In this document: positions 1-64,000 of the stretch, one piece after another | How positions within the stretch are numbered: the stretch's first letter is position 1 | Layout: each line of letters starts with the position of its first letter | The notes under the pieces: model-generated | What the model saw: only the letters and a program-made list of their open reading frames with translations | The model's database searches: none | What the model was told of the DNA's origin: nothing | DNA from: Candidatus Woesebacteria bacterium | GTDB lineage: Bacteria > Patescibacteriota > Microgenomatia > UBA12405 | DNA: 64,000 nt | Direction of reading: 5' to 3' | NCBI GenBank assembly: GCA_035402805.1 | Contig: DAONDY010000002.1 | Coordinates: forward strand, 49,801-113,800 | Made by a program: the position numbers and the translations under genes

Positions 1-551
1 GTGAGATTTTTAGTGACAATGGCTTTTTCATTGTAAGTGTATTCTTTTTTGGTGTTCGGATTCAAACCACCGGCAGTCATATTATCAAACTCTTCTTGAG
101 CATCAAGAATATCTTGACGGTCTTGCCACATTTGGATGTCAGCGGCAGTTTGATCGGCAATAGCTGATTTATAACCTTGTTGTAAATTTAAATAATTTGC
201 CCAAGCAGTGGTTTTATTGGTTTCACCATCATCATCTAAACTAATCTCGGCTATTTTTTGGCCTTTTTTAACAGAGTCCCCGTTTTTTACATAAACAGTT
301 TTGATAGTACCAGCGGCACCGGTAGTAATCGTGGTTTTATTTGATGAAGTAATAGTTCCGGTGGCAGAAATTGAGGTAATAAGGATACCTTTAGTAACTT
401 CAGTAGTTTTGTAGGTTACTTTTTTATTTGATGATTTTATTTTTAAAAAGGTGAAAAGAAAAATTACACCAATTAAAATGATTAAAATCATTATCTTCCA
501 TATTTTAGGCAGTGATAAAAATTTAGCTTTTATTTTTTTAATTAACTTCAT
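1..551 (-). CDS. Efflux/secretion periplasmic adaptor (HlyD/MFP family), N-terminal part; the gene runs past the window start
   Basis: Reverse-strand ATG at 549-551. The translation MKLIKKIKAKF... has an N-terminal TM anchor followed by a biotin-lipoyl-like beta region (GTIKTVYVKNGDSVKKGQKIAEI) typical of membrane fusion proteins. Truncated by the window edge. Confidence 0.55.
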   Translation of the reverse strand, partial: MKLIKKIKAKFLSLPKIWKIMILIILIGVIFLFTFLKIKSSNKKVTYKTTEVTKGILITSISATGTITSSNKTTITTGAAGTIKTVYVKNGDSVKKGQKIAEISLDDDGETNKTTAWANYLNLQQGYKSAIADQTAADIQMWQDRQDILDAQEEFDNMTAGGLNPNTKKEYTYNEKAIVTKNL

Positions 552-592
552 AGTGGCTGATTTTAAAAATCAAAACTGAAAGAAAACTGAAT

Positions 593-1597
593 TTACAAAG
601 GAAGAATTATTTTAAAAACACTCCCCTGTTCAAGAACACTTTGAACACTGATTAAACCACGATGCTGTTCAACAATTCTTTGAGCAATAGAAAGACCAAG
701 ACCGTAACCTGATGTTTTATCTTTAGTACGAGCGTTATCGGCTCGATAAAAGCGGTCAAAAATACGGGGTAAATCTTTTTGAGAAATACCAATTCCATGA
801 TCAGTAATCTTAAAAATTACGTTTTTTCTAGTCTTAAAGGCAATAAATTTTATTTGGCTATTTTTAGGGCTGTATTTAAGAGCGTTGTCGAGAATAATTA
901 AAAATAATTCCTCTATTTTTTGACTATCAACATTAATGTGGCCACTAACTGTTTTGGTTTTGATAATAATTTTTTTATCGATAGCGGCGGTTGATATTTT
1001 TTTAATAGATTCGGTCATTAAGTTTTTGATGGAAACTGATTCGATTTTTAAAGGAGAGCCACTATTACTTAAGTGATTTAATTCTAAAAGAGAGTCGGAT
1101 AAAGTCTTAAGCTGATTAGTGGCGTGAATAGAATCAGTTAAAACTTTTTTGGATTCAGTTAAATCTAATTTTGGATCACGGAGAGAAACTTCCAACATAG
1201 TTTTTAAGGCGGTAATGGGAGTCTTTAACTCATGCGAAGCATCGCTGATAAACTGTTTTTGATCTTCGGTCATCTTTTGAATAGGAAAGAGAGTGCGGCC
1301 AGCCAAAAAATAGGATAACAACCCAGAAGTTAAAATAATAAAACCATTAATGATTAATAGATTAGTTAAAAGACGTTGTTTACTTTCGATGATTAGATCG
1401 TCATCTATAATGATCTTCGGCGGACGAGGATTATCGTTGATAATAAATTGTTTTTCAAAACGATTTCGCTGAGAATCGGCAAAGCGATTAATTTCTGAAC
1501 TAACCAACTGATAAATTAGGGCACTAAAAGAAAGACTAATAACCATGATTATTAACAGATACCAGGCAGTTAATTTTAATCTAGCTTGTTTAAACAT
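593..1597 (-). CDS. Two-component sensor histidine kinase
   Basis: N-terminal TM segments; HisKA H-box [12 protein letters not shown]; HATPase_c motifs ([19 protein letters not shown]). Confidence 0.85.
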
Positions 1598-1634
1598 AAT
1601 TTAGTTAAAAGTTTATAAAGTTGAAAGTTAAAAT

Positions 1635-2303
1635 TTAATCAGAAATTTTATATCCGAAACCACGAATGGTTTTGATTAATTTAACTTTATAATTTTTATC
1701 GATTTTTTGACGAAGATTTCTAATATAAACTTCAACAGTGTTTGGCAAAATATCTGATTCATAACTCCAAACATGTTGAATAAGTTGATCTTTGTTGAGA
1801 ATTTTATCGGAATGACGCATCAAACATTCTAAAAGAGAATATTCCTTGCTAGATAAAAGAATTTTTTTATTTTGACGAATGACTTCGTAATTGGATAAAT
1901 TTAAAGAGAGATCGCCAACTGTTAAAATTTCACCATCAGTTTTTTGAGGACGACGGGAAAGAGCCCTAATTCTGGCTAAAAGTTCTTCAAAAGCGAAAGG
2001 TTTGGTTAAATAATCATCAGCACCAGAGTTAAAACCTTCGACTTTATCATCAAGTTGAGACTTGGCGGTGAGCATTAAAATGGGAATATGAATTTTTTCT
2101 TGACGGAGATTTTTACAGATTTCTAAGCCATTCATTTGAGGTAACATGAGATCGAGAATGATTAAATCATAATCGCCACTAGCAGCAAAATCATAACCTT
2201 CGAGACCATCAAAAGCGAGATCAACAATGTAATGTTCCTGTTCTAGACCTTTTTTTAGAGCATTGGCAATGAGATGTTCATCTTCGACAACTAAAATTTT
2301 CAT
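1635..2303 (-). CDS. OmpR-family response regulator (receiver plus winged-helix)
   Basis: MKILVVEDE receiver with conserved Asp (LDLMLP) and Lys; C-terminal trans_reg_C (RGFGYKI). Forms an operon with the kinase. Confidence 0.9.
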   Translation of the reverse strand: MKILVVEDEHLIANALKKGLEQEHYIVDLAFDGLEGYDFAASGDYDLIILDLMLPQMNGLEICKNLRQEKIHIPILMLTAKSQLDDKVEGFNSGADDYLTKPFAFEELLARIRALSRRPQKTDGEILTVGDLSLNLSNYEVIRQNKKILLSSKEYSLLECLMRHSDKILNKDQLIQHVWSYESDILPNTVEVYIRNLRQKIDKNYKVKLIKTIRGFGYKISD

Positions 2304-2350
2304 AATAAGTATTATATATCCGAAGCTGAAAATAAACTGAAATTTTTAAA

Positions 2351-2932
2351 ATGATAAAATTAATTAATATGACAAATAAAACACAAGAAAACCTTTTAAA
2401 AGCATTCGCTGGTGAAAGCCAAGCTAGAAATAAATATCGAATTTTTGCCAAAATGGCGAGAAAAGAAAATTTAGAATGGATTGCCAGAGTGTTTGAAGAA
2501 ACGGCTGATCAGGAAGCGGCTCACGCTGAAGAAGAATTTGAAATGATAAAGGAAAAAACCACTACCAGTGATAATTTAGGAATTGAACCATACAGCACAA
2601 AAACAGTGGAAAATTTAAAAATGGCGGCGGCTGGTGAACATCATGAATGGACTGAAATGTATCCTTCTTTTGAAGAACAGGCAAAAATTGACGGTGACGC
2701 GGAAGCAGAAAGATTATTCAGAGAGGTAAAAGATGTGGAGAAAAAACACGAGGAAAGATATATTATTATCGCAACTCATTTAGATAACAACACTCTTTAT
2801 AATAGAGAGACTGAATTGGAATGGAAATGTGTAAATTGCGGTTACATTCATAAAGGAAAAACTCCCCCAACAACTTGTCCGGTCTGTAAAAAACCTTTGA
2901 CTTGGTACATGCCATTGGGATTAGTGAGATGA
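2351..2932 (+). CDS. rbr: Rubrerythrin
   Basis: Ferritin-like diiron region with E..H motifs (EAAHAEEE, AGEHHE) plus a C-terminal rubredoxin-like CxxC...CxxC (CVNCGY...CPVCKK). Confidence 0.85.
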   Translation: MIKLINMTNKTQENLLKAFAGESQARNKYRIFAKMARKENLEWIARVFEETADQEAAHAEEEFEMIKEKTTTSDNLGIEPYSTKTVENLKMAAAGEHHEWTEMYPSFEEQAKIDGDAEAERLFREVKDVEKKHEERYIIIATHLDNNTLYNRETELEWKCVNCGYIHKGKTPPTTCPVCKKPLTWYMPLGLVR

Positions 2933-3354
2933 AAAAAGAGAAAATCGTTTTAGTTGGAGGTTGTTTTGATATTTTGCATTTGGGACATGTAATTTTTTTA
3001 GAAAAAGCTAAGGCCTTAGGTGATAAATTAATAATTTTATTAGAGTCTGATAAGAATATTTTTGAAAATAAGGGAAAAAATAGACCGATTAATAATCAAA
3101 AAAATAGAGCCACATTTTTGTCTAAATTAAGGATGGTGGATGAAGTTGTTAAATTACCCTACATGAAAAGTGATGATGATTATTGGAAATTAATTAAAGA
3201 AATAAAACCAGACATAATTGCGATCAGTGAAAACGATAAAAATTTGGATAAAAAGAAAAGACAGGCCGAAGAAATTGGGGCTAAATTAGTGAAAGTTACT
3301 AAAATAATTCCCCATCAATCGACAAGCCGAATTATTGAAATAATTAAGATATAA
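2929..3354 (+). CDS. Cytidylyltransferase-like nucleotidyltransferase (RibL/TagD-like HxGH family)
   Basis: GGCFDILHLGHVIFLEKAKALGD matches the (T/C)FDxLHxGH nucleotidyltransferase motif. The start was placed at the ATGA overlap with the rbr stop (MKKEKIV...); the ORF track gives 2902. Confidence 0.6.
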   Translation: MKKEKIVLVGGCFDILHLGHVIFLEKAKALGDKLIILLESDKNIFENKGKNRPINNQKNRATFLSKLRMVDEVVKLPYMKSDDDYWKLIKEIKPDIIAISENDKNLDKKKRQAEEIGAKLVKVTKIIPHQSTSRIIEIIKI

Positions 3355-3364
3355 TCGATTACTT

Positions 3365-3886
3365 ATGAAAAACGGGAGAACCGAAATTAATGATGGTTTG
3401 TATTACGATGAGAGATCGGCTGGCGGACTGGTTTATAAAAAAGAAAATAATAAGATATTATGGCTTTTAATAAAAACTATTTCTAACTTTACCAGTGAAA
3501 AAAATAAAAAAAGAGAAAATGATGGAGCGGTTTATAAATTTCCAAAGGGTCATTTAAAAAAGGATGAGTTTTTGAAAGAGGCAGCGTTAAGAGAAGTTGA
3601 AGAAGAAGGCCGGGTCAAGGCAAAAATTGTCACCAAATTGGGATCGAATGATTATTTGATTTGGGATAAAGAACAAAAAAAGAAAATTATTAAGAAAGTG
3701 ACCTTTTTTTTAATGGAATATACTGAACAAAGTAATTTAAAATATTACGATACTGAAATGGTGTTAGAGAGAGAATGGTTTGAATTTGACGAAGCAAGTG
3801 AAAAACTAGCCTATGATAGCGAAAAAGTTTTACTTAAAAAGGCAAAGATTGAATTAGATAAAATATTAAAACCCCTCTGTCGATAA
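3365..3886 (+). CDS. NUDIX hydrolase
   Basis: Nudix box FPKGHLKKDEFLKEAALREVEEEGRV. The last 5 codons and the stop lie inside repeat copy A1. Confidence 0.7.
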   Translation: MKNGRTEINDGLYYDERSAGGLVYKKENNKILWLLIKTISNFTSEKNKKRENDGAVYKFPKGHLKKDEFLKEAALREVEEEGRVKAKIVTKLGSNDYLIWDKEQKKKIIKKVTFFLMEYTEQSNLKYYDTEMVLEREWFEFDEASEKLAYDSEKVLLKKAKIELDKILKPLCR

Positions 3887-3917
3887 ATCGACAGCTCCCC
3901 TTGATGAAAGGGAGCCA
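3869..3917 (+). repeat. Family A two-hairpin dispersed repeat, copy A1
   Basis: ctctgtcgataaatcgacag (hairpin 1) followed by ctccccttgatgaaagggag (hairpin 2). Matches the family consensus. Confidence 0.8.
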
Positions 3918-3941
3918 TATTTTTGATAAAATAGCCAAACT

Positions 3942-3958
3942 GGAGGAGTTGCCTAGTG
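3942..3958 (+). repeat. Duplicated fragment of the tRNA-Ser 5' end (acceptor plus D-arm start)
   Basis: ggaggagttgcctagtg is 16/17 identical to tRNA positions 1-17 (ggaggagtcgcctagtg at 4275-4291). Confidence 0.7.
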
Positions 3959-3960
3959 TC

Positions 3961-4010
3961 CCAAAGGGACCCCTTCGGGGTTCCAAAGGGACCCCTTCGG
4001 GGGTTTATGG
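3961..4010 (+). repeat. Tandem duplicated UUCG-tetraloop hairpins (terminator-like)
   Basis: ccaaagggaccccttcgggg occurs twice in tandem. Each unit forms a cccc-UUCG-gggg stem-loop; a ttt run follows the second. Confidence 0.55.
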
Positions 4011-4025
4011 CGCATAATTAATAAT

Positions 4026-4289
4026 ATGTATTACGTTTACGTATTATTAAATTGGAATAAAAAACATTGGTATATAGGATCGACACAAAATTTTGAGTCG
4101 AGACTTAAACATCATAACGATGGTTATACCTTTTCCACTAAGCCGTATAGGCCGTGGAAAATTGTACATTTAGAAAAATTTGATTCTAGAAAAGAGGCTT
4201 TTAAACGAGAAATGTTTTTAAAGTCTCCTTCTGGATATAAAGAATACTTATCTATTAAAGATAAAATATTAAATGGAGGAGTCGCCTAG
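4026..4289 (+). CDS. GIY-YIG nuclease family protein (small, UPF0213-like)
   Basis: YVYVLL..WYIGSTQNFESRLKHHN...PW; GIY-YIG core motifs. Confidence 0.75.
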   Translation: MYYVYVLLNWNKKHWYIGSTQNFESRLKHHNDGYTFSTKPYRPWKIVHLEKFDSRKEAFKREMFLKSPSGYKEYLSIKDKILNGGVA

Positions 4290-4361
4290 TGGTTCAGGGC
4301 ACAGACCTGGAAAGTCTGCGTTGTAAAAGACTCGTGGGTCCGAATCCCACCTCCTCCGCCA
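4275..4361 (+). tRNA. tRNA-Ser (anticodon GGA) with encoded CCA
   Basis: Acceptor stem GGAGGAG/CTCCTCC; 3-bp D stem; anticodon stem CAGAC/GTCTG with loop CTGGAAA (anticodon GGA); long variable arm; T arm GTGGG-TCCGAAT-CCCAC; discriminator G then CCA. Confidence 0.85.
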
Positions 4362-4369
4362 GAATGTTT

Positions 4370-4831
4370 TTATTTATCCATCCTGCCAACGTATTCTCCT
4401 TCTCTAGGAAAACCAGCTTTGTAATCTTCCAGTAGTTTTTTTGATAAAGCATGGGGAAATAAATTGTCGGGCAAATTATTGATGTCTAACCAAGTACACC
4501 AAACATCTCCGTCTGGATGTTGTGGATCGAGCCAATGTTCTAATTCTTCAAATTTATCAATATCACCAAGAATAAATAATTCGACACTGTGTTCATTTTC
4601 TTTTTCTGGAAATAAAAAGTCACGAATGTAAAGAATTTTTTTAAATTCAAATTTAGCTCCATTACATTCTTCGACTGTTTCTCTAATGCATCCTTCTAAA
4701 ATAGTTTCACCATATTCCAAATGTCCACCAAAATAATGATAATAATCATGTTTTTGACGATATTGGACTAATACTTTTTCATTTTTAATTACTACCAACC
4801 TCAATCGAACATTTATTTTATGATTTTCCAT
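4370..4831 (-). CDS. NUDIX hydrolase (cassette 1)
   Basis: Nudix box GGHLEYGETILEGCIRETVEECNG. Confidence 0.75.
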   Translation of the reverse strand: MENHKINVRLRLVVIKNEKVLVQYRQKHDYYHYFGGHLEYGETILEGCIRETVEECNGAKFEFKKILYIRDFLFPEKENEHSVELFILGDIDKFEELEHWLDPQHPDGDVWCTWLDINNLPDNLFPHALSKKLLEDYKAGFPREGEYVGRMDK

Positions 4832-4846
4832 AGACTTATTATATAT

Positions 4847-4900
4847 GAGTTATAAGGACAGAAAGTTTCCAGACTCAACTGCTCCACACTTCGTGTAATG
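4847..4900 (+). repeat. tRNA-3'-end-like direct repeat R1
   Basis: gagttataaggacagaaagtttccagactcaactgctcc; hairpin AGTT-tccagactc-AACT. Related to R2-R5 and to the tRNA 3' end. Confidence 0.7.
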
Positions 4901-4952
4901 TTTGAGTAGTTTAACTAAAATTTAAAAAAATAGTTAATTTATTTATCTTTAC

Positions 4953-5174
4953 TTAAAAATCAAATCGTTCATAAGGACTCTCACATTTATTACGATCTAA
5001 TTCGATTAATGATTTAGCTGTTTTTGATGAAGTAACATCAATAATTGTTCCACCAACAGTTTCAATATCGTTAACCATTTTTTCTATATTAATTTCAGAT
5101 CCTATAGCATTCCATAGAAGCTGACCATCTTTAGACCTAAAGACAATAGCTTTTTCAAATTCACAATTATTCAT
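4953..5174 (-). CDS. Hypothetical small protein, 73 aa (cassette 2)
   Basis: ORF only; no recognisable motif. Confidence 0.4.
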   Translation of the reverse strand: MNNCEFEKAIVFRSKDGQLLWNAIGSEINIEKMVNDIETVGGTIIDVTSSKTAKSLIELDRNKCESPYERFDF

Positions 5175-5286
5175 ATAATTTTATTATATCAAAATACATC
5201 ACTAATTTAAGACACTCCTTTTTTATAGTGTCTCATTTGTCTTATTTAGCTACAAAAGGCTGATAGAATGAGACATAGGAGTATGG

Positions 5287-5335
5287 GTGTTATAAGGATA
5301 GAAAGGTTCCAGACCCATATGCTCCGCCAGAATTT
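5287..5335 (+). repeat. tRNA-3'-end-like direct repeat R2
   Basis: gtgttataaggatagaaaggttccagacccatatgctccgccagaat. The ctccgccagaat end matches the tRNA 3' end plus its flank. Confidence 0.75.
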
Positions 5336-5364
5336 GAATATTCCCTGTTTTTCCTTATAACTTA

Positions 5365-5433
5365 GGAGGTGAGATTCGAATTATTTTCATAATTTTATAC
5401 GTATTAAGTTCTAAAAAGTTCTAATCTCACTCC
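5365..5433 (+). repeat. Long-range inverted repeat resembling a tRNA T-arm (ggaggtgagattcgaat ... aatctcactcc)
   Basis: 5365-5376 pairs with 5423-5433 (one mismatch). The first arm carries a TTCGAAT T-loop-like motif. Confidence 0.4.
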
Positions 5434-5474
5434 CTAACAGTGATGAGACTATATCGGAATGATAGAATTTAGCT

Positions 5475-6092
5475 ATGAAAATAATTCTTTTCCGTCATGG
5501 AGAAAAACAAAAAGTTGATTCTATAAACATAGATGATAAAAGAGCAGTAAATTTAACAGATTTTGGAATTATTCAAATAAATAAATTGGGAAAAATATTA
5601 TTAGAAAGATTTCCTATGTTAAATTTATCAAAGGTAATTTATTCAAGCCCTTATACCCGAGCAATTCAAAGTAGTGAGATTATTAAATCAATTTTAAATA
5701 TTAAAAATATTGTTATGGTTCCAGAATTTGGTGAATTTTATGCTTCTAATAATTACCAAAAACCCAAGGAGATTAGACAACAAATTCAAGAGATGGCAAT
5801 GCAAAATCCTGGTTGGATTTCACCAGAAACAAATTCTTCTTTAAATGATGAAATCTTAAAATTTAAAAATAAAATAAAAGAAATTTGTCTAAAAAATCAA
5901 GATGATTTGATTTTGATTTCAACTCATGGAGGAATTATTAGAAATACAGTTTATAGTCTTGAACCAAGATTAAGACCAGACAATAATGTAATTTTAGATT
6001 CAAAAATACATGAAGCTGGTTACACCGTCTTAGATTTTGATGGAAAAGATTTTAAAGTTAAAAAGTTTGATGTACATGATTATTTGGATTAG
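5475..6092 (+). CDS. Histidine phosphatase family protein (phosphoglycerate-mutase-like), cassette 3
   Basis: N-terminal LFRHGEK (RHG catalytic motif); a second His in STHGG. Confidence 0.7.
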   Translation: MKIILFRHGEKQKVDSINIDDKRAVNLTDFGIIQINKLGKILLERFPMLNLSKVIYSSPYTRAIQSSEIIKSILNIKNIVMVPEFGEFYASNNYQKPKEIRQQIQEMAMQNPGWISPETNSSLNDEILKFKNKIKEICLKNQDDLILISTHGGIIRNTVYSLEPRLRPDNNVILDSKIHEAGYTVLDFDGKDFKVKKFDVHDYLD

Positions 6093-6140
6093 GGTTATAG
6101 GGATAGAAAGGTTCTAGACTCACCTACTCCGCCAGAATGT
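6093..6140 (+). repeat. tRNA-3'-end-like direct repeat R3
   Basis: ggttatagggatagaaaggttctagactcacctactccgccagaatgt; hairpin AGGT-tctagactc-ACCT. The last 20 nt nearly match the tRNA 3' end plus downstream agaatgtt. Confidence 0.8.
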
Positions 6141-6149
6141 TATTCTAAT

Positions 6150-6809
6150 CTATTGTTCCAATTTATTTATGGTTCTTTGAATGTTATCTCTAGCTGCCTG
6201 CTCATATCTATTTTTAAAAAAATCAGTGGTGTAAATTGGGTGTTTTAAAATTGTTTTGAAAAATTTAGTTCTACCTTTTTGATAATCGGCTTTTGAATAA
6301 AGAGTTGAATATTCTTTGTAGATTTGTTTTTCATATATATCAAAAATATCTGGTTGTTTTCCTAATATGGACATATCAATGTCAGCTAAATATTGTGAGT
6401 CTGAATTATTAATTAGTGAAGTATGTTTAGTGAACAAAATATGATCTTCTACTTGTTTGGTAAAATCGGGAGATAAATTATTTTTTTGACAAAAAGTTTT
6501 AGCCAATTCCGCGCTTTGTTCTTCATTATCACTCTCATAAAGATTATAAACAATATCGTGATACCAGATAGCTAATTCAACTGCTTCTGGATTGTTAAGT
6601 TTATCCTTAATAAGCTCAAATTCTCCAAGAGAATTGTCTATATGTTTTAAATTATGGTAATGTCGATGGCTTTCTGAATAGTTTTTAACTATTTCATTAA
6701 AAGAATTTTGATCTTTATTAATATTTAATCTTTGACACAAATCATTCCAATGTTTATTTAATTTTTCGACTAATGGTTCTGGCTCTAAATTTTGACCAAT
6801 CTCCTTCAT
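6150..6809 (-). CDS. HD-domain phosphohydrolase (cassette 4)
   Basis: H...HD metal-binding pattern (HRHYHNLKH, IWYHDIVY). Confidence 0.6.
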   Translation of the reverse strand: MKEIGQNLEPEPLVEKLNKHWNDLCQRLNINKDQNSFNEIVKNYSESHRHYHNLKHIDNSLGEFELIKDKLNNPEAVELAIWYHDIVYNLYESDNEEQSAELAKTFCQKNNLSPDFTKQVEDHILFTKHTSLINNSDSQYLADIDMSILGKQPDIFDIYEKQIYKEYSTLYSKADYQKGRTKFFKTILKHPIYTTDFFKNRYEQAARDNIQRTINKLEQ

Positions 6810-6831
6810 TAATGCTTAATTTTATCATTTT

Positions 6832-6875
6832 GAGTTATAGAGACATTAAGTTCCAGACTCACCTGTTTCGCACTT
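6832..6875 (+). repeat. tRNA-3'-end-like direct repeat R4
   Basis: gagttatagagacattaagttccagactcacctgtttcgcacttg. Confidence 0.7.
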
Positions 6876-6922
6876 GATAAAATGTGTCCGAGTAATTTTT
6901 AATTTTATTGATAAAATAGACG

Positions 6923-7831
6923 ATGATGAGAGAGATCATCAGGAATCACGGGCAACAATCAAGTTTAATTCCTTCGATTCGAAATGAGTATTCAACCCTA
7001 ACTAAGGTTTTAGTAGTAAGTCCACCAGAAAAATTTACCAGGTTTAATAATCAAATCATTAACCCTATTAGTGATATAAATTCAAAAGGTAAACCTGAAA
7101 TCACGGAACACCCTGAACAAAAAGAAGAATTTGATGGATTATTAAATGCTCTTCAACAACAAGGCATCGAACTACATTTTTCCAATGTTAGACCAAGTAG
7201 ACCAGGCCATACTCCACTTTTTACCCGTGATATCGGGATTATTATTAGTAATCAAGTTTTACCTTCAAGAATGGCTAATACCTACCGAGAAAATGAAGTA
7301 GAAGGTGTTTTCCAAAATATTTCGTTACCTCAAATAATTAGAGACAATCGAGATTATAAAATTGAAGGCGGTGATTTTGCTTTATTAGAGCCAAATTTGG
7401 CTTTAGTCGGGATTGGACCTCGAACTAATGAATTAGGATTAAGAGTTTTACAAGAATATTTCCCAAAAATAGAATTTATTCCGGTTTATCCGGTTTTGAA
7501 TGAAAAAGCTTTTCATATTGATACCGTTATGGGAATTGTTGGAAATAAAATATTGCTGGGAATTTCTGACTTGATTCAGAAAAATGTTTCTGACTTACTT
7601 AAAAGTAGAGGCTATCAGATAATTGAGGCTGATAAAGATGAATATTTTACTTGTGCCACTAATGTTTTAGCGATTGATGATCGAAAAGTTATAGCGGCGG
7701 CAGAGAATCCAAAAACCAATGAAAAATTAAGAAAGGTTGGGGTGGAGGTAATAGAAGTTAAATTATCTGGAATTTTGAAAAGAGGTGGTGGCCCTCATTG
7801 TCTTACATTACCATTAGAGAGGGCGTCGTAA
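6923..7831 (+). CDS. Amidinotransferase-superfamily enzyme (DDAH / arginine-deiminase-like), cassette 5
   Basis: C-terminal catalytic-Cys motif GGGPHCLTLPL; His-containing FHIDTVM. Confidence 0.7.
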   Translation: MMREIIRNHGQQSSLIPSIRNEYSTLTKVLVVSPPEKFTRFNNQIINPISDINSKGKPEITEHPEQKEEFDGLLNALQQQGIELHFSNVRPSRPGHTPLFTRDIGIIISNQVLPSRMANTYRENEVEGVFQNISLPQIIRDNRDYKIEGGDFALLEPNLALVGIGPRTNELGLRVLQEYFPKIEFIPVYPVLNEKAFHIDTVMGIVGNKILLGISDLIQKNVSDLLKSRGYQIIEADKDEYFTCATNVLAIDDRKVIAAAENPKTNEKLRKVGVEVIEVKLSGILKRGGGPHCLTLPLERAS

Positions 7832-7835
7832 GAAT

Positions 7836-7856
7836 ATTCAGACTCACCTACCCTGT
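7836..7856 (+). repeat. Degenerate tRNA-3'-end-like repeat R5
   Basis: attcagactcacctaccc keeps the loop (cagactc) and the cacct stem half of R1-R4. Sits immediately after the cassette-5 stop. Confidence 0.5.
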
Positions 7857-7858
7857 AA

Positions 7859-8275
7859 ATGGTAAACTCGTTTATGGATATGACTGAAAATTTAATAGCA
7901 CCATGTGGAATGAATTGTAGTCTTTGTTTGGGATATCAAAGAGAAAAAAATAAATGCCCGGGATGCAGAAAAGTAGATGCTTATGAATCTAGTTGCGGCA
8001 GAAAATGTATTATAAGAAGTTGCCAAATTTTGAAAGAGAAAAAGATGACATTTTGCTCTGATAAATGTGAAAAATATCTATGTAAAAGACTTAAGGATTT
8101 AGATAAGAGATATAGAACAAAGTATAGAATGAGTATGGTTGAAAATTTGGAAGAAATTAAAAAATTGGGAATAAAAAAATTTTTAGAGAATCAAAAAAAG
8201 AAATGGACTTGTAAGAAATGCGGCGGTTTACTTTGTGTTCATAGAGATTTTTGTTTGAGCTGTAATAGTAAATAA
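7859..8275 (+). CDS. Cysteine-rich putative metal-binding protein
   Basis: At least 16 Cys in CxxC/CxxxC arrays (CGMNCSLCLG, CPGCRK, CKKCGG, CLSCNS). Confidence 0.5.
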   Translation: MVNSFMDMTENLIAPCGMNCSLCLGYQREKNKCPGCRKVDAYESSCGRKCIIRSCQILKEKKMTFCSDKCEKYLCKRLKDLDKRYRTKYRMSMVENLEEIKKLGIKKFLENQKKKWTCKKCGGLLCVHRDFCLSCNSK

Positions 8276-8290
8276 TATTTATATTTTGAA

Positions 8291-9772
8291 ATGAACTTAC
8301 AAATTAATTTAATATCAAAAGGATATTCTGACCATCAAATATTAAAAGATGTCAGTTTTTCTATAAATTCTGGTGACAAAATTGGTTTAATTGGCATTAA
8401 TGGCAGTGGTAAAACTACTCTATTAAAAATAATCTCTGGATTAGAAAATCGTGATAATGGCCAGATAATAAAAAATCCAAGGAATCTATCTGTGGGATAT
8501 GTTCCACAGGTGACTGATTTTTATGAGGATAAAAATGTGGTTGATTTATTGGCAGAATCTCTTAATTTAGAGGAAGATGAAATTTATAAAATTTATGTTG
8601 TTTTAAATAAATTAAATATCGAAGAATTGGCCTTAAAAAGTTTTAAAACTTTATCAAGCGGTCAAAAAACAAAGATATATCTAGCAAGATTATTAATTCA
8701 AAATCCAGATATTTTATTATTGGACGAACCAACCAATCATCTAGATATTGAATCTTTGGAATGGTTGGAAAATTATTTAAGAAATTACCAGGGAGCTTTT
8801 TTAGTAATTTCTCATGACCGAAAATTTTTAGATAATACAGTTACAAAAATATTGGAATTGGAAAATGGGAAAATTAAAACTTATGGTGGTAATTATTCTT
8901 TTTACCGAAATCAAAAATTAATTGAATTTGAATCACAAAAGAGGAATTACATTGCTCAAGAAAAGAAAAAAGAAAGAATCTTAGAAAGAGTTAGAACTAT
9001 GAAAAACCAAACTCAACAATTGGAGGTGATAACGTCCGGGGCCGATCACTATAAAAGACATAAAGCGGCTAAATCAGCCAGCAGGGCTAAATCGACAGAA
9101 AAAATGTTAATTAAAGAATTAAATGAAAGCGGAATTGAAAAACCAGAGGAAGATATTGAGCTATCAATCTTATTTAGAACAAAAAAAGAGAGCAGCAAAT
9201 TGGTAGTATTTTTTGATAAAGTATCAAAAACATTTGATAAAACCCAAGTATTTTCAAACTTTTCTTTAGAAATAAATAGAGGTGAAAGAATAGCTTTAAT
9301 CGGACCTAATGGCAGCGGAAAATCAACATTAATCAACCTAATTTTGAAGAAAATTAATCCAACAGAGGGGAAAATTGAGCTTGGAAGTAATGTAGATATT
9401 GGATATTTACCACAGGAATATAATCAATTAAATTCAGAACTAAATCCAATTGATTATTTAGTAAAGACAAATGAAATTGATAAAACATCCGCATATAAAT
9501 TAGCAAAAAGATTTTTATTTACCGACGAGGATATAAAAAATCCAATTAATAAATTAAGCAGTGGACAAAAGTCAAAAATATTATTGGCTTCAATTATGGC
9601 TTCTGGGTCAAATTTCATCATATTAGATGAACCAACAAACTATTTAGATATTCCTTCAAGAGAAGCTTTGGAAGAGGCTTTGGTGTCTTATAAAGGAACT
9701 TTACTGGTGGTTTCTCATGATCGTTATTTTTTGAACAGAATTAACCTGACAAAAACGGTTAGCTTAGGTTAA
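8291..9772 (+). CDS. ABC-F family ATPase (two ABC domains, no TMD)
   Basis: Two Walker A motifs (GINGSGKTT, GPNGSGKST), two signature motifs (LSSGQKTK, LSSGQKSK), two Walker B motifs (LLLDEPTNHLD, ILDEPTNYLD). Confidence 0.8.
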   Translation: MNLQINLISKGYSDHQILKDVSFSINSGDKIGLIGINGSGKTTLLKIISGLENRDNGQIIKNPRNLSVGYVPQVTDFYEDKNVVDLLAESLNLEEDEIYKIYVVLNKLNIEELALKSFKTLSSGQKTKIYLARLLIQNPDILLLDEPTNHLDIESLEWLENYLRNYQGAFLVISHDRKFLDNTVTKILELENGKIKTYGGNYSFYRNQKLIEFESQKRNYIAQEKKKERILERVRTMKNQTQQLEVITSGADHYKRHKAAKSASRAKSTEKMLIKELNESGIEKPEEDIELSILFRTKKESSKLVVFFDKVSKTFDKTQVFSNFSLEINRGERIALIGPNGSGKSTLINLILKKINPTEGKIELGSNVDIGYLPQEYNQLNSELNPIDYLVKTNEIDKTSAYKLAKRFLFTDEDIKNPINKLSSGQKSKILLASIMASGSNFIILDEPTNYLDIPSREALEEALVSYKGTLLVVSHDRYFLNRINLTKTVSLG

Positions 9773-9788
9773 GTGATATAATTTTTTT

Positions 9789-10259
9789 ATGAAAGAAGAA
9801 ATTTGTTGTCCAAAGTTTGATCCAAAACCTTGGGATGAAAAGGTTTTTGAATGGAAAAATAAAAAATTTGTTAAGGCTAAGGTGTTTACTTTGTTCTTTA
9901 TGCCAGTAAATTTTGGACCAGTTATGTCTAAATTAATGCAGAGAGTAGGAAAAAATATTTCAAAGGAGATGATGTGTTTATCTGATCACACTTCCAAATG
10001 GAATATGAATATTTATGTGTCTGTGGATAAAGAAGTCGATGAAGCTGAAAATGTAACATTAAATGGAAAATATTTAAGTAAAGTTTACGAGGGCGATTTT
10101 AAAGACACAGGAAAATGGTGTGAAGATTATAAAAATTACGCAAAAGCAAAAAAAATGAAAATAAAGAAATGGTATATGTGGTACACCACCTGTCCAAAAT
10201 GTGCAAAAAAGTATGGAAAGAATTATGTGGCGATAATTAATGAGGTCGAGAACGAATAA
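9789..10259 (+). CDS. Hypothetical protein with a putative Zn-binding Cys pair (CC...CPKC)
   Basis: ORF only. Confidence 0.4.
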   Translation: MKEEICCPKFDPKPWDEKVFEWKNKKFVKAKVFTLFFMPVNFGPVMSKLMQRVGKNISKEMMCLSDHTSKWNMNIYVSVDKEVDEAENVTLNGKYLSKVYEGDFKDTGKWCEDYKNYAKAKKMKIKKWYMWYTTCPKCAKKYGKNYVAIINEVENE

Positions 10260-10274
10260 AGTATTATTCGCCTT

Positions 10275-10910
10275 TTATTTATTAGAAAAGAGTTTTACAA
10301 ACCAACCAAATAACCCATTTACTTGTTTTTCACTAGAAATTTTTTCTTCTAAAGAATTGTTTTGATTAAGTATCAGATTAATGGTCTCTTGAAGTTGTTG
10401 TAAATCAGCTTGGTTTTTTGTTTTAGTTTTCATTTCTTCTAATTGCTGAATAGTTTGTTTATTTTCTTCAGTCATTTTTCCTAAAGCCTGAACAATCTTT
10501 TTATCACTACCAACAAAGAGACGGATGAGTTGTCCTCTATTTTTGAGTTCATAATAAGAAGATTTTATTTTTTCCTGAACTTTTTCTTGATTTTGAGCGA
10601 TTTCTCTAACTTGTTGACCAATTCCCCCCTTAGCTCCTACAGTTTCAATTAATTGATGAACCTGATCGGAAACTTTAGTTAAGCTGTCATCAACAGATTG
10701 ATTTAATTGTTCACTTTCTTGGGTTTTAATATTATTTTTTTGACTTTCGCCTTGATTTTGAGTTTTAATCTCGTTAGTATTTTTAACTTGATTACCAGTT
10801 GGAGAAACAACTGTTTGGCCTTGTTGACCTTGAACTTCAGTTGAATTTTTGGCTAAAGCGGGAGTGATGGTTAATAAAAATAAAAAAGACAAAATCAAAT
10901 ATTTTTTCAT
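10275..10910 (-). CDS. Secreted Gln-rich coiled-coil protein
   Basis: Signal peptide MKKYLILSFLFLLTITPALA; Q/E/K-rich heptad-like sequence. Confidence 0.5.
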   Translation of the reverse strand: MKKYLILSFLFLLTITPALAKNSTEVQGQQGQTVVSPTGNQVKNTNEIKTQNQGESQKNNIKTQESEQLNQSVDDSLTKVSDQVHQLIETVGAKGGIGQQVREIAQNQEKVQEKIKSSYYELKNRGQLIRLFVGSDKKIVQALGKMTEENKQTIQQLEEMKTKTKNQADLQQLQETINLILNQNNSLEEKISSEKQVNGLFGWFVKLFSNK

Positions 10911-10992
10911 GATAAAAAATGAATAAATAATTATATTAATAATAGCATTTTACAAAAAAGATTAATAAAAAATTATTTAAATTTAGTAAAAT

Positions 10993-11346
10993 GTGATTAG
11001 TTATATGAAAACAATAAAATGGACAGCTCGAATAATTGCTTTGTGTGTTTTGGCTTTTGCTTTGCCATTTTATTTTGGCTACGGCAATCCTCTACCATTT
11101 ATTAATCCTGATTACTCTTTATGGGAAAACGTGACTTTAACTATGGTTCCATTGATTTTTATTGGTCTAGTTTTGGGTTGGAAATATCCTAAATTTGGAG
11201 GATGGTTGGTAACTATTACTGTAATAATTGTTTTTATTGTTGGATTTTTAACAGAAGCCAATCTTAGTATTAATTTGGCTGTTCCTCTTATCCCAGGAAT
11301 TTTATTTTTAATAAATGGATATAAAAAAAGTAATCAATCTTCATGA
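10993..11346 (+). CDS. Small integral membrane protein (3-4 TM)
   Basis: Hydrophobic segments only. Confidence 0.45.
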   Translation: MISYMKTIKWTARIIALCVLAFALPFYFGYGNPLPFINPDYSLWENVTLTMVPLIFIGLVLGWKYPKFGGWLVTITVIIVFIVGFLTEANLSINLAVPLIPGILFLINGYKKSNQSS

Positions 11347-11360
11347 TAGACTGATTTAAA

Positions 11361-11972
11361 ATGATAAAAGCTATAATTTTTGATTTTGGAAATGTAATTT
11401 GTAGATTTGATAATGATATTTATAGAGCGAAAATTGCCGAGATAACAGGAAAAAAGATAGAAGATATTAAAGATTCAATTTTTAGAAATTCTGATATTTT
11501 ATATAAATTTGAAACAGGGTTGATTTCCAACCAAGATTTTTTTAAAGAATTATCAAAAATTTGTGGACTAAATATTCCATATGATCAATTAAAGGAAATT
11601 TATTCTAAAGATAAATTTACCCATATTGAAGGAATGACCGATTTAATTAAAAAATTGCAAAAAAAATACAAAATCGGATTATTATCTAATACAAGTTCTT
11701 GGGATTATGACTACATTTTAAAAGAGGCACCGATAATAAAAACCTTTGACACAATAACAACTTCTTTTGGAGTAAAAGCAATGAAACCAAGTCCAAAAAT
11801 TTTTGAAGATGCATTAAATAAATTAAAGTTAAAAGCAGAAGAATGTGTTTATACTGATGATATTTTGGAATATATAGAAGCGGCAGAAAAATTAGGGATT
11901 AAAGCAGTTCATTTTACAACAACAGAAAATTTTAAATCTGATTTGAAAAATCTAGGAGTGGAAATAGAATAA
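11361..11972 (+). CDS. HAD-superfamily hydrolase
   Basis: Motif I IIFDFGNVI (DxG), motif II LLSNTS, C-terminal DD. Confidence 0.75.
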   Translation: MIKAIIFDFGNVICRFDNDIYRAKIAEITGKKIEDIKDSIFRNSDILYKFETGLISNQDFFKELSKICGLNIPYDQLKEIYSKDKFTHIEGMTDLIKKLQKKYKIGLLSNTSSWDYDYILKEAPIIKTFDTITTSFGVKAMKPSPKIFEDALNKLKLKAEECVYTDDILEYIEAAEKLGIKAVHFTTTENFKSDLKNLGVEIE

Positions 11973-11973
11973 A

Positions 11974-12558
11974 TTATTGCTGAAATTGATTTATAAATTC
12001 ACTAAAATCAGTGAATTTGATATCTTTGGGAACAGAAAAATCGGCTTCATTAATAGTGGTTGGCTGACAGTTGTAGCTTAGCTCTTGGTCTAAATCAACA
12101 CGATTAGAAGCAACTTGCATATTATCATCACTGGTCGAATCTGATTGTTGATCAAGTTTCATTTTAAAAGCCATATTGTCAGTGGTGGAATCATTTGACC
12201 AGGTATAAAGCCATTCACCGTCACTAACGCTGATAAATTCACTTAGTCCAGTGGGGCTTTCAACTTTAATAGTCTGTTTAAATTTATTACCACTAATTAT
12301 AATTTCGCCTTGACCATTCCCCTGTTCACCAGAGGTTTGCCAGGTACATTTTTGGGCAATATTTTTGGCTAATAGTTCTCTTAAGGAGAAAGTAGATTTT
12401 TCCTGTTTTGGGGAAGAAGTTGGGGTTACAGAGGCAATATTATCGCTTCCCTTTTGGAGACCACAAGCAGAAAATAAAAAAGCGGAACAAAAAATTAAAG
12501 CTAAAGTAGTTAGTTTTTTCATTGTTAATTTAATTTTTAAACTAATTAATTTTAACAT
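11974..12558 (-). CDS. Lipoprotein (lipobox LFSAC)
   Basis: Signal peptide ending AFLFSAC-G. Confidence 0.5.
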   Translation of the reverse strand: MLKLISLKIKLTMKKLTTLALIFCSAFLFSACGLQKGSDNIASVTPTSSPKQEKSTFSLRELLAKNIAQKCTWQTSGEQGNGQGEIIISGNKFKQTIKVESPTGLSEFISVSDGEWLYTWSNDSTTDNMAFKMKLDQQSDSTSDDNMQVASNRVDLDQELSYNCQPTTINEADFSVPKDIKFTDFSEFINQFQQ

Positions 12559-12588
12559 TTTGCTATAGTTGATTTAAAAAGTGTAAAA

Positions 12589-13053
12589 TTGGTTAATATG
12601 ACAACAAATAAAAATTGGAAAACAATATTGATGGATTTAGAAAATAGGCTCTCCGAATTTTTTACTAAAAAATTACCTGCAATACCTGATAAATTTAAAG
12701 AAATGATTGTAAAATACGGACCTTATTTGGCTTTAGTTGGAATAATTTTTTCAATACCAGCGTTATTGGCTTTGGTGGGAATTGGAGCAGTAGCGGCACC
12801 TTGGGCTATAGTTGGTAAAGTAAATTATGGAATAACAGCAATATCATTAGTCTTTGGAGTATTGATGATTGTTTTAGAAATAATGGCAATAAAAGGATTA
12901 TTTGCTAGAAAAATGAAAGCTTGGAAATTAATGTTTTATATTTCTTTAATTAGCGCCGTTTCAAATTTATTGCGATTTAATTTGGGTGGGTTAATTATCG
13001 GAACTGGAATATCTTGGTATATATTGTTCCAGATTAGAAGCTACTATAAATAA
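12589..13053 (+). CDS. Membrane protein (hypothetical)
   Basis: Three hydrophobic helices. Confidence 0.45.
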   Translation: MVNMTTNKNWKTILMDLENRLSEFFTKKLPAIPDKFKEMIVKYGPYLALVGIIFSIPALLALVGIGAVAAPWAIVGKVNYGITAISLVFGVLMIVLEIMAIKGLFARKMKAWKLMFYISLISAVSNLLRFNLGGLIIGTGISWYILFQIRSYYK

Positions 13054-14139
13054 CTAGCGAGTAATCACAAAAGATTCCACTTCATCTTTTAATTTCTTGG
13101 CATCTAAATTATTGGTAAAATAGTCTCTGACTGGAGAAATTAATTCATCTAAGTATCTGGATAAATTTTCTTTTAGATCAAGAGGATAGATCTCCCCTTT
13201 TTGATAGGCCGATTCTAATTCATGGTAAGAATTAAAAACGAGATCGCCACCAAATTTTTCTTCTCTTTTAATTTCAACTTGGGAGAATTTGGCAAAAACA
13301 ATATATTTAAAATATTCTAAAACTGGATTAATCGAAATATCGTTTGGCGGACAATAAGCTTTTTTGATTTTGGAATAAATCTCGTCTTTAGTGTCAGTCA
13401 TAAAAATAGCTGAATCTGGTTTTGATTTAGACATTTTTAAGGCGACAGTCTGATCTTCCTTTGAATCGGCAGAATTAATTTTGTCGACTGGAGGTTGAAG
13501 ACTCATTAACATGTGATGATGGACAGCGGCTGGTTTTTTGAGATTTAGCTCATCAGCGATTTGACGGGCAAGCATATTAACTTTGCGTTGATCCATGCCC
13601 AATTGAGCAATATCGACGTTCAAATAAAAAATATCAGCGGCCTGCATACAAGGATAAATAATTTGGGCTGCAGAAAGAGTGTCTGATTCGTTTCTGCCCA
13701 TAATTTGGGAACAACGAACTATACGATTAAGAGTACTGGCTTTAGCAATCTTTAAAACTAAAAGCCAATATTCTGGATTTTTGACCAAATCTGACGATCG
13801 AATAATTTCAACCTTAGAAATATCAAGACCACAAGCTTTCCAAACTTCAATAAAATACTGGCCGGTTTTTTCAATTTTAGTCATGTCGCCACCAAGTTTA
13901 TTGTTGGCATAAGCATGCCAATCGGCAACTAAAAGTTTAAATTTAACACCAGCTTGAAGAAGTTTTTGAATATTAATGGCACGAAGTAAACCTTGGGCAA
14001 TATGAATTTTTCCAGATGGTTCAAAACCATCATAGGCAATTAACTCTTTACCGGCTTTTAATTTGGATTCGATTTCATCTAGACCAATAATTTCTTCGCC
14101 AACTTCTTGAATTAGTTTTAATTTTTCTTGAATATCCAT
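13054..14139 (-). CDS. tyrS: Tyrosine--tRNA ligase, archaeal/eukaryotic type
   Basis: YDGFEPSGKIHIAQ (HIGH region); KMSKSKPDS (KMSKS); overall similarity to archaeal TyrRS (ADWHAY, IYPCMQAADI, GMDQRK). Confidence 0.85.
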   Translation of the reverse strand: MDIQEKLKLIQEVGEEIIGLDEIESKLKAGKELIAYDGFEPSGKIHIAQGLLRAINIQKLLQAGVKFKLLVADWHAYANNKLGGDMTKIEKTGQYFIEVWKACGLDISKVEIIRSSDLVKNPEYWLLVLKIAKASTLNRIVRCSQIMGRNESDTLSAAQIIYPCMQAADIFYLNVDIAQLGMDQRKVNMLARQIADELNLKKPAAVHHHMLMSLQPPVDKINSADSKEDQTVALKMSKSKPDSAIFMTDTKDEIYSKIKKAYCPPNDISINPVLEYFKYIVFAKFSQVEIKREEKFGGDLVFNSYHELESAYQKGEIYPLDLKENLSRYLDELISPVRDYFTNNLDAKKLKDEVESFVITR

Positions 14140-14157
14140 GAATGTATTATAGCTTAA

Positions 14158-14214
14158 AATCCTCTCTGTCTCTCAACAAGCTCGAGACATCTCCCCTTAA
14201 CAAAGGGAGAAGTC
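14158..14214 (+). repeat. Family A repeat copy A2
   Basis: cctctctgtctctcaacaagctcgagacatctccccttaacaaagggagaagtc. Confidence 0.85.
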
Positions 14215-14234
14215 TTTTGTGGTAATATTCGGCT

Positions 14235-14798
14235 ATGAAATTGCTAATACATGCCTGTTGTGCAGATTGTCTATTAAAAATGGTGGAATCAATTAAATCA
14301 GAAAATAAATTTGATGAAATTCAGGTTTATTATTACAATCCAAATATTCATCCGAGATCAGAATATCAATCGAGATTAAAGGCAATACAATTAATGGTTG
14401 GTGATTTAAAAATGATAGTGGCTGATTGGAAACCAAGTGATTATTTTGAAGTTGTAAACCTCTCTCCGGATAAACCGGGATCTCTCCTTAACAAGGAGAG
14501 AAGTCTTCAAAAAGGGGTAAGATGTGAGAAATGTTGGAGGTTAAGATTAGAAAGGACGGCAAAGTTTGCAAAAGAAAATGGATTCGATGGTTTTAGCTCA
14601 ACATTATTAACAAGTGAATATCAAAATTCAGAAATGATTGAAAAAATTGGTGAAGAAATCTCCAAAAAATATAAAATTAAGTTTTTAATTCCTAAAAAGA
14701 TTTGTAAAAAATTAGAAACTAAGGGATTTTATAAACAAGTATTTTGCGGTTGCTGTTACTCCTTAGTAGAAAGGTTTGAAGAAAAGTTTAAGGGCTGA
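14235..14798 (+). CDS. queH: Epoxyqueuosine reductase QueH (DUF208), carrying an in-frame family A repeat insert
   Basis: LIHACCADC...CEKCWRLR...GFDGFSSTLL match DUF208/QueH Cys motifs. The repeat at 14459-14505 encodes NLSPDKPGSLLNKERSL. Confidence 0.7.
   Translation: MKLLIHACCADCLLKMVESIKSENKFDEIQVYYYNPNIHPRSEYQSRLKAIQLMVGDLKMIVADWKPSDYFEVVNLSPDKPGSLLNKERSLQKGVRCEKCWRLRLERTAKFAKENGFDGFSSTLLTSEYQNSEMIEKIGEEISKKYKIKFLIPKKICKKLETKGFYKQVFCGCCYSLVERFEEKFKG
14459..14505 (+). repeat. Family A repeat copy A3 (inside queH, in frame)
   Basis: cctctctccggataaaccgggatctctccttaacaaggagagaagtc. Confidence 0.8.
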
Positions 14799-16354
14799 AG
14801 ACGATCTTTTAGGTCAGATCTTAACCAATAATTAGTTTTTTTGTCATCTTTAATTACATTAATATAATTAGTTAAAAGATTGGGAAAGAAATCGGCATAG
14901 GCCTTTGGGTTATCTTTGTAAGCGACATTACCATAGTAAATTACAGCTGGCGGATTGTTTTTTAAGGCTGATAACCTCTCCTGTTTATATTCATTAATTT
15001 TTTCATACCAAGGGTACCAATAAGTAAAACGATCTAGAGGTAACCTCTGGGAAAAGAAATAAAGGTCTGGATCGTGAGGATAGACTAAAATTTTTTCGTC
15101 AGGCTTAGTTAATTTATTAATGTCCTCTCCAATTCTCTGACGATAGCTCCAAAAAACATCATAATTGTAAGCTAAATTTAGAGACTGCTTAAAAATTGGA
15201 GAAAAATCATGAGTAACAGTTATGAAACAAACTAAGACCAATATTCCAATAAATATTTTGGGAAATTTATTACGGAAAAAATAAAAAAAACTTAATAAAC
15301 AAACGGAAGAGAAAAGGAGTAAAGGATAAGAACCAAAATTAAAAATTGATCCCGGGTCGACCTTAACCTGACGAGACATTAGAGATAAAAATAAGATTAA
15401 AAAAACAATTTTATGAACAAACTTGGCTTTAAATAAAACAAAAAAAGAAAAGACTAAAAGAGTTAAATTCAAAATGAATTGATAAATTTGGGTGGAAGTG
15501 AAAAAGTGAGTCAATAGATAAAATTCATTTTTAAAAAAATCAATAATATTTTGAATAAACATGGAATTATTTCCTACTTGTTCTGGAAATTCATGCGAGT
15601 AGACATTGGAATTAAATAAAACTGCCTGTTGGAAAAAGCTAACTAATTGACCAGAAAAGGCAAAATAAATTAAAGGAATCAAATTAATGATTAAAGCGAT
15701 TAGAAAAGTTTTTAATCTTTTACCTGGTGGAGAGATAAGAATGGGAATTAAAATCAAAAAGACAAAAAGTGGTTGTGTCCAAGCTGCCATTGAAGCAAAA
15801 ATTATTAAAAGAAAACGGCTGTAAAAATTTAGATTTTGTTTATCAAAAAAAACGGGAATTAAAATCCATAAAATAGAGCTAATTAGAAGGGCGGTAAAAG
15901 TTTCACTTAAAAATAAGTTACCATGATAAAGGCTTAAAATTAGGCTCAAAAATATAATCCAAATAGAAAACATTAATCGAAATGAAGATTTTTTGAAAGT
16001 GAAAAAAGTAGAAATAAAAACCAGAAAATAAAACAAAGTCAAAGTAAAATGAAAATTAGTAATAGCTTTAGCAAAAGAAGCATGAACCCAAAAAGGAGAA
16101 GTTAAATAGGCTAGATAAAAAGGAAAAGGAAAATGGGTGGCAAAAATATTGGTATAGAGTTTCTGACCACGAGACATTAAATAAACAGCTGAAAGATGAT
16201 CCATTTCATCAAAATTGATCATAAAAGAGCGGACTAAATAAAAAACCACGACAAAAATTAAGAGTGAAAGTAAAAAGAAAAGCCAAGAAAACTTAATTTT
16301 CTTTAAAAGATTCATAATTAATATTATAAAGTTTATTTTGGCTATAATACTCAC
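14756..16354 (-). CDS. Polytopic membrane protein (GT-C/ArnT-PMT-like glycosyltransferase candidate)
   Basis: At least 12 hydrophobic helices; 532 aa. Confidence 0.45.
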   Translation of the reverse strand: MSIIAKINFIILIMNLLKKIKFSWLFFLLSLLIFVVVFYLVRSFMINFDEMDHLSAVYLMSRGQKLYTNIFATHFPFPFYLAYLTSPFWVHASFAKAITNFHFTLTLFYFLVFISTFFTFKKSSFRLMFSIWIIFLSLILSLYHGNLFLSETFTALLISSILWILIPVFFDKQNLNFYSRFLLIIFASMAAWTQPLFVFLILIPILISPPGKRLKTFLIALIINLIPLIYFAFSGQLVSFFQQAVLFNSNVYSHEFPEQVGNNSMFIQNIIDFFKNEFYLLTHFFTSTQIYQFILNLTLLVFSFFVLFKAKFVHKIVFLILFLSLMSRQVKVDPGSIFNFGSYPLLLFSSVCLLSFFYFFRNKFPKIFIGILVLVCFITVTHDFSPIFKQSLNLAYNYDVFWSYRQRIGEDINKLTKPDEKILVYPHDPDLYFFSQRLPLDRFTYWYPWYEKINEYKQERLSALKNNPPAVIYYGNVAYKDNPKAYADFFPNLLTNYINVIKDDKKTNYWLRSDLKDRLQPLNFSSNLSTKE

Positions 16355-16375
16355 TTAATTTGCTAAACTATACTA

Positions 16376-17791
16376 GTGAAATCAAAAATTAAAATTGGGG
16401 TTTTAATATTAGGATTGGCGTTATTGATCTGGTCTAGATTTTATAATCTAAAAATCAGTGCTAGGTTTTTATGGGACGAGTCGAGCGATTTAGTGAGAAT
16501 GCAAGAACTTTATCAGAATCCCCGACTAACTATGATTGGACCAATATCCGAAGATAATGTAAAAGTTTTTGGATCTTTAACTTATTATCTAACTTTACCG
16601 TTTGTGGCGATTTTTAAATTTTCTCCGGTCGGTGCGGCTTATGCAACAGCTTTTTTTGGGGTATTAACGGTAATTTTATTAATTTTAGTTTTTAGAAAAC
16701 TTAAAACGCCGATACCTTTAGCGACGATATTTGTCCTGTTGTTAACCAGTTATCCCTTGTTACAATCGGCAAGATGGGCTTGGAACCCTCATTTTGTACC
16801 CTTTTGGCAAGCTTTGGGGTTGTTAAGTTTTATATCTTGGGGAAATGTTGGAATATTTCTCTCGGGATTATTTTTTGGACTGACGATTCATCATCATTAT
16901 TACGCTTTATTTGCAGTAATAGGATTTGGATTAATTGTGGCTTGGAAAAAAGAACTAAGACTTAAAAAAATATTTTTATATTTATTAGGATTGGGAATGG
17001 CCATTTCCCCCTTTGTTTTATTTGATTTAACCCACCCACCGGGATTATTTTTTTCCAGAATGCTCGCCTTTGGCCATATATCAAATCAAGGTGGAGCTTT
17101 TAATGCGACAACGGTTTGGAATAATTTGATAAATACTCCTCTTAAATTTACAAATTATTTAAGCGGGTCTAATCAGATATTGGGGATAATTATTTTGATT
17201 TTAAGTATTTTAAATATTTTAAAATTAAAAAAAGATGAAAACCAAAAATTGATTTTGGTAGTAATAAGTCAATTTTTAGGTTTGGCTTTAATAAGCGGCC
17301 GAGTTGATGATCATTATTTGCTACCAGCGGTTATTTTTTATTATTTATGGATAATTGGTAGTTATAAAAAATCAGTAATTTCCAAAATACTGGTTTATAT
17401 TTTGATCATTTCAGGCATCATAGCCATGCCAGGATTAATTAATAGAAATAATTGGGAAACTAATATTAAAGCCAGCGAAGATATTACAAATTATGTAATT
17501 AGTAAGTGTCAGACTGATTGTAAAAAATATAATTTAGCAGTTTTGAGCAGCCCAGACATGAATACAAAAGGAAGAAGATATCGAGATTTACTTAAATTAA
17601 GTAATATAGAATTGGCAACAATCGATGATTATTCTGGACTTAAAGGAGCTTTTTTTGTTAGCTATGATGATTGGGAAAACTTAAAAAAAGATCCCTCTTA
17701 TGAAATTGATAATTATAGAAATTTAGAGCCGACAGAAATAAAATATATAAGCAATTCAAAATGGATAGTTTATTTTTTTGAACAAAAATGA
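16376..17791 (+). CDS. Polytopic membrane protein (GT-C-like)
   Basis: Multiple TM helices; first of a 5-gene same-strand cluster with overlapping stops and starts. Confidence 0.45.
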   Translation: MKSKIKIGVLILGLALLIWSRFYNLKISARFLWDESSDLVRMQELYQNPRLTMIGPISEDNVKVFGSLTYYLTLPFVAIFKFSPVGAAYATAFFGVLTVILLILVFRKLKTPIPLATIFVLLLTSYPLLQSARWAWNPHFVPFWQALGLLSFISWGNVGIFLSGLFFGLTIHHHYYALFAVIGFGLIVAWKKELRLKKIFLYLLGLGMAISPFVLFDLTHPPGLFFSRMLAFGHISNQGGAFNATTVWNNLINTPLKFTNYLSGSNQILGIIILILSILNILKLKKDENQKLILVVISQFLGLALISGRVDDHYLLPAVIFYYLWIIGSYKKSVISKILVYILIISGIIAMPGLINRNNWETNIKASEDITNYVISKCQTDCKKYNLAVLSSPDMNTKGRRYRDLLKLSNIELATIDDYSGLKGAFFVSYDDWENLKKDPSYEIDNYRNLEPTEIKYISNSKWIVYFFEQK

Positions 17792-19533
17792 GGTTAAAAA
17801 AAGAAAATTTGGGAATAATTTTGGTTATGTTGTTGGCATTAATGTTGAGATTTTGGAGACTAGATTTAAATCCGGTGGGAATAGTTCATGACGAAATACA
17901 TCAATTGGTAAACGCCAAGTCTTTGGCTTTGACTGGAATGGGAGCGGCTGGAACTGGGGCGGGAATTTTTCAAAATGAAGCATATTGTGATGGAAATTGT
18001 ATTTTTGGAGAATTACCAACTTATTTATTAATACCTTTTGCTTTTTTTAAAACTAGTTTCCCTTCGTTAAAAATACCATTTGTATTAGCTTCAGTTTTAA
18101 TGATTTTTTGGTTTATAAAATTATTTGAAAATTTAACTAAAAATAAATGGATAGGAATAATAGTTGGGTTAATGATCGCTATAAATCCTTGGGCAATAAA
18201 TTTTGGGAGAACAGCTTATGAAAATACTTTTGCTTTTATGTTTTACGGCTGGAGTTTTTATCTATTAGCTAAAGAACCATTTAAATTAAAAAATCAAATT
18301 TGGGCAATAATTTTAGGTTTTATGGCTTCTCTTTGTTATTTTGGGGCTAAACCAATTTTTGTACCATTGATATTGATTGGTTTGGGTTATGGATTTTGGA
18401 TAGAAAGAAAAAATATTAAAAAGTATTTATTATTGGCATTAATGACAATTTTATTGATGGGAGGGTATGGATTAATTTTGAAAAATTCAAATGCTGGATC
18501 GAGGTTAAAGGAAACTTCTTTGATAAACGAAGTTGTCAGAAATCAAGTTAATGAAGAAAGAAGAAAATCTTTAGAAATACCTATCGTTAGGGATATTTTT
18601 ATTAATAAATATACCGTTTTAGGAAAAGTTTTGTTGACAAAATATTTTGCTGGATTGGCACCTGATTATTTATTTAATCAAGGTGAAGTTGGTTTTGATC
18701 ATTTTATGATTACTAATCATGCTTTTATGTATCTGTTTGATTTACCAATGATAATTTTGGGGTTTTATGCCTTGGGGACAATATCAGCATCGGCATTGGT
18801 TTTTATTTTGACAACAATTTTGGTTTTACCAATAACATCGATCTTGGGAAATAGCGCCACCACATATGCTTTAAGAAACGGTCTTATTTACCCAATTTTG
18901 GCGGCAATAGTTGGAATAGGAATTTATTTTTTGATTACTAAAATTAAAAATAAAAATTGGAAAAAAGTGATGGAAATTAGTTTGGGGTTGGTTTATTTAA
19001 TATCTCTTATTAATTTTTTGGTGATGTATTGGTATAGAAATCCGGTTGAAAAAAGCGTTGGATGGCTTTTTTATGAAAGAGAGGCAGTTAGGTATATAGA
19101 TTTAGTTAAAGATGAAAATCAAGAAACTAAATTTGAAATAGTAACTGGAGACCCTGTTGATTTAATTTATGCTTATGCTTTATTTTCCGGAAAAATAAAT
19201 GATAAAAATTTTATTTTAAAAATGAACGAAGTTATAAAAAATAGAAGCTATGAAATAGATGGAATTAAATTTTCAAAAAATTGTCCAGTGAAAATAGATG
19301 ACGATGTGGTTTATTTGACGGCAGCAGATAAAAATTGTGTCAAAAATCAAAATAATTTAGTTCAAATTGTAGAAACTAGAGATTATGGAGCTAAATGGCT
19401 GGTTCCAAATGATATTTTATGTAAAGATATTAAATTAGGCCAGCACCCATCTCCAAAGAAAATCGAAGAGTTTAAAATTGAAAATATGGATAAAGAAACT
19501 TTTTGTAAAACTTGGATTAGTAAAACATTATGA
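17788..19533 (+). CDS. GT-C family (ArnT/PMT-like) membrane glycosyltransferase
   Basis: N-terminal TM followed by a DE-containing first loop (GIVHDEIHQ); many TM helices; 581 aa. Confidence 0.55.
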   Translation: MRLKKENLGIILVMLLALMLRFWRLDLNPVGIVHDEIHQLVNAKSLALTGMGAAGTGAGIFQNEAYCDGNCIFGELPTYLLIPFAFFKTSFPSLKIPFVLASVLMIFWFIKLFENLTKNKWIGIIVGLMIAINPWAINFGRTAYENTFAFMFYGWSFYLLAKEPFKLKNQIWAIILGFMASLCYFGAKPIFVPLILIGLGYGFWIERKNIKKYLLLALMTILLMGGYGLILKNSNAGSRLKETSLINEVVRNQVNEERRKSLEIPIVRDIFINKYTVLGKVLLTKYFAGLAPDYLFNQGEVGFDHFMITNHAFMYLFDLPMIILGFYALGTISASALVFILTTILVLPITSILGNSATTYALRNGLIYPILAAIVGIGIYFLITKIKNKNWKKVMEISLGLVYLISLINFLVMYWYRNPVEKSVGWLFYEREAVRYIDLVKDENQETKFEIVTGDPVDLIYAYALFSGKINDKNFILKMNEVIKNRSYEIDGIKFSKNCPVKIDDDVVYLTAADKNCVKNQNNLVQIVETRDYGAKWLVPNDILCKDIKLGQHPSPKKIEEFKIENMDKETFCKTWISKTL

Positions 19534-20618
19534 AAAAATATATATTTCAAGCTGATGTGGTCAGATGTTTAGCAATAATTTTTGCGATTGGTGTTCATCT
19601 AACAACACCCATAACTGCTAGACCTGATTTTTTTGGCGGCAATATTTGGTGGTTAACATTTTTATTAAATTGTTTATTTAGAATAGGGGTGCCTTTGTTT
19701 GTAATTTTAAGCGGATATTTAACCTTAGGAAAAGAAATTAGTATTAAACAAAATTTACAAAAAATAACTAAAAGACTTTTGATACCACTGACAGCTTTTT
19801 ATATTATTTTCAATTTGGCTTATATATTGATGGCAAATTTAAGACATGAAAATTACGACTATCCGTCGATTTTTCATAATTTGAGTATAAACACCCACTC
19901 GATTTTGTATTTTTTAGTAGTTCTTTTATTTATTCAGTTGCTTAACCCATTGTGGAATTTATTGACCCAAAAAAGAAATTCATTATTACTGAAATATGTT
20001 TGTAATTTTTTCTTAATATTAGCCATAACTGCTTATATTTTTTATTATTTAAGCTTGAGAGAGGAAAAAGTTTTTAGCACCTTCACCTTGTGGATAATGT
20101 GGTTGGGATTTTATTTATATGGCTATGTTGTAAAAACGAAAACTGAAATATTAACAAAAAAAGAAGAGTGGTTTTATCGGATAATTTTTATTGTTGGGTA
20201 CACAGTGACAGTCTGTTTGGGATACTTAATATTGTGGTTATTTCATAATAAAGGGAACACCCTTTTTTATATTGGAGGACAAAGCTACCCTGATTCGTAT
20301 CTAAGTATTAGTGTAGTAATGATGTCAATTGGGGCTTTTAATTTATTAATTAGAGGCCGAAAAATCAAAAAAATGGAAAAATGTTGGATAAAAAAACCTA
20401 TTGTTTTTATGGCAGGAATAAGTTTTGCTTTGTATTTATTGCATTTATTAGTAATGGATACTTTTAATAAATTTTTTGGAATAACCCCAGATAGTCCATC
20501 GATGCCAAATTTACCAATTTATTTAATAATCAATACAGTTTTGACTTTTGCAGTGACAATACCACTGGCTTTTATTATTAAAAAAGTTCCGATAATTAAA
20601 AAAATTGTTGGGGAATAA
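19530..20618 (+). CDS. Acyltransferase family 3 (OafA/YrhL-like O-acyltransferase)
   Basis: RCLAIIFAIGVHL start and a 10-TM profile typical of acyltransferase_3. Confidence 0.7.
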   Translation: MKKYIFQADVVRCLAIIFAIGVHLTTPITARPDFFGGNIWWLTFLLNCLFRIGVPLFVILSGYLTLGKEISIKQNLQKITKRLLIPLTAFYIIFNLAYILMANLRHENYDYPSIFHNLSINTHSILYFLVVLLFIQLLNPLWNLLTQKRNSLLLKYVCNFFLILAITAYIFYYLSLREEKVFSTFTLWIMWLGFYLYGYVVKTKTEILTKKEEWFYRIIFIVGYTVTVCLGYLILWLFHNKGNTLFYIGGQSYPDSYLSISVVMMSIGAFNLLIRGRKIKKMEKCWIKKPIVFMAGISFALYLLHLLVMDTFNKFFGITPDSPSMPNLPIYLIINTVLTFAVTIPLAFIIKKVPIIKKIVGE

Positions 20619-21838
20619 TGAAAAACAAGATATTAATAATATTATTGGTAATATGTTTCTTTTTTTTGAGGCTCTATAAAATTGAAGAAAGAGTAAATTT
20701 TTCGATGGATCAGGGAATATTTTTACTTAGAAGTTGGGAAATTTGGCAAAATAAGGAAATTACTTTAATCGGACCGACCGCTTCCCCATTAGTTCATGGC
20801 CACCAGTTTTTTCAGGGGCCATTAATTTATTATTCGATGATTATGGTAATGCTAGTGTCAGGCTGGAATATAATAAGGGCTTCTTATCTTTTAGTACTTT
20901 TAAATTTTGTGGCTTTGGTTTTTTTGTACTTGTCAACTAAAAAAATATTTAATAAAAAAGTAGCCAAAATAGCCTCTTGCTTGTTTATCTTTTTACCAAC
21001 TTCTATTAATTTTTCTAATTTTTTATGGAATCCAAATTTTTTATTAATTTTGATGCCAATTTTTATTTTTTTAGGATCGAAAGCATTTTTTAGTAAAAAA
21101 TATTGGTATTTAATTTGGGGAATTTTGGGTGGAATTTGTCTTCAATTCCATTTTCAAGTTGTTTTGATACTATTTTTTACTTTTTTGTTTTTAATATTAA
21201 AAAAGATAGAATTTAAAAAATTTTTGCTATTTGTAGGAGGAGCAATAATTGGATATTCCCCTCTTTTAATATTTGATTTAAGAAATAATTTTTACAACGT
21301 AAGGACAATGTTGGAGTGGTTACGGTTTGGAGGGGACGAAAAAATGGCATTTCCTCTATATTATTTTTTGTCTTTTGTACCGTTTCTTTGTATGGGATTA
21401 GCCTGGTTGATAGGTAAAATAAAAAATAAAATGATTATAGTTTTGTTATTGAGTGGATTAGTTCTTTATTCTTTTTACATAAAAATTAACCAAAAAGAAG
21501 CTTTGGGAATGCCAAATGGCTGGAATTATGTCTGGCAACAAAAAGTAGTGGATAAAATTTTAGAAAAAGGATGCCCAAAAAATTTTAATATAGCCAGCAC
21601 TATTAGTGGTGATACTAGATCTTATGATTTAAGATTTCTAATGACGGCTAAGAGCTGTAGACCGATGAATGTTGAAGAATATCCAAAAGCTGAAAAACTA
21701 TTTTTAGTGGCACCAATTGACAGGCCACCAGAAACAGAAAAGGTTTGGGAGGTATCATCTTTAAGAAAGTTTAAAATCAATCAAAAAACAGAGATAAATT
21801 CAAATGTATTTTTTTACGAATTGGAAAGAGAAATTTGA
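20618..21838 (+). CDS. Polytopic membrane protein (GT-C-like)
   Basis: Multiple TM helices. Confidence 0.45.
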   Translation: MKNKILIILLVICFFFLRLYKIEERVNFSMDQGIFLLRSWEIWQNKEITLIGPTASPLVHGHQFFQGPLIYYSMIMVMLVSGWNIIRASYLLVLLNFVALVFLYLSTKKIFNKKVAKIASCLFIFLPTSINFSNFLWNPNFLLILMPIFIFLGSKAFFSKKYWYLIWGILGGICLQFHFQVVLILFFTFLFLILKKIEFKKFLLFVGGAIIGYSPLLIFDLRNNFYNVRTMLEWLRFGGDEKMAFPLYYFLSFVPFLCMGLAWLIGKIKNKMIIVLLLSGLVLYSFYIKINQKEALGMPNGWNYVWQQKVVDKILEKGCPKNFNIASTISGDTRSYDLRFLMTAKSCRPMNVEEYPKAEKLFLVAPIDRPPETEKVWEVSSLRKFKINQKTEINSNVFFYELEREI

Positions 21839-22416
21839 GATTTTTTACTTTTTTTAGCTTTAACTAACTTATTATCTGATCTTTCTAGCGCATCATAAAA
21901 ATCTTCTTTAGAATGGGCAATGTGAAAAGCATAGGTAAATTCAAGTTTGTTTGGATTTTGTTCTTTTTTATTAAAAACTTCTAATTTTTGATAGATGGTG
22001 GTTAATTCTTTTGGATCTATATTGGCAACAGGAACAATAAATTCATCACCACCGAATCTGAATTTTTTAGTATCTGGAAAGATTCCATTGACAAATTTAA
22101 CAAAGGAAAGAATATATTTGTTTCCATTGGCGTGTCCACCGATATCAGGATCTGGGTTGTCGTTTATCTTTTTTAGGTTATCTAAATCGAAAGTGAGTAT
22201 GGTTAAAGGAAATTGTTCAGATATTAAATTATCTCTATAGCGCTTAAGACCCCGCCAATTTTCAAAATTAGTTAAAGTATCATTAAAAATTAATTCTGAT
22301 ATTTTGTCGGCAGCTTCAATAACTGGGATAGTACCATCGACCGAATCTTGAGCGTTTTTAAATTCCGCTTGAATTCGCTCTAAAGCTAATGGATTTAAGC
22401 TGATTCTTTCGGACAT
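21814..22416 (-). CDS. GGDEF-domain protein (diguanylate cyclase-like), no sensor domain
   Basis: RFGGDEFIV active-site motif; DLDNLKKIND upstream. Confidence 0.75.
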   Translation of the reverse strand: MSERISLNPLALERIQAEFKNAQDSVDGTIPVIEAADKISELIFNDTLTNFENWRGLKRYRDNLISEQFPLTILTFDLDNLKKINDNPDPDIGGHANGNKYILSFVKFVNGIFPDTKKFRFGGDEFIVPVANIDPKELTTIYQKLEVFNKKEQNPNKLEFTYAFHIAHSKEDFYDALERSDNKLVKAKKSKKSQISLSNS

Positions 22417-22461
22417 AAAGGAAATTTAATCTTAAATAAGTTAGGAGTTAGTATATCACCT

Positions 22462-23034
22462 TTAGTTGAAGATAGAGAAAGCTTTTGACAAGGAAACTAG
22501 CTTTGAAGATTTAGAAACGGTACCAAAATGGAAAACCACGACTTCTTTTGGTCCAGAAGGATAATTGACCTGGCCAATAGCTACACCATAGGCATTGTAT
22601 TTGGGGTTTAAAAGATTTTTTCGGTGAGATGGTGAATTTATCCAGGCGGTAATAATTTTATCGCTGGAAGAGAAATTAGAGGCTAGATTTTCAGCAATGG
22701 CAGTTTTAAAACCGGTTTGTCTAATAAAAGAATCCCATTTTTGTGAAGTAGTGGGGTTATCATGACTCCAATAAAGATATTTTTGCATATCTGCTAATTT
22801 AGCAGCGGCGGCTTGATTAAGTTTAGAATTTTCACTTAAAACAGGAAGAAAGCTTTGACGACGAGTTGCGGTAACTTTCTCAACCAATTCATTTTTAGAA
22901 ACAGCAAAAGAACTCTTGGATAGAGAGAAAAATAAAACAAATAAAATAAAGAAAAAACATTTTTTCATCTTGGGCGATGATAAAATGAAAGAATTATTCG
23001 ATGCTTGATTGGTTTTCTGACATCTTTTTGTCAA
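22462..23034 (-). CDS. Secreted CAP/SCP (YkwD-like) domain protein
   Basis: Signal peptide; NSPSHRKNLLNPKYNAYGVAIG CAP motif. Confidence 0.7.
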   Translation of the reverse strand: MTKRCQKTNQASNNSFILSSPKMKKCFFFILFVLFFSLSKSSFAVSKNELVEKVTATRRQSFLPVLSENSKLNQAAAAKLADMQKYLYWSHDNPTTSQKWDSFIRQTGFKTAIAENLASNFSSSDKIITAWINSPSHRKNLLNPKYNAYGVAIGQVNYPSGPKEVVVFHFGTVSKSSKLVSLSKAFSIFN

Positions 23035-24194
23035 AAATGTCAGAAATGTGGTATATTAAGATGATGTTTGATAGATTGGAAAAAATAACAACCGAGCAAT
23101 ACCAAAAATTAAGCAAAAAATGGCGATCACTTTTGGAGATTGGCGAAAGTGTGGCGGTAATTTTCCCGTATATGAGCGACAGACAGATAAGGTTCAGCCA
23201 ATATTTAGAAGAAAGTAGTAAAGATGAAATACTTATCCCGATTAATTTGGAAATTCAATGGTTTGACGATCTTGAAGATCTTAAAAAATATATAGAAACA
23301 CAGGCTAAAAATTATAAAATAGCAAAGACGGTGACTTTAGTGATGTCAAATGGAGATGAATTATTTAAGCCTCAGAACATCCAAATAATGAAACTATTGC
23401 AGAGATTAATGTTGGATGAAAAAAATATTAGGCTACTTTCGGCTTTTGAGACTGATGTTTTAAAAAAAATCAATAATATTCATGAATATAACCTATTGTT
23501 TCAAAACATTGTTTATTACCCTCTTTATAATCTTGACGATACTTTTTTGTTTGTGGACTATTTATGTAAAAAATGGCAAATTAAAATGCCTCAACCAATA
23601 AGAAAATCTATCGTTTATAACGGCGGAGGTTCTTTTTGGCTAGTAAAAGAAAGTTGCCGTAGTTATCGAGATAAAGGAAAATGGACAACCGAAGATGAAG
23701 GTTTTTTGTTTAGAATTAATTTAATATCAAAGGCTTTTTCAGAAAAAGAAAAGGAAATAATTTTAGCAGCCCCCTATTTAAAAAGTTATGAATTATTAGA
23801 CGAGTTTAAACATCTAAAAAAAATTGGTCTAATTGACAAAAATGACAGAGTGATAATCCCACTTTTGACGAAAATAATAGAAAAAGAGAAAATTCGTAAA
23901 AACCTATTAGAAATAGAAGATGGTGAAGTTTTTTTTAGGGGGATTTCACTGATGGAAGTGATGTCGCCAACTGAATATGTAATACTAAAGTGTTTAATGA
24001 AAAAAGCGAATAATCCGGTTGATAGAGATGAAATTGCTAAAATTATTTGGCCGGAAAAAACTGAGGAATATTATTCTCAATGGGCAATTGACCAATCAAT
24101 AAAAAGATTAAGAAGTCGGTTAAAGGCTTTAAGTTTACCGTCAAAAATTATTGCTTCAATAAGAGGAGTTGGCTATGAATATAGAACAATATAA
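23001..24194 (+). CDS. Regulator with a C-terminal OmpR/PhoB-type winged helix and an uncharacterised 280-aa N-terminal region
   Basis: C-terminus VILKCLMKK...RDEIAKIIWPE...IDQSIKRLRSRL...IRGVGYEY matches trans_reg_C. Confidence 0.6.
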   Translation: MLDWFSDIFLSKMSEMWYIKMMFDRLEKITTEQYQKLSKKWRSLLEIGESVAVIFPYMSDRQIRFSQYLEESSKDEILIPINLEIQWFDDLEDLKKYIETQAKNYKIAKTVTLVMSNGDELFKPQNIQIMKLLQRLMLDEKNIRLLSAFETDVLKKINNIHEYNLLFQNIVYYPLYNLDDTFLFVDYLCKKWQIKMPQPIRKSIVYNGGGSFWLVKESCRSYRDKGKWTTEDEGFLFRINLISKAFSEKEKEIILAAPYLKSYELLDEFKHLKKIGLIDKNDRVIIPLLTKIIEKEKIRKNLLEIEDGEVFFRGISLMEVMSPTEYVILKCLMKKANNPVDRDEIAKIIWPEKTEEYYSQWAIDQSIKRLRSRLKALSLPSKIIASIRGVGYEYRTI

Positions 24195-26001
24195 TATTAG
24201 ACAACAAGAAAATGAGGGAATTAATTTTACTGATTCCTTATGGTATTTTTTAGGTAATCAAGAAAAAAATAAACTAACTGATACGGGGGTGTTTTTTTTA
24301 AATGAATTAGTAAAAGAAATTTTAAAAAATGAAAACGAGATGCAGTTGGGAGGAAGTGCAGCAGAAGTTTTGTCGGGATTAATTACTCCAGAAGAATATT
24401 GGGGCATAAAAGGACAATTTAAAAAATTAAACGATAATTTATCTCAAAAAAATGGAGAGGAAAATAAAATAATTAAATCAGCATTAGAAACTTTAGCTAA
24501 TGGAGATGTAGATTTTGATTTTTATGTTAGTAAAGAGGACCATTTAGAAACCATTTTCGACAATATTTACAAAGAATGGGGCGAGCAAACCCAAATTCAG
24601 GAAAGTGATGTTAGAGGAAGTTTTTTTGAGATAAAGATTACTGAAAAACTAAAGGCTAATATTTTTTATGGACCAATTTATGAGGGAAGTCTAATTAAAA
24701 GGGTTTGTTTGCAATTAAAAGACAATGAAGAAAAAAGAATATTTCATATGGATATAACTTCAAATCCAGAAACGGGAAGCGACCAAGCAATACAGAGGAG
24801 ACATTTTATAGGCGAAATACATGACAATTGTAGGGGTAAATTAGTAGTAGATGATAATCAAATTAAAATTATTTTTGACAAAAACCAATTACCAAAAGCC
24901 AACCAGGAATCAACCCTAAAAATTGATAAAAAAAGTGAAAAAACAAAAATTGAAGTGACTTTAAGAGAAATGCGAAAAAAAATAATGCATTTTGATTCTA
25001 ATAAAAACAAAGAGGGAAGAAAAAATTTTGAAATATCTAGATTATTTCCATTGATGAATGTGGATAGTCTATTTGATTTAAGGGAAATGAGTTTTGGAGA
25101 AAAACCAAAGATAGAAGAAATATTTCAAAAACAAAAACCGGCTCAAAAACAAATGATTTATCAAGAATTATTTTTAATGGCTCAAAAGGATCCTTTTTTG
25201 ACAGTCATTTTTTTACAAGACAGTGGTTTGGATTTAGTATTTTTTGGAAGACATTTGGAAAGAAAGGAAGCATTGGCCCTAATGGCGTCAGAACATTTAA
25301 AATATGACCTGGGAAATAATTCCCCAAGCCAAACAATTAAAAATTCAAGGGAAAAATATTTAGATTTAAAAGAAAATGATTCTAAAAAAAATGGTTTAAA
25401 GAGATTGATAGCGGCAATTGGACAAGTGTTATCGAAGGAAAAAACTGACTTCGATGAACATTTTGAGGAAGGATGGAAAATTTTGATTGATCCAAAAAAT
25501 AAAGTAACTGAGGTAAAACAGCGAGAAATTACAACAGAATTAAAAGAGACAGAAAGAAAAATATTTGAAAAAATAATTTATGGAGGTGGGTTAACCGAAA
25601 GAAGATTAAATGGATTAATAGAAATTAATAAAAAAGAATTTAAGAAAGCACTTTTTAACCTCAAAAAGAAAGGTCTAGTTGAAGCGGCAAGAAGAGAGGT
25701 GTTGATGGATGGAGAAAAAAGGGGTGTTTATTTTTATTATCCATGTTGGACGGAAACAAAAATAGAAACAATCTTGGAAGTAGCTGGCAAAAGTGATCTT
25801 ATTTCCAAGATTTATAAAAAAGCTAGAATTGAAAATCTGGAAGCGGCTTTAGCAATAAAAACCGAAGAGTTACAAACTGGTGATTTTTGGGACAAAATAA
25901 TGGCATTATTTCACCCTCATCTGATTTTGAAATTAATAACCTATCAAAACGAAATTGAAAAAGAAGGCAAGTTTAAAAGGTATTATTTAGACAGAAATTA
26001 A
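24169..26001 (+). CDS. Hypothetical 610-aa protein
   Basis: ORF only. A possible wHTH-like segment lies near residues 470-500. Confidence 0.45.
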   Translation: MAMNIEQYNIRQQENEGINFTDSLWYFLGNQEKNKLTDTGVFFLNELVKEILKNENEMQLGGSAAEVLSGLITPEEYWGIKGQFKKLNDNLSQKNGEENKIIKSALETLANGDVDFDFYVSKEDHLETIFDNIYKEWGEQTQIQESDVRGSFFEIKITEKLKANIFYGPIYEGSLIKRVCLQLKDNEEKRIFHMDITSNPETGSDQAIQRRHFIGEIHDNCRGKLVVDDNQIKIIFDKNQLPKANQESTLKIDKKSEKTKIEVTLREMRKKIMHFDSNKNKEGRKNFEISRLFPLMNVDSLFDLREMSFGEKPKIEEIFQKQKPAQKQMIYQELFLMAQKDPFLTVIFLQDSGLDLVFFGRHLERKEALALMASEHLKYDLGNNSPSQTIKNSREKYLDLKENDSKKNGLKRLIAAIGQVLSKEKTDFDEHFEEGWKILIDPKNKVTEVKQREITTELKETERKIFEKIIYGGGLTERRLNGLIEINKKEFKKALFNLKKKGLVEAARREVLMDGEKRGVYFYYPCWTETKIETILEVAGKSDLISKIYKKARIENLEAALAIKTEELQTGDFWDKIMALFHPHLILKLITYQNEIEKEGKFKRYYLDRN

Positions 26002-26043
26002 GTGCTATAATTGAAATCACCCTTTTAAAAAATTAGTAATTTA

Positions 26044-26697
26044 GTGTCCTTTATGAATGAAAAAATTAAAAAACAATTTGAATCATTTTTTAGTAAATTT
26101 GAAACAATTAAATATAAAAAAGGGCAAGTTTTGTTTAGACCGGGAGAGAATTTAAATACAGCTTATATCGAAAAATCAGGGTTTTTAAGAGCTTATGTGG
26201 TTATTGACGGAAAAGAAGTAAGTTTACCAAGTTTAAAACCACTATTTTTCTGTGCGGCTTTAAATGGATTACATAAAAAAACTAATAAATATTTTGTAGA
26301 GGCAATAACTTCAGTCGAACTTTATGCCGTACCAATGGAAGAATTTGTAAAATTTATCGGAAAAGATGCTTCTCTTTTAAATGAAGTTAATAAACAATTA
26401 ATCGATGATTTAGTTGATCTATCGGTAAATTGGCAACAAATTGTGGTTGGAGACGCAACAAATAAGGTAGCCGGATTAATTTGCATGATTGCAAAAGAAG
26501 TCGGGGAAGAAAAAGGTAATGAAATTTTAATTAATTCCAATACCCCACATCGAGTTTTGGCTAGTATGGCGGGACTTACTAGAGAAACTGTAACTTTACA
26601 AATTTTAAAACTACAGAAACAGGGTTATCTTTATAATAAAAGCAGAAAAATGGTAATTAAAAACATTGAAAAGATTAAAGAAATTGCTAAAATTTAG
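26044..26697 (+). CDS. Crp/Fnr-family transcriptional regulator
   Basis: cNMP-binding-like N-terminus plus C-terminal HTH (RVLASMAGLTRETVTLQILKLQKQGYL). Confidence 0.75.
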   Translation: MSFMNEKIKKQFESFFSKFETIKYKKGQVLFRPGENLNTAYIEKSGFLRAYVVIDGKEVSLPSLKPLFFCAALNGLHKKTNKYFVEAITSVELYAVPMEEFVKFIGKDASLLNEVNKQLIDDLVDLSVNWQQIVVGDATNKVAGLICMIAKEVGEEKGNEILINSNTPHRVLASMAGLTRETVTLQILKLQKQGYLYNKSRKMVIKNIEKIKEIAKI

Positions 26698-27151
26698 TTA
26701 TATGGAAAACAGAAAAATATTTAGATCAATAGATGATTACATGGTGGCTGGAGTCAGCGGTGGTTTGGCAAAATATTTCAAAATAGATAGTTCTTTGGTT
26801 AGAATTATTTTTGTTTTGTTAGCTTTAAGTGGCGGGACTGGTATCTTACTTTATTTAATTTTATGGTTAATAGTGCCAAAAGAAGAAGGAGTAGAAAAAG
26901 AAATTGATAGAGAAGAAAAAATTAAAGAGTTTGCTGAAGATGTTAAAGGTAGAGCTAAATCAATGGCAAAGGAAATTAAGATAGATACAAAAATTAAAAA
27001 ACCGAGAAAAAATATTAATGTATTAGGAATAGTTTTAATCCTAGTGGGAATAGTGGCAGTTTGGAATCAAATATCGCCAATAACCATCCAGTGGAATTTT
27101 TTCTGGCCAGGATTATTAATCTTGGTGGGAATTTTAGTGCTTTTTAGATAA
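26666..27151 (+). CDS. PspC-domain membrane protein
   Basis: DDYMVAGVSGGLAKYFKIDSSLVRIIFVLL PspC motif followed by a TM. Confidence 0.75.
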   Translation: MKRLKKLLKFSYMENRKIFRSIDDYMVAGVSGGLAKYFKIDSSLVRIIFVLLALSGGTGILLYLILWLIVPKEEGVEKEIDREEKIKEFAEDVKGRAKSMAKEIKIDTKIKKPRKNINVLGIVLILVGIVAVWNQISPITIQWNFFWPGLLILVGILVLFR

Positions 27152-27667
27152 TTATTCTCGACAACAATCAAGAATTTTGTTGATTATTTGACCGAAACCA
27201 CCAAGAAGAGTTTTTTTAGGCAAGGGTTTTTCGACAAATTCAACTTTTTTGGATTTTGAATCAACTAAACCTAAATTAAGTCCCCAAAAAAGATTGTATA
27301 AATCAAAAGATTTTTTAAAATAGTCATCAGCTTCTTTTTTATCACCCTTAGTTAAACATTTAGTGCCAACTTCCATAAGCCGCATAGAAGCTGATAAGAG
27401 ATGCTTGCTGGTACACCAAATTTCACCCTCATTTTCTTTAATAATCTTTTTCATGAGCTCTTTTCTCATTTCTCGAGCAGTATTTAAAACCTCAATATAT
27501 TTAGTGTCGCCTAATTTTTGGGAAGTAAAAAACATATGTTCTTCGATGCCAATTAAATTCATAATGGCAACAGAAAGATCTTCGCCCAGAGACAAATCTA
27601 ATTTGTGACCTTTTTCAATTTTTTTAGCTTGGTCAATAAATTTTTGGAGTTCGTTTGGTGTAGTCAT
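27152..27667 (-). CDS. Hypothetical protein
   Basis: ORF only. Confidence 0.45.
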   Translation of the reverse strand: MTTPNELQKFIDQAKKIEKGHKLDLSLGEDLSVAIMNLIGIEEHMFFTSQKLGDTKYIEVLNTAREMRKELMKKIIKENEGEIWCTSKHLLSASMRLMEVGTKCLTKGDKKEADDYFKKSFDLYNLFWGLNLGLVDSKSKKVEFVEKPLPKKTLLGGFGQIINKILDCCRE

Positions 27668-27672
27668 TTTAT

Positions 27673-27719
27673 AATCCTCTCTGTCCTATGGACATCTCCC
27701 CTTAATAAAGGGAGAAGTC
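27673..27719 (+). repeat. Family A repeat copy A4
   Basis: aatcctctctgtcctatggacatctccccttaataaagggagaagtc. Confidence 0.8.
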
Positions 27720-27724
27720 TAAAT

Positions 27725-28183
27725 TTATAATTTAAAAAGTAATTTGAATAATAAAGTAAAAATAATTAAAAAGCCAACAGGAAAAACTACTTTTTGATAT
27801 GGAAAGAGAATCTTCCCATTATTTAATTTTCTGGAATAACGATCTATAAATATACCCAAAAACATAATTAAAAGACCCAAGCTTTGGCCAAAAATAATCT
27901 TATCAAGACCTAGTATTTTATTTGTAGGTAAACCAGTTTGATCAGTGTAAATAAAATAAAAAAGAGTAAATCCAAGCATTAAGAGAGAAAAAACAATAGA
28001 ATTGCCTAAAACTTTATTTTTGATTCTGGGAGCTAACCAAAAAGAAATAGCCGTGTTTAAAGCAGAAATCCATAAAGAAACTAAAAAGTCATCGACTCCT
28101 AAACGTTTAGCTAGAAGCATTCCTCCACCAACAGTAACAATACAGACAGGACATTGAGCATAAGCAGCTTTAACTAGAAACAT
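27725..28183 (-). CDS. Membrane protein (hypothetical)
   Basis: N-terminal CPVC followed by 4 TM helices. Confidence 0.45.
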   Translation of the reverse strand: MFLVKAAYAQCPVCIVTVGGGMLLAKRLGVDDFLVSLWISALNTAISFWLAPRIKNKVLGNSIVFSLLMLGFTLFYFIYTDQTGLPTNKILGLDKIIFGQSLGLLIMFLGIFIDRYSRKLNNGKILFPYQKVVFPVGFLIIFTLLFKLLFKL

Positions 28184-28204
28184 AGTTATTTATTTTAACA
28201 ATTT

Positions 28205-28657
28205 TTAATGTTTTAAACGAGTTTGACAACTAATAATGCGATTATGTTTTTGTTCAAATTCCTGGGAAATTTCTTGACCGGTTTTTTTATAATAATCATA
28301 AATAGCCTCAGTAAGAGCATCGACAGCTAAAAGAGAACAATGAATTTTGATAGTAGGAAGATCGTCAAGGGCTTTGATTACGTTTTCATTTTTAATTTCC
28401 AGAGCTTCTTTTAGAGTTTTCCCTTTAACTAAGTCGGTAACAACACTACTAGTGGCAATGGCGGCGGCACAACCAAGGGTCTCAAATTTAATATCTTTGA
28501 TAAAATCTTGACCTTGGTTATTTTGATCAATTTTTAGATAAAGCTTCATAACATCACCACAGGCTAAGTTTCCAACTTGACCGAGAGAATCGGGGTTCTT
28601 GATGGAGCCAAAATTGTGAGGATTTCTAAAATGTTCTAAAACTTTTTTGGTATACAT
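28205..28657 (-). CDS. iscU: Fe-S cluster scaffold IscU/NifU-like
   Basis: GNLACGDVMKLYL, FETLGCAAAIATSS, HCSLLAVDAL conserved Cys motifs. Confidence 0.85.
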   Translation of the reverse strand: MYTKKVLEHFRNPHNFGSIKNPDSLGQVGNLACGDVMKLYLKIDQNNQGQDFIKDIKFETLGCAAAIATSSVVTDLVKGKTLKEALEIKNENVIKALDDLPTIKIHCSLLAVDALTEAIYDYYKKTGQEISQEFEQKHNRIISCQTRLKH

Positions 28658-28661
28658 AATT

Positions 28662-30182
28662 TTATTTAAATGGCGATATTTGCCTAAATTTATTAACTAC
28701 TTGAGGTAAAACTTTTAACAGATAATCAACATCTGATTTGGTGGTAAAACGACCAAGACTGAAACGAAGAGAACCATGGGCTTGCTCGGGGCGAAGTCCG
28801 GTGGCGAGTAAAACATGACTGGCTTCGAGAGTATTAGAAGAACAAGCTGAACCAGTAGAAACTTCGATACCATAAAAATCTAATTCCAGCAAAAGAGACT
28901 CCCCTTCGACATGATCGAAAGAAAAATTAACATTATTAGAAAGACGATTAGTTGGATGGCCGTTTAAATGGCAATCGGAAACAATCTTGGGGATATTCTT
29001 TATTAAATAATCCCGAAGCTCACATAATTTTTTATTTTCTTGTTCAAAATTTTTAATGGCAATTTGAGCGGCTTTGGCAAAACCAACAATGGCGGGAAGA
29101 TTAATAGTGGAAGAACGAAGGCCGGATTCATGACCACCACCGTGAAGAAGAGGGGTAATTTTACTACCGGATCTTATGTAAAGGAGGGCGGCACCTTTTG
29201 GACCGTAAATTTTATGAGAAGAAGCAGTTAAAAAGTCAATATTTAATTTAGATAAGTCAATAGCAACTTTGGTAAAACTTTGAGAAGCGTCGGTGTGGAA
29301 ATAAACGTTTTTTTCTTTACAAATTTGACCTATCTTTTGGAGATCCTGAATGGTTCCAATTTCATTATTACCATGAATTATAGAAACTAAAATAGTGTCT
29401 TTTCTGATAGTTTTTCGGAGTTCGTCGAGATTTATAAGTCCATATTTATCGACAGAAATTTGACTGACCTCAAAACCTTGGGTTTTTAACCAATTAGCAC
29501 TTTCTAAAACACAATCATGTTCAATGGAAGAAATAATTATGTGGTTACCTTTGGACTTATTAGCAAGGGCGACACCCTTTAAAACAGTATTGTTACTTTC
29601 GGTGGCAGAACCGGTAAAAAATATTTCTTTAGGAGAAACTTTTAAAATGTCAGCAAAAATTTGACGAGATTCTTCGAGGGCTTGAGCTGAGGCAGAACCA
29701 ACCTGATGCATGGAGGCAGTGTTGCCATAATCTTGACCAAAATAAGGAAGCATATAATTCAAAACTTGAGGATCGACAGGAGTGGTAGCGGCATAGTCAA
29801 GATAAATTTTTTTATTTTTGGAACTTAAATCTTTTAAAGTAATAGAATTTAAAACATAATTAAAACCAGATTGAATTTTTTGCCAGGCGGATTTACTTTG
29901 GCAGGAACAGAAATCGGGACAAATAAATTCAGCTTTTTCTAAAGCATTAACAATTTGACCAAGAGTAATTTTTTTGGGATCGCCATTGATGGAATAACCA
30001 CCGCAAGCTCCCCGATCAACTTTTAAGATTCCAGCTTTTTTTAATTTAGAAAAAATTTTTTCTAAATAATCACTGGAAATATGTTCGGCTTCAGAGATTT
30101 TTTTGACAGAGCAACAACAGTCTTGACCCAAAAGATTAGCAAGAGCACGAAGGCCATATCTGGTTTTAGTTGATAATTTCAT
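28662..30182 (-). CDS. Rrf2-family regulator fused in frame to a class-V cysteine desulfurase (IscS/NifS)
   Basis: N-terminus MKLSTKTRYGLRALANLL (Rrf2 HTH) with CPDFCSC. The desulfurase part follows from KIYLDYAATTP, with the PLP-Lys motif SSHKIYGPKG and the active-site Cys GSACSS. Confidence 0.8.
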   Translation of the reverse strand: MKLSTKTRYGLRALANLLGQDCCCSVKKISEAEHISSDYLEKIFSKLKKAGILKVDRGACGGYSINGDPKKITLGQIVNALEKAEFICPDFCSCQSKSAWQKIQSGFNYVLNSITLKDLSSKNKKIYLDYAATTPVDPQVLNYMLPYFGQDYGNTASMHQVGSASAQALEESRQIFADILKVSPKEIFFTGSATESNNTVLKGVALANKSKGNHIIISSIEHDCVLESANWLKTQGFEVSQISVDKYGLINLDELRKTIRKDTILVSIIHGNNEIGTIQDLQKIGQICKEKNVYFHTDASQSFTKVAIDLSKLNIDFLTASSHKIYGPKGAALLYIRSGSKITPLLHGGGHESGLRSSTINLPAIVGFAKAAQIAIKNFEQENKKLCELRDYLIKNIPKIVSDCHLNGHPTNRLSNNVNFSFDHVEGESLLLELDFYGIEVSTGSACSSNTLEASHVLLATGLRPEQAHGSLRFSLGRFTTKSDVDYLLKVLPQVVNKFRQISPFK

Positions 30183-30250
30183 AATTTAATTCGGAGTTTT
30201 TTAGTCCGAATTGATTGTAACCTGAGAAATAAAGAGTGTCAATAATGAAG

Positions 30251-31093
30251 TTATTTTTGGCATTTAGGACAAAAGAAGGTGCCACGGCCGCCAATTTTAA
30301 GGCGTTTAATTTTGGTTTTACAGATCAAACAAGGTTCGCCATCACGCTGGTAAACACGAAAATTGAACTGATTTTGACCACTGGTGCCATCTGGACGAAC
30401 GTATTTGTTGTCCTTGGCAGTAGAGCCACCAGCAAGAATTGATTCTTTCATTATTTTTATGAGACTTTGACGAAGTTGATTTGATTTTTGGAGAGTAATT
30501 TTATTTGATGGAGTTTTGGGGTTAATTTTAGATAAAAAAAGAGCGTCGTTGGCATAAATATTACCAATGCCAGCAAATTTATTTTGATCGAGTAAAACTG
30601 ATTTGATGGGACGAGAAGTGAACTGAAGTTGATTATAAAAATATTTGGAAGTAAATTTACGATCTAAAATATCAAGGCCGAGTTCTTTTTGGATTTCCGT
30701 AAGCTCAGGGCGGGTTAATAATTTTACCCAGCCAAATTTGCGTTGATCATTAAAAAATAATTGAGAACCATTGGAAAACTTAAAAACTAATCTGGTTGAT
30801 TTATTGGGTAAAATTGATTTATCTTCTTTTGGGGTGGGATGACCAAAAACAAACTCCCCTAATATTATTTGACCAGTCATTTTGAGATGAAAAAGGAGAA
30901 TTAAATTATTTTCTAAATAAATCGAAAGTTGTTTACCGATACGAGAGGTTTTGGTTATTGTTTGGTTTTCGGCTAATTTAGGATCGCCAATAAAAGATTT
31001 TGGAGTGAGAATTTCTATATTGGTAATAGTTTTACCAATGAGGTGCTGGTCTAAAAATTGACGGACAACCTCAACTTCGGGAAGTTCTGGCAT
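30251..31093 (-). CDS. mutM: Formamidopyrimidine-DNA glycosylase
   Basis: MPELPEVE N-terminus; C-terminal zinc finger CLICKTKI...CPKCQK. Confidence 0.85.
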   Translation of the reverse strand: MPELPEVEVVRQFLDQHLIGKTITNIEILTPKSFIGDPKLAENQTITKTSRIGKQLSIYLENNLILLFHLKMTGQIILGEFVFGHPTPKEDKSILPNKSTRLVFKFSNGSQLFFNDQRKFGWVKLLTRPELTEIQKELGLDILDRKFTSKYFYNQLQFTSRPIKSVLLDQNKFAGIGNIYANDALFLSKINPKTPSNKITLQKSNQLRQSLIKIMKESILAGGSTAKDNKYVRPDGTSGQNQFNFRVYQRDGEPCLICKTKIKRLKIGGRGTFFCPKCQK

Positions 31094-31099
31094 GAATTA

Positions 31100-32020
31100 T
31101 TATACTAAATCATCAAAATCGATGGCAGTGATGGACTTGTTTTTGGCAAGATGATTAACGGCAACAAACATATCAGCAAGGCTATCTTTGATTTCAGAAA
31201 AGGAATTTAAATAGCTTTGAGTGGAACCGACATAACTCATAATTAAAACCAGCTCAGAAATTAATTTAGTGCCGCCAGAAACAGACAAAATGAGATAAGA
31301 AAAAATCAAAATATAAAAGAAAACGGCCGTGTTTTGAAGAGTAAACCATTCAGTAAAACACCAATTGGAAAGACGAGTAAAATGACGACTAAAAGTTTTC
31401 TGTTCCAAATCAACATCATCAGTTTCTTGGAGTTTAGCATAATAAGTTTCAGTTTTAGTATTTTGAATATCCTTTAAATTAACATAGTGTTGAGTGGTGT
31501 AGTAATCGATTACATAGTAAACAATGATATAGGCAATGACTAAAACAAAAACCTTAAAATCAACAAAAAGGAGAATGGCTGGAATAGAAATTAAAGAAAT
31601 GATACTGTCGATTCCGGGTTGACGAAAAAGTCTAAGAGTCCAACTAGTGGCGTCAGCAAAATTACGGATAGCTTGAACACTTTCGTGTCTTTCTAATTTA
31701 TTTTCAGGCTTGATGTCACCAATAAAATAATTGTGAATATCAAAACTGATATCACTAATACATTCATCTAACTTAGCGACCGATTTAATTCTAGTAAAAT
31801 TATCAACAATTCTAATGACAAAAATCATAACAATAGAAAAAAAGATGGTAGAGAAATCGGATTTAGTTTCGACTAAATTGATGGTTTTAGAAAAAAGATA
31901 AATCGTAATTAAAGGGAAAATAGCGGAAATAAAACGAATGACCACCCAAAAAACAAAACGTGACTTGTTTTGAATTATTTGAAAAATCAATTTTATAACT
32001 AGAAGTGTGGTCTTGGACAT
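31100..32020 (-). CDS. Membrane protein (hypothetical)
   Basis: Six hydrophobic helices. Confidence 0.45.
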   Translation of the reverse strand: MSKTTLLVIKLIFQIIQNKSRFVFWVVIRFISAIFPLITIYLFSKTINLVETKSDFSTIFFSIVMIFVIRIVDNFTRIKSVAKLDECISDISFDIHNYFIGDIKPENKLERHESVQAIRNFADATSWTLRLFRQPGIDSIISLISIPAILLFVDFKVFVLVIAYIIVYYVIDYYTTQHYVNLKDIQNTKTETYYAKLQETDDVDLEQKTFSRHFTRLSNWCFTEWFTLQNTAVFFYILIFSYLILSVSGGTKLISELVLIMSYVGSTQSYLNSFSEIKDSLADMFVAVNHLAKNKSITAIDFDDLV

Positions 32021-32075
32021 TACTTTAATAATAGAGTATTAAATTTACAAATTCCAATTTTCAATTTTTAAAAAT

Positions 32076-33047
32076 ATGAATGGGTTTGATAGAATGGTGA
32101 GTATGGAAGAAAAAATAATTTATGACTGCGTAATTATTGGTTCTGGACCAGCAGGCCTGACAGCAGCAATTTATAATGCCAGGGCTGACATAAAAACGAT
32201 AGTAATTGCAGGAAATCAACCTGGAGGTCAATTAACCATTACCCCAATGGTAGATAATTACCCAGGTTTTCCAAATGGAATAGGTGGATTCAAGCTAATG
32301 ATGGACATACAGACTCAGGTAAAAAATTTTGGGGTGGAAATTAGACAAGGATTGGTTAAACAAGTTTATAAAGTTGAAAGTTTATCAAGTTTTAAAGTGG
32401 AGTTGGAAAATGGTGAAACATTGGAAACAAAATCGATAATTGTAGCAACTGGAGCAGCGGTTAAATGGTTAAATCTACCGAGAGAAAAAGAATTAATAGG
32501 TCATGGATTGAGTAGTTGTGCAACTTGTGATGGAATGTTTTTCAGGGATAAAACAGTGGCGGTCGTTGGCGGTGGAGATACGGCTTGTGAAGACGCAGTG
32601 TTTTTATCAAAATTTACAAAAAAAGTTTATATGATAGTTAGGAGAGAAGAATTCAGAGCTAGTATGGCGGAACAAAAAGGGGTTTTTAAAAATGAAAAAA
32701 TAGAAATTCTTTGGAACACTGAAGTAAAAGAATTAAATGGATTGGAAAAATTAGAGTCTATAAAAATTATTAATAATAAAACTAACGAAGAAAAAACATT
32801 AGAATTAGATGGGTTATTTATCGCAATCGGCTACTCTCCGGCCACAAAATTTTTGGAAGGAATGGTTGATTTGAGAGAAACTGGGCAAATAATTACCGGT
32901 AAAAATGAAAAATTAGCAACTATGACAAATGTGGAAGGAATTTTTGCGGCTGGTGATTGTGTAAACGAAAATCATCGACAAGCAATTATTGCCGCTGGTG
33001 AAGGGTGTAGAGCGGCGTTGGAAACGCAAAAATGGTTAAAGGGTTAG
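32076..33047 (+). CDS. trxB: Thioredoxin-disulfide reductase
   Basis: FAD motif IIGSGPAG; redox CATCDG; NADPH motif VVGGGDTA. Confidence 0.85.
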   Translation: MNGFDRMVSMEEKIIYDCVIIGSGPAGLTAAIYNARADIKTIVIAGNQPGGQLTITPMVDNYPGFPNGIGGFKLMMDIQTQVKNFGVEIRQGLVKQVYKVESLSSFKVELENGETLETKSIIVATGAAVKWLNLPREKELIGHGLSSCATCDGMFFRDKTVAVVGGGDTACEDAVFLSKFTKKVYMIVRREEFRASMAEQKGVFKNEKIEILWNTEVKELNGLEKLESIKIINNKTNEEKTLELDGLFIAIGYSPATKFLEGMVDLRETGQIITGKNEKLATMTNVEGIFAAGDCVNENHRQAIIAAGEGCRAALETQKWLKG

Positions 33048-34223
33048 CTTTTTTATTTTAGAGACAAACTTTTCAGTAGAAAATTCCCGAGCGCGAAAAA
33101 TACAATCTTTTGGATTTATTTTTAATTTTTGAAGCTTTTTAATAGCTAAAATACAAGAATCAGCGGTTAATTTTTCAAAAAAGACACCAGTTTTACCGTC
33201 AATAACAGTTTCGGTGGTTCCGCCACTTTTATAGCCAATTACTGGACAGCCATAAGCCATGGATTCAACCGGAACTATACCAAAATCTTCGTTATCGGAA
33301 CAAAAAATAAAAGCTTTAGCATTTGAATAAAGACTGGCTTTTTGTTCTTGACTTATTTCGCCTAAAAATTCAATAGTGGGACCAGCCAGAGCTTTTAATT
33401 CTTCTGAAAAATTAGCAAAGTCACGACCGAATATTTTAAGTTTTAAACCTAATTGATTACAAGCTTGGATAGCAATATCATAGCGTTTAGCACGAGCCAA
33501 TCTGCCACCAGTTAGATAATATTGCTCAGATAATTTTTTACCGTGCTCACGCCCTTCGGTATTACACCTCGGATGTTGCGCGCGGAAAAAATCATCGTTC
33601 GCAATGTTTATTGTATCGATTGGTGGATTAATTATAAGGGCGTCGCGATGATAGAATTTTTGGATACGATCGGCAGTGGTCTGAGAATTAGCAATAAATT
33701 GATCAACATTTTGGGCTGACTTAAAATCAACTTTTCTTAAAAAGTGATTTAAAACCGAAACTAAGGCATAAATAATTTTATTTTGAGTGAAATTTCTAGC
33801 AGTAGGAAGACCATAGAGGTAACGAGGTGGAGTGTGACAATAACAAATTAATTTGGCATTTTTTTTATTGATTAAATTGGGGAAATAGGCACCAGTGGCA
33901 GAAGTAATGATAATGTCAAAGTTGGAAAAATCAAAAGATTTAAAAGCTAAAGGAGATAAAAGACGAAGTGGACTGATAATTTTATGGGCGAAGGGAATAT
34001 GCTGAAAAAAACTTTGATGAATTCGATTCCCCCATTTTTTTTCTAAGCGATCACGATGAGGGCCGAGAAATTCCGGTTTGTAGAGGGTAGTAAAAATTGG
34101 AGCATCGGGAAAAATTTCCGATAAATTTTCTAAAACCGATTCGGCACCACCAAATTCCTTAATATAATCGTGAACAAGAGCAATTTTAAATTTAGAAGAG
34201 TGATTGTTGATTGGAGATAACAT
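33036..34223 (-). CDS. GT4-family glycosyltransferase carrying an in-frame family B repeat insert
   Basis: C-terminal EDFGIVPVESMAYGCPVI. The repeat encodes RAQHPRCNTEGREHGKK. Confidence 0.75.
   Translation of the reverse strand: MLSPINNHSSKFKIALVHDYIKEFGGAESVLENLSEIFPDAPIFTTLYKPEFLGPHRDRLEKKWGNRIHQSFFQHIPFAHKIISPLRLLSPLAFKSFDFSNFDIIITSATGAYFPNLINKKNAKLICYCHTPPRYLYGLPTARNFTQNKIIYALVSVLNHFLRKVDFKSAQNVDQFIANSQTTADRIQKFYHRDALIINPPIDTINIANDDFFRAQHPRCNTEGREHGKKLSEQYYLTGGRLARAKRYDIAIQACNQLGLKLKIFGRDFANFSEELKALAGPTIEFLGEISQEQKASLYSNAKAFIFCSDNEDFGIVPVESMAYGCPVIGYKSGGTTETVIDGKTGVFFEKLTADSCILAIKKLQKLKINPKDCIFRAREFSTEKFVSKIKKLTL
33537..33602 (+). repeat. Family B repeat copy B1 (GC-rich ~65 bp; inside the GT4 CDS)
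   Basis: ccgtgctcacgcccttcggtattacacctcggatgttgcgcgcggaaaaa is about 88% identical to the copy at 52816-52880. Confidence 0.8.
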
Positions 34224-35145
34224 TTTCTTTTTTATCTATTTTAACTGGATTTTGTTTTTGAATGCGAGAAATTAGAGATTTGAAATTGTAGATTTTAAAA
34301 AGAGAAATCAAATTTAAGAAGGAAGTTTGATCAAATTTTGATTGGGAAAGTTTAAAATTAAGAGGGATATTGCTGACTAATGTAGCTAATTTTTGCGAAA
34401 GATAGGCATTGTCTTTATTTTTTTCTAGTTTTTCTTTAACTGAAACTTTAATCTGATCTAAATTTTTATAAATATTATCTAAATTCTGATATTTATTAAG
34501 CAAATCAATGGCAACTTTGGGACCAATACCGGCAACGCCCGGATAATTATCAGACATATCCCCCATTAAGGCCTTTAAATCGATAACTTGTGTTGGAAGA
34601 ACACCTAATTTTTCTTGAACATCCTTAGTTTTAAATATTTTAGTTTCGGAAAGGCCACGAATAGGAACAAAAAGAGAAACTTTTTCGTTAACAAGCTGCA
34701 TTAAATCCTTGTCACCAGTGATGATAATAACCTCATCAACTATTTTTCTTTTATGTTTGGTTTTCTTTTTAAGAGCTTTGATAGTAAGAGTGGCAATTAA
34801 ATCATCAGCCTCAAACCCACCCATAGAAAAAGTATTAATTTTAGCTTCTTTTAGGGTTGATTCTAATAAAGGAAGCTGAGAGATTAATTCATGGTCGGCT
34901 GGTTTACGTTTAGCCCGATAACCTAAAAATTCATGATTTCTAAAATTTGGACCTGGAGAATCAAGACAGACGGCTAAATATTTAGGTTTAAGAATGTTAA
35001 TGGCAGTAAGAAGCATGGAATAAAAACCATAAAGAGCGTTAACTGGTTGACCATTGGAATCTAGCGGCGGAATGGAGTGATAGGCACGATGAATGACGGC
35101 ATGACCATCGATAATAACAAGTTTAGACATATAGTAGTTTATCAA
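34192..35145 (-). CDS. 5'-3' exonuclease (Pol I N-terminal-like / FEN family)
   Basis: LVIIDGHAVIHRAYHS; acidic clusters (GFEADD, ITGDKDL); C-terminal helix-hairpin-helix region. Confidence 0.8.
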   Translation of the reverse strand: MINYYMSKLVIIDGHAVIHRAYHSIPPLDSNGQPVNALYGFYSMLLTAINILKPKYLAVCLDSPGPNFRNHEFLGYRAKRKPADHELISQLPLLESTLKEAKINTFSMGGFEADDLIATLTIKALKKKTKHKRKIVDEVIIITGDKDLMQLVNEKVSLFVPIRGLSETKIFKTKDVQEKLGVLPTQVIDLKALMGDMSDNYPGVAGIGPKVAIDLLNKYQNLDNIYKNLDQIKVSVKEKLEKNKDNAYLSQKLATLVSNIPLNFKLSQSKFDQTSFLNLISLFKIYNFKSLISRIQKQNPVKIDKKENVISNQQSLF

Positions 35146-35173
35146 GTTAAGGATTTGCTGGTAGAATTAAAAG

Positions 35174-36088
35174 ATGGAACAACACCCTATTCCACAGCAG
35201 ATATCATCCTACGAATTTAAACTTGTGGGAGATATGACCTTGAAACAATTTTTAAAGGCAGGAGCAGGAATAATTTTAGCAATACTGATTAATTCGACTA
35301 AATTAATAGTCTTGGTTAAATGGCCATTGATGCTTTTGTTTGGTGCTGGTGGTTTATTGTTGGCGTTTGTACCGTTCGCAGACAGACCTTTGGAGTCTTG
35401 GATAGTTTCTTTTATAAAAGCAATTTATTCACCAACGATTTATACCTATCAGAGAAAAGGTAATAAAAATTGGCTAGATTTAGATTTGACAAAAACAACG
35501 AAACAAAGCGAAGAAGATATTGTAGTTTCTAAAACTAGATCACCGTCTTTAGGAAGTAAAATAAAAGACAGTATCGCCACAATGGGGATAAAAATTAACA
35601 AGGAAGAAAGACAAACTGAAGAGACTGAAGCAACTGAAAATATAAAAACAGAGACTAAAGTAATTCCAAGACAAGCAAAAGTTGAAGAAGTTAAAAAGGG
35701 AGCTGTTAATGAAATACAAAAAGATGATTGGAGGGATCAAAAAGTTGATCTAAACTTAAAAACAGAAAAACTTGGAGCAACCGGTGAAGTTATTTTTGGA
35801 AGTATACCAATGCCAGATATTCCAGAAATTCCAAATGTAGTGGTGGGAATGGCAACGGATAGAGATGGAAAAATAGTTGATGCAGTTATTGTGGAAATTC
35901 AGGATGAAAATGGAAATCCATCAAGAGTATTAAAAACAAATTCCTTAGGGCAATTTAAAACAACTACCCCATTGGCTAATGGTAGATACCTGATAATTGC
36001 AGAGAAAGACGGTTATAATTTTGATAGAGTTAATATAGACTTGAAAGGACAAATAGTTCAACCGGTCAAAATAATTGCTAATAGTTAA
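35174..36088 (+). CDS. T4SS-associated membrane protein: N-terminal VirB3/PrgI-like TM hairpin plus C-terminal CarbopepD_reg-like beta domain
   Basis: Two adjacent TM helices (GIILAILIN..., LMLLFGAGGLLLAFVPF); C-terminus GRYLIIAEKDGYNFDRV. Lies immediately upstream of VirB4. Confidence 0.45.
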   Translation: MEQHPIPQQISSYEFKLVGDMTLKQFLKAGAGIILAILINSTKLIVLVKWPLMLLFGAGGLLLAFVPFADRPLESWIVSFIKAIYSPTIYTYQRKGNKNWLDLDLTKTTKQSEEDIVVSKTRSPSLGSKIKDSIATMGIKINKEERQTEETEATENIKTETKVIPRQAKVEEVKKGAVNEIQKDDWRDQKVDLNLKTEKLGATGEVIFGSIPMPDIPEIPNVVVGMATDRDGKIVDAVIVEIQDENGNPSRVLKTNSLGQFKTTTPLANGRYLIIAEKDGYNFDRVNIDLKGQIVQPVKIIANS

Positions 36089-36797
36089 AAATAAAATGCC
36101 AACAGATCCATTAAAAATCGCCATTAAGGGAAGCACTCAAGAACATTTACCAATAGAGGATATTATAGATGGGATTGTGATGTTAAAGGATGGTTCTTGT
36201 TCGATAGTTTTGAGCGTTTCTTCGGTCAATTTTGATTTATTATCAGAGCAAGAACAATCTGCTTTGGTTTTTGCTTATGGCGGAATTATAAATTCTCTAA
36301 ATTTTCCAATTCAAATTATTATCCAATCACACTCTAAAGATGTGAGCTCTTATCTAAAAAACTTGGAAAACATACAAGAAAAACAAGTCAATCCTCAGCT
36401 AAAAGAGAGAATTAAACAATATCGAAAATTTATAGAAGAAACGGTCAAGAAAAATAATGTGTTGTCTAAATCTTTTTATATTGCTGTTAGTTTTTCGACC
36501 TTAGAATTGGGAATCAAAAGTGGCGGAGTTAAAGGGGCAATGATGTTTTTGCCAAAAAACAAAAAACAGGAACTGCCTTTTACTAAAGAGTATATTTTAG
36601 AAAAGGCTAAAGCTAGTTTAGAACCAAAAAGAGATCATTTAGTTAGACTATTTTCAAGATTAGGACTGGAAATAGAACCATTAAACAATAAAAAATTGAT
36701 TGACCTTTTTTATAGAACTTACAATGAAGAAACAGCTATTAATCAAAAAATTCAAAACGTAAACTATCAAGCACCGGTAGTAAATGGAGAAAAATAA
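36075..36797 (+). CDS. Hypothetical T4SS-associated protein
   Basis: ORF between the VirB3-like and VirB4 genes on the same strand, with overlapping ends. Confidence 0.4.
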   Translation: MLIVKNKMPTDPLKIAIKGSTQEHLPIEDIIDGIVMLKDGSCSIVLSVSSVNFDLLSEQEQSALVFAYGGIINSLNFPIQIIIQSHSKDVSSYLKNLENIQEKQVNPQLKERIKQYRKFIEETVKKNNVLSKSFYIAVSFSTLELGIKSGGVKGAMMFLPKNKKQELPFTKEYILEKAKASLEPKRDHLVRLFSRLGLEIEPLNNKKLIDLFYRTYNEETAINQKIQNVNYQAPVVNGEK

Positions 36798-39207
36798 AAT
36801 GAAATTATTCAACAAAAAAACACCACCAGCAAATAATCCGACTCCAGTAAAAGAGAACGAAAATCAAAGAGATTTTACGTCTGGATTGGTAACAACCAAA
36901 GATATAATTGCCCCCGCCTCTTTAGAGGTAGATTTCAATCATATTAGAATTGACAATAAATATTACCGAACCTTATTTGTGGCAGCATATCCGAGATTTG
37001 TAGGGATTAATTGGCTGTCATCATTAATTAATTTTGATTCATCTTTAAACATTTCGATGTTTATTTATCCGACTGATGGAAAAGAAGTTTTAGATGATTT
37101 GAGAAGAAAAATTACGGAAATGGAGGCTGAATTGAGCACTGATATTCAAAGAGGAAGATTGATTAATCCAGCAACCCAAGCAAAATTGGAAGATGCCTTA
37201 AATTTACAAGCCAACTTGGTCAAAGGAGAGGAAAGATTTTTTCAATTCGGGCTTTATATCACGATAACCGCAGACACAGTGGCAGAATTGGATAGAACCA
37301 ATAAAAATTTAGAGGCAGCTTTAGGATCGCTTTTGATTGTGAGTAAAAGGGCCACTTTGCAAATGGAAGACGGTTTTATAACAACATTGCCAATTTGTCG
37401 AGATAAATTGTCGATTAGTCGAAACATGGATACAACATCTTTGGCAACAACTTTCCCTTTTGTATCTTCTGATTTATCCGATGATAGGGGTGTTATGTAT
37501 GGGGTTAATATGCACAATGGGTCGCTGGTTATTTTTGATCGATTTTCAATGCAAAATTACAATTCAGTAGTTTTTGCGACAGCCGGTGCTGGTAAGTCTT
37601 ATTTAATTAAACTGGAAGTGCTTCGATCATTAATGATGGGGACTGAAATTATTGTCATCGATCCAGAAAATGAATATAGAGAATTATGTGTTAGTTCTGG
37701 TGGTCAATATATTGCTTTTGGTTATGGAGAGGGTTCTAAAATTAATCCATTTGATTTAACTTTAGCCGAAGAAGAGGGTGAAAATGGTTTAAATACTAAA
37801 ATTCTATCGCTTCATAAATTATTAAAAGTAATGTTGGGAGAAATGGATCCAATCGAAGAGTCAATTATGGATAGAGCAATGATGGATACCTATAAAATGA
37901 AGGGTATTACACCAGACCCAGCAACTCAAAATAAGGAGGCACCACTAATCGAAGATTTATATAAATCACTGATTGGGATGGAAGATGAAAAGGCAAAGAG
38001 CTTGGCTGCTAGATTGGAAAAATATATCAAAGGATCTTTTGCTGGAATTTTTAACCAAAAAACAACAGTGGAGTTAAATAATAAATTTGTGGTTTTTGGA
38101 ATTAAAAATCTAGAAGACGTGTTGAGACCAGTGGCTATGCAAATTATTTTGGACTATATTTGGACGGTAGTTAAAAAGACACTTAAAAAGAGAATACTGG
38201 TGGTTGATGAGGCTTGGTATTTAATGCAACATGAAGATTCGGCAGAATTTTTAAGAGGAATTGTTAAGAGAGGAAGAAAATACTATTTAGGAGTAACAAC
38301 AATTACCCAAGATGTGGATGATTTCTTGGAAACTGCCTATGGTAAGGAAATTGTTACTAATAGCGCAATCCAAATCTTATTAAAGCAACACAGTGCAGCA
38401 ATTGATCAAATTGGAGAAGTTTTTTATCTAAGTCAAGGGGAAAAACAGTTGTTATTATCGGCAAACAAGGGAGAAGGGATATTTTTTGCTGGACAAAATC
38501 ATGTGGCGATACAAGTAATTGCGTCAGAAGATGAACATAACTTAATTACATCGAATCCTGAGGATGTGTTAAAAAAACAAAATCTGTTGGGTAACTCCAA
38601 ACCAGATAATGGTTTTAAGGCGCCGATTCAAAATCCCTCTGTCAATAAATTGACATCTCCCTTTGATGAAAGGGAGAAATTAAAAATAGAAGAAGTTAAA
38701 AAAGTTGAAGTGGTACCTAAAATTAATATTCCAGAAATAAAAACCATAGAAATTGAAAACAAAATAAATAAACCGGTTGAACTTGAAGAAAAAAAGCCTT
38801 TAGTACCAGAAAATCAAATTAAACCAGAAATAAAAGATGAATCGGTTTTATTTAAAAAACCAGAAGTGGTAGTAATTCAAAACCCCTCAGTCCCCGATAA
38901 ATCAGTGACAGCTCCCCTTGATAAAAGGGAGCCATTAAAACTAGAAATAAATAAACCTGTTGAAATTAAAGTTGAAGAAGTTAAAAATGAAATCAAAAAA
39001 CCAATTTTTATAAAAAACGAGGAAAAGAGTATTCCCCAACCACCACAATTAAGCAAAAAACCACAACCAGTGTTTGACTTAAACCCACCTGCCCCCGTCG
39101 GGGCACCCTCCCTTGAAAATGGAGGGCAAAAAAATATAAGTGAAACGAAAAAAGATAATTCTGGAAAGATGGATTATGATAAATTGTTTGGTAACGGAAT
39201 AGTCTAG
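36784..39207 (+). CDS. virB4: VirB4/TrbE/CagE-like conjugation-type ATPase with a ~200-aa repeat-derived low-complexity C-terminal tail
   Basis: Walker A VFATAGAGKSYL; Walker B ILVVDEAWYLM; 807 aa. The tail contains repeats A5, A6 and A7. Confidence 0.85.
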   Translation: MEKNKMKLFNKKTPPANNPTPVKENENQRDFTSGLVTTKDIIAPASLEVDFNHIRIDNKYYRTLFVAAYPRFVGINWLSSLINFDSSLNISMFIYPTDGKEVLDDLRRKITEMEAELSTDIQRGRLINPATQAKLEDALNLQANLVKGEERFFQFGLYITITADTVAELDRTNKNLEAALGSLLIVSKRATLQMEDGFITTLPICRDKLSISRNMDTTSLATTFPFVSSDLSDDRGVMYGVNMHNGSLVIFDRFSMQNYNSVVFATAGAGKSYLIKLEVLRSLMMGTEIIVIDPENEYRELCVSSGGQYIAFGYGEGSKINPFDLTLAEEEGENGLNTKILSLHKLLKVMLGEMDPIEESIMDRAMMDTYKMKGITPDPATQNKEAPLIEDLYKSLIGMEDEKAKSLAARLEKYIKGSFAGIFNQKTTVELNNKFVVFGIKNLEDVLRPVAMQIILDYIWTVVKKTLKKRILVVDEAWYLMQHEDSAEFLRGIVKRGRKYYLGVTTITQDVDDFLETAYGKEIVTNSAIQILLKQHSAAIDQIGEVFYLSQGEKQLLLSANKGEGIFFAGQNHVAIQVIASEDEHNLITSNPEDVLKKQNLLGNSKPDNGFKAPIQNPSVNKLTSPFDEREKLKIEEVKKVEVVPKINIPEIKTIEIENKINKPVELEEKKPLVPENQIKPEIKDESVLFKKPEVVVIQNPSVPDKSVTAPLDKREPLKLEINKPVEIKVEEVKNEIKKPIFIKNEEKSIPQPPQLSKKPQPVFDLNPPAPVGAPSLENGGQKNISETKKDNSGKMDYDKLFGNGIV
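38631..38678 (+). repeat. Family A repeat copy A5 (inside the VirB4 tail, in frame)
   Basis: aaatccctctgtcaataaattgacatctccctttgatgaaagggagaa. Confidence 0.75.
38881..38931 (+). repeat. Family A repeat copy A6 (inside the VirB4 tail)
   Basis: aacccctcagtccccgataaatcagtgacagctccccttgataaaagggag. Confidence 0.7.
39087..39130 (+). repeat. Degenerate family A-like copy A7 (inside the VirB4 tail)
   Basis: cctgcccccgtcggggcaccctcccttgaaaatggagggc keeps the two-hairpin architecture. Confidence 0.5.
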
Positions 39208-39223
39208 AGAAGATTGCTATAAT

Positions 39224-41068
39224 TTGATGATGGCAAATGGTGTTAGAGATAAAATTAACGAGCTTTCTGGTGATAGCAGATTTTTGTCTGCAGTTATTGA
39301 AAATATCTTTCAAGAAAAAGAAATAAAAACCAGTAGGGAGGAGGTTGGTGAATTGGTAAGGGTTATTGGGCAAGAATCTAGAGGTAAAAGCGAGAGTGAA
39401 ATTCAAATAGAGGCAAAAAAAATCAGTTTAGAAATTGAAAGGTGGAAAGAAAAAAATCCCGATTTGTCAAAAGAATATAAAAAAGAAGAATTCAAAAAAA
39501 ACTTTCACGAAGAGGCAAAAAAAATAAACCCTAGTTTAAGCGAAGAACAATCAAAAAAAATTGAAGAATATGGTGAATTAGTATCAGATAACTCCTTTGA
39601 TAAAAACGTTTTAGATGGTTATCAGAACGAAGCCTTAGAGGCTAACAAAGATTTTGGACCGGGAAAATTAGAAAACTCATGGTCTGATTTAAAACAGGTA
39701 GTTAATTTTATACAGAAAAGTCCAGAAGAAATAAAAAATATCAAAGATAAATACAATTCTTTAAAGGAGGGTTTAAAAGACGTTAAGGTTCCAAGTAATT
39801 CGAAAGAGGTTAGATCTTTTGAAAAGATTGTATCTAGTTTAAATAACCCAGGGACAGATCAATTATTTTCTAAAACAAAAAATTTTTTAGGTCGGTTGGA
39901 TAAAATAGATAAACTGACTGGTGGATGGTTAAATAAAACGGTAACTGACGCTGGAATGAAAATGGTGAGTAAGATTGGGAATCAGACAATACAAGAATTT
40001 GCAACGAATTCATTAAATGTATTAGTAAAGGAAGGATTTCAACAAGGATTTTCGACAGTTTTGAATGGAGTTTTAAGCGGAGGAGTAAAAGCAGCGGCAA
40101 CAACTGGAACAACAGGTGGAGTGGCAACAGCAACTGGAGTAGCAGCAACCAGTGCAACTGGAGCTGCGGCTGGTGCAACTGGAGCTGCGGCTGGTGGAGC
40201 AGCGGCGGCAACTGGAGCAGCGGCGGCAGGATTATCAGCGACTGGAATTGGAGCAATTGTTGTAGCTGCAGCGGCGGTTCTTAAAGTTGTAAAAGATGTG
40301 GGAAATAAAATAGCAGAAAAATTAGGAATTGATACTAAACAATTTTTTGAAGAAAAATTTGGAAAAGTAGGAGGATTTTTTGTTAAACAAACTATAAAAA
40401 TAACAACGATAACAACAATATCGTTAATACCAATAATTGTTGTTGGATTGGTTATTTTTTTGTTTATCAATGCAATATCTACGGGTTCTTCAGTTTCTAG
40501 TTTAGTGCCACCGGGTGATGAAGTTCAAATATCTGAGACATTGTATGATGAAACCTATGTTTCATCTAATGAACCAATTGTTTTACCGACAGTAATTAAA
40601 AACCAAAAACCAACTGGACAAATGATTGTAGATATGGCTCGATCTCTGTCGGCTAAGGTTTGTTATTATTGGGGCGGAAAAAGTAATGTTATTGGTATTG
40701 ATCCAAAATGGGGTCAAAAAATAACTCCTGATCATATGGGAAGAGATATTGCTGGGCTGGATTGTTCTGGTTTTGTTAATTGGGTTTATCACCAATATGG
40801 ATATAGTCTGGGAAAAATTAAAAGTATGTATGATAATTACACACCAATTAGTGAAAATGATTTACAACCTGGCGATATAGGAATTATAGGTTATGAAATA
40901 AATGGTAAAAATGGATGGCATGTAGGAATATTTACAGGAAGAGATGCTGAAGGTAAATCGATGTGGATTCACTCAGGGTCAACGTCAAAAAGTTTAGGTG
41001 TTTGTAAATCTGGTTTTGTGGCTGAAACTCATGATCCTGGATTTACAAAATTTGCGAGAATATTATAA
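39224..41068 (+). CDS. T4SS-associated cell-wall hydrolase: coiled-coil and Gly/Ala/Thr-rich region, TM, and C-terminal NlpC/P60 (CHAP-like) peptidase
   Basis: C-terminus GLDCSGFVNWVYHQYG...GDIGIIGY...WHVGIFTG (catalytic Cys/His). Low-complexity stretch AATTGTTGGVATATGVAATSATGAAAGATGAAAGG. Confidence 0.7.
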   Translation: MMMANGVRDKINELSGDSRFLSAVIENIFQEKEIKTSREEVGELVRVIGQESRGKSESEIQIEAKKISLEIERWKEKNPDLSKEYKKEEFKKNFHEEAKKINPSLSEEQSKKIEEYGELVSDNSFDKNVLDGYQNEALEANKDFGPGKLENSWSDLKQVVNFIQKSPEEIKNIKDKYNSLKEGLKDVKVPSNSKEVRSFEKIVSSLNNPGTDQLFSKTKNFLGRLDKIDKLTGGWLNKTVTDAGMKMVSKIGNQTIQEFATNSLNVLVKEGFQQGFSTVLNGVLSGGVKAAATTGTTGGVATATGVAATSATGAAAGATGAAAGGAAAATGAAAAGLSATGIGAIVVAAAAVLKVVKDVGNKIAEKLGIDTKQFFEEKFGKVGGFFVKQTIKITTITTISLIPIIVVGLVIFLFINAISTGSSVSSLVPPGDEVQISETLYDETYVSSNEPIVLPTVIKNQKPTGQMIVDMARSLSAKVCYYWGGKSNVIGIDPKWGQKITPDHMGRDIAGLDCSGFVNWVYHQYGYSLGKIKSMYDNYTPISENDLQPGDIGIIGYEINGKNGWHVGIFTGRDAEGKSMWIHSGSTSKSLGVCKSGFVAETHDPGFTKFARIL

Positions 41069-41087
41069 ATTAGTTTAAAATAGATAG

Positions 41088-41468
41088 ATGATTGATTTTT
41101 TAAAAAGATATTTTATCTTAATTGTTTTGGTTATTTTAGTAATAATTTTAATTTTTTTAAAGATTTTTTATGGAAACAATGATAAAAATCCTGATAATTA
41201 TTCCACAAAAATAACACCAACTGAAGTACCAGTACAAACATCTTTTGAAACCGAAAGTGAGGATATTGTTCCAGCTGAAGATTATGTATCAGTATTGCCA
41301 TATTTGGGTAAAAAAATGAAAATATTAGGAATTAAACGTCCAGGAGTTTTAGAGATAATGATTGGAGATGAAGCAGATAAAGATGAAGCTATAAAAGAAA
41401 TAGAGTTATGGAAAACAAAATATCCAACATTTAAGGAATACACTTCTGAATTTACGATTCGTAATTAA
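41088..41468 (+). CDS. Small membrane-anchored protein
   Basis: N-terminal TM followed by a soluble domain. Confidence 0.4.
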   Translation: MIDFLKRYFILIVLVILVIILIFLKIFYGNNDKNPDNYSTKITPTEVPVQTSFETESEDIVPAEDYVSVLPYLGKKMKILGIKRPGVLEIMIGDEADKDEAIKEIELWKTKYPTFKEYTSEFTIRN

Positions 41469-42587
41469 TTAGTCTTGTAATCTTACCGGCATAATAATGT
41501 GAGAAAAATCTGGATCGGATTGATCGCGGAAAAAAGCTGGAGTTAATGATTCATTCAATTCAATAATAATTTCTTGACTCTTACAAACATTTAAGAAATC
41601 CATTAAAAATTTGTAATTAAAGGCAATTTCTAAAACTTCACCATCAACTTTAGCATCAACAGTAGCTTTGTTTTGACCAATTTGGGGAGCATTGGCGGTC
41701 AATTCAATAGAATTGGATTTAATATTAAAACGAACGACATTAGCTGATTCTTTAGCAAAAACAGAAGCCATTTTAACCGCTTGAATAAATTCATCTTTGT
41801 TTAAAAAGACTTTAGTAGAAAAAGATTCAGGAACAATTCTTTGATATGCTGGATATTCGCCCTCTATAAGTCGAGAAACCAGCTCTATATCGTCTAAAAC
41901 GAAGACAACTTGATGTTCGTCGGTAGTTAAACCAATTTTGACTTTAGAGTTAGTTTTAGCGAGTTTAGTGACCTCTAAAAGGGATCTGGCGGGGATAAGA
42001 AAAGTGATTTGTTCGGTTTTTAAATCAATAGGATTAATTAATTTAATTTCTTTAAAAGATAATCTAAATCCATCAGTGGCAACTAGTTTTAGACTATCAG
42101 ACGTAAATTGACAAAGGATAGCGGTTAAAACTGGACGACTATCATCAACAGCAGCAGAAAAAGCAATTTGAGAAACGGCCTGAGTTAAAACATTTAAATC
42201 TAATTCAAAACAAGTATTAGGATTTAAAGAGGGAAAATCAGGATAATCTGTTGATGGATTAGTGGTAAAAGTTGATTCGGTTTTAGATGAAGATAAATTT
42301 AATAAATTATCACCTTTTAAAGAAATATCTATTTTTCCTGGAGTTAAATAAGAAACAAATTCAGTAATTTCACGCGAAGGAATAGTAATTGTCCCCTCTT
42401 CTTCGACTTTAGCACCAATCCAATAATTAATACTTAATTCTAAATTAGTGGCAGATAATTTAAGACGACCATTATCTGTGGATAATAAAATATTATTTAA
42501 AATAGGAAGTTGATTTTTAGAAGAAACAAATCGAGAAACGTTAGTTAGAGCAGTATTTAAATTTTCTTGTAAAAGGGAAAGTTTCAT
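41469..42587 (-). CDS. dnaN: DNA polymerase III beta sliding clamp
   Basis: 372 aa with a three-domain clamp architecture (MKLSLLQENL...); sits immediately downstream of dnaA. Confidence 0.85.
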   Translation of the reverse strand: MKLSLLQENLNTALTNVSRFVSSKNQLPILNNILLSTDNGRLKLSATNLELSINYWIGAKVEEEGTITIPSREITEFVSYLTPGKIDISLKGDNLLNLSSSKTESTFTTNPSTDYPDFPSLNPNTCFELDLNVLTQAVSQIAFSAAVDDSRPVLTAILCQFTSDSLKLVATDGFRLSFKEIKLINPIDLKTEQITFLIPARSLLEVTKLAKTNSKVKIGLTTDEHQVVFVLDDIELVSRLIEGEYPAYQRIVPESFSTKVFLNKDEFIQAVKMASVFAKESANVVRFNIKSNSIELTANAPQIGQNKATVDAKVDGEVLEIAFNYKFLMDFLNVCKSQEIIIELNESLTPAFFRDQSDPDFSHIIMPVRLQD

Positions 42588-42895
42588 TGTCTTATATTAT
42601 CAAAAAATGATTTTAATTTAAAGCTTTTATAAAAATGATTTATCAAAAAAATAGTAGTAATGGTTAGTAGAGGGTGTTGATAAGTGGAATAAAAATAAAA
42701 TTGACGGAAAGATATAGAAAAATTTATTTTTAATGGGAGTGAATTAATTAAAAATGATTCTAAAATAGGCATAATTTGATTTTTTGTCTTATAATTTGAT
42801 TTGGAGTTTGGGTAAGTTTCGGGGGAAAAATAAAAAATAAATTGTGGATAAAATTGTGGATAAGTGGTCTTATTAGGTGGATAACTTTTAAATAA
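42588..42895. other. Candidate oriC (dnaA-dnaN intergenic): AT-rich with clustered DnaA boxes
   Basis: tgttgataa at 42676-42684; tgtggataa at 42844-42852 and 42856-42864; gtggataac at 42877-42885. An AT-rich stretch lies at 42600-42660. Confidence 0.6.
42843..42886. promoter_or_regulatory. Cluster of three DnaA boxes (TTATCCACA on the reverse strand)
   Basis: attgtggataaaattgtggataagtggtcttattaggtggataac. Confidence 0.65.
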
Positions 42896-44233
42896 TTAAA
42901 AAGCACTTTTAATTTGGTTAATAAGTTGACGGGTTTGTGAATTAGTGGAAAAGTCACTGTGGATTTTGTCTCGAGCATGCATAATACTGGTGTGGTCACG
43001 ACCACCAAGGAGATGTCCAACTTCTTCTAAGGGTAGGTTTATTTGGGTTAGAAGTAGATAAGCAGTAATATGGCGGGCAGTAACTAAATCTTTTTTACGA
43101 CTTTTTCCACAAAGGTCACTAGTTTTGATATTAAAGTGTTTAGCACAAACTGAAATAATATGACGAGGATTTAGTTTAGTAGTTAGTTCAAAATTATTAG
43201 TTTGTAAATTAGGATTAAAAAAGTTTTGAACAAAAGGAAGATCAATATCCCCTATTTGTTGAGCCATAGCTTGAACAGAAATTTGTTGAAGTTTACCTTC
43301 AATTTCGCGGATATTTGATTCAATATTATTAGCTAAAAATTCGACAGCTTCGGGAGTAATTTTAATTCCCTTTTCTTCTATTTTTTGACTAATTATGGCA
43401 ATCCGCATTTCATAATCGGGAAGTTGAATATCAACAGTTAAACCACCCATAAAACGAGAAACGAGACGGTCTTCAAGATGATCAATTTCACTGGGTTTAC
43501 GATCAGAAGTTAAAATAACTTGTTTACCGTTCATGTGAAGAGAATTAAAAGTGTGAAAAAATTCTTCTTGGGTATATTCTTTTCCAGCAATAAATTGAAT
43601 ATCATCAACTAAAATACAATCTAAATTACGGTATTTATCTTTAAATTGGTTCATAGTTTTGCTCTTAAGAGCATTAACCAACTCATTACCAAAAGTTTCG
43701 GCGGAGAAGTATTTTATTTTTAAATCTGGATTTTTTTTGAGAAGTTCATGACCGATAGCTTGCATTAAATGAGTTTTACCAACACCTACCCCGCCCCAGA
43801 TAAAGAAAGGATTATAAGAAAGACCCGGGTTTTTTATAATTCCTTGGGCGGCAGCATAGGCAAAATTATTACTATTACCAACAACTAAAGTGTCAAAGGT
43901 ATATTTAGGGTGAAGATTAGAGTTATTAGTTTTATTTGGATTGTAGGAAAAAAGCGGAGTGGAATTGGTATCAGTATCAGTTTTGATAATTTCTTGAACA
44001 ATAAAATTAAGGGTATTATCGGCTTTAGTTTGATTATCGAGAGCGTTTTTGATGATGTCGTAATGGCGTTTTTTATTGAAATCAACAGAATAAGTGTTGG
44101 GACAACCAATAGTGGCAATATTATTTTCAATGTTTACGAGTTGGGTTTTTAAAACAAAAGTTTGAAAGATGGCTGGTGCAAGATTAATTTTCAACTCTTC
44201 TTGAGTATTTTTCCAAATTCGGTCAATATCCAT
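42896..44233 (-). CDS. dnaA: Chromosomal replication initiator DnaA
   Basis: AAA+ Walker A GGVGVGKTHLM; Walker B ILVDDIQF; C-terminal DNA-binding domain (RHITAYLL...GGRDHTSIMHA). Confidence 0.9.
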   Translation of the reverse strand: MDIDRIWKNTQEELKINLAPAIFQTFVLKTQLVNIENNIATIGCPNTYSVDFNKKRHYDIIKNALDNQTKADNTLNFIVQEIIKTDTDTNSTPLFSYNPNKTNNSNLHPKYTFDTLVVGNSNNFAYAAAQGIIKNPGLSYNPFFIWGGVGVGKTHLMQAIGHELLKKNPDLKIKYFSAETFGNELVNALKSKTMNQFKDKYRNLDCILVDDIQFIAGKEYTQEEFFHTFNSLHMNGKQVILTSDRKPSEIDHLEDRLVSRFMGGLTVDIQLPDYEMRIAIISQKIEEKGIKITPEAVEFLANNIESNIREIEGKLQQISVQAMAQQIGDIDLPFVQNFFNPNLQTNNFELTTKLNPRHIISVCAKHFNIKTSDLCGKSRKKDLVTARHITAYLLLTQINLPLEEVGHLLGGRDHTSIMHARDKIHSDFSTNSQTRQLINQIKSAF

Positions 44234-44238
44234 TTGAT

Positions 44239-44288
44239 ATCCCTCTTCCGCCGAAAGCGGATTTCCCCTTTTGATGAAAAGGAGACAA
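44239..44288 (+). repeat. Family A repeat copy A8 (variant)
   Basis: atccctcttccgccgaaagcggatttccccttttgatgaaaaggagac. Confidence 0.7.
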
Positions 44289-44332
44289 AATAATAATTAG
44301 GCAGTAAGATGGGCAAAAGTTTTAAATCGAAA

Positions 44333-44383
44333 TTGTGGAAAAATCGATTTGGTAATGTCTATATTAGATGAGTTTTCCACAAA
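44333..44383. promoter_or_regulatory. Inverted pair of DnaA-box-like 9-mers (TTTTCCACA) in the dnaA-rpmH intergenic region
   Basis: ttgtggaaaa at 44333-44342 and ttttccacaa at 44374-44383. Confidence 0.45.
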
Positions 44384-44400
44384 AGAAAAGATATCAAATG

Positions 44401-44450
44401 AAACCCCTTTGTCGATAAATCGACATCTCCCCTTGATGAAGGGGAGAAAT
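44401..44450 (+). repeat. Family A repeat copy A9
   Basis: aaacccctttgtcgataaatcgacatctccccttgatgaaggggagaaat. It produces the spurious N-terminal extension of the ORF called at 44349. Confidence 0.8.
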
Positions 44451-44489
44451 TATTTTTCTAATATAAAAAATAGATTTTGTGTTAAAATA

Positions 44490-44636
44490 ATGCCTATGGC
44501 TACAAAACAAACATTACAACGAAAAGCAAAAAAACATGCTCGTGTTCATGGATTTTTAAAAAGAATGATGGATCATGATGGTAGAAACGTGCTTAAAAGA
44601 AGAAGAACTAAGGGTAGAAAGAAAATAACTGCCTAA
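44490..44636 (+). CDS. rpmH: 50S ribosomal protein L34
   Basis: MPMATKQTLQRKAKKHARVHGFLKRMMDHDGRNVLKRRRTKGRKKITA. The start is ATG at 44490 or 44496. The ORF track's 44349 start runs through repeat A9 and is not credible. Confidence 0.8.
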   Translation: MPMATKQTLQRKAKKHARVHGFLKRMMDHDGRNVLKRRRTKGRKKITA

Positions 44637-44640
44637 AAAC

Positions 44641-44698
44641 AAATCCCCTCTGTCTCTCGACAGGCTCGAGACACCTCCCCTTAACAAAGGGAGAAGTC
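44641..44698 (+). repeat. Family A repeat copy A10
   Basis: aaatcccctctgtctctcgacaggctcgagacacctccccttaacaaagggagaagtc. Confidence 0.85.
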
Positions 44699-44722
44699 AT
44701 TATAAAATGATAAAATTTAGGT

Positions 44723-45070
44723 GTGTTAAAAAGAGAAAATAGAATTAGATCTAAGAAAGAATTTTTAGAAATTAAAAACAAAGGGAGAGTTTTGTACTCT
44801 CCCCTTTTTGGTTGGTTATTTTATAAAGAAAATGATGATCAAAAGAAATTTGGCTTTATTGTTTCTAAAAAAATTTCCAAAAGAGCAGTTGACAGAAATA
44901 GAATTAGAAGAATTTTATCGGAAATTATCAGAAATAATCTAGATAAATTTGAAGATGGAACAAGATTAGTCTTTTTAACAAAACAAGAAATTTTAGGAAA
45001 AAAGAAAGAAGAGGTTGAAAAAGAAGTTGATAAGTTTATCAAGTTGAAAGTTTATAAAGTTGAAAAGTGA
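44723..45070 (+). CDS. rnpA: RNase P protein component
   Basis: LKRENRIRSKKEFLEIKNKG...KKISKRAVDRNRIRR; follows rpmH. Confidence 0.85.
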   Translation: MLKRENRIRSKKEFLEIKNKGRVLYSPLFGWLFYKENDDQKKFGFIVSKKISKRAVDRNRIRRILSEIIRNNLDKFEDGTRLVFLTKQEILGKKKEEVEKEVDKFIKLKVYKVEK

Positions 45071-45270
45071 AAAAGCTGGTATTAAAAATATTGGTCTTTT
45101 ATAAAAAACATATTTCACGGGGAAATTATTGTCGATTTGTGCCTAGTTGTTCGGAATATACTTATCAGGCAATAAACAAATATGGAGTGACTAAAGGGCT
45201 GTTTTTGGGTTTTAAAAGAATAATGAAATGTAACTCCTTTTTTAAAGGCGGAGAAGATTTGGTAAAATGA
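45067..45270 (+). CDS. yidD: Membrane protein insertion efficiency factor YidD
   Basis: CRFVPSCSEYTYQAI...G...RIMKCNSFFKGGED. Confidence 0.8.
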   Translation: MKKLVLKILVFYKKHISRGNYCRFVPSCSEYTYQAINKYGVTKGLFLGFKRIMKCNSFFKGGEDLVK

Positions 45271-46052
45271 GTTCTATGAATCTATTCATTGCACCATTTG
45301 TTAACGCCCTTTTTGGGGTTTATTACTTAGTAGGAAATTTTGGTTTAGCCATTGTTTTGGTAACCATTTTAATCAGGCTAGTTTTATTACCATTAATTTT
45401 GCCAAGTTTAAAATCAGCCCAAAAAATCAGGGATTTACAGCCTAAATTAAATAAACTAAAAGAAAAATATGGAAATGACAAGAAAGCCTTGGCGACAGCT
45501 CAAATGGAACTCTATAAAGTGGAAGGAATTAATCCAATGTCAGGGTGTTTACCTCAAATATTACAGATAGTGGTTTTACTTTTATTCTTTTCGGCTTTCA
45601 ATATGGTAACTAATTTTTCGAGTGGAAAAGGAAGTTTGGATCAAGTTAACACTCAATTAATTCAATCTTTTAAGATTGACCAAAATTTTAAATTTGATTT
45701 AAGTTTTTTGGGATCTGATTTGCTGCAAACTCCGGCAAAAATATTTACACAGGGGTTTGGCATTGGTTGGATAATTCCCTTTATCTTATTAATAGGTTCA
45801 GGAGCTTTACAATTTTGGAGTGCTAAATTGATGATGCCGGCTCCAGCGGTTGATAAGTCAATCGTTAAAGCAACTAAAGATAAAGAAGATGACATGATGT
45901 CGGCAATGAGAACTCAATCAACTTATTTCATGCCTTTGATGACAATTTTTATTGGATGGAATTTTTCACTAGGGTTACTTTTGTATTGGTTTACCACCTC
46001 GGCCTTGATGATAGTTCAGCAATTGGTGGTTAATAGAATGAATAAGAAATAA
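45267..46052 (+). CDS. yidC: Membrane protein insertase YidC (short form)
   Basis: Five TM helices; conserved position in the rnpA-yidD-yidC cluster. Confidence 0.8.
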   Translation: MSSMNLFIAPFVNALFGVYYLVGNFGLAIVLVTILIRLVLLPLILPSLKSAQKIRDLQPKLNKLKEKYGNDKKALATAQMELYKVEGINPMSGCLPQILQIVVLLLFFSAFNMVTNFSSGKGSLDQVNTQLIQSFKIDQNFKFDLSFLGSDLLQTPAKIFTQGFGIGWIIPFILLIGSGALQFWSAKLMMPAPAVDKSIVKATKDKEDDMMSAMRTQSTYFMPLMTIFIGWNFSLGLLLYWFTTSALMIVQQLVVNRMNKK

Positions 46053-46074
46053 AAGCCGTGTTAAAATAGCCACT

Positions 46075-46542
46075 ATGAATAATAAAAAAAGAAATGAAAC
46101 AATCTTAAAACTCACCTGTGAATTATTGGAAAAAATGAATTTTGAAGTGGAAAAAGCTTTTGTGGAAGATATGGATGGAGAAGAAAACCAAGTGATGGTG
46201 GGAATTACGGTTAATAATCCAGCTGGTTTAATTGGTTTTAGAGGTCGAAATTTGGCTTCAATTCAATTTGTTTTATCTTTAATTATTAGATCTCAAGTTG
46301 GAGAAGGAATCAGAGTTCTTTTGGATGTAAATAATTATCGAAGCGAACAAAAAGTTAGACTGGAAGGAATGGTAAAAAATTTAGCAGAAAAAGTTTTAGC
46401 AACTGGAAAAGAAGTATCTATGGCTAATATGAGTTCATATGAAAGAAGAATTTGTCATATGGTTTTAGCAGAGATGGAAGGAGTGATAAGTGAGTCTGAG
46501 GGTGAAGGCGAAGAAAGGCATATAGTGATAAAAAAGTGCTAA
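46075..46542 (+). CDS. jag: Jag-like KH/R3H RNA-binding protein
   Basis: Position after yidC; R3H-like C-terminus (YERRICHMVLAEMEGV). Confidence 0.65.
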   Translation: MNNKKRNETILKLTCELLEKMNFEVEKAFVEDMDGEENQVMVGITVNNPAGLIGFRGRNLASIQFVLSLIIRSQVGEGIRVLLDVNNYRSEQKVRLEGMVKNLAEKVLATGKEVSMANMSSYERRICHMVLAEMEGVISESEGEGEERHIVIKKC

Positions 46543-46551
46543 GATAGGGCT

Positions 46552-47799
46552 GTGTGGCTATTTCTGTTTTTACTTTTAATTCCAACTCAATTAGGTCGAC
46601 ATTTTTGGCCTGATTGGAGTTATGTGTTGGGAATTAGGGTTGATTACCTATCCCCTACTTTATATTTATTGGATTTGGTTTGGATTGGAATATTAGTTAA
46701 AAGTTTAAAGTCGAAAGTTGGTCAAATAAAAAACTTTTTTAATTTTAAAAATTTACTAATTTTGGGATTTATAGCGATAAATATCCTAATAGCAGTAAAT
46801 CCATGGGTGGCAGTTTATAAATGGCTTAGAATAGGGCAACTATTAATCAGTTTTTGGTATTTTAGAGAAAATAAAAAAATAATAAAAGAAAAGTTAATAA
46901 AAATCATTCCTTGTTGGATTGTTTTTGAAAGCTTATTGGCGGTGGCGCAAATAGCAAAGAATGGAAGTTTAAATGGGATTTTTTATTGGCTGGGGGAAAG
47001 AAGTTTTACTTTTAGCACGATTGGAATTGCTCAGATTTCAGTTTTAGGACGGGGTTTGATTAGGGCTTATGGAACTTTTTCACATCCGAATAGTTTGGCT
47101 GGATTTTTATTAGTAAGTTTGTTGTTGTGGTATTGGATAAAACCTCTCTGTCTCGATAAATCGAGACATCTCCCCTTAAAAAAGGGAGAAGTCTTTTTAA
47201 ATATTTTTTGGTGGGCGGTGTTTTGGTTGGGGTTATTGGGAATATTAGTTTCTGGAAGTAGAACTGTTTGGGTTTTAAAGTTAGGATTAATTTTATTTTT
47301 GGTTTTAAGGAATTTGAAAAATAAGAAAAACATTATTGGTTTTATTTTATTATTTTTGGGAGTAGTGGCTTTTGTCTTAAGATTGGTAAATATGGAATAT
47401 CATGTTTCAGATTTTTTGGGAGGGTGGGATTCTGATGGAATTGAAAAAAGAATCCAATTAAATATTTCCGGGTTAAAAATGATTAAAGAATCCCCTTGGT
47501 TTGGGGTGGGTTTAGGAAATTTTTTGGTAAGATTACCTGAATTTCAAAAAAATAATGGAATTTTTTGGCTACAGCCAGTACATAATATTTTAATTTTAGC
47601 TTTGAGCCAGGTGGGAATATTGGGACTAGTAATATTAATTTATAATTTTCGATTTCTAATTTTTGAAAATAAGAAAAGAGATAATTTTGTTTTTAAAATA
47701 ATTTTGGGAATAGTGATAATAACAGGAATGATGGATCATTATTGGCTGACGTTACCCCAAAATTGGTGGCTATTAACTTTGGTTTTGGGAATGATTTAA
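46552..47799 (+). CDS. O-antigen ligase-like (Wzy_C) membrane protein with an in-frame family A insert
   Basis: Polytopic, with a Wzy_C-like loop (GSRTVWV...). The repeat at 47141-47193 encodes KPLCLDKSRHLPLKKGEV. Confidence 0.6.
   Translation: MWLFLFLLLIPTQLGRHFWPDWSYVLGIRVDYLSPTLYLLDLVWIGILVKSLKSKVGQIKNFFNFKNLLILGFIAINILIAVNPWVAVYKWLRIGQLLISFWYFRENKKIIKEKLIKIIPCWIVFESLLAVAQIAKNGSLNGIFYWLGERSFTFSTIGIAQISVLGRGLIRAYGTFSHPNSLAGFLLVSLLLWYWIKPLCLDKSRHLPLKKGEVFLNIFWWAVFWLGLLGILVSGSRTVWVLKLGLILFLVLRNLKNKKNIIGFILLFLGVVAFVLRLVNMEYHVSDFLGGWDSDGIEKRIQLNISGLKMIKESPWFGVGLGNFLVRLPEFQKNNGIFWLQPVHNILILALSQVGILGLVILIYNFRFLIFENKKRDNFVFKIILGIVIITGMMDHYWLTLPQNWWLLTLVLGMI
47141..47193 (+). repeat. Family A repeat copy A11 (inside the CDS, in frame)
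   Basis: aacctctctgtctcgataaatcgagacatctccccttaaaaaagggagaagtc. Confidence 0.85.
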
Positions 47800-47847
47800 T
47801 CCTCTCTCCGGATAAACCGGTATCTCCCCTTAACAAAGGGAGAAGTC
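47798..47847 (+). repeat. Family A repeat copy A12 (overlaps the stop codon of the ligase gene)
   Basis: aatcctctctccggataaaccggtatctccccttaacaaagggagaagtc. Confidence 0.85.
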
Positions 47848-47878
47848 TTTATTTTGTTATTTTAAGTTAAAATAAATT

Positions 47879-49096
47879 ATGTTGAAAAAGACGCTTTTGA
47901 ATACTTGGGTGCAAATTGTGGCAAAAGCAATTACGATTTTAATAAGTTTAGTAACAACTGGTTTATTAACCAGAAAATTGGGTGCTAATGTTTATGGTAG
48001 TTATACTTTGGTGGTTTCAGTTTTTTTGCTTTTGGATTCAATTTCTGATTTTGGAACCAAAGTAATAGGAGTAAAAGAAGCGGCAAACAAAGAAGGAGAA
48101 GAAAGAAATAGGTTGTTTATGCAAGTGGCTTGGACAAGGTTGTTGACTACCCTACTAGCTTTTATTTTAGGGTTGATTTTGATCTTTGGCTGGAAAGGAT
48201 TTGGTGAAATTAAAGGAGAGGCCTTGGTGGCCTTGATAATGATTTGGTTTACTTCAGTTGCAGGAAGTTTGGAGATAATTTTTCAAACCGAGCTGAGGAT
48301 GGAACTCAAAGTTATAATGGATATTATTTTCCCTTTGATATTTTTAATAATTCTTTTGTTTTGGAATAGTCCAATTACTTTAATGTGGGTATTTGGGGTA
48401 TATTTATTAGCAAGAATTTTGAGCTTAAGTATTGGCTGGAGACTTTTAAAACGGGTTTTAAAATCATTTAAATTGCAATTTTTTAATAAAAAATTTGTAC
48501 TTTCTTTTTTGAAAGAATCATGGCCAATGGGAGTATATCTGTTGGTTTTTACCGGTTATGATAGAGCAATTGATTCATTGATGATTGATAGATTTATTGG
48601 AATTAAAGAGGTGGCTTTTTATGGTTTGGCTTATAAAATTTATTCTAATTTAGTCCAACCTGCTTACTATTTTGTTAATAGTATTTTTCCAATTTTATCG
48701 GGCAAATCGCAAAATAAAAAAAGTATATTTAAATGGTCAATAGTGATCTTGTTAGGGGTTTTGATGATGGGTATTCCAATTGCCTATTTATTGGCACCAT
48801 TGGCGATAAAAGTATTAGCTGGAAGTGGTTTTGATTCTTCAGTAAAGATATTAAGAATATTACTGATTCCCCTGTTTTTTTCTTATTTTAGCCACTTGAT
48901 TGGCTTTACTTTAATAGCTAAAGGTGGACAAAAACAAGTATTAGTGTTGGGATTGATAACTTTAGTTTTTAATTTTGTCGGCAACTTAATAATGATTCCG
49001 AGATTTGGAATTGTTGGGGCAGCTTGGATAACTGGAGCTAGTGAAGCTTTGGCTTGCGGATTGATGGTTTTGGCCTTGAAAAGAAAAGTAAATTAA
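47879..49096 (+). CDS. Polysaccharide flippase (Wzx/MOP family)
   Basis: 405 aa with about 12 TM helices; N-terminus VQIVAKAITILISLVTTGLLTRKLG is typical of Wzx. Confidence 0.7.
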   Translation: MLKKTLLNTWVQIVAKAITILISLVTTGLLTRKLGANVYGSYTLVVSVFLLLDSISDFGTKVIGVKEAANKEGEERNRLFMQVAWTRLLTTLLAFILGLILIFGWKGFGEIKGEALVALIMIWFTSVAGSLEIIFQTELRMELKVIMDIIFPLIFLIILLFWNSPITLMWVFGVYLLARILSLSIGWRLLKRVLKSFKLQFFNKKFVLSFLKESWPMGVYLLVFTGYDRAIDSLMIDRFIGIKEVAFYGLAYKIYSNLVQPAYYFVNSIFPILSGKSQNKKSIFKWSIVILLGVLMMGIPIAYLLAPLAIKVLAGSGFDSSVKILRILLIPLFFSYFSHLIGFTLIAKGGQKQVLVLGLITLVFNFVGNLIMIPRFGIVGAAWITGASEALACGLMVLALKRKVN

Positions 49097-49119
49097 ATTT
49101 ATTTTTTAAATTTTCCTCA

Positions 49120-49183
49120 CAAATTTTTTACGTCTGGTGAATGTGCGGCGCACGTTCAAGGCCGTAAAAAATTGCGATTTCAA
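49120..49183 (+). repeat. Family C hairpin repeat copy C1
   Basis: aattttttacgtctggtgaatgtgcggcgcacgttcaaggccgtaaaaaattgcgattt; core stem-loop gaatgtgcg-g-cgcacgttc. Confidence 0.7.
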
Positions 49184-49498
49184 CTTTAAAAAATATATAT
49201 TTGATATATTCCCCTGTTTAAAATTATTACAGATTTTGTATCTATATTTTGGCCACTGGAATCAGATTCTGACGAATTTTAACTTAATGATTAGCTTCGG
49301 AACAATTACTTTTTGTAAGTAAAACCAACCTTTTTATTTAATAAATAATGACAAAAACGATCACTCAAGTTATGACGTTTTTTCACGTTCTAGGGGAGGT
49401 AAACTTTAGCGTCTGAACCTTTTTAAGAGGAAATAACCGCATAATAACCGAAAGATAACCGCAAGAAATTTTTGGGAAGATTTAAGTTAAAATAAACT

Positions 49499-52450
49499 AT
49501 GAATTCTGCACTGCCCTTCGCTTTAATTATTGGAATAGAACATTTTGCGGCCAAAAAATTGGCCGAAGAGTTGTCGGAGAAAGATATAAATGTGGTGGGA
49601 GTGGGGGATTATGTAGCCGGATTAAGCGAAATCAAAAATTTTGAATGGCTAATGGATTTGTCTGAAGTTAACGGTAAATTTAACTATGTTTTTGATTTTA
49701 AAGGAGACGAAGAACTTTGGGAAACAGAACAGTTTAAGGGAGAAAAAATCACTCTAATCTGCATTAATGATAAAGAAAAAGCAAAACAAATTGGAAATGA
49801 TCTGGATAACTTAAATTTAAATTGGAGAATGGTGGAAGCGAATGGGGTTTATGGCCCAGGGATGGGAGAAAATAATTTTTTGGCTGAAGCGATAAAACAG
49901 GCAGTGGTTAATAAGAATTTAGTATTGCCTGATTTAAAAAGTAAATTTAGAATTTTGGCGATAGATGATTTAGTCGAGGCAATTTTGAGGGCGAGTTTTT
50001 TATCGGGAACAGAAAAAGAAAAATTTTTAATAATGGGTGATAGAATAAACAGCGAAGAAGTGGCTAAAGTATTGATAGATGAGGCAAAAATGACCAGATA
50101 TAAGGTGCTTCAGGAGGAAATTGAAACCGAGGAAATTGATGAGGAAAGATTAAAAGAAAGTAATCGAAAATTGAGATGGGAGCCAAAAATTGATTTTAAA
50201 AATGGAATAAAAGAAACTTTACAATATTTTTTTTCAAAAGCTGATGAGGAAAACAGAAAGAAGAAGCCAGAAAAAAAAGAAGTTACAAAAAAAATGGAAG
50301 TTATTGAACCTGAACCGATTAAGAAAGAGCCAAAAAAAAGAGAAATGGAAGTAGTCGTGGAAGAGGAAATACCTAAAGAAAAAATTAAAAATGAAGATGT
50401 TTTGGAAGAAATAGAGAGTTTTTATAAACAAAAAAAGACGAGCTTGGAAGTGAAGGAGGTTGAAAAAGAGCAAAAAGAAGACAAAATCGAAATAGTAGAT
50501 GAATCTTTTGATGAGGAAATTAATCTGCCAATAGTTTCGCAGCCTATTCAGATAGAAGAAAAAAAAGAAGAAATAAAATTGGAAGAGAAAAAGAAGCCAG
50601 TTAAAAAAAATAGGTTTAAATGGAAATTACCTTTGTTATTTTTGGCGATTTTTATGCTTTTAGTAGTGCCGATAAATTGGACGATATCAACGATTTTGGC
50701 AGCAAATAATATAAAGCAAAATTTAACCTTAATTGAGGCAAAAAAATATAAACAAGTAGAAGAATTGTCGAATAAAAACTTGTCGAGAATCAAAAAGATT
50801 GATCAACAAATAGATGATTGGGGATTGAATAAATTAAAAATAATTAGAAATTATCAGACTTTATTAAAAATTGGAGAGGATGTATTTAAATTGGAAAAAG
50901 ATTCAATTGCAATGAGTCAAAGTGCTGATTTAATTAGCCAGGCAATTTTTAAGGAAAGAAAAATTAATTTTATTGACGAGTTGGATAAAGAAGAAGAATT
51001 GTTAATAAATTTTGAAAATGAATTAGGTTTGATTTTAGCAAGATTAAATGGCGATTATGGTTGGTTACCAGCAAAGTGGAGGTTAAGTTTACAAAAACAG
51101 GCCCAAGAGATGAAGGAAATAAAAGAAAAAATGGGATTAATATCAAAGGCAATTAAAATATTGCCGGAGATGTTGGGGTTAGATGGAAAAAAGAGGGAAT
51201 ATATGGTGTTGTTTCAAAATGAATCAGAATTGAGAGCCACCGGAGGATTTATTGGAAGTTATGGAATATTAAGTTTTCAAGGAGGGCAACTTTTAAATTT
51301 TGATATAAAAGATGTTTACGAAGCTGATGGCCAAATGAAGGGACATGTGGAGCCGCCAATAGAAATAAAAACTTATCTAAATGAAGCCAATTGGTTTATG
51401 AGGGATGCAAATTGGAGTCCAAACTTTACTAGGGCTTCGGCAGATATTCAGTGGTTTTTAGATAAAGAAATTAATCGAAAGGTCGATGGAGTTTTTGGGG
51501 TTAATTTGGCCGTAGCAAAAGCAATTGTGTCGGTGATGGGAGAGGTGGAAGTGCCTAGCTTTAATGAAAAAATTACCAAAGACAATTTATATGAACAGGC
51601 GGAATATTATTCGGAAAATAAGTTTTTTCCTGGGTCAACTCAGAAGGCTAGCTTTTTAGGGGCTTTAGGAAAACAAATTTTTGAAAATATAAAAGAGTTA
51701 AAGGTGAAACAGCAATTAAATTTAATAACGACCTTGGTTGAATTATTAGAAAAAAATGAAATCCAATTAGCTTTTAATAATAAAGAAGTGGCAGTAATAG
51801 TAGCTAATTTAGGTTGGAATGGAGCCATTTATAACGGAAAATGTTCGGAAGAGAATTGCTTTTCAGATTATTTATTTATAGTCGATTCTAATTTGGGAGT
51901 AAATAAGTCCAATTATTTTTTGTATAGAAATGTGGAACAAATGGTTGATATTAGCGCAAATTCGGTAGGAAGAATTTTAAAAATTAATTATGAAAATACA
52001 GCTAAAAATAATAATTTTCCGGGCGGAGATTATAAAAACTATTTAAGGGTCTATTTACCAATAAATGTTAACTTGTCTCAAATCAGCCTTATTGACAGCA
52101 ATAATGCTAGTTTGAAAAAAGTTTACACTAATGATGAAATTAGAATTAAAGAAGTGGATGGGAAGAAAGAAGTTGGGTTTTTGGTAACAGTGCCAGTAAA
52201 CAGTAAAAAAATAGTGGAAATTAGGTATTCAAGTGAAAATAATTTAAGCGATAAAAATAAATTTTCTTACCTAAATTATATTCAGAAACAATCTGGTTTC
52301 GGGGATACTGGCTTGGTAACTTTAGTGTCATTTCCTAATGATTGGCAACCTTTACAAGTGGAGCCACAAGCAAGTATTGTGGGAGGTAAATTACTTTTTA
52401 ATCAGAAGTTAGATAAAGATATTAAAATGGGGTTAGAATTGGGAAAATAA
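49499..52450 (+). CDS. Large (983 aa) membrane-anchored protein with a Lys/Glu-rich central region
   Basis: A single TM near residue 380, a charged low-complexity linker, and a large C-terminal extracytoplasmic domain. Its position after the flippase suggests a polysaccharide-associated role; any family assignment is tentative. Confidence 0.45.
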   Translation: MNSALPFALIIGIEHFAAKKLAEELSEKDINVVGVGDYVAGLSEIKNFEWLMDLSEVNGKFNYVFDFKGDEELWETEQFKGEKITLICINDKEKAKQIGNDLDNLNLNWRMVEANGVYGPGMGENNFLAEAIKQAVVNKNLVLPDLKSKFRILAIDDLVEAILRASFLSGTEKEKFLIMGDRINSEEVAKVLIDEAKMTRYKVLQEEIETEEIDEERLKESNRKLRWEPKIDFKNGIKETLQYFFSKADEENRKKKPEKKEVTKKMEVIEPEPIKKEPKKREMEVVVEEEIPKEKIKNEDVLEEIESFYKQKKTSLEVKEVEKEQKEDKIEIVDESFDEEINLPIVSQPIQIEEKKEEIKLEEKKKPVKKNRFKWKLPLLFLAIFMLLVVPINWTISTILAANNIKQNLTLIEAKKYKQVEELSNKNLSRIKKIDQQIDDWGLNKLKIIRNYQTLLKIGEDVFKLEKDSIAMSQSADLISQAIFKERKINFIDELDKEEELLINFENELGLILARLNGDYGWLPAKWRLSLQKQAQEMKEIKEKMGLISKAIKILPEMLGLDGKKREYMVLFQNESELRATGGFIGSYGILSFQGGQLLNFDIKDVYEADGQMKGHVEPPIEIKTYLNEANWFMRDANWSPNFTRASADIQWFLDKEINRKVDGVFGVNLAVAKAIVSVMGEVEVPSFNEKITKDNLYEQAEYYSENKFFPGSTQKASFLGALGKQIFENIKELKVKQQLNLITTLVELLEKNEIQLAFNNKEVAVIVANLGWNGAIYNGKCSEENCFSDYLFIVDSNLGVNKSNYFLYRNVEQMVDISANSVGRILKINYENTAKNNNFPGGDYKNYLRVYLPINVNLSQISLIDSNNASLKKVYTNDEIRIKEVDGKKEVGFLVTVPVNSKKIVEIRYSSENNLSDKNKFSYLNYIQKQSGFGDTGLVTLVSFPNDWQPLQVEPQASIVGGKLLFNQKLDKDIKMGLELGK

Positions 52451-52451
52451 T

Positions 52452-52772
52452 ATGAAAAATGTAATAGAAGATTTTGTCTGTGAAGTTTGTGGAGAAAAAG
52501 TGGTCGGTAATGGAACAACTGATCATTGTCCTAATTGCTTATGGGGAAAACATGTAGACGAGGCGATTCCAGGAGACAGAGCTAGTAAATGTCGAGGATT
52601 AATGAAACCAATTGCGGCCGAATATCGAAATGAAGGCTTTAGAATTTTTTATAAATGTGAAAAATGTAATCATGAATTTTGGGTGAAAGCGGCGGAGGAT
52701 AATAGGGGAAAGAAGGATAATAGAGAAATATTAATGGAATTAACAAAGAACCCTTATTCAGTTGCGGAATAA
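52452..52772 (+). CDS. RNHCP-domain zinc-ribbon protein
   Basis: CEVCGE...TDHCPNCLWGKHVD...RNEGF...CEKCNHEF matches the RNHCP domain pattern. Confidence 0.6.
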   Translation: MKNVIEDFVCEVCGEKVVGNGTTDHCPNCLWGKHVDEAIPGDRASKCRGLMKPIAAEYRNEGFRIFYKCEKCNHEFWVKAAEDNRGKKDNREILMELTKNPYSVAE

Positions 52773-52815
52773 AAACGGTTTATTTGCGGAGAATTTCTTG
52801 GCTCGATAACATTTT

Positions 52816-52880
52816 TACCGTGTTCACGCCCTTCGGCATTGCACCTCGGATGTTGCGCGCGGAAAAATATTATCTTCGCC
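52816..52880 (+). repeat. Family B repeat copy B2 (intergenic)
   Basis: ccgtgttcacgcccttcggcattgcacctcggatgttgcgcgcggaaaaatattatcttcgcc. Confidence 0.8.
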
Positions 52881-52936
52881 CTGATTTTGTTTTAAATTAG
52901 CTTAGAGGGAGAACTAATTGATGTTATAATATCAAG

Positions 52937-54868
52937 ATGAAAATTTTTGAAGAAATAAAGAAAAAAATAGGGTTAGATAAAAACAAAACAGAAAAGAAAA
53001 AAGCTGAGAAAAAAAATACCATACCTAAGGAATTGTTGGATAATTTGCCGCCAGGGGTGAAGATTAAAAGAATTGAAATTGGGCCAAAACAAATTGTAAA
53101 ACTAGTGATTTATTTAATATTGGGTTATTGGATTTTATCGACCTTAGTTTCGGTTTTATTGCCAGAAACTGTGTCTTCGGTACCAATTTCTGATGTGATT
53201 ACAGCCGTTAAAAAAGATGAAGTGGAAAAAATTGTGGTGGCAGATAACCAGATAATAGCGACTTTAAAAAGTGAGGATAAAACGATGGTGGCTTCCAAAG
53301 AAACAGCGATCTCCATGACAGAAATTTTACAAAAAGAAGGGGTTGATTTAGAAAAAGTAGATTTGCAAATTGAAAATAGAACTGGTTGGAAAATGTTGGG
53401 TGAAATTTTAACCTTATTTTTATCCTTTGGGTTACCAATTCTTTTTATTTTATGGATTTTTAAAAAACAAAGCGGGGGAGCCGGTGGCGGAGTTTTTGGT
53501 TTTGGAAAATCAACAGCTAAACTTTTTATCAAGGGAAAACAAAGTTTGACTTTTAAAGATGTAGCTGGGGTTGAAGAGGCAAAAAATGATTTAGTGGAAG
53601 TGGTTGATTTTTTAAAACATCCAGAAAAATATCATAAAATGGGAGCAAGAGCCCCCAAGGGAGTGCTTTTGGTAGGTCCAAGTGGGGTTGGTAAAACTTT
53701 GTTAGCAAAAGCAGTGGCAGGCGAGGCTGGGGTGCCATTTTATTCAATGGCCGGATCGGAATTTATGGAAATGTTGGTGGGAGTGGGAGCTAGTCGTGTT
53801 CGAGATTTGTTTGGAACAGCTAAAAAGGCTGGTAAAGCAATTATTTTTATTGATGAAATTGATGCCATAGGTCGAGTTAGAGGAGGAATGGATGGTGGTC
53901 ATGGAGAAAGAGAGCAAACATTAAACCAAATTTTAGTGGAAATGGATGGATTTGAAGCAAATACGGCGGTGGTGGTGTTAGCGGCAACTAATAGGGGAGA
54001 TTTATTGGATCCAGCCTTATTACGACCTGGTCGATTTGATAGAAGGGTAGTGTTGGAATTGCCAGATTTAGAGGCCAGAAAAGAAATTTTAAAAATCCAT
54101 GCTCGAGGAAAACCGTTTGATGAAGATGTAAATTGGGATTTGGTAGCAAAATCAACAGTAGGATTTTCTGGAGCAGAATTGGAAAATATGTTAAATGAGG
54201 CAGCAATTGGGGCGGCTAGATTTAATAAAACAAAAATTAGCAGAAAAGATATTGATGATGCCAGTTTAAAAGTGAAATTAGGAGCAGAAAAAAAGAGGAG
54301 TCAAAGTGATGAGGATAAATTAATGACAGCTTATCATGAAGCTGGACATGCAATTGTCAACTATGTAGAAGAACTAGATCCGGTTTCGAAAATTTCGATA
54401 ATTTCCCGAGGAATGGCATTAGGATTTACCTTAGTTCCACCACAAAAGGATGAAATTCATCATACAAAAAGTAAATTAATAAAGAAAATGGCGATGGCGA
54501 TGGGAGGAAGAGCGGCCGAAGAAATAATCTTTAAAGATATTACAACGGGAGCGTCTTCAGATATTTCTCATGCAACTAACATTGCTAGAAATATGGTGGT
54601 GGAATGGGGAATGAGTGATTTAGGACCAGTTAACTTGGGTCCACAAATTGACATGGATGATTTTGGTAAAGCTTATATGGAACCATCAAAAATTTCTGAC
54701 AGCATGCAAGGAAAAGTTGATGAAAAAATTAAAGACTTTGTAGAGACTGCCTATTCTGAGGCTAAAAAAGTTTTAACTAAAAATAAAATTAAATTAGACA
54801 AAGTGGCCAAGGCGTTGGCAGAAAAAGAAAGTTTAGATCAGGAAGAGTTTGAAGAATTAATGAAATAA
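52937..54868 (+). CDS. ftsH: ATP-dependent zinc metalloprotease FtsH
   Basis: Two N-terminal TM helices; AAA Walker A GPSGVGKT; Walker [10 protein letters not shown]; SRH; HEAGHAIV zinc motif. Confidence 0.9.
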
Positions 54869-54891
54869 AGTCTTAAAAAAACTCTCGCTAT

Positions 54892-54958
54892 GAATTTTTT
54901 ATAATCGGCGAATGTGCGTCGCACGTTCGATATTACAAAAAATTATAGCTTCGATTTA
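54892..54958 (+). repeat. Family C hairpin repeat copy C2
   Basis: gaattttttataatcggcgaatgtgcgtcgcacgttcgatattacaaaaaattatagcttcgattt. Confidence 0.7.
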
Positions 54959-56647
54959 TTTATTTTCCTCAAGGTTGATGATGCGCTGGAGAATGGCCAG
55001 GGAACCAAGAGTGACAGGTTCGATGCCGTTGATGCCAAGATTAGAATCGCCAAGATTTTGGAGGCTAGAATAGGGAGTATCAGAGGAATAATTAATGATA
55101 CCTAAATCAAAAGGACAATTATTTAAATCAATAATGGTGCCTTTAGGGGCTTGTTGATCATAACAACTCTCAGTGATAGCACTTAGATAAGGACCAGATT
55201 CCATTTCGATGACGGTAATATTATTTTTGAAATAATAATTTAAAAGAGCTTTGTTTTCCAAAAAAGTACCTAGAACAGAAACAGCCTTTTGGCGAGTTAA
55301 AATTGAACCTTGATTATTGATGAAAGGAAAATCATCATTAAAACAATTTTTGAAAAGATAAGAATTTTGAGTATGTTCGTCAAAAACTAATCTGGGAATT
55401 TGGATATCACCGATTTCACCGTTTAAAATAGCCGCTTTACCGAGGACATAAACGCCTTTAATACTTTTGACGTTTTCCATGATTTCAGTAAGAACATGAT
55501 AGGCAGAAAATCCTAAAGGATAGTCAATATTAAAGATTAGAGCATTAGATTTTTCAATTTTTAGGTGGTTTTTTATTTTGAGACGAGGGTCAATGTTTTT
55601 TGACTTAACTAGATTTTTAACAGGAAAAATTTGGACGGTGAGATCGAGATAATTGGGATTAGGAATAGTTAAAATTCCCAGTTTTTTTTGGAGGTCTTGG
55701 TAGGCGGTTTTGGTTTCTGGATGAGAAAGAAAATATTTGGAAGCAAAATAGATAAAATCGTTGGGATTTAAAATAGATTTTTTAGATTGAATCTGAGTCC
55801 AAATTTGATAAAGCGAAGGGTGGTCAGTTTTTAGATTAGATAAGATTTCAAATTGATGAGCCAGAGGAAAACCAGTGAAGGCGTTTAAAAGACTGTGATT
55901 ATTACTGGAAACGAAATAAATCTCTTGACGAGAAATATGAAAAGCGGGGGAAACGGTGGTGGCAATGTTTTTCCACCATTTTTGGGTGGACTTAGTGTAA
56001 TTTAACCAGGAAGCAGAGAGAAGCTGAATTTTTAAATTAAGAGTTGATTTGTAGATTTTTTTTAATTTTTTATCCCAATTTGGGCCAAGTGATGAGGTAA
56101 AATTTTGCCATTCTTTTTCGGTGACTTTAAATTTTTTATAAAAATGTTTTGACTCTAAATCTTTTTTAAAAAGTGAATAGAGAGAATAATGCTTATGAAA
56201 AAGCTGGTTAAATTTATTCCATTCAGTTTGAATAGTGATAAGGATATTAGCGATATCGTCGATATCGGAAATTGAAGCGATAAGATAGGCAAGAATATTT
56301 TTTTGGGAATTAAAATGGGCAACTCGGCGGCGACTTTTGGATTCGACTCTTTTCCAATTAGTAACATTTTTATAACCATTATCTTCAAAAATTTCTGGGC
56401 TTTGACCAAGAATTATTTTTTCAACTTCGTCAATAATTTTGGGAAGACGATCCAAAGAGTAAACGAGGGCGGAAAAATCGACTTCTTTGGGATTATCACC
56501 GAGCGGGTGAAGAAGAGAATGCATTTTTAGATGAGAGGCAGAGAGAGAATGAATGGTGACTTCGAGATTGGATTTAAGAGCACTGCGATAAGAACGAACA
56601 TGGTTTTCGATGGAAGAAATATTTGAAGTGGGTAAAAGAGAAGACAT
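54956..56647 (-). CDS. Hypothetical 563-aa protein with a C-terminal nucleoside phosphorylase/nucleosidase (PNP_UDP_1, MTAN-like) domain
   Basis: The C-terminal ~190 aa carry IGKAAILNG, IPRLVFDEH and VIEMESGPYL, which resemble the MTAN motifs GIGKVAAA / VVSD..HD / AVEMEATA. The N-terminal ~370 aa are unassigned. Confidence 0.45.
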   Translation of the reverse strand: MSSLLPTSNISSIENHVRSYRSALKSNLEVTIHSLSASHLKMHSLLHPLGDNPKEVDFSALVYSLDRLPKIIDEVEKIILGQSPEIFEDNGYKNVTNWKRVESKSRRRVAHFNSQKNILAYLIASISDIDDIANILITIQTEWNKFNQLFHKHYSLYSLFKKDLESKHFYKKFKVTEKEWQNFTSSLGPNWDKKLKKIYKSTLNLKIQLLSASWLNYTKSTQKWWKNIATTVSPAFHISRQEIYFVSSNNHSLLNAFTGFPLAHQFEILSNLKTDHPSLYQIWTQIQSKKSILNPNDFIYFASKYFLSHPETKTAYQDLQKKLGILTIPNPNYLDLTVQIFPVKNLVKSKNIDPRLKIKNHLKIEKSNALIFNIDYPLGFSAYHVLTEIMENVKSIKGVYVLGKAAILNGEIGDIQIPRLVFDEHTQNSYLFKNCFNDDFPFINNQGSILTRQKAVSVLGTFLENKALLNYYFKNNITVIEMESGPYLSAITESCYDQQAPKGTIIDLNNCPFDLGIINYSSDTPYSSLQNLGDSNLGINGIEPVTLGSLAILQRIINLEENK

Positions 56648-56667
56648 ATAAAAGTTTAACAGAAATT

Positions 56668-56724
56668 AAACCTCTCTGTCTCTCGATAAACTCGAGACAT
56701 CTCCCCTTAAAAAAGGGAGAAGTC
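56668..56724 (+). repeat. Family A repeat copy A13
   Basis: aaacctctctgtctctcgataaactcgagacatctccccttaaaaaagggagaagtc. Confidence 0.85.
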
Positions 56725-56773
56725 GTTAATGCAATAGATTGCAGAAAAAAGTAGGTAAAGGTATAATTGGAGC

Positions 56774-58705
56774 ATGAGTGAAAGACCATCTGCAATAGAG
56801 TTTATGAAACAAGCAGCTGAGACTGATAGATTAAAAGAAAATTCTAGAAGAACTCAGGAAATAACGAAAAAATTAGTTGAAAATAGTGGAGTTTTTGGTG
56901 GTCAAATTGAAGAAGAAAGATCACAAGTTGTTTGTCAAGAGGTTTTGGCTGTTTTTGGTTCAAAATATGAGTCGGTTAGAAAGATGGAAGAGATCGCAGA
57001 ACCAAGCAACGCAAGTAGTACGGATAGACAAAAAGCTATGGCGACAGAAAATTTAGGAGTTTTGGGAACAGCAGCTTTTAGGGCAATAAATTTTTCTTTT
57101 AAAGAATATCCGGAGGGTTTAATTACATCAGCTCTTACGGCTGAACAAATAGATGATTTTTTACCAGAGGAAATGAAGGGATTGGGGAAATTTGTGGTCG
57201 AAGCAGATAAAAAGGCAACGGACGAAGAAAGAAAGGCTATTTTTGAAATGGATTTCCCTGGTGATAAAAATAATGTTTTAAATAATGAAAACGGTAAAAA
57301 TCACGAAGCCACAAGAAGATCAGAAGAAATAGTGAGAAAAAAAACCGGTAAGGAAGATGATTCTTATACTGATGTTAGAGGTGAAATAAAAGAAATTGAT
57401 TTTAACAATAGAGATCAAGTTCTAGAGTATAGTCGTGAGTTATTGGACTATCTAGAAAATTCTAATTATCCCAGTGAAGATTTAAATATCTCTGGTGAAA
57501 CAACTAAATTATTAAACTATATTCTAAATAAAAAAATTATAGGAAAAGATGGATTTGAAATTATAAATAAGGAAATAAAGGCTAGATTGGCTTTACATGA
57601 TACTGCAATTTTTATGACTAGGGCTGGGGGAAGTTTGTCTGATAGGAGTAATGAAAGCATTCCGAACATAATGAGTAAAATTGCGGAACACGACAGATTT
57701 TTGACAAGAGATGTTATGAGATTCTTTTTTGACAATGAAGGATCTATGGGGGTACCCTTTACTAAAGCTTGGGATCTGCTTCAAGACGCAAATTTTAATT
57801 ACAGAGATATGCTAAAAAGAGCAGGATTATCGGAAGATAGAATTAATGTTAAATTTAGAGAACCGGTGACCAGTGATCGTTTTTTTGGTCAAAAATATAC
57901 AAATTATGAATACGATACAAAGGAAGCTGATAAAGAAATGGTCTATTCATATATGTTAGAACAATTAGGTGGGGGTGAAAAAGCGAGAAAAGCATTACAG
58001 CTGGCACAAAAAATGTTTGTAGCTACGGACGAGGCCTCTGTTGTTAATGTTGGCTTTATTGGTGGTGATGATTTTTCTGAAGCCATACACTTTGGTCGTT
58101 TTAGAGAAGATGATGCGAAGCCTGGGAAGACAAAAAATGCTGGCCCCGATGTACACAGAGGATGGATTAAGAGTTTGACTCCTGGTTGGCTCAGAAACTT
58201 TTCTAATATTAGTGACCCTGATAAAAGAATAAGTGCAGAGGCGATTAGGACTCATTTGGATAATCTGGAAGGTAAAAAAGATTTTTATACTTATCACAGT
58301 GTTATTGTTGGCAAAAAAACTGGTCCTTTAAAAGAGTTGCTTTTAGATAAATCGCTTAAAAAACCGGAAGAAATTGTGGAATTAGATTTTTTTAAAAGTA
58401 AAATAGATTTGTTTAATAAATTGGACAAAGATAATAAAAAAGGGTTAAGAGCATATTGGGTAGCTGGTTTGTTACAATCCAATATGATGAATAGAAGTAA
58501 TCTGTGGGATGCAGACCATATCTCTGCTCTCAGAAAAATTTTAACTCGGGAAAGCCTCACACTAAAAGGTCAGAAAGAAGAGTTCTTTTTGACTAATGAT
58601 GAATGGAAATGGGTGGTTAAAAGTATAAACCTTAACAGGTACTTTAGAATGGATTTTATTGCGGATGTTATTGGAGACATGTATAAAATAAAAAAGAAAA
58701 GATAG
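56774..58705 (+). CDS. Hypothetical 643-aa soluble protein
   Basis: ORF only; no TM and no recognisable motif. Confidence 0.45.
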   Translation: MSERPSAIEFMKQAAETDRLKENSRRTQEITKKLVENSGVFGGQIEEERSQVVCQEVLAVFGSKYESVRKMEEIAEPSNASSTDRQKAMATENLGVLGTAAFRAINFSFKEYPEGLITSALTAEQIDDFLPEEMKGLGKFVVEADKKATDEERKAIFEMDFPGDKNNVLNNENGKNHEATRRSEEIVRKKTGKEDDSYTDVRGEIKEIDFNNRDQVLEYSRELLDYLENSNYPSEDLNISGETTKLLNYILNKKIIGKDGFEIINKEIKARLALHDTAIFMTRAGGSLSDRSNESIPNIMSKIAEHDRFLTRDVMRFFFDNEGSMGVPFTKAWDLLQDANFNYRDMLKRAGLSEDRINVKFREPVTSDRFFGQKYTNYEYDTKEADKEMVYSYMLEQLGGGEKARKALQLAQKMFVATDEASVVNVGFIGGDDFSEAIHFGRFREDDAKPGKTKNAGPDVHRGWIKSLTPGWLRNFSNISDPDKRISAEAIRTHLDNLEGKKDFYTYHSVIVGKKTGPLKELLLDKSLKKPEEIVELDFFKSKIDLFNKLDKDNKKGLRAYWVAGLLQSNMMNRSNLWDADHISALRKILTRESLTLKGQKEEFFLTNDEWKWVVKSINLNRYFRMDFIADVIGDMYKIKKKR

Positions 58706-58756
58706 TGGATCAGTGGAGAATTGATGTTTTGATATTATAATTTTTTAAAATTCTGA

Positions 58757-60406
58757 TTACCCTGATGTTTCAGTACCGTCGTCGTCGTTTCTTGATGTTG
58801 TGTCTGATGGAGCTGGCGTGCTTGCTTGTCCAGCAGTTTCTTTTCTATTTTTTCCTTTTATTGAAAGTGAAATAGCATTAGTAGCTTTGCCGGCTGCTGA
58901 ACTTGCCATTTCTTTGCCAAAAGATCCGACGCTTTTAATAGCAGTGTTACTACTGACTGCTTCACCAATGGCTTTGCCAAAGGCAGATGGTTTTAACATA
59001 AATATAGCTTCGGGAACGAGGTTTGGAAGCTTAGAAATCATAGCAAGACCAGCAAGACCAATGGCGGCTCTTATTACAGCTCCACCACCAAGAGCACCAG
59101 TGTTTAATAAGGATGGTCGCCAGAGATCTATTCCAGCAACATTGTCGATAATGTAGTTAATGAAAACGACCGCGATTAAAACGACTGGGAAAACGGCGAC
59201 TTTAGAAATTAAATTAATCAACCAAGAGGAAAATCCTGCTTTACTGTTGGGAAAAGCTCCGATACCAATCATAATGGGAGCGGTAATTATTTGGATAATA
59301 ATAGTGACATAGGCAGTGAGAAGGCCGAAAAATAATTTTATTAACCAAATAGCGATTATAATAAACAAAACAATCATTAAAACAACTCCACCGACAGCAC
59401 CAACTAACCAACTAATTGCACCGCCACCCCAATTTAAAGCCCCACCAACACCACTACCAAAAAGACCACCGAGACCACCAATTATACTGCCTAAAACTAC
59501 CTGGCCGACAAGTCCACCAAGAGCTAGCATTGATCCACCAGGAACGGTGGCATTGGCTAACATAGAAAGGGTGACAAAATCAGCATTGGCTAAATTCTTA
59601 AAATTATAAAATGAGTTAGTTCCAATGAGGTCGACTGGAATAAGATTAGCCCATTTAGCTCCAGTAAAAAGAGACGAATCTAATCCTATTCCCTTAGCAG
59701 AGAAAAAGATCATAAGAACCATACCTTGGATCCAATAGCTTAAATCGATGATTAAACCGGCAATAGCATAAGAAAAAGTGACTAAAACTAGAGAGGTAAC
59801 CAATTTGGGAATACTGTTTTGAAGGGTGATGACGGCTTGGGGACTGATTTTTACCCGGAGCATAATCATAATACCAATTACAATAAAAATAACCGAAGCT
59901 AGGGCGTAAATAACGTTTCTTAAAATTTTCCATAAGGGAAGCAATGGTTGAAGACTTTCACCAGATTTAAAAGCAACGCCTTGAGCATAAGTGGGTTTAC
60001 CTAGAAAATTATTTTTGACTTGAGCAATATACTCGACACCAGAAGCTTGCGGCTGATAAAAAGCAGTAGCCATTTTAGTGGAAGTGCCTAAAAGCCCTGA
60101 TAATTGATATTTTGATTCATCAATTGAGCCATCCTCATTGAAAGGTAGTGGTCCGGTTAAAGTGGTTAAAAGATTAACAGCGTTGGTATTCCAAGAGTTT
60201 AATTGCCAAGATTCGGCGTTATTTTGTTTAGTTTGGGCGTCTTGAGTTTGTTTGATTATATTGTTGGCGGCAAGGATTTTTTTTACAGAGAAGATCGCAG
60301 TGATGGCAATAAGGGCAATAAAAATTATTTTAGTTAGAGTATTTATACTTGGCAAAAGACGAGTATCGCGGGAGTTGAGTTTTTTAAAAATATTAGCGAT
60401 GGACAT
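58757..60406 (-). CDS. TrbL/VirB6-like polytopic T4SS membrane protein
   Basis: 549 aa with at least 8 TM helices and Gly-rich helices (GGLVGQVVLGSIIGGLGGLFGSGVGG); Ser/Thr/Asp-rich C-terminal tail; heads the operon that ends with the pilin-like array. Confidence 0.55.
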   Translation of the reverse strand: MSIANIFKKLNSRDTRLLPSINTLTKIIFIALIAITAIFSVKKILAANNIIKQTQDAQTKQNNAESWQLNSWNTNAVNLLTTLTGPLPFNEDGSIDESKYQLSGLLGTSTKMATAFYQPQASGVEYIAQVKNNFLGKPTYAQGVAFKSGESLQPLLPLWKILRNVIYALASVIFIVIGIMIMLRVKISPQAVITLQNSIPKLVTSLVLVTFSYAIAGLIIDLSYWIQGMVLMIFFSAKGIGLDSSLFTGAKWANLIPVDLIGTNSFYNFKNLANADFVTLSMLANATVPGGSMLALGGLVGQVVLGSIIGGLGGLFGSGVGGALNWGGGAISWLVGAVGGVVLMIVLFIIIAIWLIKLFFGLLTAYVTIIIQIITAPIMIGIGAFPNSKAGFSSWLINLISKVAVFPVVLIAVVFINYIIDNVAGIDLWRPSLLNTGALGGGAVIRAAIGLAGLAMISKLPNLVPEAIFMLKPSAFGKAIGEAVSSNTAIKSVGSFGKEMASSAAGKATNAISLSIKGKNRKETAGQASTPAPSDTTSRNDDDGTETSG

Positions 60407-60436
60407 TGAATAATTTTAGCATGGACTAATAAAAAA

Positions 60437-61234
60437 TTACCATCCCTCTGGTCGGAGACCTTCGAGGCCATTGGCATTATTAGCATCGATATTAAGCTGG
60501 GATGAGAAAAAATTATTTAATTTAATTTTTTGACTTTCGACTGTTTTATTTTGATCTTGGTTTTGATAGGGGATTGGCTGATCCATTATTTTAATAGTAT
60601 TGGCCTTGTCGCTGCTGTCGTTGGAAATATCTTTGATTGGAGTTAAAAAGAAATCATTATAAATTCCTTCATAACAAGGTAATTCGTAATCGGGAATTGA
60701 TGGTTTGGTTTCGATTTGAGCCAAAAGATCGGCTGGAGTATCTATTTTGGTATCATTTTCATCACAGATGAATTTTTGATTGGTTTGAGTAAGATAAAGA
60801 GCTAAATCACTAATTTTTTTTTCGAGACATTCATTAGAATCGGAACAAATTTTGCCAAGGATTTTATCCTGAGCTTTACCGTTAAAAACGTCATTAATAA
60901 TTTTACCTTTAAGACAGTCTTGAGTGTTGCTGGCGGTGGTTCGAGAACCAACGTAGGAGTGTTTATTTTTATATTCATCAGAAAGAGAGATATTTCCATA
61001 ATCAGAAAAATCTTCAACTTTTTCATTTTCACCACGATTGATATCGATATCGTAAGGTTTTTCAAAGAGACTGGTGATCCATTCCCAAATTATTTCAAAA
61101 ATATTGGGATTATATTTTTCAAATTTACAAGTATAAGTAGGAGTGGAAGTGGAAGTTGAATTTTGGGCAGAAACAAAAATGGGGGTAAATAGGGGAACGA
61201 TTAAAAATAATAAAACAATTAGAAAACGTTTCAT
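60437..61234 (-). CDS. Secreted Cys-containing protein (T4SS-associated surface protein candidate)
   Basis: Signal peptide MKRFLIVLLFLIVPLFTPIFVSA; 10 Cys. Confidence 0.5.
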   Translation of the reverse strand: MKRFLIVLLFLIVPLFTPIFVSAQNSTSTSTPTYTCKFEKYNPNIFEIIWEWITSLFEKPYDIDINRGENEKVEDFSDYGNISLSDEYKNKHSYVGSRTTASNTQDCLKGKIINDVFNGKAQDKILGKICSDSNECLEKKISDLALYLTQTNQKFICDENDTKIDTPADLLAQIETKPSIPDYELPCYEGIYNDFFLTPIKDISNDSSDKANTIKIMDQPIPYQNQDQNKTVESQKIKLNNFFSSQLNIDANNANGLEGLRPEGW

Positions 61235-61623
61235 TAGCTGGGAATGATAAAGTCGGTGACATTAACACCGGTGAAAGTACCGATAAATTTGATGATTATA
61301 AAAGAAATAATAACACCAACTAGTCCAATAATAGAGGTGGTGAGAGTGGAAGTGGCTTTGGCAGTTTTTTTGGGATCGCCGCCAGAAGTAAGATATTCGA
61401 AACCACCTTTGAGAAACATAATAAAAAAAACAATTCCAGCAAAATAAACGATAACTTGGGCAACGTTGGCAAAAATACATTCAAAACCCTTAATATTGGC
61501 AATCTTGTCACCGTTGCTATCAATTTGATAACAAGAACTTTTCCAATCTTCTTGAGCGTAAATTGGAGAAGGAAAGAAAATTTTTAAGAGTGAATTCATA
61601 AGCTGATTATACAGTAAAAACAA
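61234..61623 (-). CDS. Pilin-like two-TM protein, paralog 1 (VirB2/TrbC-like candidate)
   Basis: Signal peptide-like N-terminus, TM1, loop TSGGDPKKTAKATS, TM2 (IIGLVGVIISFII..IG). Same architecture as the next five genes. Confidence 0.5.
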   Translation of the reverse strand: MFLLYNQLMNSLLKIFFPSPIYAQEDWKSSCYQIDSNGDKIANIKGFECIFANVAQVIVYFAGIVFFIMFLKGGFEYLTSGGDPKKTAKATSTLTTSIIGLVGVIISFIIIKFIGTFTGVNVTDFIIPS

Positions 61624-61672
61624 AAACCCCTCCAGTTTGTTTTGGAGGGGTTTAAAAATCAGTTTGATTTAA

Positions 61673-62050
61673 TTAGAAAGGTTTGATGGTTAGATCACCA
61701 AGGATGCTAATACCAAAGACAGTTCCAATTAATTGCATTATGGCCCAAGCGGCAAAGACAATCACTAAACCGATTAAAGCGTTAGTAATTTGAGAACGAG
61801 CGGCAGCAACTTTCTTTTCATCACCACCAGAAGTAATCCATTTAAGACCACCAATGACGAGAATGAAGAAAAAGATTAAAGAAACGATAATTAAAACTAA
61901 GCTAATAGCGCCAGAAACCATGCGGTTGACGGTTAAACCTTCAAGGTTTTTGAAAGTTCCTTCTCCAGCGGTTAATTTTAAATTTTCAGCTGCATAGATA
62001 GGAGCGGCAACTGCAGCGAACTGAATTTTTTCTTTGATTTGTTTGATCAT
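61673..62050 (-). CDS. Pilin-like two-TM protein, paralog 2
   Basis: Signal-like AAPIYAAEN; loop TSGGDEKKVAAARSQ; TM2 LIGLVIVFAAWAI..IG. Confidence 0.5.
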   Translation of the reverse strand: MIKQIKEKIQFAAVAAPIYAAENLKLTAGEGTFKNLEGLTVNRMVSGAISLVLIIVSLIFFFILVIGGLKWITSGGDEKKVAAARSQITNALIGLVIVFAAWAIMQLIGTVFGISILGDLTIKPF

Positions 62051-62102
62051 TTTAATTTAATAATTATTAATATTAACTAATTTTAACAGTAAATTTTATA
62101 TT

Positions 62103-62459
62103 TTAAATAGTTGGCCAGCTAATTTCTAAATTACCCAATCCTTCAATACCAAAAATGTAGCCAACTAGCTTGAGAAGGGCAAGGACTGAAAAAATAATAA
62201 CAACACCGATTATGGAATAAAGAAGAGCATGTTGGGCTTCTTCGTATTTTTTGGGATCACCTTGTGAAGAAATCATTTTGTAGCCGGCGAGAATAAAATG
62301 ATAAACAAAATAAATGACACCAAAAACAAATAAAACAGAGATTAAACTTTGAACAATGCTGTTAACATAGGTTTTGGGATTGTTTTGGATTTTACTTTCA
62401 CAATCGGTTAAAACTGGGTTGCAAACAATGGCGCGAACTGGTTTGATTAGATTTATCAT
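62103..62459 (-). CDS. Pilin-like two-TM protein, paralog 3
   Basis: Loop SSQGDPKKYEEAQHA; TM2 IIGVVIIFSVLAL..VG. Confidence 0.5.
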   Translation of the reverse strand: MINLIKPVRAIVCNPVLTDCESKIQNNPKTYVNSIVQSLISVLFVFGVIYFVYHFILAGYKMISSQGDPKKYEEAQHALLYSIIGVVIIFSVLALLKLVGYIFGIEGLGNLEISWPTI

Positions 62460-62461
62460 AA

Positions 62462-62821
62462 TTAATTTATTGGTTGGAAAATGGTAGTTAAATCAAAAAT
62501 ACTGTTCATACCCAATAGAGAGGCGATTAAAGCGCCTAATCCGTAGGCAATAACTATGATGGCTAATCCAAGAAGGTTGGTGGTTAATCTTTTTTTTGCA
62601 GATTCCAACTCTTTTGGATCACCTTGAGAAGATATCATAGCAATCCCCGCCATAATTATTTGAATGGTAAAGTAAATAACACCGACTAAAGTTAATATAC
62701 CAATAACAGCACTAATTATTTTTTCGATCTGACCGGCTGATCCACCAGTTGAATCAGAGATTGGTTGAATACCTGGACCCTCAAGGACATTGGCTAATAA
62801 TTTATTGTTTAATTGGTTCAT
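62462..62821 (-). CDS. Pilin-like two-TM protein, paralog 4
   Basis: Loop SSQGDPKELESAKKR; TM2 LLGLAIIVIAYGLG. Confidence 0.5.
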   Translation of the reverse strand: MNQLNNKLLANVLEGPGIQPISDSTGGSAGQIEKIISAVIGILTLVGVIYFTIQIIMAGIAMISSQGDPKELESAKKRLTTNLLGLAIIVIAYGLGALIASLLGMNSIFDLTTIFQPIN

Positions 62822-62830
62822 AAATTTAAA

Positions 62831-63151
62831 TTAAATAGTTGGATTAAGAATATCTAAACCAAGCCAGTTACCAATGGTGTTAGCAAGAATGAAAGCTGAG
62901 GCAACAATGGCGATACCAATAAGGCTTTGCCAGATAGTGGCCCAAGCTGCAGAAGTTTTTTTCTCGTCACCATTGGCGGTAAGATAGCCATAACCAGCAA
63001 GAATAATTTGAATGATAAAATAAATACCAGCGATAGTGCCGGCTAATTTGAAAATAGCGTTTAAAAACAGAAAGAGGCCGGATCCATCATCTTTAGCAAA
63101 AAATGGACTATTTTCTATTGGTGGTTTGATTTCGCCGAATATTGAAAGCAT
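62831..63151 (-). CDS. Pilin-like two-TM protein, paralog 5
   Basis: Loop TANGDEKKTSAAWAT; TM2 LIGIAIVASAFIL..IG. Confidence 0.5.
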   Translation of the reverse strand: MLSIFGEIKPPIENSPFFAKDDGSGLFLFLNAIFKLAGTIAGIYFIIQIILAGYGYLTANGDEKKTSAAWATIWQSLIGIAIVASAFILANTIGNWLGLDILNPTI

Positions 63152-63152
63152 T

Positions 63153-63497
63153 TTATAAATTTGAATTTAAAATATTAACTCCGGTAATTTTTCCTATAAT
63201 TTGGATTATGGTATAGGCGAGGAGCACTATAATAAATCCAATTGCGGCATTGGTAATAGCAGATTTGCCTTGATCGGCTTTTTTAGAATCACCTTTACCT
63301 GCGTTCATTATAAAGGTAATTCCGCCAAAAATCAAAAGAGAGAGCAGTATAATACCGGCAAGCATTAGAGAATATTTTAAAATAATCGAAATAAGAGTAC
63401 TGACACCGCCGTTTCCATAAGCGGCTTCAAGATTTTTACCTGTTCCTAGATTGATATCACCTATATTGAAGGCTAATAATGATTTCATACTTGCCAA
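63153..63497 (-). CDS. Pilin-like two-TM protein, paralog 6
   Basis: Loop NAGKGDSKKADQGKSA; TM2 AIGFIIVLLAYTI..IG. Confidence 0.5.
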   Translation of the reverse strand: MASMKSLLAFNIGDINLGTGKNLEAAYGNGGVSTLISIILKYSLMLAGIILLSLLIFGGITFIMNAGKGDSKKADQGKSAITNAAIGFIIVLLAYTIIQIIGKITGVNILNSNL

Positions 63498-63621
63498 ATT
63501 ATACTATATTTAAGGCTTAAAAAGAGGATTGATTTTAGGGAAAAACAAGAGGTTTTGTTTAGACTATTGATTGAATAAAAATGATGTTATAATACGCAAC
63601 AAATTAGTTTAAAATGAATAT

Positions 63622-64000
63622 ATGAAAAAAATAGTCGCCCCACTATTAATAGTATTTGGTATTTGGTATTTAGCATTTGGTATAAAAACTGCTGAAGCAA
63701 AAACGGTAAAGATTAACCCAACTGAAGTGGCAACGCCAACAGCAACTTTAGCGCCAACGGCAGTACCAACGGTGGCTAATATAACTGAGTTTAATGGCAA
63801 TAAAATTGATTATGAAGTGAATAAATGGAACGGTCTTAATAGTTTTAGGTGGATGATTAAATTGGCAATTGACAGAGGAGTATCGACAAACACAATAGTC
63901 TTACTATTATTATTGCCGTTAATTGCAACCTTAGTGTCGTTTTTACATTATGTGGTGGGTTTGTCGGGTTATGGAATTTTTATGCCAACAATGATTGCAG
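63622..64000 (+). CDS. Secreted/membrane protein, N-terminal part; the gene runs past the window end
   Basis: ATG at 63622. MKKIVAPLLIVFGIWYLAFGIKTAEA signal peptide, a Thr/Pro/Ala-rich linker, then hydrophobic helices. The ORF is open to the window end. Confidence 0.5.
   Translation, partial: MKKIVAPLLIVFGIWYLAFGIKTAEAKTVKINPTEVATPTATLAPTAVPTVANITEFNGNKIDYEVNKWNGLNSFRWMIKLAIDRGVSTNTIVLLLLLPLIATLVSFLHYVVGLSGYGIFMPTMIA

Follow-up and report, generated by a model that had tools for sequence, protein, structure and literature searches.

Why does a gene for a small GIY-YIG nuclease lie between a complete tRNA-Ser gene and a second copy of that gene's 5′ end? The arrangement occupies positions 3927-4361 of the window, i.e., the whole 64-kb stretch of DNA that was analysed, and the initial annotation had attributed it to an element that inserted into or next to the tRNA gene and regenerated it or, alternatively, to the remnant of an older tRNA-Ser copy. 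Based on the comparisons reported here, we consider it fairly probable that a very small selfish nuclease cassette split the tRNA-Ser(GGA) gene of this region, that the gene was rebuilt as a whole copy, and that the cassette spreads by homing.

The tRNA-Ser(GGA) gene and its displaced 5′ fragment

ARAGORN and Rfam identified a single tRNA at the locus, a whole tRNA-Ser(GGA) with encoded CCA at 4275-4361 on the + strand (54.8 bits). When the entire window was scanned with up to three mismatches, only two sites were found in 64 kb, GGAGGAGTTGCCTAGTG at 3942-3958 and GGAGGAGTCGCCTAGTG at 4275-4291. They are identical at 16 of 17 nucleotides, as originally described; the chance expectation for the pair was 0.03 and none of 100 shuffles gave two sites, which rules out a chance match. 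The duplicated segment is real, although it is longer than the 17 nt first recognized. Its first piece (3942-3958, + strand) corresponds to tRNA positions 1-17 and covers the 5′ strands of the acceptor stem and D-stem and the start of the D-loop. It is followed by two tandem copies of a GC-rich, 22-nt double hairpin, termed type B (3959-4002, + strand), and then by a second piece, GTTTATGGCGCA (4003-4014, + strand), which corresponds to positions 18-29 and covers the rest of the D-loop, the 3′ strand of the D-stem and the first bases of the anticodon stem. The left fragment therefore reads -10 box, tRNA 1-17, two double hairpins placed in the D-loop, and tRNA 18-29. GTTTATGGCGCA matches positions 18-29 of the tRNA in two relatives, L005 and L086, and not those of the window's own tRNA. 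The window locus was recovered base for base in two independent assemblies, one of which has a single hairpin unit. The proposal that 3942-4025 might fold as a tRNA-like RNA did not hold: neither ARAGORN nor Rfam returned a match there, and the stable fold of this interval (z = -4.0) is due to the hairpins.

The 5′ flank that the two copies have in common, also remarked on at the outset, is a -10-like gaTAAAATa (3925-3933 and 4260-4268) located 7-9 nt before GGAGGAG. The left TAAAAT (3927-3932, + strand), with a TG before it, lies 9 nt 5′ of the pseudo-tRNA start in a promoter-like site at 3904-3932, and is presumably the original tRNA promoter, now orphaned. The right TAAAAT (4262-4267, + strand) lies inside the 3′ end of the nuclease ORF, 7 nt 5′ of the tRNA, at the place where the relative L001 has a perfect TATAAT, and is a possible promoter of the rebuilt tRNA.

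The GIY-YIG gene and its predicted product

The nuclease ORF (4026-4289, + strand) has 87 codons and encodes a stand-alone, Slx1/UPF0213-like GIY-YIG domain that matched Pfam PF01541 over residues 1-69 (E 1.8e-15; 57.4 bits, cut-off 22.6). No Shine-Dalgarno sequence precedes it. Its last five codons (NGGVA) and its stop, TAG at 4287-4289, are made of tRNA nucleotides, in agreement with the 15-nt overlap reported earlier; the ORF, having no stop of its own, runs into the complete right-hand tRNA copy, so that the cell keeps a working tRNA. Translation of a leaderless mRNA from a promoter just 5′ of the ATG was considered and dropped, with a weak enrichment (17/87 vs 5% of control ATGs) and no clear box in the window. 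The ends of the GIY-YIG ORF and of the upstream NUDIX ORF contain an exact 15-nt repeat, AGATAAAATATTAAA.

Residues Y5, Y16, G18, R26, H30 and E62 were invariant in an alignment of 30 homologues. The AlphaFold2 model (pLDDT 94.7) places strands at residues 2-9, 15-20 and 44-52 and helices at 23-31, 55-66 and 71-83, i.e., the three-stranded sheet with flanking helices of the GIY-YIG fold. Foldseek searches with this model retrieved BH0048 and Slx1 at E-values of 4e-4 to 1e-2, with the UvrC N-terminal domain and I-TevI at E > 0.1; phmmer against the PDB gave 1ywl (E 1.2e-5) and 1zg2 (4.5e-4), followed by SLX1 chains. In NCBIfam, PADLOC and PHROGs nothing scored above threshold; the weaker matches were to the GIY motif of homing endonucleases. 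By sequence and predicted structure, the protein is a bare minimal domain that is nearer to UPF0213 and Slx1 than to UvrC or I-TevI. DNA-binding extensions of the homing-endonuclease type, which the initial annotation had proposed to look for, were absent, and beyond residues 1-69 of the 87-residue protein we found no DNA-binding module, only the one further helix at 71-83. The product is thus not a typical homing endonuclease, and recognition of a long site in the style of I-TevI or SegB is unlikely for such a bare domain.

The same slot in close relatives

Comparison of the tRNA-Ser(GGA) locus in relatives with and without the GIY-YIG gene gave the anticipated outcome, namely empty and occupied alleles. 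The slot between the NUDIX gene and tRNA-Ser was found empty, filled by the GIY-YIG gene, filled by a LAGLIDADG-fold ORF, or containing solo, hairpin-split pseudo-fragments. The GIY-YIG gene is missing from L086, L089, L092 and L093, and from L090 up to the end of its contig; in these relatives, whose NUDIX proteins are 66-90% identical, the NUDIX stop is followed by TATAAT and directly by tRNA-Ser(GGA). In L086, L089 and L092 the spacing from TATAAT to the tRNA equals that from the 3927-3932 box to the pseudo-tRNA. The cassette is present in the window, L001-L008, L104 and L105, with stacked fragments in L001/L003, while L087 and L094 carry solo hairpin-split fragments without an ORF. The left fragment of the occupied alleles takes the position of the tRNA in the empty ones, behind the conserved promoter, which indicates that the gene was split and that the whole copy is now the one on the right. 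This position supports insertion at the tRNA with regeneration of the latter.

Between the occupied L005 and the empty L086, the whole tRNA differs at nothing but its 3′ terminus; the other difference is confined to the flank upstream, where the hairpin interrupts the left copy. Insertion therefore did not obviously destroy a target within the tRNA. The tRNA of the window resembles that of L086 at both ends but not in its D-loop, anticodon stem or variable arm, and the left fragment is L086-like; with a D-arm allele of the L086/L005 type, the fragment was not newly copied from the window's own tRNA. This allele mosaic is consistent with co-conversion, and equally so with insertion at the hairpin position or with a later replacement from the 3′ side. 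The mosaic is real, but as other histories match it equally well, we do not treat co-conversion as proof of homing. The retained D-arm allele also agrees with the part of the initial annotation that saw a remnant of an older tRNA-Ser copy; a plain decaying duplicate, on the other hand, is contradicted by the recurrence of the arrangement described below.

The locus had further been called an insertion hotspot on both sides, which was borne out. The LAGLIDADG-fold ORF of other relatives lies in the same 5′ slot, as would be expected for a homing site, and on the 3′ side of tRNA-Ser small cassettes are bounded by att-like repeats of the tRNA 3′ end, present in three copies. L003 and L100 encode large serine recombinases close to this tRNA.

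Recurrence of the arrangement across phyla

We compared 80 homologous loci from Patescibacteria, Bacteroidota and other phyla. A co-oriented tRNA lies within 130 nt in 73/80 of them, and the far side of the ORF usually carries a partial, hairpin-interrupted copy of that tRNA, which is the 5′ part if the tRNA is downstream and the 3′ part if it is upstream. A far-side chained match to the tRNA with a score of at least 17 was obtained for 59/79 loci, compared to 12/474 mismatched controls (2.5%). The fragments usually match the adjoining tRNA perfectly across 20-36 nt, and loci differ widely in how long the fragment is and where the hairpin sits. ORF stops lie inside the tRNA, the offset taking fixed values (9, 14 or 22 nt). 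In the nuclease tree, proteins cluster by tRNA identity and side, with each clade bound to a single tRNA species, and the tRNA species used changes between lineages. Two loci (L040 and L068) contain tandem arrays in which fragment, palindrome and ORF occur twice before the tRNA. A whole tRNA on one side of the ORF and half a copy, broken by a hairpin, on the other are the rule for this protein family.

At least 576 relatives of the GIY-YIG protein were found in species-representative genomes, while 2.9 million viral contigs of IMG/VR contained one match to the family, which leaves no obvious vector; on this single match, a phage origin was rejected. Most of the 80 loci have no recombinase gene in or beside the cassette.

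Hairpins and palindromes

The type B units of the window (3959-3980 and 3981-4002) each consist of tcccaaaggga and ccccttcgggg. These two copies are the only ones in 64 kb, and assembly L105 has one. The pattern occurs only 5′ of Ser-GGA-clade GIY-YIG ORFs, invariably on the + strand, and is absent from loci without a GIY-YIG gene; type B is a cassette-specific element. A second double hairpin, the dispersed type A (cccctctgtcgataaatcgacag followed by ctccccttgatgaaagggag; 3871-3916, + strand), occurs six times in the window. The copy at the end of the NUDIX gene supplies its last codons and stop (KPLCR* in the window vs KK* in L086) and is missing from the empty L086 allele; type A is a neighbour of the cassette and lies outside it. 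A third hairpin type was found in L001, L087 and L094. A reading of GGAGAAGTCGCAccatCCTTCTCCGCCA in L001 as a 'minihelix' was dropped, since the sequence is better explained as tRNA positions 1-12 plus this third type, as in L087 and L094.

The 58 inserts of the pseudo-copies had a median GC of 0.65, compared to 0.40 for the loci; 44/58 had folds with z < -2 and 34/58 were located in the D-arm. Another element, the 20-nt palindrome CCTGCCTGCCGGCAGGCAGG, has 23 occurrences in 379 kb; 18 of them lie directly 5′ of a GIY-YIG start, and the other five are mostly within other pseudo-tRNA pieces. The possibility that the hairpins are a genome-wide repeat family was rejected for type B and for this palindrome; it holds for type A. 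Across the family, the hairpin type goes with the nuclease clade.

Discussion

The cassette is about 0.3 kb long, scarcely more than the 87-codon ORF, with almost no spacer before it. We infer from the sequence comparisons that it moves by nuclease-driven homing. The nuclease would break the cognate tRNA gene, or a site beside it, on a cassette-free chromosome, and repair of the break would copy the cassette, with the tRNA-derived flanks as homology arms. Function would be restored by partial duplication of the gene, not by splicing. The hairpin would be a cis element of the cassette, whose position may mark the point of insertion or cleavage; it could be a structure-specific substrate of the Slx1-like nuclease, or a block to repeat deletion and re-cleavage. 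Recombination between repeats would yield the tandem arrays and, together with ORF loss, the solo pseudo-fragments. Several observations speak against homing: the protein is a bare domain, the whole tRNA is nearly the same in an occupied and an empty allele, and viral contigs offer no obvious vector. Cassette proteins at the same locus are only 69-82% identical between genomes, so that much of the history there may be vertical, with losses. The same arrangement at many tRNA genes in distant phyla points to selfish DNA of a kind that is widespread and, it seems, not yet described. We are more hesitant about a broader proposal, which we lean against on balance, that these loci form a multi-phylum class of selfish elements in which a minimal Slx1-like nuclease, paired with its own GC-rich hairpin or palindrome, splits and rebuilds one specific tRNA gene, the hairpin at the non-functional junction in a tRNA loop being the structure-specific cis site for the nuclease.

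Mobility need not depend on the cassette's own nuclease. Homologous recombination on the tRNA arms after DNA uptake, or a site-specific, tRNA-gene-using recombinase acting in trans, might move the cassette, and the nuclease might have another job, such as cutting the extruded hairpin or palindrome, addiction or defence, or resolving branched DNA at the repeat. A fold nearest to UPF0213 and to the structure-specific nuclease Slx1 rather than to I-TevI, the lack of a DNA-binding extension, and hairpins that are strictly cassette-linked and follow the nuclease clade are all in line with such passive movement, as are the large serine recombinases that L003 and L100 encode nearby, the att-like repeats on the 3′ side of this tRNA and the tRNA sequence shared by one occupied and one empty allele. 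We nevertheless regard it as rather unlikely: the cassette neither contains nor adjoins a recombinase gene at most of the 80 loci, recombinases acting at tRNA genes generate a copy of the 3′ part and here it is the 5′ part, and the catalytic residues kept in several hundred relatives, together with the tight match between clade and tRNA, suggest that the nuclease links cassette and tRNA. Fragments that usually match the adjoining tRNA perfectly over 20-36 nt, next to structured, clade-specific hairpins of fixed orientation, could also be read as a guide or scaffold RNA, transcribed from the retained orphan promoter, that would lead a nuclease without a DNA-binding domain to its cognate tRNA gene, much as in OMEGA or TnpB-type elements. 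This is extremely improbable, given that a single domain of 87 residues would be very little for an RNA-guided DNA-cleaving enzyme, both the length of the fragment and the place of the hairpin are highly variable, the fragment lies downstream of the ORF at 3′-type loci, the window fragment is unlike its own tRNA, and duplication is the simpler account of the identity.

Two further explanations dispense with mobility. Co-transcribed with the tRNA, the nuclease might serve the host in processing or quality control of tRNA or other RNA, with the pseudo-tRNA and hairpin as a regulatory leader. The gene is invariably co-oriented with and abutting a tRNA, its stop inside the tRNA means that RNase P processing would compete with translation, and a 2006 survey described a prokaryotic Slx1-like domain fused to a TrmH-type tRNA methyltransferase and suggested a role in RNA (PMC1564403). 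We consider this very unlikely, as close relatives lack the gene at the same tRNA, some loci have it twice in tandem and others keep a remnant without the ORF, the tRNA species changes by lineage, and the window fragment mismatches its own tRNA; all these traits are more typical of a dispensable selfish element. Alternatively, the left fragment, which is truncated, mismatched, interrupted and of a different allele, might be what is left of a normal tandem duplication of tRNA-Ser, between whose copies an unrelated small gene lies by accident. It is highly improbable that accident accounts for an architecture that recurs in 59/79 loci, at many different tRNAs and in several phyla, against 2.5% of controls, with cassette-specific hairpin inserts and a stereotyped overlap of ORF and tRNA.

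If a split and rebuilt tRNA gene with homing is the correct reading, the small 'GIY-YIG nuclease family protein' genes of Patescibacteria, Bacteroidota and other phyla would be tRNA-gene parasites rather than housekeeping genes, forming a coherent family with a simple, recognizable anatomy that accounts for the pseudo-tRNA fragments and GC-rich palindromes beside tRNA genes. One tRNA slot would be contested by two unrelated nuclease families, and targeting by an 80-residue nuclease, through sequence, DNA structure or a partner, would be open to direct test. If the hairpin is a cis site, mobility would follow a mechanism unlike classical homing, which reads DNA sequence. The findings would also bear on why plasticity in very small genomes is concentrated at tRNA genes and, for annotation, on ORFs that end inside tRNAs and fragments that could be miscalled.

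Comparison with known systems

In the searchable literature, which omits most subscription journals, we found no description of a tRNA-linked GIY-YIG cassette. SegB of phage T4, a precedent for homing at tRNA genes, is a free-standing GIY-YIG homing endonuclease encoded in a tRNA gene cluster; its recognition site includes the conserved T-psi-C stem-loop motif of tRNA, and it is inherited preferentially along with the flanking tRNA genes (PMC2330249). The window cassette is similar in being a GIY-YIG nuclease gene among tRNA genes, but SegB is phage-borne, whereas the window family has one match in 2.9 million viral contigs, and SegB is not known to show the half-tRNA duplication or the hairpin inserts. 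SegB is more than twice as long as the window protein and has a DNA-binding region. Unlike I-TevI-type enzymes, the window protein is nearer to Slx1/UPF0213, and the domains closest to it by sequence and fold are of this kind; they include EF2693 and BH0048, stand-alone Slx1/UPF0213 GIY-YIG domains. Slx1 itself requires Slx4 and cuts branched DNA. The minimal domain has been described as a prokaryotic Slx1-like group, in a survey that records no link to tRNA genes (PMC1564403).

Group I introns carrying homing endonuclease genes are found in tRNA genes of bacteria, Patescibacteria among them, according to a report that mentions neither GIY-YIG genes nor tRNA fragments (PMC13011429). They resemble the cassette as mobile, nuclease-associated insertions in a tRNA gene of the same phylum. 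An intron was rejected as an explanation of the window locus, since an Rfam search of 3700-4600 with an E-value ceiling of 10 gave no intron family or ribozyme, and the tRNA at 4275-4361 is uninterrupted, so that function is restored via duplication, unlike intron splicing.

Integrase-borne islands and prophages use a tRNA gene as a safe landing site, where a direct repeat flanks the insert and the whole tRNA is regenerated. The partial-tRNA repeat and regenerated tRNA are shared with the cassette, and the 3′ side of the same tRNA shows the integrase pattern. In contrast to islands, which duplicate the 3′ part, the cassette repeat is the 5′ part (positions 1-29), and the insert is about 0.3 kb with a sole ORF of 87 codons and without a tyrosine or serine recombinase.

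In fungal mitochondria, free-standing GIY-YIG ORFs enter a gene and supply it with a new end, as in the Allomyces atp6 insertion, and GC-rich double hairpins lie nearby. The parallel with the window is that a partial duplicate keeps the invaded gene functional, the displaced piece becomes a pseudogene, and GC-rich double hairpins accompany the insertion; papers on mitochondrial genomes refer to such double hairpins of Allomyces. The mitochondrial ORFs have organellar protein-coding targets and larger enzymes, whereas the window family occupies bacterial chromosomal tRNA genes, duplicates either half of the gene and places its hairpins within the loops of the pseudo-tRNA. If our reading is correct, the cassette would be a bacterial chromosomal counterpart of this organellar strategy, in which the invader supplies a spare part for the gene it enters.

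Partial tRNA copy and GIY-YIG gene at tRNA-Ser(GGA)

The window (32% G+C; source genome Candidatus Woesebacteria) contains a single tRNA gene in 64 kb, tRNA-Ser(GGA) at 4275-4361, called by ARAGORN and confirmed by Rfam (54.8 bits). Its T-loop (within 4336-4350) reads TCCGAAT, with C where U55 is expected, as does that of L093, a locus from another genome; the usual reading is TTCGAAT, and U55 is near-universal. The initial annotation placed a GIY-YIG gene between this tRNA and a duplicate of its 5' end, proposing an insertion or a remnant of an older copy. The likeness is real: 3942-3958 matches the first 17 tRNA bases at all but one position, and no further match to this 17-mer at ≤3 mismatches occurs in the 64 kb, the chance expectation being 0.03. 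Residues 1-69 of the 87 encoded by the ORF at 4026-4289 form a GIY-YIG domain (Pfam E 1.8e-15), and the ORF product shares 100% identity with a protein named from a Candidatus Woesebacteria genome. The overlap described between ORF and tRNA was borne out by the coordinates, tRNA bases 1-15 doubling as the final five codons and stop.

The fragment itself is longer than the 17-mer originally noted. A -10-like box, TAAAAT, with TG upstream (3927-3932) lies ahead of the 17-mer, which is followed directly by two tandem 22-nt units, tcccaaaggga+ccccttcgggg (3959-4002), and by GTTTATGGCGCA (4003-4014), the tRNA-Ser D-arm continuation (positions 18-29) in the allele of L005 and L086. The left copy thus spans tRNA 1-29, its D-loop interrupted by a hairpin insert. 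The window's own tRNA reads GTTCAGGGCACA at positions 18-29, unlike the fragment, which thus has a separate history from the adjoining tRNA. A tRNA-like fold of this region, for which the initial annotation proposed a test, did not emerge: neither ARAGORN nor Rfam detected a tRNA-like RNA there; the fold is stable (z = -4.0), and the hairpins account for its stability. The region is base-for-base identical in two independent assemblies (L104, L105), except that L105 has one 22-nt hairpin unit (1457-1478) instead of the two at window 3959-4002; elsewhere L105 matches across the 181 nt compared, and its GIY-YIG protein is also identical. Either copy-number polymorphism or collapse during assembly explains the single unit.

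The structure model of the protein consists of one confident GIY-YIG domain and a single C-terminal helix. By sequence and fold, its nearest solved relatives are the UPF0213 proteins EF2693 and BH0048 and the Slx1 nuclease domain, UvrC and I-TevI being more distant. It carries no DNA-binding extension, a feature typical of homing endonucleases that the initial annotation had raised. A 2006 survey of the superfamily described prokaryotic stand-alone GIY-YIG domains as Slx1-like and minimal, and tRNA genes go unmentioned for them there (PMC1564403).

Empty and occupied alleles in relatives

Comparison with related tRNA-Ser(GGA) loci, as had been suggested, revealed both empty and occupied alleles. 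The syntenic gene order is rubrerythrin, cytidylyltransferase, NUDIX, a variable slot, tRNA-Ser(GGA) and then variable genes, and slot occupancy falls into four states. In the empty alleles (L086, L089, L092, L093), gaTATAATatcgtacctaa lies between the NUDIX stop and the tRNA; the L086 NUDIX is 90% identical to that of the window. L090 has the same empty junction on a contig that stops inside the tRNA. No GIY-YIG gene was found by tblastn in these five loci, and the cassette is dispensable. GIY-YIG-occupied alleles comprise the window, L104/L105, L001-L004 (protein 75% identical), L005 (82%) and L006-L008, laid out as promoter, tRNA 1-17, 22-nt GC-rich double hairpin (type B), further tRNA, ORF and whole tRNA. 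Their left fragment occupies the position that the tRNA has in empty alleles, downstream of the conserved promoter, so the gene was split and the whole copy lies to its right; tRNA genes have been split and rebuilt.

L005 has an additional hairpin-split fragment between ORF and tRNA, and L001 and L003 carry an older fragment stacked farther upstream of the cassette. L087 and L094 contain hairpin-split pseudo-5' parts without any ORF, which look like remnants left by ORF loss. A third hairpin type (cc.tccttc..cgcca...) splits pseudo-5' tRNA-Ser parts at L087 3320-3389, L094 3058-3180 and L001 2848-2924; such fragments stand either by themselves upstream of the tRNA, with no nuclease gene, or stacked upstream of a GIY-YIG cassette, and look like fossils of earlier invasions. 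A slot in which two unrelated nuclease folds (GIY-YIG and, in other relatives, LAGLIDADG) alternate with empty alleles has the appearance of a homing site.

A family-wide arrangement

Scanning one genome per species yielded at least 576 relatives, of which the best 80 were inspected; these belong to Patescibacteria, Bacteroidota, Ignavibacteria/Melioribacteraceae, Chloroflexota and others. A co-oriented tRNA lies within 130 nt of the ORF, immediately downstream or immediately upstream, in 73 of the 80 loci, the species used being Ser (GGA/GCT/TGA/CGA), Arg (TCT/ACG/CCT), Ala, Asn, Tyr, Pro, Gln, Glu, Cys, Phe and Leu. Loci with a downstream tRNA have its 5' part, from position 1 on, duplicated just upstream of the ATG, and loci with an upstream tRNA have its 3' part duplicated downstream of the ORF. 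Chained-match scores reached ≥17 in 59/79 loci vs 12/474 mismatched tRNA/flank pairs. Most ORFs lack a stop of their own and end 9, 14 or 22 nt into the tRNA, which accounts for the G-G/E-V-A/G tails in the protein alignment. In a neighbour-joining tree of catalytic cores, the proteins group by tRNA identity and side, with several tRNA-specific clades inside one phylum and a few switches; nuclease clades are specific to tRNA species.

Both arrays and remnants of cassettes exist. L040 and L068 contain fragment, palindrome and ORF twice before the tRNA. L026 (1673-2497) has three tandem 249-nt units ahead of an intact tRNA-Ser(TGA), in each of which a promoter-like flank leads into tRNA 1-36, then a 36-nt double hairpin located in the anticodon loop, then a degenerate 3' part. 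Downstream of the intact tRNA come the GIY-YIG ORF and another pseudo-copy. A second, divergent GIY-YIG gene (81 residues, different clade) occurs at L003 1045-1290 and L006 2945-3190, ~120 nt downstream of the same tRNA-Ser(GGA), so one tRNA can bear nuclease cassettes on both sides; the tRNA-Pro of L010 is likewise flanked. In L003 the GTTCCAGACTCAC boundary motif follows the second gene.

Inserts of at least 16 nt in the pseudo-copies (n=58; median 28 nt) have a G+C of 0.65 vs 0.40 for the loci, and z fell below -2 in 44/58 folds. Of these, 34/58 sit in the D-arm and 9/58 in the anticodon loop, and others in the T-arm. Hairpin type tracks nuclease clade: the Arg/Asn/Phe clades have a 20-nt perfect palindrome, CCTGCCTGCCGGCAGGCAGG, the Ser-GCT and related clades have 'TC-stem-GA' double hairpins, and the Ser-GGA clade has type B. 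In the pseudo-tRNA-Arg fragment of L021 (2369-2468), the usual palindrome has grown into a (CCTG)n tract of ~100 nt. Of 23 copies of the palindrome in 379 kb, 18 precede a GIY-YIG start by no more than 120 nt, and most others are within other pseudo-tRNA pieces. The type-B pattern occurs in 15/105 loci, its placed matches lying upstream of a Ser-GGA-clade ORF and always on the ORF strand, with a second match just beyond the ORF in L049; none was found in GIY-less alleles among the 105 loci. These distributions rule out general genome repeats. In both layouts the hairpin is within the non-functional copy and the opposite junction is seamless. The hairpin-to-ATG distance is steady (about 13-46 nt) and the tRNA coordinate of the hairpin varies (9/10, 12-17, 20-23), hence the hairpin is part of the cassette, to which it is firmly linked.

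Other repeats in the window

The boundary motif gagttataRRgacA..AGTTCCAGACTCACC..CTCCGC(CA), a degenerate copy of the tRNA T-arm and acceptor 3' end, occurs three times 3' of the tRNA (4845-4912, 6090-6139, 6830-6905). The copy at 6107-6139 retains CTCCGCCAgaatgtt, as at 4353-4368, and CGCacttcgtgtattgttcgagtaattt, which directly follows the tRNA in L087 and L001, is displaced to 4884-4912 and 6856-6905. The pattern resembles a stack of three small cassettes at the 3' end of the tRNA, which have att-like repeats and contain no recombinase; large serine recombinases are encoded nearby in L003 and L100. A separate dispersed double-hairpin family (type A; consensus cccctctgtcgataaatcgacatctccccttgatgaaagggaga) has covarying stems and copies at 3871-3916, 14458-14503, 38634-38678, 44240-44286, 44403-44448 and 47143-47190. 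Several lie inside long mechanical ORFs (36784-39207, 46552-47799), and one supplies the NUDIX C-terminus and stop. The family may represent palindromic elements inserted in frame, such as are known from Rickettsia. The NUDIX and GIY-YIG ORFs share an exact 15-nt repeat, AGATAAAATATTAAA, at their 3' ends (3856-3870 and 4259-4273, respectively), which encodes DKIL in both copies and contains a -10-like TAAAAT; it may be a relic of insertion history or a coincidence in AT-rich sequence.

Possible mechanism

We propose that the nuclease would break its cognate tRNA gene, or the junction of that gene, in a naive chromosome, that repair would copy the cassette by way of the tRNA-derived arms, and that recombination between repeats would give arrays and solo fragments. 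A minimal GIY-YIG domain is unlikely to read a long DNA sequence, and because the tRNA is unaltered in occupied alleles, self-immunity is left unexplained. Structure-specific action on the hairpin, instead of sequence reading, is an attractive alternative, favoured by the Slx1 affinity of the nuclease. As for expression of the nuclease, the stop codon is inside the tRNA, so RNase P cutting would turn a read-through transcript into a non-stop mRNA, and this could hold the nuclease level low.

Comparison with known systems

The window locus is unexceptional within a family-wide pattern that has apparently gone undescribed; no description of the tRNA/GIY-YIG cassette association was found in the full-text literature searched. 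The nearest precedents include those organellar GIY-YIG ORFs that come with a spare gene end, and islands inserted into tRNA genes by the integrases they carry. T4 SegB is another (PMC2330249). Group I introns in Patescibacteria tRNA genes (PMC13011429) are different from the GIY-YIG cassette.

Follow-up and report, generated by a model that had tools for sequence, protein, structure and literature searches.

A Woesebacteria genome (candidate phyla radiation) has short repeats 3' of a serine tRNA gene: what are they, and what do they bound? In the window, the 64,000-nucleotide stretch of DNA that was analysed, the original prediction described five plus-strand repeats downstream of tRNA-Ser(GGA) and read them as attachment half-sites displaced outward from the tRNA or, equally, as an integron-like cassette array with a tRNA-derived site. 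That observation is partly confirmed and the reading partly supported. At a probability of roughly one half, we consider the repeats to be tRNA-Ser-derived, DNA-level recombination or insertion sites that bound exchangeable single-gene cassettes. The features of the locus are collected in Table 1.

Table 1. Features of the tRNA-Ser(GGA) locus, in window coordinates.
Feature	Position	Strand	Basis
Relic promoter-like TTTTGATAAAATAG, then first 17 nt of tRNA-Ser(GGA) gene (GGAGGAGTTGCCTAGTG, 3942-3958)	3920-3958	+	sequence; L110 comparison
Two 22-nt GC-rich hairpin units in tandem, then GTTTATGGCGCA (4003-4014)	3958-4014	+	direct repeat family; L158 alignment; tRNA sequences
GIY-YIG nuclease-domain protein, 87 aa, no other domain	4026-4289	+	Pfam PF01541 GIY-YIG 1.8e-15
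tRNA-Ser(GGA), CCA encoded	4275-4361	+	ARAGORN; Rfam tRNA 54.8 bits
Cassette gene 1: NUDIX hydrolase, 153 aa	4370-4831	-	Pfam NUDIX 1.2e-8
R1: short core 4849-4887 and tail CACTTCGTGTAATGTTTGAGTAGTTT	4849-4915	+	nhmmer 47 bits
Cassette gene 2: 73-aa ORF, no Pfam family	4953-5174	-	gene call; Pfam search
Long form: TATATCAAA...GAGACAC/GTGTCTC, then TGTCTCATT, TGTCTTATT, TGATAGAATGAGACA, variable leader, core R2	5185-5329	+	alignments; nhmmer 57 bits
R2: core at 3' end of long form 5185-5329	5289-5328	+	nhmmer 57 bits
Inverted repeat in tail 3' of R2, 25-nt arms, 80% complementary	5362-5437	+	inverted-repeat search
Cassette gene 3: histidine phosphatase, 205 aa	5475-6092	+	Pfam His_Phos_1 2.2e-17
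R3: short core 6094-6133 and tail AGAATGT	6094-6140	+	nhmmer 52 bits
Cassette gene 4: HD-type phosphohydrolase, 219 aa	6150-6809	-	Pfam HD weak, 0.0085, below cut-off
R4: degenerate short core 6834-6871 and tail CACTTGATAAAATGTGTCCGAGTAATTTT...TTGATAAAATAG	6834-6922	+	nhmmer 33 bits
Cassette gene 5: amidinotransferase / ADI / DDAH-like, 302 aa	6923-7831	+	Pfam ADI/DDAH 8.7e-23
R5: degenerate core remnant, 5'-truncated (GAATATTCAGACTCACCTACCCT)	about 7832-7854	+	below nhmmer threshold (E=1)
Conserved right flank: Cys-rich protein, 138 aa	7859-8275	+	L158 comparison

Four of the five predicted repeats are clear co-oriented cores of ~40-45 nt (R1-R4), while R5 is a degenerate, sub-threshold remnant; one gene is bounded by each. 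A 16-mer of the core, with up to three mismatches allowed, matched only R1-R4 in 64 kb (0.13 matches expected from shuffled sequence), and a family-derived nhmmer profile recovered R1-R4 and no others. R5 has the exact 12-mer AGACTCACCTAC in common with R3. It also resembles GGTTCCAGACTCGCCTACACCCT, a repeat of the Shapirobacteria relative L007 that comes after the gene immediately downstream of tRNA-Ser(GGA). The window cores belong to different subtypes (64-80% identity), as expected if each cassette came with its own core. The generic REP element raised as an alternative is not what is seen: REP/BIME-type dispersal is absent from the 64-kb window, where the copies form one cluster, and scaffolds of 0.35-1.0 Mb carry one matching stretch apiece instead of many dispersed palindromic copies.

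Alignment confirms that R2 and R3 copy CTCCGCCAGAAT(GTT) of the tRNA end and its flank. The likeness was first placed in the last 16 nt; it actually spans about 42 nt, from the variable arm through the 3' end, and R2 agrees with tRNA-Ser(GGA) at 27 of 42 positions (counted by eye in the alignment). R1-R4 are nevertheless nearer to the consensus of their family than to the resident tRNA and so are not simply its 3' end copied and displaced. Their tails are of two kinds, one in R1 and R4 and another in R2 and R3. In L007 and L128, the sequence natively found 3' of tRNA-Ser(GGA) matches the R1 tail; the R4 tail is homologous to this flank in L007 and also to a core tail in L037. The R3 tail is identical to the sequence 3' of the window's own tRNA, and the start of the R2 tail, including the left arm of the inverted repeat, also occurs 3' of cores in L049 and L086.

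The cores are members of a family known from more than 150 Microgenomates loci (Woesebacteria, Shapirobacteria and others); the search pattern, which biases the sample to well-conserved copies, located it in 51 stretches from genomes and 117 from metagenomes. About 40 loci hold 2-4 copies, and orientation is mixed in none of them, whatever the strands of the genes, which bears out the view of the repeats as DNA-level sites. Serine tRNA genes are strongly enriched near the repeats (54 of the 100 tRNA genes called in the loci), and wherever tRNA-Ser(GGA) occurs in these loci, the repeats lie downstream of it and share its orientation.

R2 forms the 3' end of a conserved long form of ~145 nt, which was aligned with 32 long forms of other genomes and is alignable with tRNA-Ser(GCT) genes over its full length; its sequence resembles that of a tRNA-Ser(GCT) gene that has decayed, with the upstream region included. 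Anchoring on tRNA-Ser(GGA) is too simple a description of the array: its repeats do lie 3' of this tRNA, but R2 belongs to the long form, which is a separate unit and usually present once. Most genomes have a single well-conserved long form, with no tRNA near it in the 8-14 kb fetched, and in multi-copy loci it is usually the first and top-scoring copy. A TGnTAnAAT-like box just 5' of the long form in the alignment may be its promoter.

Part of the argument for exchange comes from what lies 3' of the cores. Sequence beyond the core end, ...CTCCGC(C), falls into at least 10 families that also contain 3' flanks of genuine tRNA-Ser genes, and one tail with its GIY-YIG gene stands 3' of tRNA-Ser(GCT) in L011 and 3' of long forms in L020, L139 and L178. 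Between related genomes, homology of 400 nt or more runs from upstream into a core in 318 cases; it stops at the core 3' end in 240, stops inside the core in 64 and continues in 14. Three loci (L135, L151 and L164) are 92-98% identical over 3.4 kb until the core and completely different beyond it. This position at sharp gene-order breakpoints, in more than 150 related loci, makes the core look like a recombination or insertion site. Strict conservation of gene order does not hold either, and gene content varies between conserved flanks: the window has five cassettes and L158 a single one, with the Cys-rich protein family next in both. Presence/absence of cassettes appears in that comparison but not across 13 near-identical contigs, all of which have the same array; this uniformity counts against recombination sites, as does the lack of cassette-precise DNA homology between different contexts in the loci compared. 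Crossover positions seem variable, at the core 3' end in some cases and inside the core in others, which fits short-homology recombination as well as site-specific recombination.

In the favoured model the cores act as joints. R1-R5 are members of a lineage-wide family of ~45-nt DNA sites whose ancestor was the 3' half of a tRNA-Ser gene, comprising the variable arm, a T-arm remnant and the acceptor 3' strand with its end ...CTCCGC(C). Genuine tRNA-Ser genes and cores would serve as interchangeable joints, DNA 3' of a joint being replaced or inserted through recombination at or within the core, and every such event would leave one gene between co-oriented cores. The window array would then be five single-gene modules accreted between tRNA-Ser(GGA) and the conserved Cys-rich-protein gene. 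The joints may be made by a trans-acting activity, through site-specific or short-homology recombination.

A possible but less probable explanation is that the core works for the cell in cis, as RNA or as a DNA site for protein binding: it could be a terminator or insulator derived from a tRNA, a signal for RNA processing, or a small RNA made from the long form and from copies in 3' UTRs. Such a core would sit between genes because it is useful there, as a conserved dispersed sequence that is incidentally a substrate for homologous recombination. The usually single-copy long form with its promoter-like box, conservation that reaches outside the searched pattern, and hairpin tails the same as those of tRNA-Ser genes in many genomes are consistent with this explanation. 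Short cores have a co-oriented gene on their 5' side in 72% of cases, often right at the stop codon (10 of 21 such genes end -6 to +3 nt from the core; median 14 nt); this close contact with the gene 5' of the core also speaks for the recombination-site reading. In six cases of homology spanning a core, the core is more conserved than its flanks, which would fit a cellular function too, and for some long-form transcripts the fold is better than that of shuffles (z-scores of -2.2 and -2.9).

The RNA tests point the other way. Short cores fold no better than shuffles, the RNAalifold consensus is weak (-4.9 kcal/mol), and candidate helices (flanking, acceptor-like and leader-to-3'-end) are not above shuffled or swapped controls. 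In Rfam, tRNA was the sole match at the gathering score, with nothing meaningful at E<=10 and no family matched by the core. The stem with compensatory changes, originally proposed to be under selection, forms in 27 of 173 distinct cores, and its pairing equals that of the shuffled control; the covariation expected in a larger alignment failed to appear, and the R4 stem, given as AGGT/ACCT, is AAGT/ACCT with one mismatch. The remaining 28% of short cores are antisense to their neighbour, with the start codon of the opposite-strand gene 11-23 nt away in 5 of 8, yet array orientation is kept. A cis element alone also leaves the shared tRNA-Ser tails and the variable cassette content unexplained. 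The cores lack dyad symmetry as well, which is usual in recombinase core sites, and this counts against the recombination-site reading.

Which enzyme could make the joints? The window lacks a detectable integrase or recombinase, as first reported, and the search of related loci proposed at that time was no more productive: neither the window nor 1.3 Mb of related loci yielded a tyrosine recombinase, a serine recombinase or a Y1 transposase. With XerD and the C-terminal region of lambda Int as single phmmer queries, none of 4583 ORFs from the window and all loci matched at E<=1; distant relatives could be missed by such queries. A recombinase motif regex had no match on the loci, and Pfam listings over about 58 kb of the window contain no integrase. 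Small GIY-YIG genes are the only nuclease enriched in the loci and the sole candidate seen for a joint-making enzyme. In other loci, 15 of 22 lie directly 3' of a core in the same orientation, and several have a partial copy, 16-30 nt long, of a tRNA or core 3' end after them. At tRNA-Ser(GGA) the gene is present in the window and L158 and absent from L110, and carriers have a displaced promoter and a 5' tRNA fragment upstream of it. The intact tRNA-Ser(GGA) of L110 has the same promoter-like box, TTTTGATAAAATAG, immediately 5', and GTTTATGGCGCA continues the D-arm of L158/L110-type tRNA-Ser(GGA) in alignments; the final codons of the window's GIY-YIG gene overlap the 5' end of tRNA-Ser(GGA).

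These observations also suit an unlikely explanation, namely that the GIY-YIG genes are homing-endonuclease-like selfish genes targeting tRNA-Ser genes and tRNA-Ser-like cores, where cleavage and repair would drive insertion and co-conversion of neighbours and leave the partial tRNA copies as footprints. A precedent exists in phage T4 SegB, a GIY-YIG homing endonuclease active in a tRNA gene cluster. As in such free-standing genes, a gene lies at or in a tRNA gene, and a catalytic domain and presence/absence at a conserved site both appear from the sequences. Unlike them, the window protein is a catalytic domain alone; the proteins of this family have 81-87 aa and no DNA-binding domain, and most cassettes and arrays are without the gene. 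Homing by itself does not create direct repeats, and we know of no direct-repeat array produced by it.

Least probable is that larger elements (phages or integrative elements) once used integrases of their own to enter tRNA-Ser genes, were later whittled to single genes in a streamlined genome, and left the repeats as fossil attachment sites: direct repeats of the tRNA 3' portion downstream of a tRNA are the classic footprint of tRNA integration and degeneracy tends to rise along the arrays, but integrase or phage genes were seen in none of about 170 loci, a viral contig scan gave two matches that the profile did not confirm and no attP-bearing phage counterpart, cassette GC content is like that of the remaining window, the one-gene-per-interval pattern recurs in many genomes, and the cores follow the family consensus, not the resident tRNA.

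Among described systems, tandem genomic islets at tRNA/tmRNA genes are integrase-mediated, with attL/attR repeats of the tRNA 3' end between which cis-mobilisable elements accrete. They resemble the array in having an intact tRNA followed by co-oriented repeats of a tRNA 3' portion, with the junction at the tRNA 3' end, variable content between repeats and a direct repeat of that portion at the far end of the insert. In contrast, no locus searched has an integrase gene in cis or inside the insert, each unit is a single gene of 0.4-1 kb, the repeats keep a family consensus distinct from the resident tRNA, and a separate pseudo-tRNA long form also serves as anchor. CALINs are attC clusters without an integrase; as in integrons and CALINs, a co-oriented site ends each mostly single-gene cassette, the cassettes code for small accessory enzymes such as GNAT and NUDIX, and a better-conserved primary site with a putative promoter usually heads the array. 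Identity with attC (RYYYAAC ... GTTRRRY hairpin) was rejected given the missing dyad symmetry and stems equal to shuffled controls. The core, which is of tRNA-Ser origin, lacks the R''/L''/L'/R' imperfect palindrome, the gene 5' of the core is on the opposite strand for 28% of short cores, and no IntI-type tyrosine recombinase was detected by the primary site in the window or any locus. The pdif modules of Acinetobacter plasmids likewise have short conserved sites bounding gene modules and a recombinase encoded elsewhere, but pdif sites are plasmid-borne 28-bp XerC/XerD sites in alternating orientation, and the cores are chromosomal direct repeats of ~45 nt without dif-like architecture. Plant mitochondrial t-elements and mascRNA, as tRNA-like processing signals, share the placement of tRNA-derived sequence right after the stop codon of a co-oriented gene; the cores, unlike these, have no demonstrable tRNA-like fold or covariation, and many are antisense to their neighbour.

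The cassette genes themselves agree with the recombination-site reading, being small accessory enzymes across the loci (NUDIX, HD, GNAT, His_Phos and kinases). ORF calls in the window reproduce the predicted one gene per interval on strands - - + - +. Pfam supports the NUDIX, histidine phosphatase and ADI/DDAH assignments and the HD assignment weakly (0.0085). The 73-aa ORF is annotated as a gene in independent assemblies. R3, as claimed, abuts a stop codon, as does R5 and no other repeat of the window; R1 was also placed at a stop codon, but the nearby codon, 15 nt away, is the start codon of the minus-strand NUDIX gene. Genes of this NUDIX family stand start-first against a core, on the opposite strand, in L032 and L110 too, and in L040 a gene end translating to ..VHDYLD* has a core directly 3', like the histidine phosphatase gene. 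In relatives, the HD-type gene overlaps a cytidylyltransferase gene.

Downstream of the tRNA-Ser(GGA) gene, the window (~31% GC) carries four same-direction copies, R1 to R4, of a ~40–45-nt core, and repeat finding, alignment and a family profile all bear out this co-oriented arrangement. A 16-mer from the core, allowing up to three mismatches, matches the 64 kb four times, each time at one of R1–R4, against an expectation of 0.13, and the family profile recovers the same four copies and no further ones in the window. The original prediction counted a fifth repeat, R5, which proves to be a truncated remnant sharing an exact 12-mer with R3 and resembling a repeat in a relative. The proposed likeness to the tRNA 3' end holds and is larger than first described, running from the variable arm to the 3' end (~42 nt). 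R1, which had been placed at a stop codon, instead adjoins the start codon of the minus-strand NUDIX gene. Each interval between repeats contains one ORF; the cassette genes match the Pfam families NUDIX, His_Phos_1, HD (weakly) and ADI/DDAH, and a 73-aa ORF is without a family. The sequence directly following the core, its tail, is of two kinds: R2 and R3 have CTCCGCCAGAAT in common with the resident tRNA, and R1 and R4 share CACTT..GT..GAGTA.TTT. Upstream of the histidine phosphatase gene is an inverted repeat with 25-nt arms (5362–5437), a possible regulatory hairpin; the initial stretch of the tail that carries it, left arm included, recurs after cores in L049 and L086 (handles of this type denote related genome or metagenome loci with the repeat family).

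Positions of the tRNA gene and the repeats in the window
Feature	Position	Strand	Basis
tRNA-Ser(GGA)	4275–4361	+	ARAGORN, Rfam
R1 core, short form	4849–4887	+	read from sequence
R2 core, within long form 5185–5329	5289–5328	+	read from sequence
R3 core, short form	6094–6133	+	read from sequence
R4 core, short form	6834–6871	+	read from sequence
R5, 5'-truncated remnant	about 7832–7854	+	under profile threshold

The repeats generalise to a lineage-wide element family, and the finding is a real one. Scanning a degenerate core pattern against one genome per species and against metagenome contigs yielded 51 and 117 stretches, respectively, a sample biased towards the conserved copies that a pattern search favours. 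Nearly all come from Shapirobacteria, Woesebacteria or other Microgenomates; the odd labels on some element-bearing contigs (several of L012–L057, L013, L014, L015 and L054: uncultured Gammaproteobacteria, Methanoperedens, Anaerolineaceae, Oligoflexia, Bacteriovorax) probably reflect mis-binning or mislabelling. Viral contigs gave two matches to the core pattern, both unconfirmed by the family profile. The repeat occurs in two forms: a short form that is the core alone, GTTATAGGGAYAGAAAGGTTCCAGAC(C/T)C....CTCCGC, and a long form in which ~100–115 conserved nucleotides precede the core. This upstream part comprises TATATCAAAC.ACATCAC, an inverted pair GAGACAC/GTGTCTC, a tandem TGTCTCATT TGTCTCATT, a TGnTAGAAT box and a G-rich leader of variable length. 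Because each scaffold of 0.35–1.0 Mb gave one matching stretch, genomes usually carry the long form once, with two or three copies in a few MAGs. Repeat strand agrees only loosely with GC skew (31 of 45 loci) and matches the coding majority in 29 of 45. About four tandem ~29-nt units (AGAATTGCATGCCACATTCCCAAGTTT) separate the long form from a GIY-YIG gene in L034 (about 1066–1214, minus strand).

Several features tie the family to tRNA-Ser. Firstly, tRNA-Ser accounts for 54 of the 100 tRNA genes called in family loci, and any tRNA-Ser(GGA) gene within 2.5 kb of repeats is always upstream and always co-oriented. Secondly, an alignment of the long form to tRNA-Ser(GCT) genes plus 3' flank spans its entire length, interrupted in the anticodon region by a gap of ~20 nt. 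Finally, the recurrent tail families after cores are those found after genuine tRNA-Ser genes: the commonest, AAGGGTCAAAGTTCTAYGCGACCC..., follows tRNA-Ser(GCT) and also 12 long forms; the tail of R1 and R4 follows tRNA-Ser(GGA) in L007 and L128; and one tail together with its GIY-YIG gene follows tRNA-Ser(GCT) in L011 and long forms in L020, L139 and L178. The same downstream DNA can therefore have either the core or the tRNA-Ser 3' end as its left-hand partner, the two being interchangeable, with the joint at the tRNA 3' end. The window's own tRNA-Ser(GGA) scores 54.8 bits in Rfam, below the tRNAs seen in other loci, and its T-loop (4338–4344) reads TCCGAAT, with C at the near-universal U55 position, where relatives have TTCGAAT.

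Most breakpoints fall at this joint. Multi-copy loci (about 40, with some redundancy) each keep to one orientation irrespective of gene strands. Short cores adjoin the gene on their 5' side: by crude ORF calling on loci only 2–20 kb long, 10 of 21 co-oriented genes end −6 to +3 nt from the core, and 5 of 8 opposite-strand genes start 11–23 nt away. Within sub-lineages the upstream context is kept and the downstream genes vary. Alignments of at least 400 nt that enter the core from upstream (n = 318; MAG assemblies can break or join at repeats) end at the core 3' end in 240 cases and inside the core in 64, with only 14 running on. Three loci (L135, L151 and L164) match at 92–98% identity over the 3.4 kb leading to the core, beyond which come three unrelated sequences. 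L158 shares both flanks with the window (rubrerythrin, cytidylyltransferase, NUDIX, GIY-YIG and tRNA-Ser(GGA) on the left; the gene for a Cys-rich 138-aa protein on the right) and holds one cassette, a dCMP-deaminase-like gene plus core, against five in the window. Across loci, the cassette genes encode small accessory enzymes. The best-supported reading, to which we assign a probability of about one half, takes the cores as joints for recombination or insertion, derived from tRNA-Ser, with exchangeable single-gene cassettes between them and a putative trans-acting agent serving them. Close strains showed no cassette polymorphism, and cassette-precise DNA homology was looked for between different contexts without success, the genomes probably being too far apart. 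The window's cytidylyltransferase-like (2902–3354) and HD (6150–6809) genes lie 2.8 kb apart on opposite strands, flanking the tRNA; their counterparts overlap in L007, L009 and L011, and form one fused protein in P0018.

That the cores are instead a functional cis element, with recombination incidental, is a less probable account, and the long form may have an RNA or protein-binding role. Its conservation extends beyond the searched pattern, and in the alignments that span cores (n = 6) these vary less than the flanking sequence. The evidence runs against an RNA structure: Rfam, at the gathering score and at E ≤ 10, matched only tRNA and held no family for the repeats, and the RNAalifold consensus of 22 long forms folds weakly. 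Relative to shuffles, folding is somewhat better for some long-form transcripts (z = −2.2, −2.9) and no better for short cores. Pairing in a helix flanking the core was no better than in shuffles; leader-to-3'-end duplexes reached −11.4 kcal/mol with their own partners versus −11.1 ± 0.2 with swapped ones. Acceptor-like pairing between upstream sequence and the core 3' strand equalled the control, so the 7/8 match at R3 is a coincidence. The four-pair AGKT/AMCT stem of the original prediction likewise equals the control, forms in 27 of 173 distinct cores and contains a mismatch in R4. A consensus promoter and terminator scan gave counts like those of shuffles. CRISPR, a TnpB/IscB guide RNA, a group II intron end, a two-piece tmRNA and a short peptide ORF were all dropped, since there is no adjacent effector ORF, the element spans at most about 165 nt, ARAGORN calls no tmRNA and leader length differences are not multiples of three.

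Homing by GIY-YIG genes is an unlikely explanation. The sole enriched nuclease is a small protein consisting only of a GIY-YIG domain, and in 15 of 22 cases its gene directly follows a core and is co-oriented with it; the window's copy lies upstream of the tRNA instead. Its 5' side carries a displaced promoter-like box and the first 17 nt of a tRNA-Ser(GGA) gene (29 nt if the segment beyond a hairpin insertion is counted), and L110 has the same tRNA without the GIY-YIG gene, so this gene is an insertion into the tRNA-Ser locus. L007 offers a second 5' tRNA fragment besides the window's, a pseudo-copy of the tRNA-Ser(GGA) 5' part with a 29-nt GC-rich insert (14532–14610, minus strand) directly upstream of the intact tRNA. 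GC-rich tetraloop hairpin units, tandem GGGACCCCTTCGGGG at 3958–4001 of the window and CTTCGGCGGACAATGTCCGC in relatives (L158, L020, L061, L126), recur in this AT-rich genome beside tRNA-Ser ends and GIY-YIG genes, and resemble a small REP/MITE-type family. Least probable are decayed classical genomic islands. Searches for a recombinase came back empty: a motif regex found nothing, phmmer, as a coarse test with single queries (XerD, lambda Int, gamma-delta resolvase and IS200 TnpA), found none in 4583 ORFs (1.3 Mb including the whole window), and the Pfam annotation already available for about 58 kb of the window contains no integrase.

CPR bacteria, with their tiny genomes, are believed to rely on gene exchange; to our knowledge, their route of gene acquisition is poorly known. 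The joint reading points to a conserved tRNA-Ser-derived site where close relatives swap individual accessory genes (NUDIX, HD, GNAT, phosphatases). More tentatively, the Microgenomates might possess a gene-cassette platform analogous to integrons but of independent origin. Its primary attachment site would be the long form, a domesticated tRNA-Ser pseudogene with a promoter-like box and repeated TGTCTCATT motifs; tRNA-Ser genes would serve as secondary sites and the ~45-nt cores as cassette-borne ones, with recombination by a putative trans-encoded enzyme, possibly together with small GIY-YIG nucleases. If true, streamlined genomes would have a compact means of shuffling genes that parallels integrons independently, and a tRNA pseudogene would have been retained for a new role. 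Literature searches of incomplete coverage found no description of the element, which is weak evidence for novelty.

Elsewhere in the window, VirB4/TraG-like P-loop, TraC-like, PrgI-like and NlpC/P60 proteins (about 35000–41100) form a conjugation or type IV secretion-like set adjoining dnaN/dnaA. The replication origin region follows (dnaN, dnaA, rpmH, rnpA and yidC; 41469–46000), and GC skew is positive on both sides of it.

What the first reader, a model, noticed from the sequence alone, without database searches (positions are those of the whole stretch)
35174..41068. T4SS-like system split into two modules that flank the replication origin
Module 1 (35174-41068, + strand): VirB3/PrgI-like membrane protein with a CarbopepD_reg-like C-terminus, a hypothetical protein, VirB4 ATPase, and an NlpC/P60 cell-wall hydrolase with a coiled-coil N-terminus. 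Module 2 (58757-63497, - strand): TrbL/VirB6-like, secreted protein, six pilin-like genes.

About 17 kb of core housekeeping genes lie between them: dnaN, dnaA, oriC, rpmH-jag, ftsH. No VirD4 coupling protein, VirB11, relaxase or integrase is visible in the window. This argues for a chromosomal, non-conjugative secretion or competence-like apparatus, not an integrated conjugative element, and its minimal component set resembles Gram-positive-type systems. The two large hypothetical proteins between ftsH and TrbL (54956-56647 and 56774-58705) are candidate substrates or accessory factors.
Basis: partly seen in the sequence, partly recalled or inferred. Interest (0 to 1): 0.55.

Follow-up and report, generated by a model that had tools for sequence, protein, structure and literature searches.

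The report
Known Patescibacteria type IV secretion system
This is the chromosomal, relaxase-less, pilus-encoding type IV secretion system already described for the ultra-small Patescibacteria (CPR), here in a Shapirobacteria-like genome where its genes sit in two conserved blocks on either side of dnaA/dnaN; it is real but not a new kind of system.

Summary
The ORFs and most domain calls are confirmed. Module 2 is six VirB2-like T4SS_pilin genes, a secreted protein and a polytopic membrane protein. That last protein matches no VirB6/TrbL sequence family, but weak fold matches (TrwI/VirB6, DotA) and gene context favour a VirB6 role.

The layout is conserved in about 20 Shapirobacteria loci. The genes are under purifying selection like housekeeping genes (dN/dS 0.04-0.26). 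No coupling protein, relaxase or integrase lies in the window, so this is not a decaying ICE.

All of this matches the published Patescibacteria T4SS: Wang 2023 and Quiñonero-Coronel 2025, the latter including the dnaA proximity. Its function is still unknown.

Two points fail. "Flanking the replication origin" is only half supported: DnaA boxes are conserved, yet GC skew does not invert at dnaA across at least 80 kb. The two large hypothetical proteins show no evidence of being substrates.

Small additions: a candidate for the "missing" Microgenomatia VirB6, and six ancient, individually conserved pilin paralogs.

The parts
35174..36088 (+). PrgI/VirB3-like membrane protein (2 TM at residues ~29-70) with a K/E-rich linker and a C-terminal CarboxypepD_reg beta-sandwich domain
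   Evidence: Pfam PrgI 26.5 bits (cut-off 27) and CarboxypepD_reg E 2.2e-5. The same architecture in L020 and L024 scores PrgI 35-37 bits, above the cut-off. Hydropathy. It overlaps the next ORF by 14 nt. dN/dS 0.13.
36075..36797 (+). TrsD-like protein: a free-standing homologue of the N-terminal domain of VirB4
   Evidence: NCBIfam VirB4_plasma E 5e-8 (model positions 104-234), CD1110 E 2.3e-7 (positions 2-122), TrsD/TraD E 5.9e-6. No TM segment. 91% identity to L001. dN/dS 0.036.
36784..39207 (+). VirB4 ATPase of Gram-positive (CD1110 / MPF_FATA) type, with a ~200-aa K/E/P-rich C-terminal tail
   Evidence: NF045971 386.7 bits against a 325-bit cut-off, model positions 179-734; Pfam P-loop_TraG 111 bits. 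Walker A and B are intact. pCF10 PrgJ matches at 25% identity over 570 aa, E 2e-35, whereas A. tumefaciens VirB4 gives no hit. dN/dS 0.057.
39224..41068 (+). Cell-wall hydrolase (VirB1 analogue): charged N-terminal region, Gly/Ala-rich linker, one TM, C-terminal NlpC/P60 domain
   Evidence: Pfam NLPC_P60 39.4 bits, residues 481-589. DCSG Cys and HVG His motifs are visible. TM at 390-428. Tandem repeat at 40152-40228 in the linker. The N-terminus is conserved but the catalytic domain is divergent in L001.
41088..41468 (+). Small single-pass membrane protein in the position held by PrgL (VirB8-like) in pCF10; function unknown
   Evidence: One N-terminal TM. No family hit. Positional counterparts in L001, L004 and L005. 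pCF10 gene order. No sequence similarity to PrgL.
41469..42587 (-). dnaN (beta clamp)
   Evidence: Translation. 95% identity to the L001 orthologue.
42588..42895 (.). dnaN-dnaA spacer with an AT-rich stretch and a DnaA-box cluster (oriC-like or dnaA-regulatory)
   Evidence: Perfect TTATCCACA at 42843 and 42855; one-mismatch boxes at 42675 and 42876. Boxes are conserved in position in 12 relatives. There is no GC-skew inversion here.
42896..44233 (-). dnaA
   Evidence: Translation. 92% identity to L001. Three one-mismatch DnaA boxes upstream at 44334, 44373 and 44410.
54956..56647 (-). DUF6909 protein (cytoplasmic); a conserved neighbour with no evidence of a T4SS role
   Evidence: Pfam DUF6909 530.8 bits. 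No TM. dN/dS 0.06. No PDB sequence match. Adjacency conserved in L040, L041 and L046.
56774..58705 (+). 643-aa cytoplasmic all-alpha protein of an unannotated family; convergent with the VirB6-like gene; role unknown
58757..60406 (-). Polytopic membrane protein, candidate VirB6 equivalent (channel and pilus-assembly platform)
60437..61234 (-). Secreted Cys-rich protein between the pilin array and the VirB6-like gene; lineage-specific and fast-evolving
   Evidence: N-terminal signal-like segment. Only 12 homologues in the 5.8-billion-protein collection. 68% identity in L040, not detectable in L041. dN/dS 0.18.
61234..61623 (-). VirB2-like T4SS pilin paralogue 1
   Evidence: PF18895 36.2 bits. 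2 TM. Positional orthologues in L040 (80%) and L041 (49%).
61624..61653 (-). Terminator-like hairpin directly after pilin 2 (possible attenuator separating the best-conserved pilin from downstream genes)
   Evidence: 11-bp stem with 6 GC pairs followed by a T-run.
61673..62050 (-). VirB2-like T4SS pilin paralogue 2, the best conserved; candidate major pilin
   Evidence: PF18895 43 bits; NCBIfam Mbov_0395 pilin-like E 2.3e-7. 95% identity in L040 and 59% in L041. dN/dS 0.053.
62103..62459 (-). VirB2-like T4SS pilin paralogue 3
   Evidence: PF18895 42.5 bits; TrbC/VirB2 E 0.002. Orthologues at 73% and 43%.
62462..62821 (-). VirB2-like T4SS pilin paralogue 4
   Evidence: PF18895 22.7 bits, below the 26.6 cut-off. 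Aligns with the other five, sharing 2 TM and the GDxK loop motif.
62831..63151 (-). VirB2-like T4SS pilin paralogue 5
   Evidence: PF18895 30.9 bits; TrbC/VirB2 E 0.001.
63153..63497 (-). VirB2-like T4SS pilin paralogue 6 (first gene of the array)
   Evidence: PF18895 35.4 bits. Orthologues at 79% and 49%.

Best explanation
The window comes from a Shapirobacteria-like member of the Patescibacteria (CPR, class Microgenomatia). It carries that phylum's vertically inherited, chromosomal type IV secretion system, which derives from the monoderm (MPF_FATA) conjugation machinery.

Shown here:
- The genes are intact and under purifying selection.
- They are arranged as two tightly packed, same-strand gene strings that look like operons. 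One is prgI-like, trsD-like, virB4, the NlpC/P60 hydrolase and a small TM protein. The other is six virB2-like pilins, a secreted protein and the VirB6-like gene.
- The two strings are separated by 17.7 kb that includes dnaN and dnaA. This layout is conserved across Shapirobacteria.
- In related lineages (L020, L024) the VirB6-like gene sits next to prgI-trsD-virB4, as in pCF10. The split is therefore probably a lineage-specific rearrangement of one system.

Inferred mechanism:
- The PrgI/VirB3-like protein anchors a TrsD plus VirB4 ATPase complex at the membrane.
- The polytopic VirB6-like protein forms the membrane channel and pilin-loading platform.
- The NlpC/P60 enzyme opens the peptidoglycan.
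- VirB4 drives polymerisation of VirB2-like pilins into a pilus or tube that contacts the host bacterium. Pilin 2 is the likely major subunit.
- There is no relaxase, so the system is used for epibiotic host interaction (export of proteins or uptake of host macromolecules) rather than conjugation.
- Cargo and direction of transport remain unknown.
For: Taxon:
- All close VirB4 relatives are Shapirobacteria or Patescibacteria MAGs at 60-86% identity.

Components:
- VirB4 CD1110 family, 386.7 bits against a 325-bit cut-off.
- TrsD-like ORF E 5e-8 to 6e-6.
- PrgI borderline here but above the cut-off in orthologues.
- NlpC/P60 39 bits.
- Six T4SS_pilin ORFs.
- pCF10 PrgJ matches at E 2e-35, while A. 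tumefaciens VirB4 gives nothing.

VirB6-like protein:
- A homologue is encoded beside PrgI-TrsD-VirB4 in L020 and L024.

Conservation:
- Module 1 plus the dnaN-dnaA-rnpA-yidC-jag synteny is kept in about 20 loci.
- Module 2 synteny is kept in L040, L041 and L046.
- One-to-one pilin orthologues are present.
- dN/dS: TrsD 0.036, VirB4 0.057, pilin 2 0.053, compared with dnaN 0.048, dnaA 0.063 and ftsH 0.053.

Absence of conjugation genes:
- No VirD4, relaxase, integrase or VirB11 in the window or flanks.

Literature:
- PMC12102498 describes the Patescibacteria VirB4 clade nested in MPF_FATA. It also reports TrsD, PrgI, VirB2 arrays of 2-11 genes enriched in Microgenomatia, the lack of a relaxase, and proximity to dnaA, dnaN, rnpA and rpmH.
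- PMC10633639 shows the T4SS and its pilin array are essential in Southlakia epibionticum.
- PMC12857230 reviews the system.
Against: - The VirB6 assignment has no sequence-family support, and the fold matches are weak (Foldseek E about 0.3, TM about 0.4 on the target; model pLDDT 67).
- PrgI is 0.5 bit below Pfam's cut-off in this genome.
- No VirB8-like protein or coupling protein was identified. The rest of the genome could not be searched.
- No experiment exists for any Microgenomatia member. Pilus formation, cargo and direction of transport are all inferred.
- A functional link between the two modules rests on homology and on co-location in other lineages, not on expression data.
Confidence: 0.85

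Rival explanations
1. It is a degenerate or integrated conjugative element (ICE) that landed next to dnaA and is decaying.
For: VirB4 belongs to a family otherwise typical of ICEs and plasmids (CD1110). A serine recombinase lies about 8-9 kb beyond the left end of the window.
Against: - The same gene order is kept in about 20 Shapirobacteria loci down to about 60% VirB4 identity.
- dN/dS is as low as for dnaA, dnaN and ftsH.
- Catalytic motifs are intact.
- No relaxase, T4CP or integrase lies in 64 kb.
- The recombinase is about 44 kb away, next to HTH_3 and Peptidase_M78 genes, with about 40 unrelated genes between it and module 1.
- GC content is 0.33-0.38, close to the surrounding DNA.
Confidence: 0.03
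2. It is a working conjugation or DNA-export system whose coupling protein and relaxase are encoded elsewhere in the genome.
For: PMC12102498 reports VirD4-like T4CP homologues in most Patescibacteria genomes, usually far from virB4, and rare relaxases. Only 64 kb (plus about 20 kb of flanks) of this genome was visible here.
Against: - Relaxases were found in only 103 of 3,035 Patescibacteria genomes (PMC12102498).
- In Southlakia the T4CP homologue is dispensable while the T4SS is essential (PMC12102498, citing PMC10633639).
- No oriT-like or relaxosome genes lie near either module.
Confidence: 0.08
3. The machine works inward. It is a ComB-like or novel uptake conduit that imports host nucleic acids or other macromolecules through the VirB2-like pilus, rather than exporting effectors.
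For: - Patescibacteria lack nucleotide synthesis. The literature proposes the T4SS as an uptake route (PMC11665869, PMC12857230).
- A 2026 preprint reports host-RNA feeding and tubular structures that may be T4SS pili (10.64898/2026.06.21.733656).
- No effector-like gene with a recognisable domain sits in either operon.
Against: There is no direct evidence for direction of transport in any Patescibacteria. Nothing in this window (no ComEC, no nuclease) bears on it. This is a rival only for the cargo and direction step, not for the identity of the system.
Confidence: 0.25
4. The two modules are functionally independent. The pilin, secreted-protein and polytopic-protein operon builds its own surface filament and merely shares a conserved neighbourhood with the VirB4 operon.
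For: The modules are 17.7 kb apart on opposite strands. The polytopic protein has no sequence-level VirB6 signature. Everything in this region is syntenic in Shapirobacteria, so adjacency alone carries little information.
Against: - The T4SS_pilin family co-locates with virB4 in other classes: pilin hits lie 1-2 kb downstream of VirB4 in L027, L029 and L035, and in 1,135 assemblies according to PMC12102498.
- The polytopic family's homologue is encoded beside PrgI-TrsD-VirB4 in L020 and L024.
- No other ATPase that could power assembly is encoded in module 2.
Confidence: 0.08

Closest known systems
Patescibacteria-clade T4SS (Quiñonero-Coronel et al. 2025, PMC12102498; Southlakia epibionticum SEML1_0006-0019, Wang et al. 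2023, PMC10633639)
   Same: - MPF_FATA-type VirB4 with a separate TrsD-like ORF.
- PrgI/VirB3.
- A peptidoglycan hydrolase directly downstream of virB4.
- An array of six divergent VirB2-like pilins.
- No relaxase or T4CP nearby.
- Chromosomal location next to dnaA, dnaN, rnpA and rpmH.
   Different: - In this Shapirobacteria lineage the pilin array and the VirB6 candidate sit 17.7 kb away, on the other side of dnaA and on the opposite strand.
- The VirB6 candidate escapes all VirB6/PrgH/TrbL profiles. The paper notes that VirB6 is 'scarce' in Microgenomatia.
- PrgI carries a CarboxypepD_reg domain, and VirB4 carries a 200-aa low-complexity tail.
- GC skew does not mark dnaA as the origin here.
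Enterococcus faecalis pCF10 Prg/Pcf conjugation system (MPF_FATA prototype)
   Same: The gene order PrgH(VirB6)-PrgI(VirB3)-PrgJ(VirB4)-PrgK(hydrolase)-PrgL is mirrored by PrgI-like, TrsD, VirB4, NlpC/P60 and the small TM protein. PrgJ is 25% identical to the window VirB4 over 570 aa.
   Different: - pCF10 has a T4CP (PcfC), a relaxase (PcfG), adhesins and no VirB2 pilins.
- Its VirB4 is one polypeptide.
- It is a plasmid.
- No sequence similarity was detected here to PrgH, PrgI, PrgK or PrgL.
Staphylococcus pGO1/pSK41 Trs system (TrsD + TrsE)
   Same: A small TrsD protein, homologous to the VirB4 N-terminus, is encoded immediately upstream of the VirB4 ATPase (NCBIfam TrsD/TraD hit; PMC12102498).
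   Different: It is a plasmid-borne conjugative system with a relaxase and T4CP and no pilins. The similarity is remote: 26 bits against a family cut-off of 200.
R388 TrwI / Agrobacterium VirB6 and Legionella DotA (T4SS inner-membrane channel and stalk base)
   Same: They are polytopic alpha-helical membrane proteins. They are the top structural neighbours of the 549-aa protein's model in two independent programs. In R388, VirB6 is the platform from which VirB2 pilins are loaded, which fits the position of the 549-aa gene next to the pilin array.
   Different: There is no sequence-level relationship. The fold scores are weak. The 549-aa protein is about twice the size of TrwI. No VirB5 partner is recognisable.

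Membership tests
Patescibacteria-clade T4SS (MPF_FATA-derived) | VirB4 ATPase of the monoderm MPF_FATA type | tested here: met
   NF045971 (CD1110 family) 386.7 bits against a 325-bit cut-off. pCF10 PrgJ hits at E 2e-35, whereas A. tumefaciens VirB4 gives no hit.
Patescibacteria-clade T4SS (MPF_FATA-derived) | VirB4 falls inside the monophyletic Patescibacteria clade | not tested
   No tree was built. Indirect evidence: the 36 best genome hits are all Patescibacteria-type MAGs at 44-86% identity, and the only other lineage hit (Clostridia MAG L037) is 28% identical.
Patescibacteria-clade T4SS (MPF_FATA-derived) | TrsD-like ORF (VirB4 N-terminal homologue) associated with virB4 | tested here: met
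   36075-36797 matches the N-terminal parts of VirB4 models and TrsD at E 5e-8 to 6e-6. These scores are below the full-length curated cut-offs. The ORF is directly upstream of virB4 and overlaps it.
Patescibacteria-clade T4SS (MPF_FATA-derived) | PrgI/VirB3-like membrane protein near virB4 | tested here: met
   26.5 bits against a 27-bit cut-off in the window, which is borderline. Homologous proteins with the same architecture in L020 and L024 score 35-37 bits. Two TM segments.
Patescibacteria-clade T4SS (MPF_FATA-derived) | Array of divergent VirB2-like pilins (PF18895/PF04956) | tested here: met
   Six tandem ORFs, five above the PF18895 cut-off, 27-30% identical to the first.
Patescibacteria-clade T4SS (MPF_FATA-derived) | No relaxase associated; chromosomal context near dnaA/dnaN | tested here: met
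   No relaxase, T4CP or integrase in the window. dnaN starts 401 bp after the hydrolase gene ends.
VirB6 / TrbL / PrgH family (for 58757-60406) | Significant match to a VirB6, TrbL or PrgH sequence profile | tested here: not met
   No Pfam or NCBIfam hit at E<=0.1. No PDB sequence hit with the single sequence or the family profile. HHalign against PrgH and A. tumefaciens VirB6 gave prob <1%. None of 441+8 homologues carries a TrbL domain.
VirB6 / TrbL / PrgH family (for 58757-60406) | Polytopic membrane protein with at least 5 TM helices | tested here: met
   About 7 hydrophobic segments. The AF2 model is all-helical.
VirB6 / TrbL / PrgH family (for 58757-60406) | Fold similarity to solved VirB6-type proteins | tested here: inconclusive
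   [not shown]
VirB6 / TrbL / PrgH family (for 58757-60406) | Encoded within the T4SS cluster next to VirB3/VirB4 or the pilins | tested here: met
   The gene closes the same-strand string that holds the six pilins. Its homologue (HH prob 98.65%) lies just upstream of PrgI-TrsD-VirB4, one small ORF away, in L020 and L024.
Integrative conjugative element | Relaxase, coupling protein and integrase linked to the MPF genes, with variable presence among relatives | tested here: not met
   None of these genes is in the window. Both modules are present in the same place in all relatives examined. Purifying selection is comparable to core genes.
Bacterial oriC at dnaA | Cluster of DnaA boxes with an AT-rich region beside dnaA | tested here: met
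   Two perfect and two one-mismatch boxes in the 308-bp dnaN-dnaA spacer, plus three one-mismatch boxes upstream of dnaA, with an AT-rich stretch at 42590-42660. Conserved in relatives.
Bacterial oriC at dnaA | Inversion of GC skew at the origin | tested here: not met
   GC3 skew read on the + strand is positive for all 64 ORFs, whichever strand they are on. There is no sign change at dnaA in the window or in 11 close relatives. There is none in the 9.4 kb further left or the 6-10 kb further right. The more distant relative L022 does invert.

The most novel reading that the evidence does not exclude
In Shapirobacteria the conserved dnaA-dnaN DnaA-box region, with the T4SS split around it, may not be a bidirectional replication origin. 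Strand composition says the + strand is 'leading' for at least 80 kb across dnaA. The chromosome would then replicate from elsewhere, or essentially in one direction. In that case the ancient T4SS-dnaA linkage would reflect something other than origin-proximal gene dosage, for example DnaA-coupled regulation or plain frozen synteny. Alongside this, the unannotated 549-aa family would be the 'missing' Microgenomatia VirB6, relocated together with the pilin array.
Probability: 0.25. Interest if true: 0.6.

Novelty: new member of a known kind. Interest (0 to 1): 0.3.

Why it matters
The Patescibacteria T4SS is one of the few machines shown to be essential for the epibiotic lifestyle of these ultra-small bacteria, and its cargo is unknown. 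This window adds no new kind of system. It does give a clean, well-conserved Microgenomatia example with three small additions:

1. It supplies a candidate for the VirB6 component that profile searches fail to find in this class.
2. It shows that the six pilin paralogues are ancient and individually conserved. This argues for a division of labour among them rather than recent antigenic-variation-type amplification.
3. It warns that the published 'close to the origin, hence gene dosage' argument is not backed by strand asymmetry in this lineage.

Tried and rejected
- Sequence links from the 549-aa protein to VirB6, TrbL or PrgH were sought with Pfam, NCBIfam and PDB phmmer/hmmsearch. HHalign was run against pCF10 PrgH and A. 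tumefaciens VirB6. A second homologue search was started from the L020 family member. All were negative.
- R388 (BR000038) could not be fetched.
- DUF6909: single-sequence and 3-sequence profile searches of the PDB gave nothing. My impression that its C-terminus resembles nucleoside phosphorylases is unverified and is not used.
- Secreted 265-aa protein: only 12 homologues, too few for a useful model.
- The small TM protein as VirB8/PrgL: no similarity was detectable.
- The ICE hypothesis was rejected on synteny, selection and the absence of mobility genes.
- The recombinase outside the window was considered as an ICE integrase. It was rejected because of distance and because of its own HTH_3 and Peptidase_M78 neighbours.
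- Locating a GC-skew inversion by extending 9.4 kb to the left and 6-10 kb to the right failed.
- Promoter and terminator scans were at chance level overall. Only the hairpin after pilin 2 stood out.

Full report

Module 1 holds five genes:
- 35174-36088 has a PrgI-type N-terminus (26.5 bits against a 27-bit cut-off) with two TM helices and a C-terminal CarboxypepD_reg domain.
It is a TrsD-like free-standing copy of the VirB4 N-terminal domain. It matches CD1110 model positions 2-122, VirB4_plasma positions 104-234 and TrsD/TraD, at E 5e-8 to 6e-6.
- 36784-39207 is a VirB4 of the Gram-positive CD1110 family. It scores 386.7 bits against a 325-bit cut-off, over model positions 179-734. Walker A and B are intact, and a roughly 200-aa K/E/P-rich tail follows.
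- 39224-41068 ends in an NlpC/P60 domain with Cys and His motifs in place. The domain sits behind a charged N-terminal region, a Gly/Ala-rich repeat linker and one TM helix.
- 41088-41468 encodes a small single-pass membrane protein.

The five genes overlap or are separated by fewer than 20 nt.

Module 2 runs on the minus strand:
- Six ORFs (61234-63497) all hit PF18895 T4SS_pilin, five of them above the cut-off. Two also hit TrbC/VirB2 weakly.
- The six are 27-30% identical to one another. They share two TM helices joined by an xSxGDxKK loop.
- A secreted Cys-rich 265-aa protein follows, then a 549-aa polytopic membrane protein (58757-60406).

**Organism and literature.** VirB4 relatives in the genome collection are Candidatus Shapirobacteria and other Patescibacteria MAGs at 44-86% identity. 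The identical 549-aa protein is in NCBI, labelled Candidatus Woesebacteria. Both groups belong to the class Microgenomatia.

The system is already described:
- Wang et al. 2023 (PMC10633639) found an essential T4SS with an essential pilin array in Southlakia epibionticum, with no recognisable coupling protein or relaxase. Its locus tags are SEML1_0006-0019, close to gene 1.
- Quiñonero-Coronel et al. 2025 (PMC12102498) surveyed 3,035 Patescibacteria genomes and reported:
  - a monophyletic VirB4 clade nested in MPF_FATA;
  - TrsD as the most abundant partner, together with PrgI/VirB3;
  - VirB2 arrays of 2-11 genes, enriched in Microgenomatia;
  - near-absence of relaxases;
  - virB4 lying close to dnaA, dnaN, rnpA and rpmH.
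- A 2025 review repeats this and stresses that the function is unknown.

**Not an ICE.** tblastn of the window proteins against 38 related loci gave a conserved gene order in about 20 Shapirobacteria loci. That order is trxB, GT4, 5'-3' exonuclease, PrgI, TrsD, VirB4, hydrolase, dnaN, dnaA, rnpA, yidC, jag, wzy and a flippase.

Module 2 and its surroundings recur at 84%, 45% and about 39% VirB6-like identity. The recurring order is:
- a 7TM-transglutaminase gene with ATP-grasp and RimK genes;
- the pilins;
- the secreted protein;
- the VirB6-like gene;
- a large unknown protein;
- DUF6909;
- FtsH, RNHCP and DUF4012.

dN/dS against the closest relative:

| Gene | dN/dS |
|---|---|
| TrsD | 0.036 |
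| VirB4 | 0.057 |
| pilin 2 | 0.053 |
| VirB6-like | 0.13 |
| PrgI | 0.13 |
| other pilins | 0.14-0.26 |
| dnaN (comparison) | 0.048 |
| dnaA (comparison) | 0.063 |
| ftsH (comparison) | 0.053 |

Reading all translations, scanning the unclear ORFs against Pfam, and running tblastn with reference proteins found no coupling protein, relaxase, VirB11 or integrase. The references were pCF10 PcfC and PcfG, the Tn916 integrase, and A. tumefaciens VirB8, VirB11 and VirD2. A serine recombinase lies 8-9 kb beyond the left end of the window, about 44 kb from module 1, with its own HTH_3 and Peptidase_M78 neighbours.

**The VirB6 question.** The 549-aa protein has 441 homologues, all unnamed and lacking Pfam domains. 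It has no Pfam, NCBIfam or PDB sequence match, even when searched as a profile. HHalign against pCF10 PrgH and A. tumefaciens VirB6 was negative.

An AlphaFold model built from 35 sequences is moderate (pLDDT 66.9). Its structural neighbours point one way:
- Foldseek against the PDB puts R388 TrwI/VirB6 at ranks 1-3 (E 0.29-0.42, probability 0.69-0.84) and DotA at rank 6.

In two other Patescibacteria loci (L020, L024) a member of the same family (HHalign probability 98.65%, E 4.7e-16) is encoded in a single cluster. That cluster runs M23 peptidase, the VirB6-like gene, a small ORF, PrgI+CarboxypepD_reg, TrsD, VirB4 and dnaN. This is the pCF10 order PrgH-PrgI-PrgJ-PrgK-PrgL.

I therefore regard the protein as the probable VirB6 equivalent (about 0.6). 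It is not a demonstrated member of the family. It is a plausible answer to the 2025 paper's remark that VirB6 is "scarce" in Microgenomatia because of extreme divergence.

**Pilins.** Each of the six paralogues has its own positional orthologue in L040 (69-95% identity) and in L041 (43-59%). The six-gene array therefore predates the divergence of these Shapirobacteria, and every copy is maintained.

Pilin 2 (61673-62050) is by far the best conserved. It is followed by a strong terminator-like hairpin at 61653-61624, an arrangement typical of a major-subunit gene. This argues for functional specialisation or a mixed filament rather than recent antigenic-variation-type amplification.

**"Flanking the replication origin".** The classical rpmH-rnpA-yidC-jag // dnaA-dnaN arrangement is present. 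DnaA boxes are found as follows:
- The 308-bp dnaN-dnaA spacer has two perfect and two one-mismatch boxes next to an AT-rich stretch.
- Three one-mismatch boxes lie upstream of dnaA.
- The boxes are conserved in position in relatives.

Strand composition disagrees. GC3 skew read on the + strand is positive (+0.08 to +0.71) for all 64 ORFs, whichever strand they lie on. It rises smoothly from about 0.31 to about 0.51 across the window, with no step at dnaA.

The same picture holds in 11 close relatives: +0.2 to +0.3 on the left and +0.3 to +0.45 on the right. A more distant Patescibacteria locus (L022) does flip, from -0.10 to +0.16. The pattern continues 9.4 kb to the left and 6-10 kb to the right of the window.

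By this criterion the + strand is the leading strand for at least 80 kb across dnaA. Three readings fit:
- the origin is elsewhere;
- the replichores are very unequal;
- replication is effectively unidirectional. Chen et al. 2020 (PMC7111523) note genomes with such a pattern.

I could not obtain a whole genome to decide between these.

**The two large hypothetical proteins.**
- DUF6909 (54956-56647) scores 531 bits to its Pfam family, has no TM segment, and evolves like a housekeeping gene (dN/dS 0.06).

Neither gene belongs to the pilin-VirB6-like gene string. The 643-aa gene is convergent with the VirB6-like gene and divergent from DUF6909. Their adjacency is conserved, but so is the whole region. 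Nothing supports or excludes a role as substrate or accessory factor.

**Mechanism.**

Shown: the gene content, the tightly packed same-strand gene strings, conservation and selection.

Inferred from R388 and Gram-positive T4SS biology and from the Patescibacteria literature:
- PrgI/VirB3 anchors a TrsD-VirB4 ATPase at the membrane.
- The VirB6-like protein forms the channel and pilin-loading platform.
- NlpC/P60 opens the cell wall.
- VirB2-like pilins polymerise into a pilus or tube that reaches the host cell.
- Cargo and direction (effector export or uptake of host macromolecules) are open.

**Verdict.** This is a correct and careful observation of a real system. It is a further member of a known, published kind. 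Three modest additions come out of the analysis: a VirB6 candidate for Microgenomatia, ancient specialised pilin paralogues, and a PrgI-CarboxypepD_reg fusion. One unexplained side observation remains: there is no GC-skew inversion at dnaA.

Noticed in passing
window 1-64000 (and L001-L034, L040-L042): GC3 skew read on the + strand is positive for every ORF, whichever strand it is on. It does not invert at dnaA/dnaN despite a conserved DnaA-box cluster. The same holds in 11 close relatives, while the more distant relative L022 does invert. The origin may lie elsewhere, or replication may be strongly asymmetric or unidirectional.
   Followed up: partly
window 63624-64000 (+), runs off the end; L040 1-6625, L041 1-6161: A 7TM-transglutaminase-type membrane protein, followed in relatives by an ATP-grasp gene and two RimK-like ligase genes, is always divergently transcribed from the pilin array. 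This may be a peptide or surface-modification cluster linked to the pilins.
   Followed up: no
[not shown]
   Followed up: partly
window 38580-39207 (VirB4 residues ~600-807): VirB4 carries a ~200-aa K/E/P-rich low-complexity C-terminal tail with a repeated 'IQNPSV...' motif. The tail is kept in the Shapirobacteria orthologues. Alignments to the more distant Patescibacteria VirB4s (44-46% identical) stop at about residue 600.
   Followed up: no
window 40152-40228: A perfect 21-bp x2.1 (18-bp x4.2) tandem repeat encodes the Gly/Ala-rich linker of the NlpC/P60 hydrolase. The catalytic domain of this protein is far more divergent between close relatives than its N-terminal region.
   Followed up: partly
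L042 17808-19946 (about 8-9 kb left of window position 1): An HTH_3 regulator, a Peptidase_M78 gene and a 441-aa serine recombinase lie here. This is probably a separate prophage or mobile-element remnant, unrelated to the T4SS.
   Followed up: no
L037 (Clostridia-labelled MAG contig CATKDT010000046.1): A VirB4 that is 28% identical, with a TrsD-like ORF, lies about 5 kb from dnaA-dnaN-yidC in a contig labelled Clostridia. Either this is a monoderm genome with a similar origin-proximal T4SS, or the contig is mis-binned or mislabelled.
   Followed up: no
window 44260-44700: Three similar GC-rich hairpins of the form (T)CCCCTT...AAGGGGA flank rpmH, at about 44264-44287, 44426-44447 and 44672-44697. 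One scores as a terminator. They could be a small repeated element in the dnaA-rpmH intergenic region.
   Followed up: no
window 21814-22416 (-), 23001-26001 (+): A stand-alone GGDEF-domain protein sits next to a pair of unusual regulators: a 397-aa protein with an OmpR-type wHTH at its C-terminus, and a 610-aa protein with a weak TFIIE-alpha/TrmB-like wHTH. This is unexpected in a genome this reduced.
   Followed up: no
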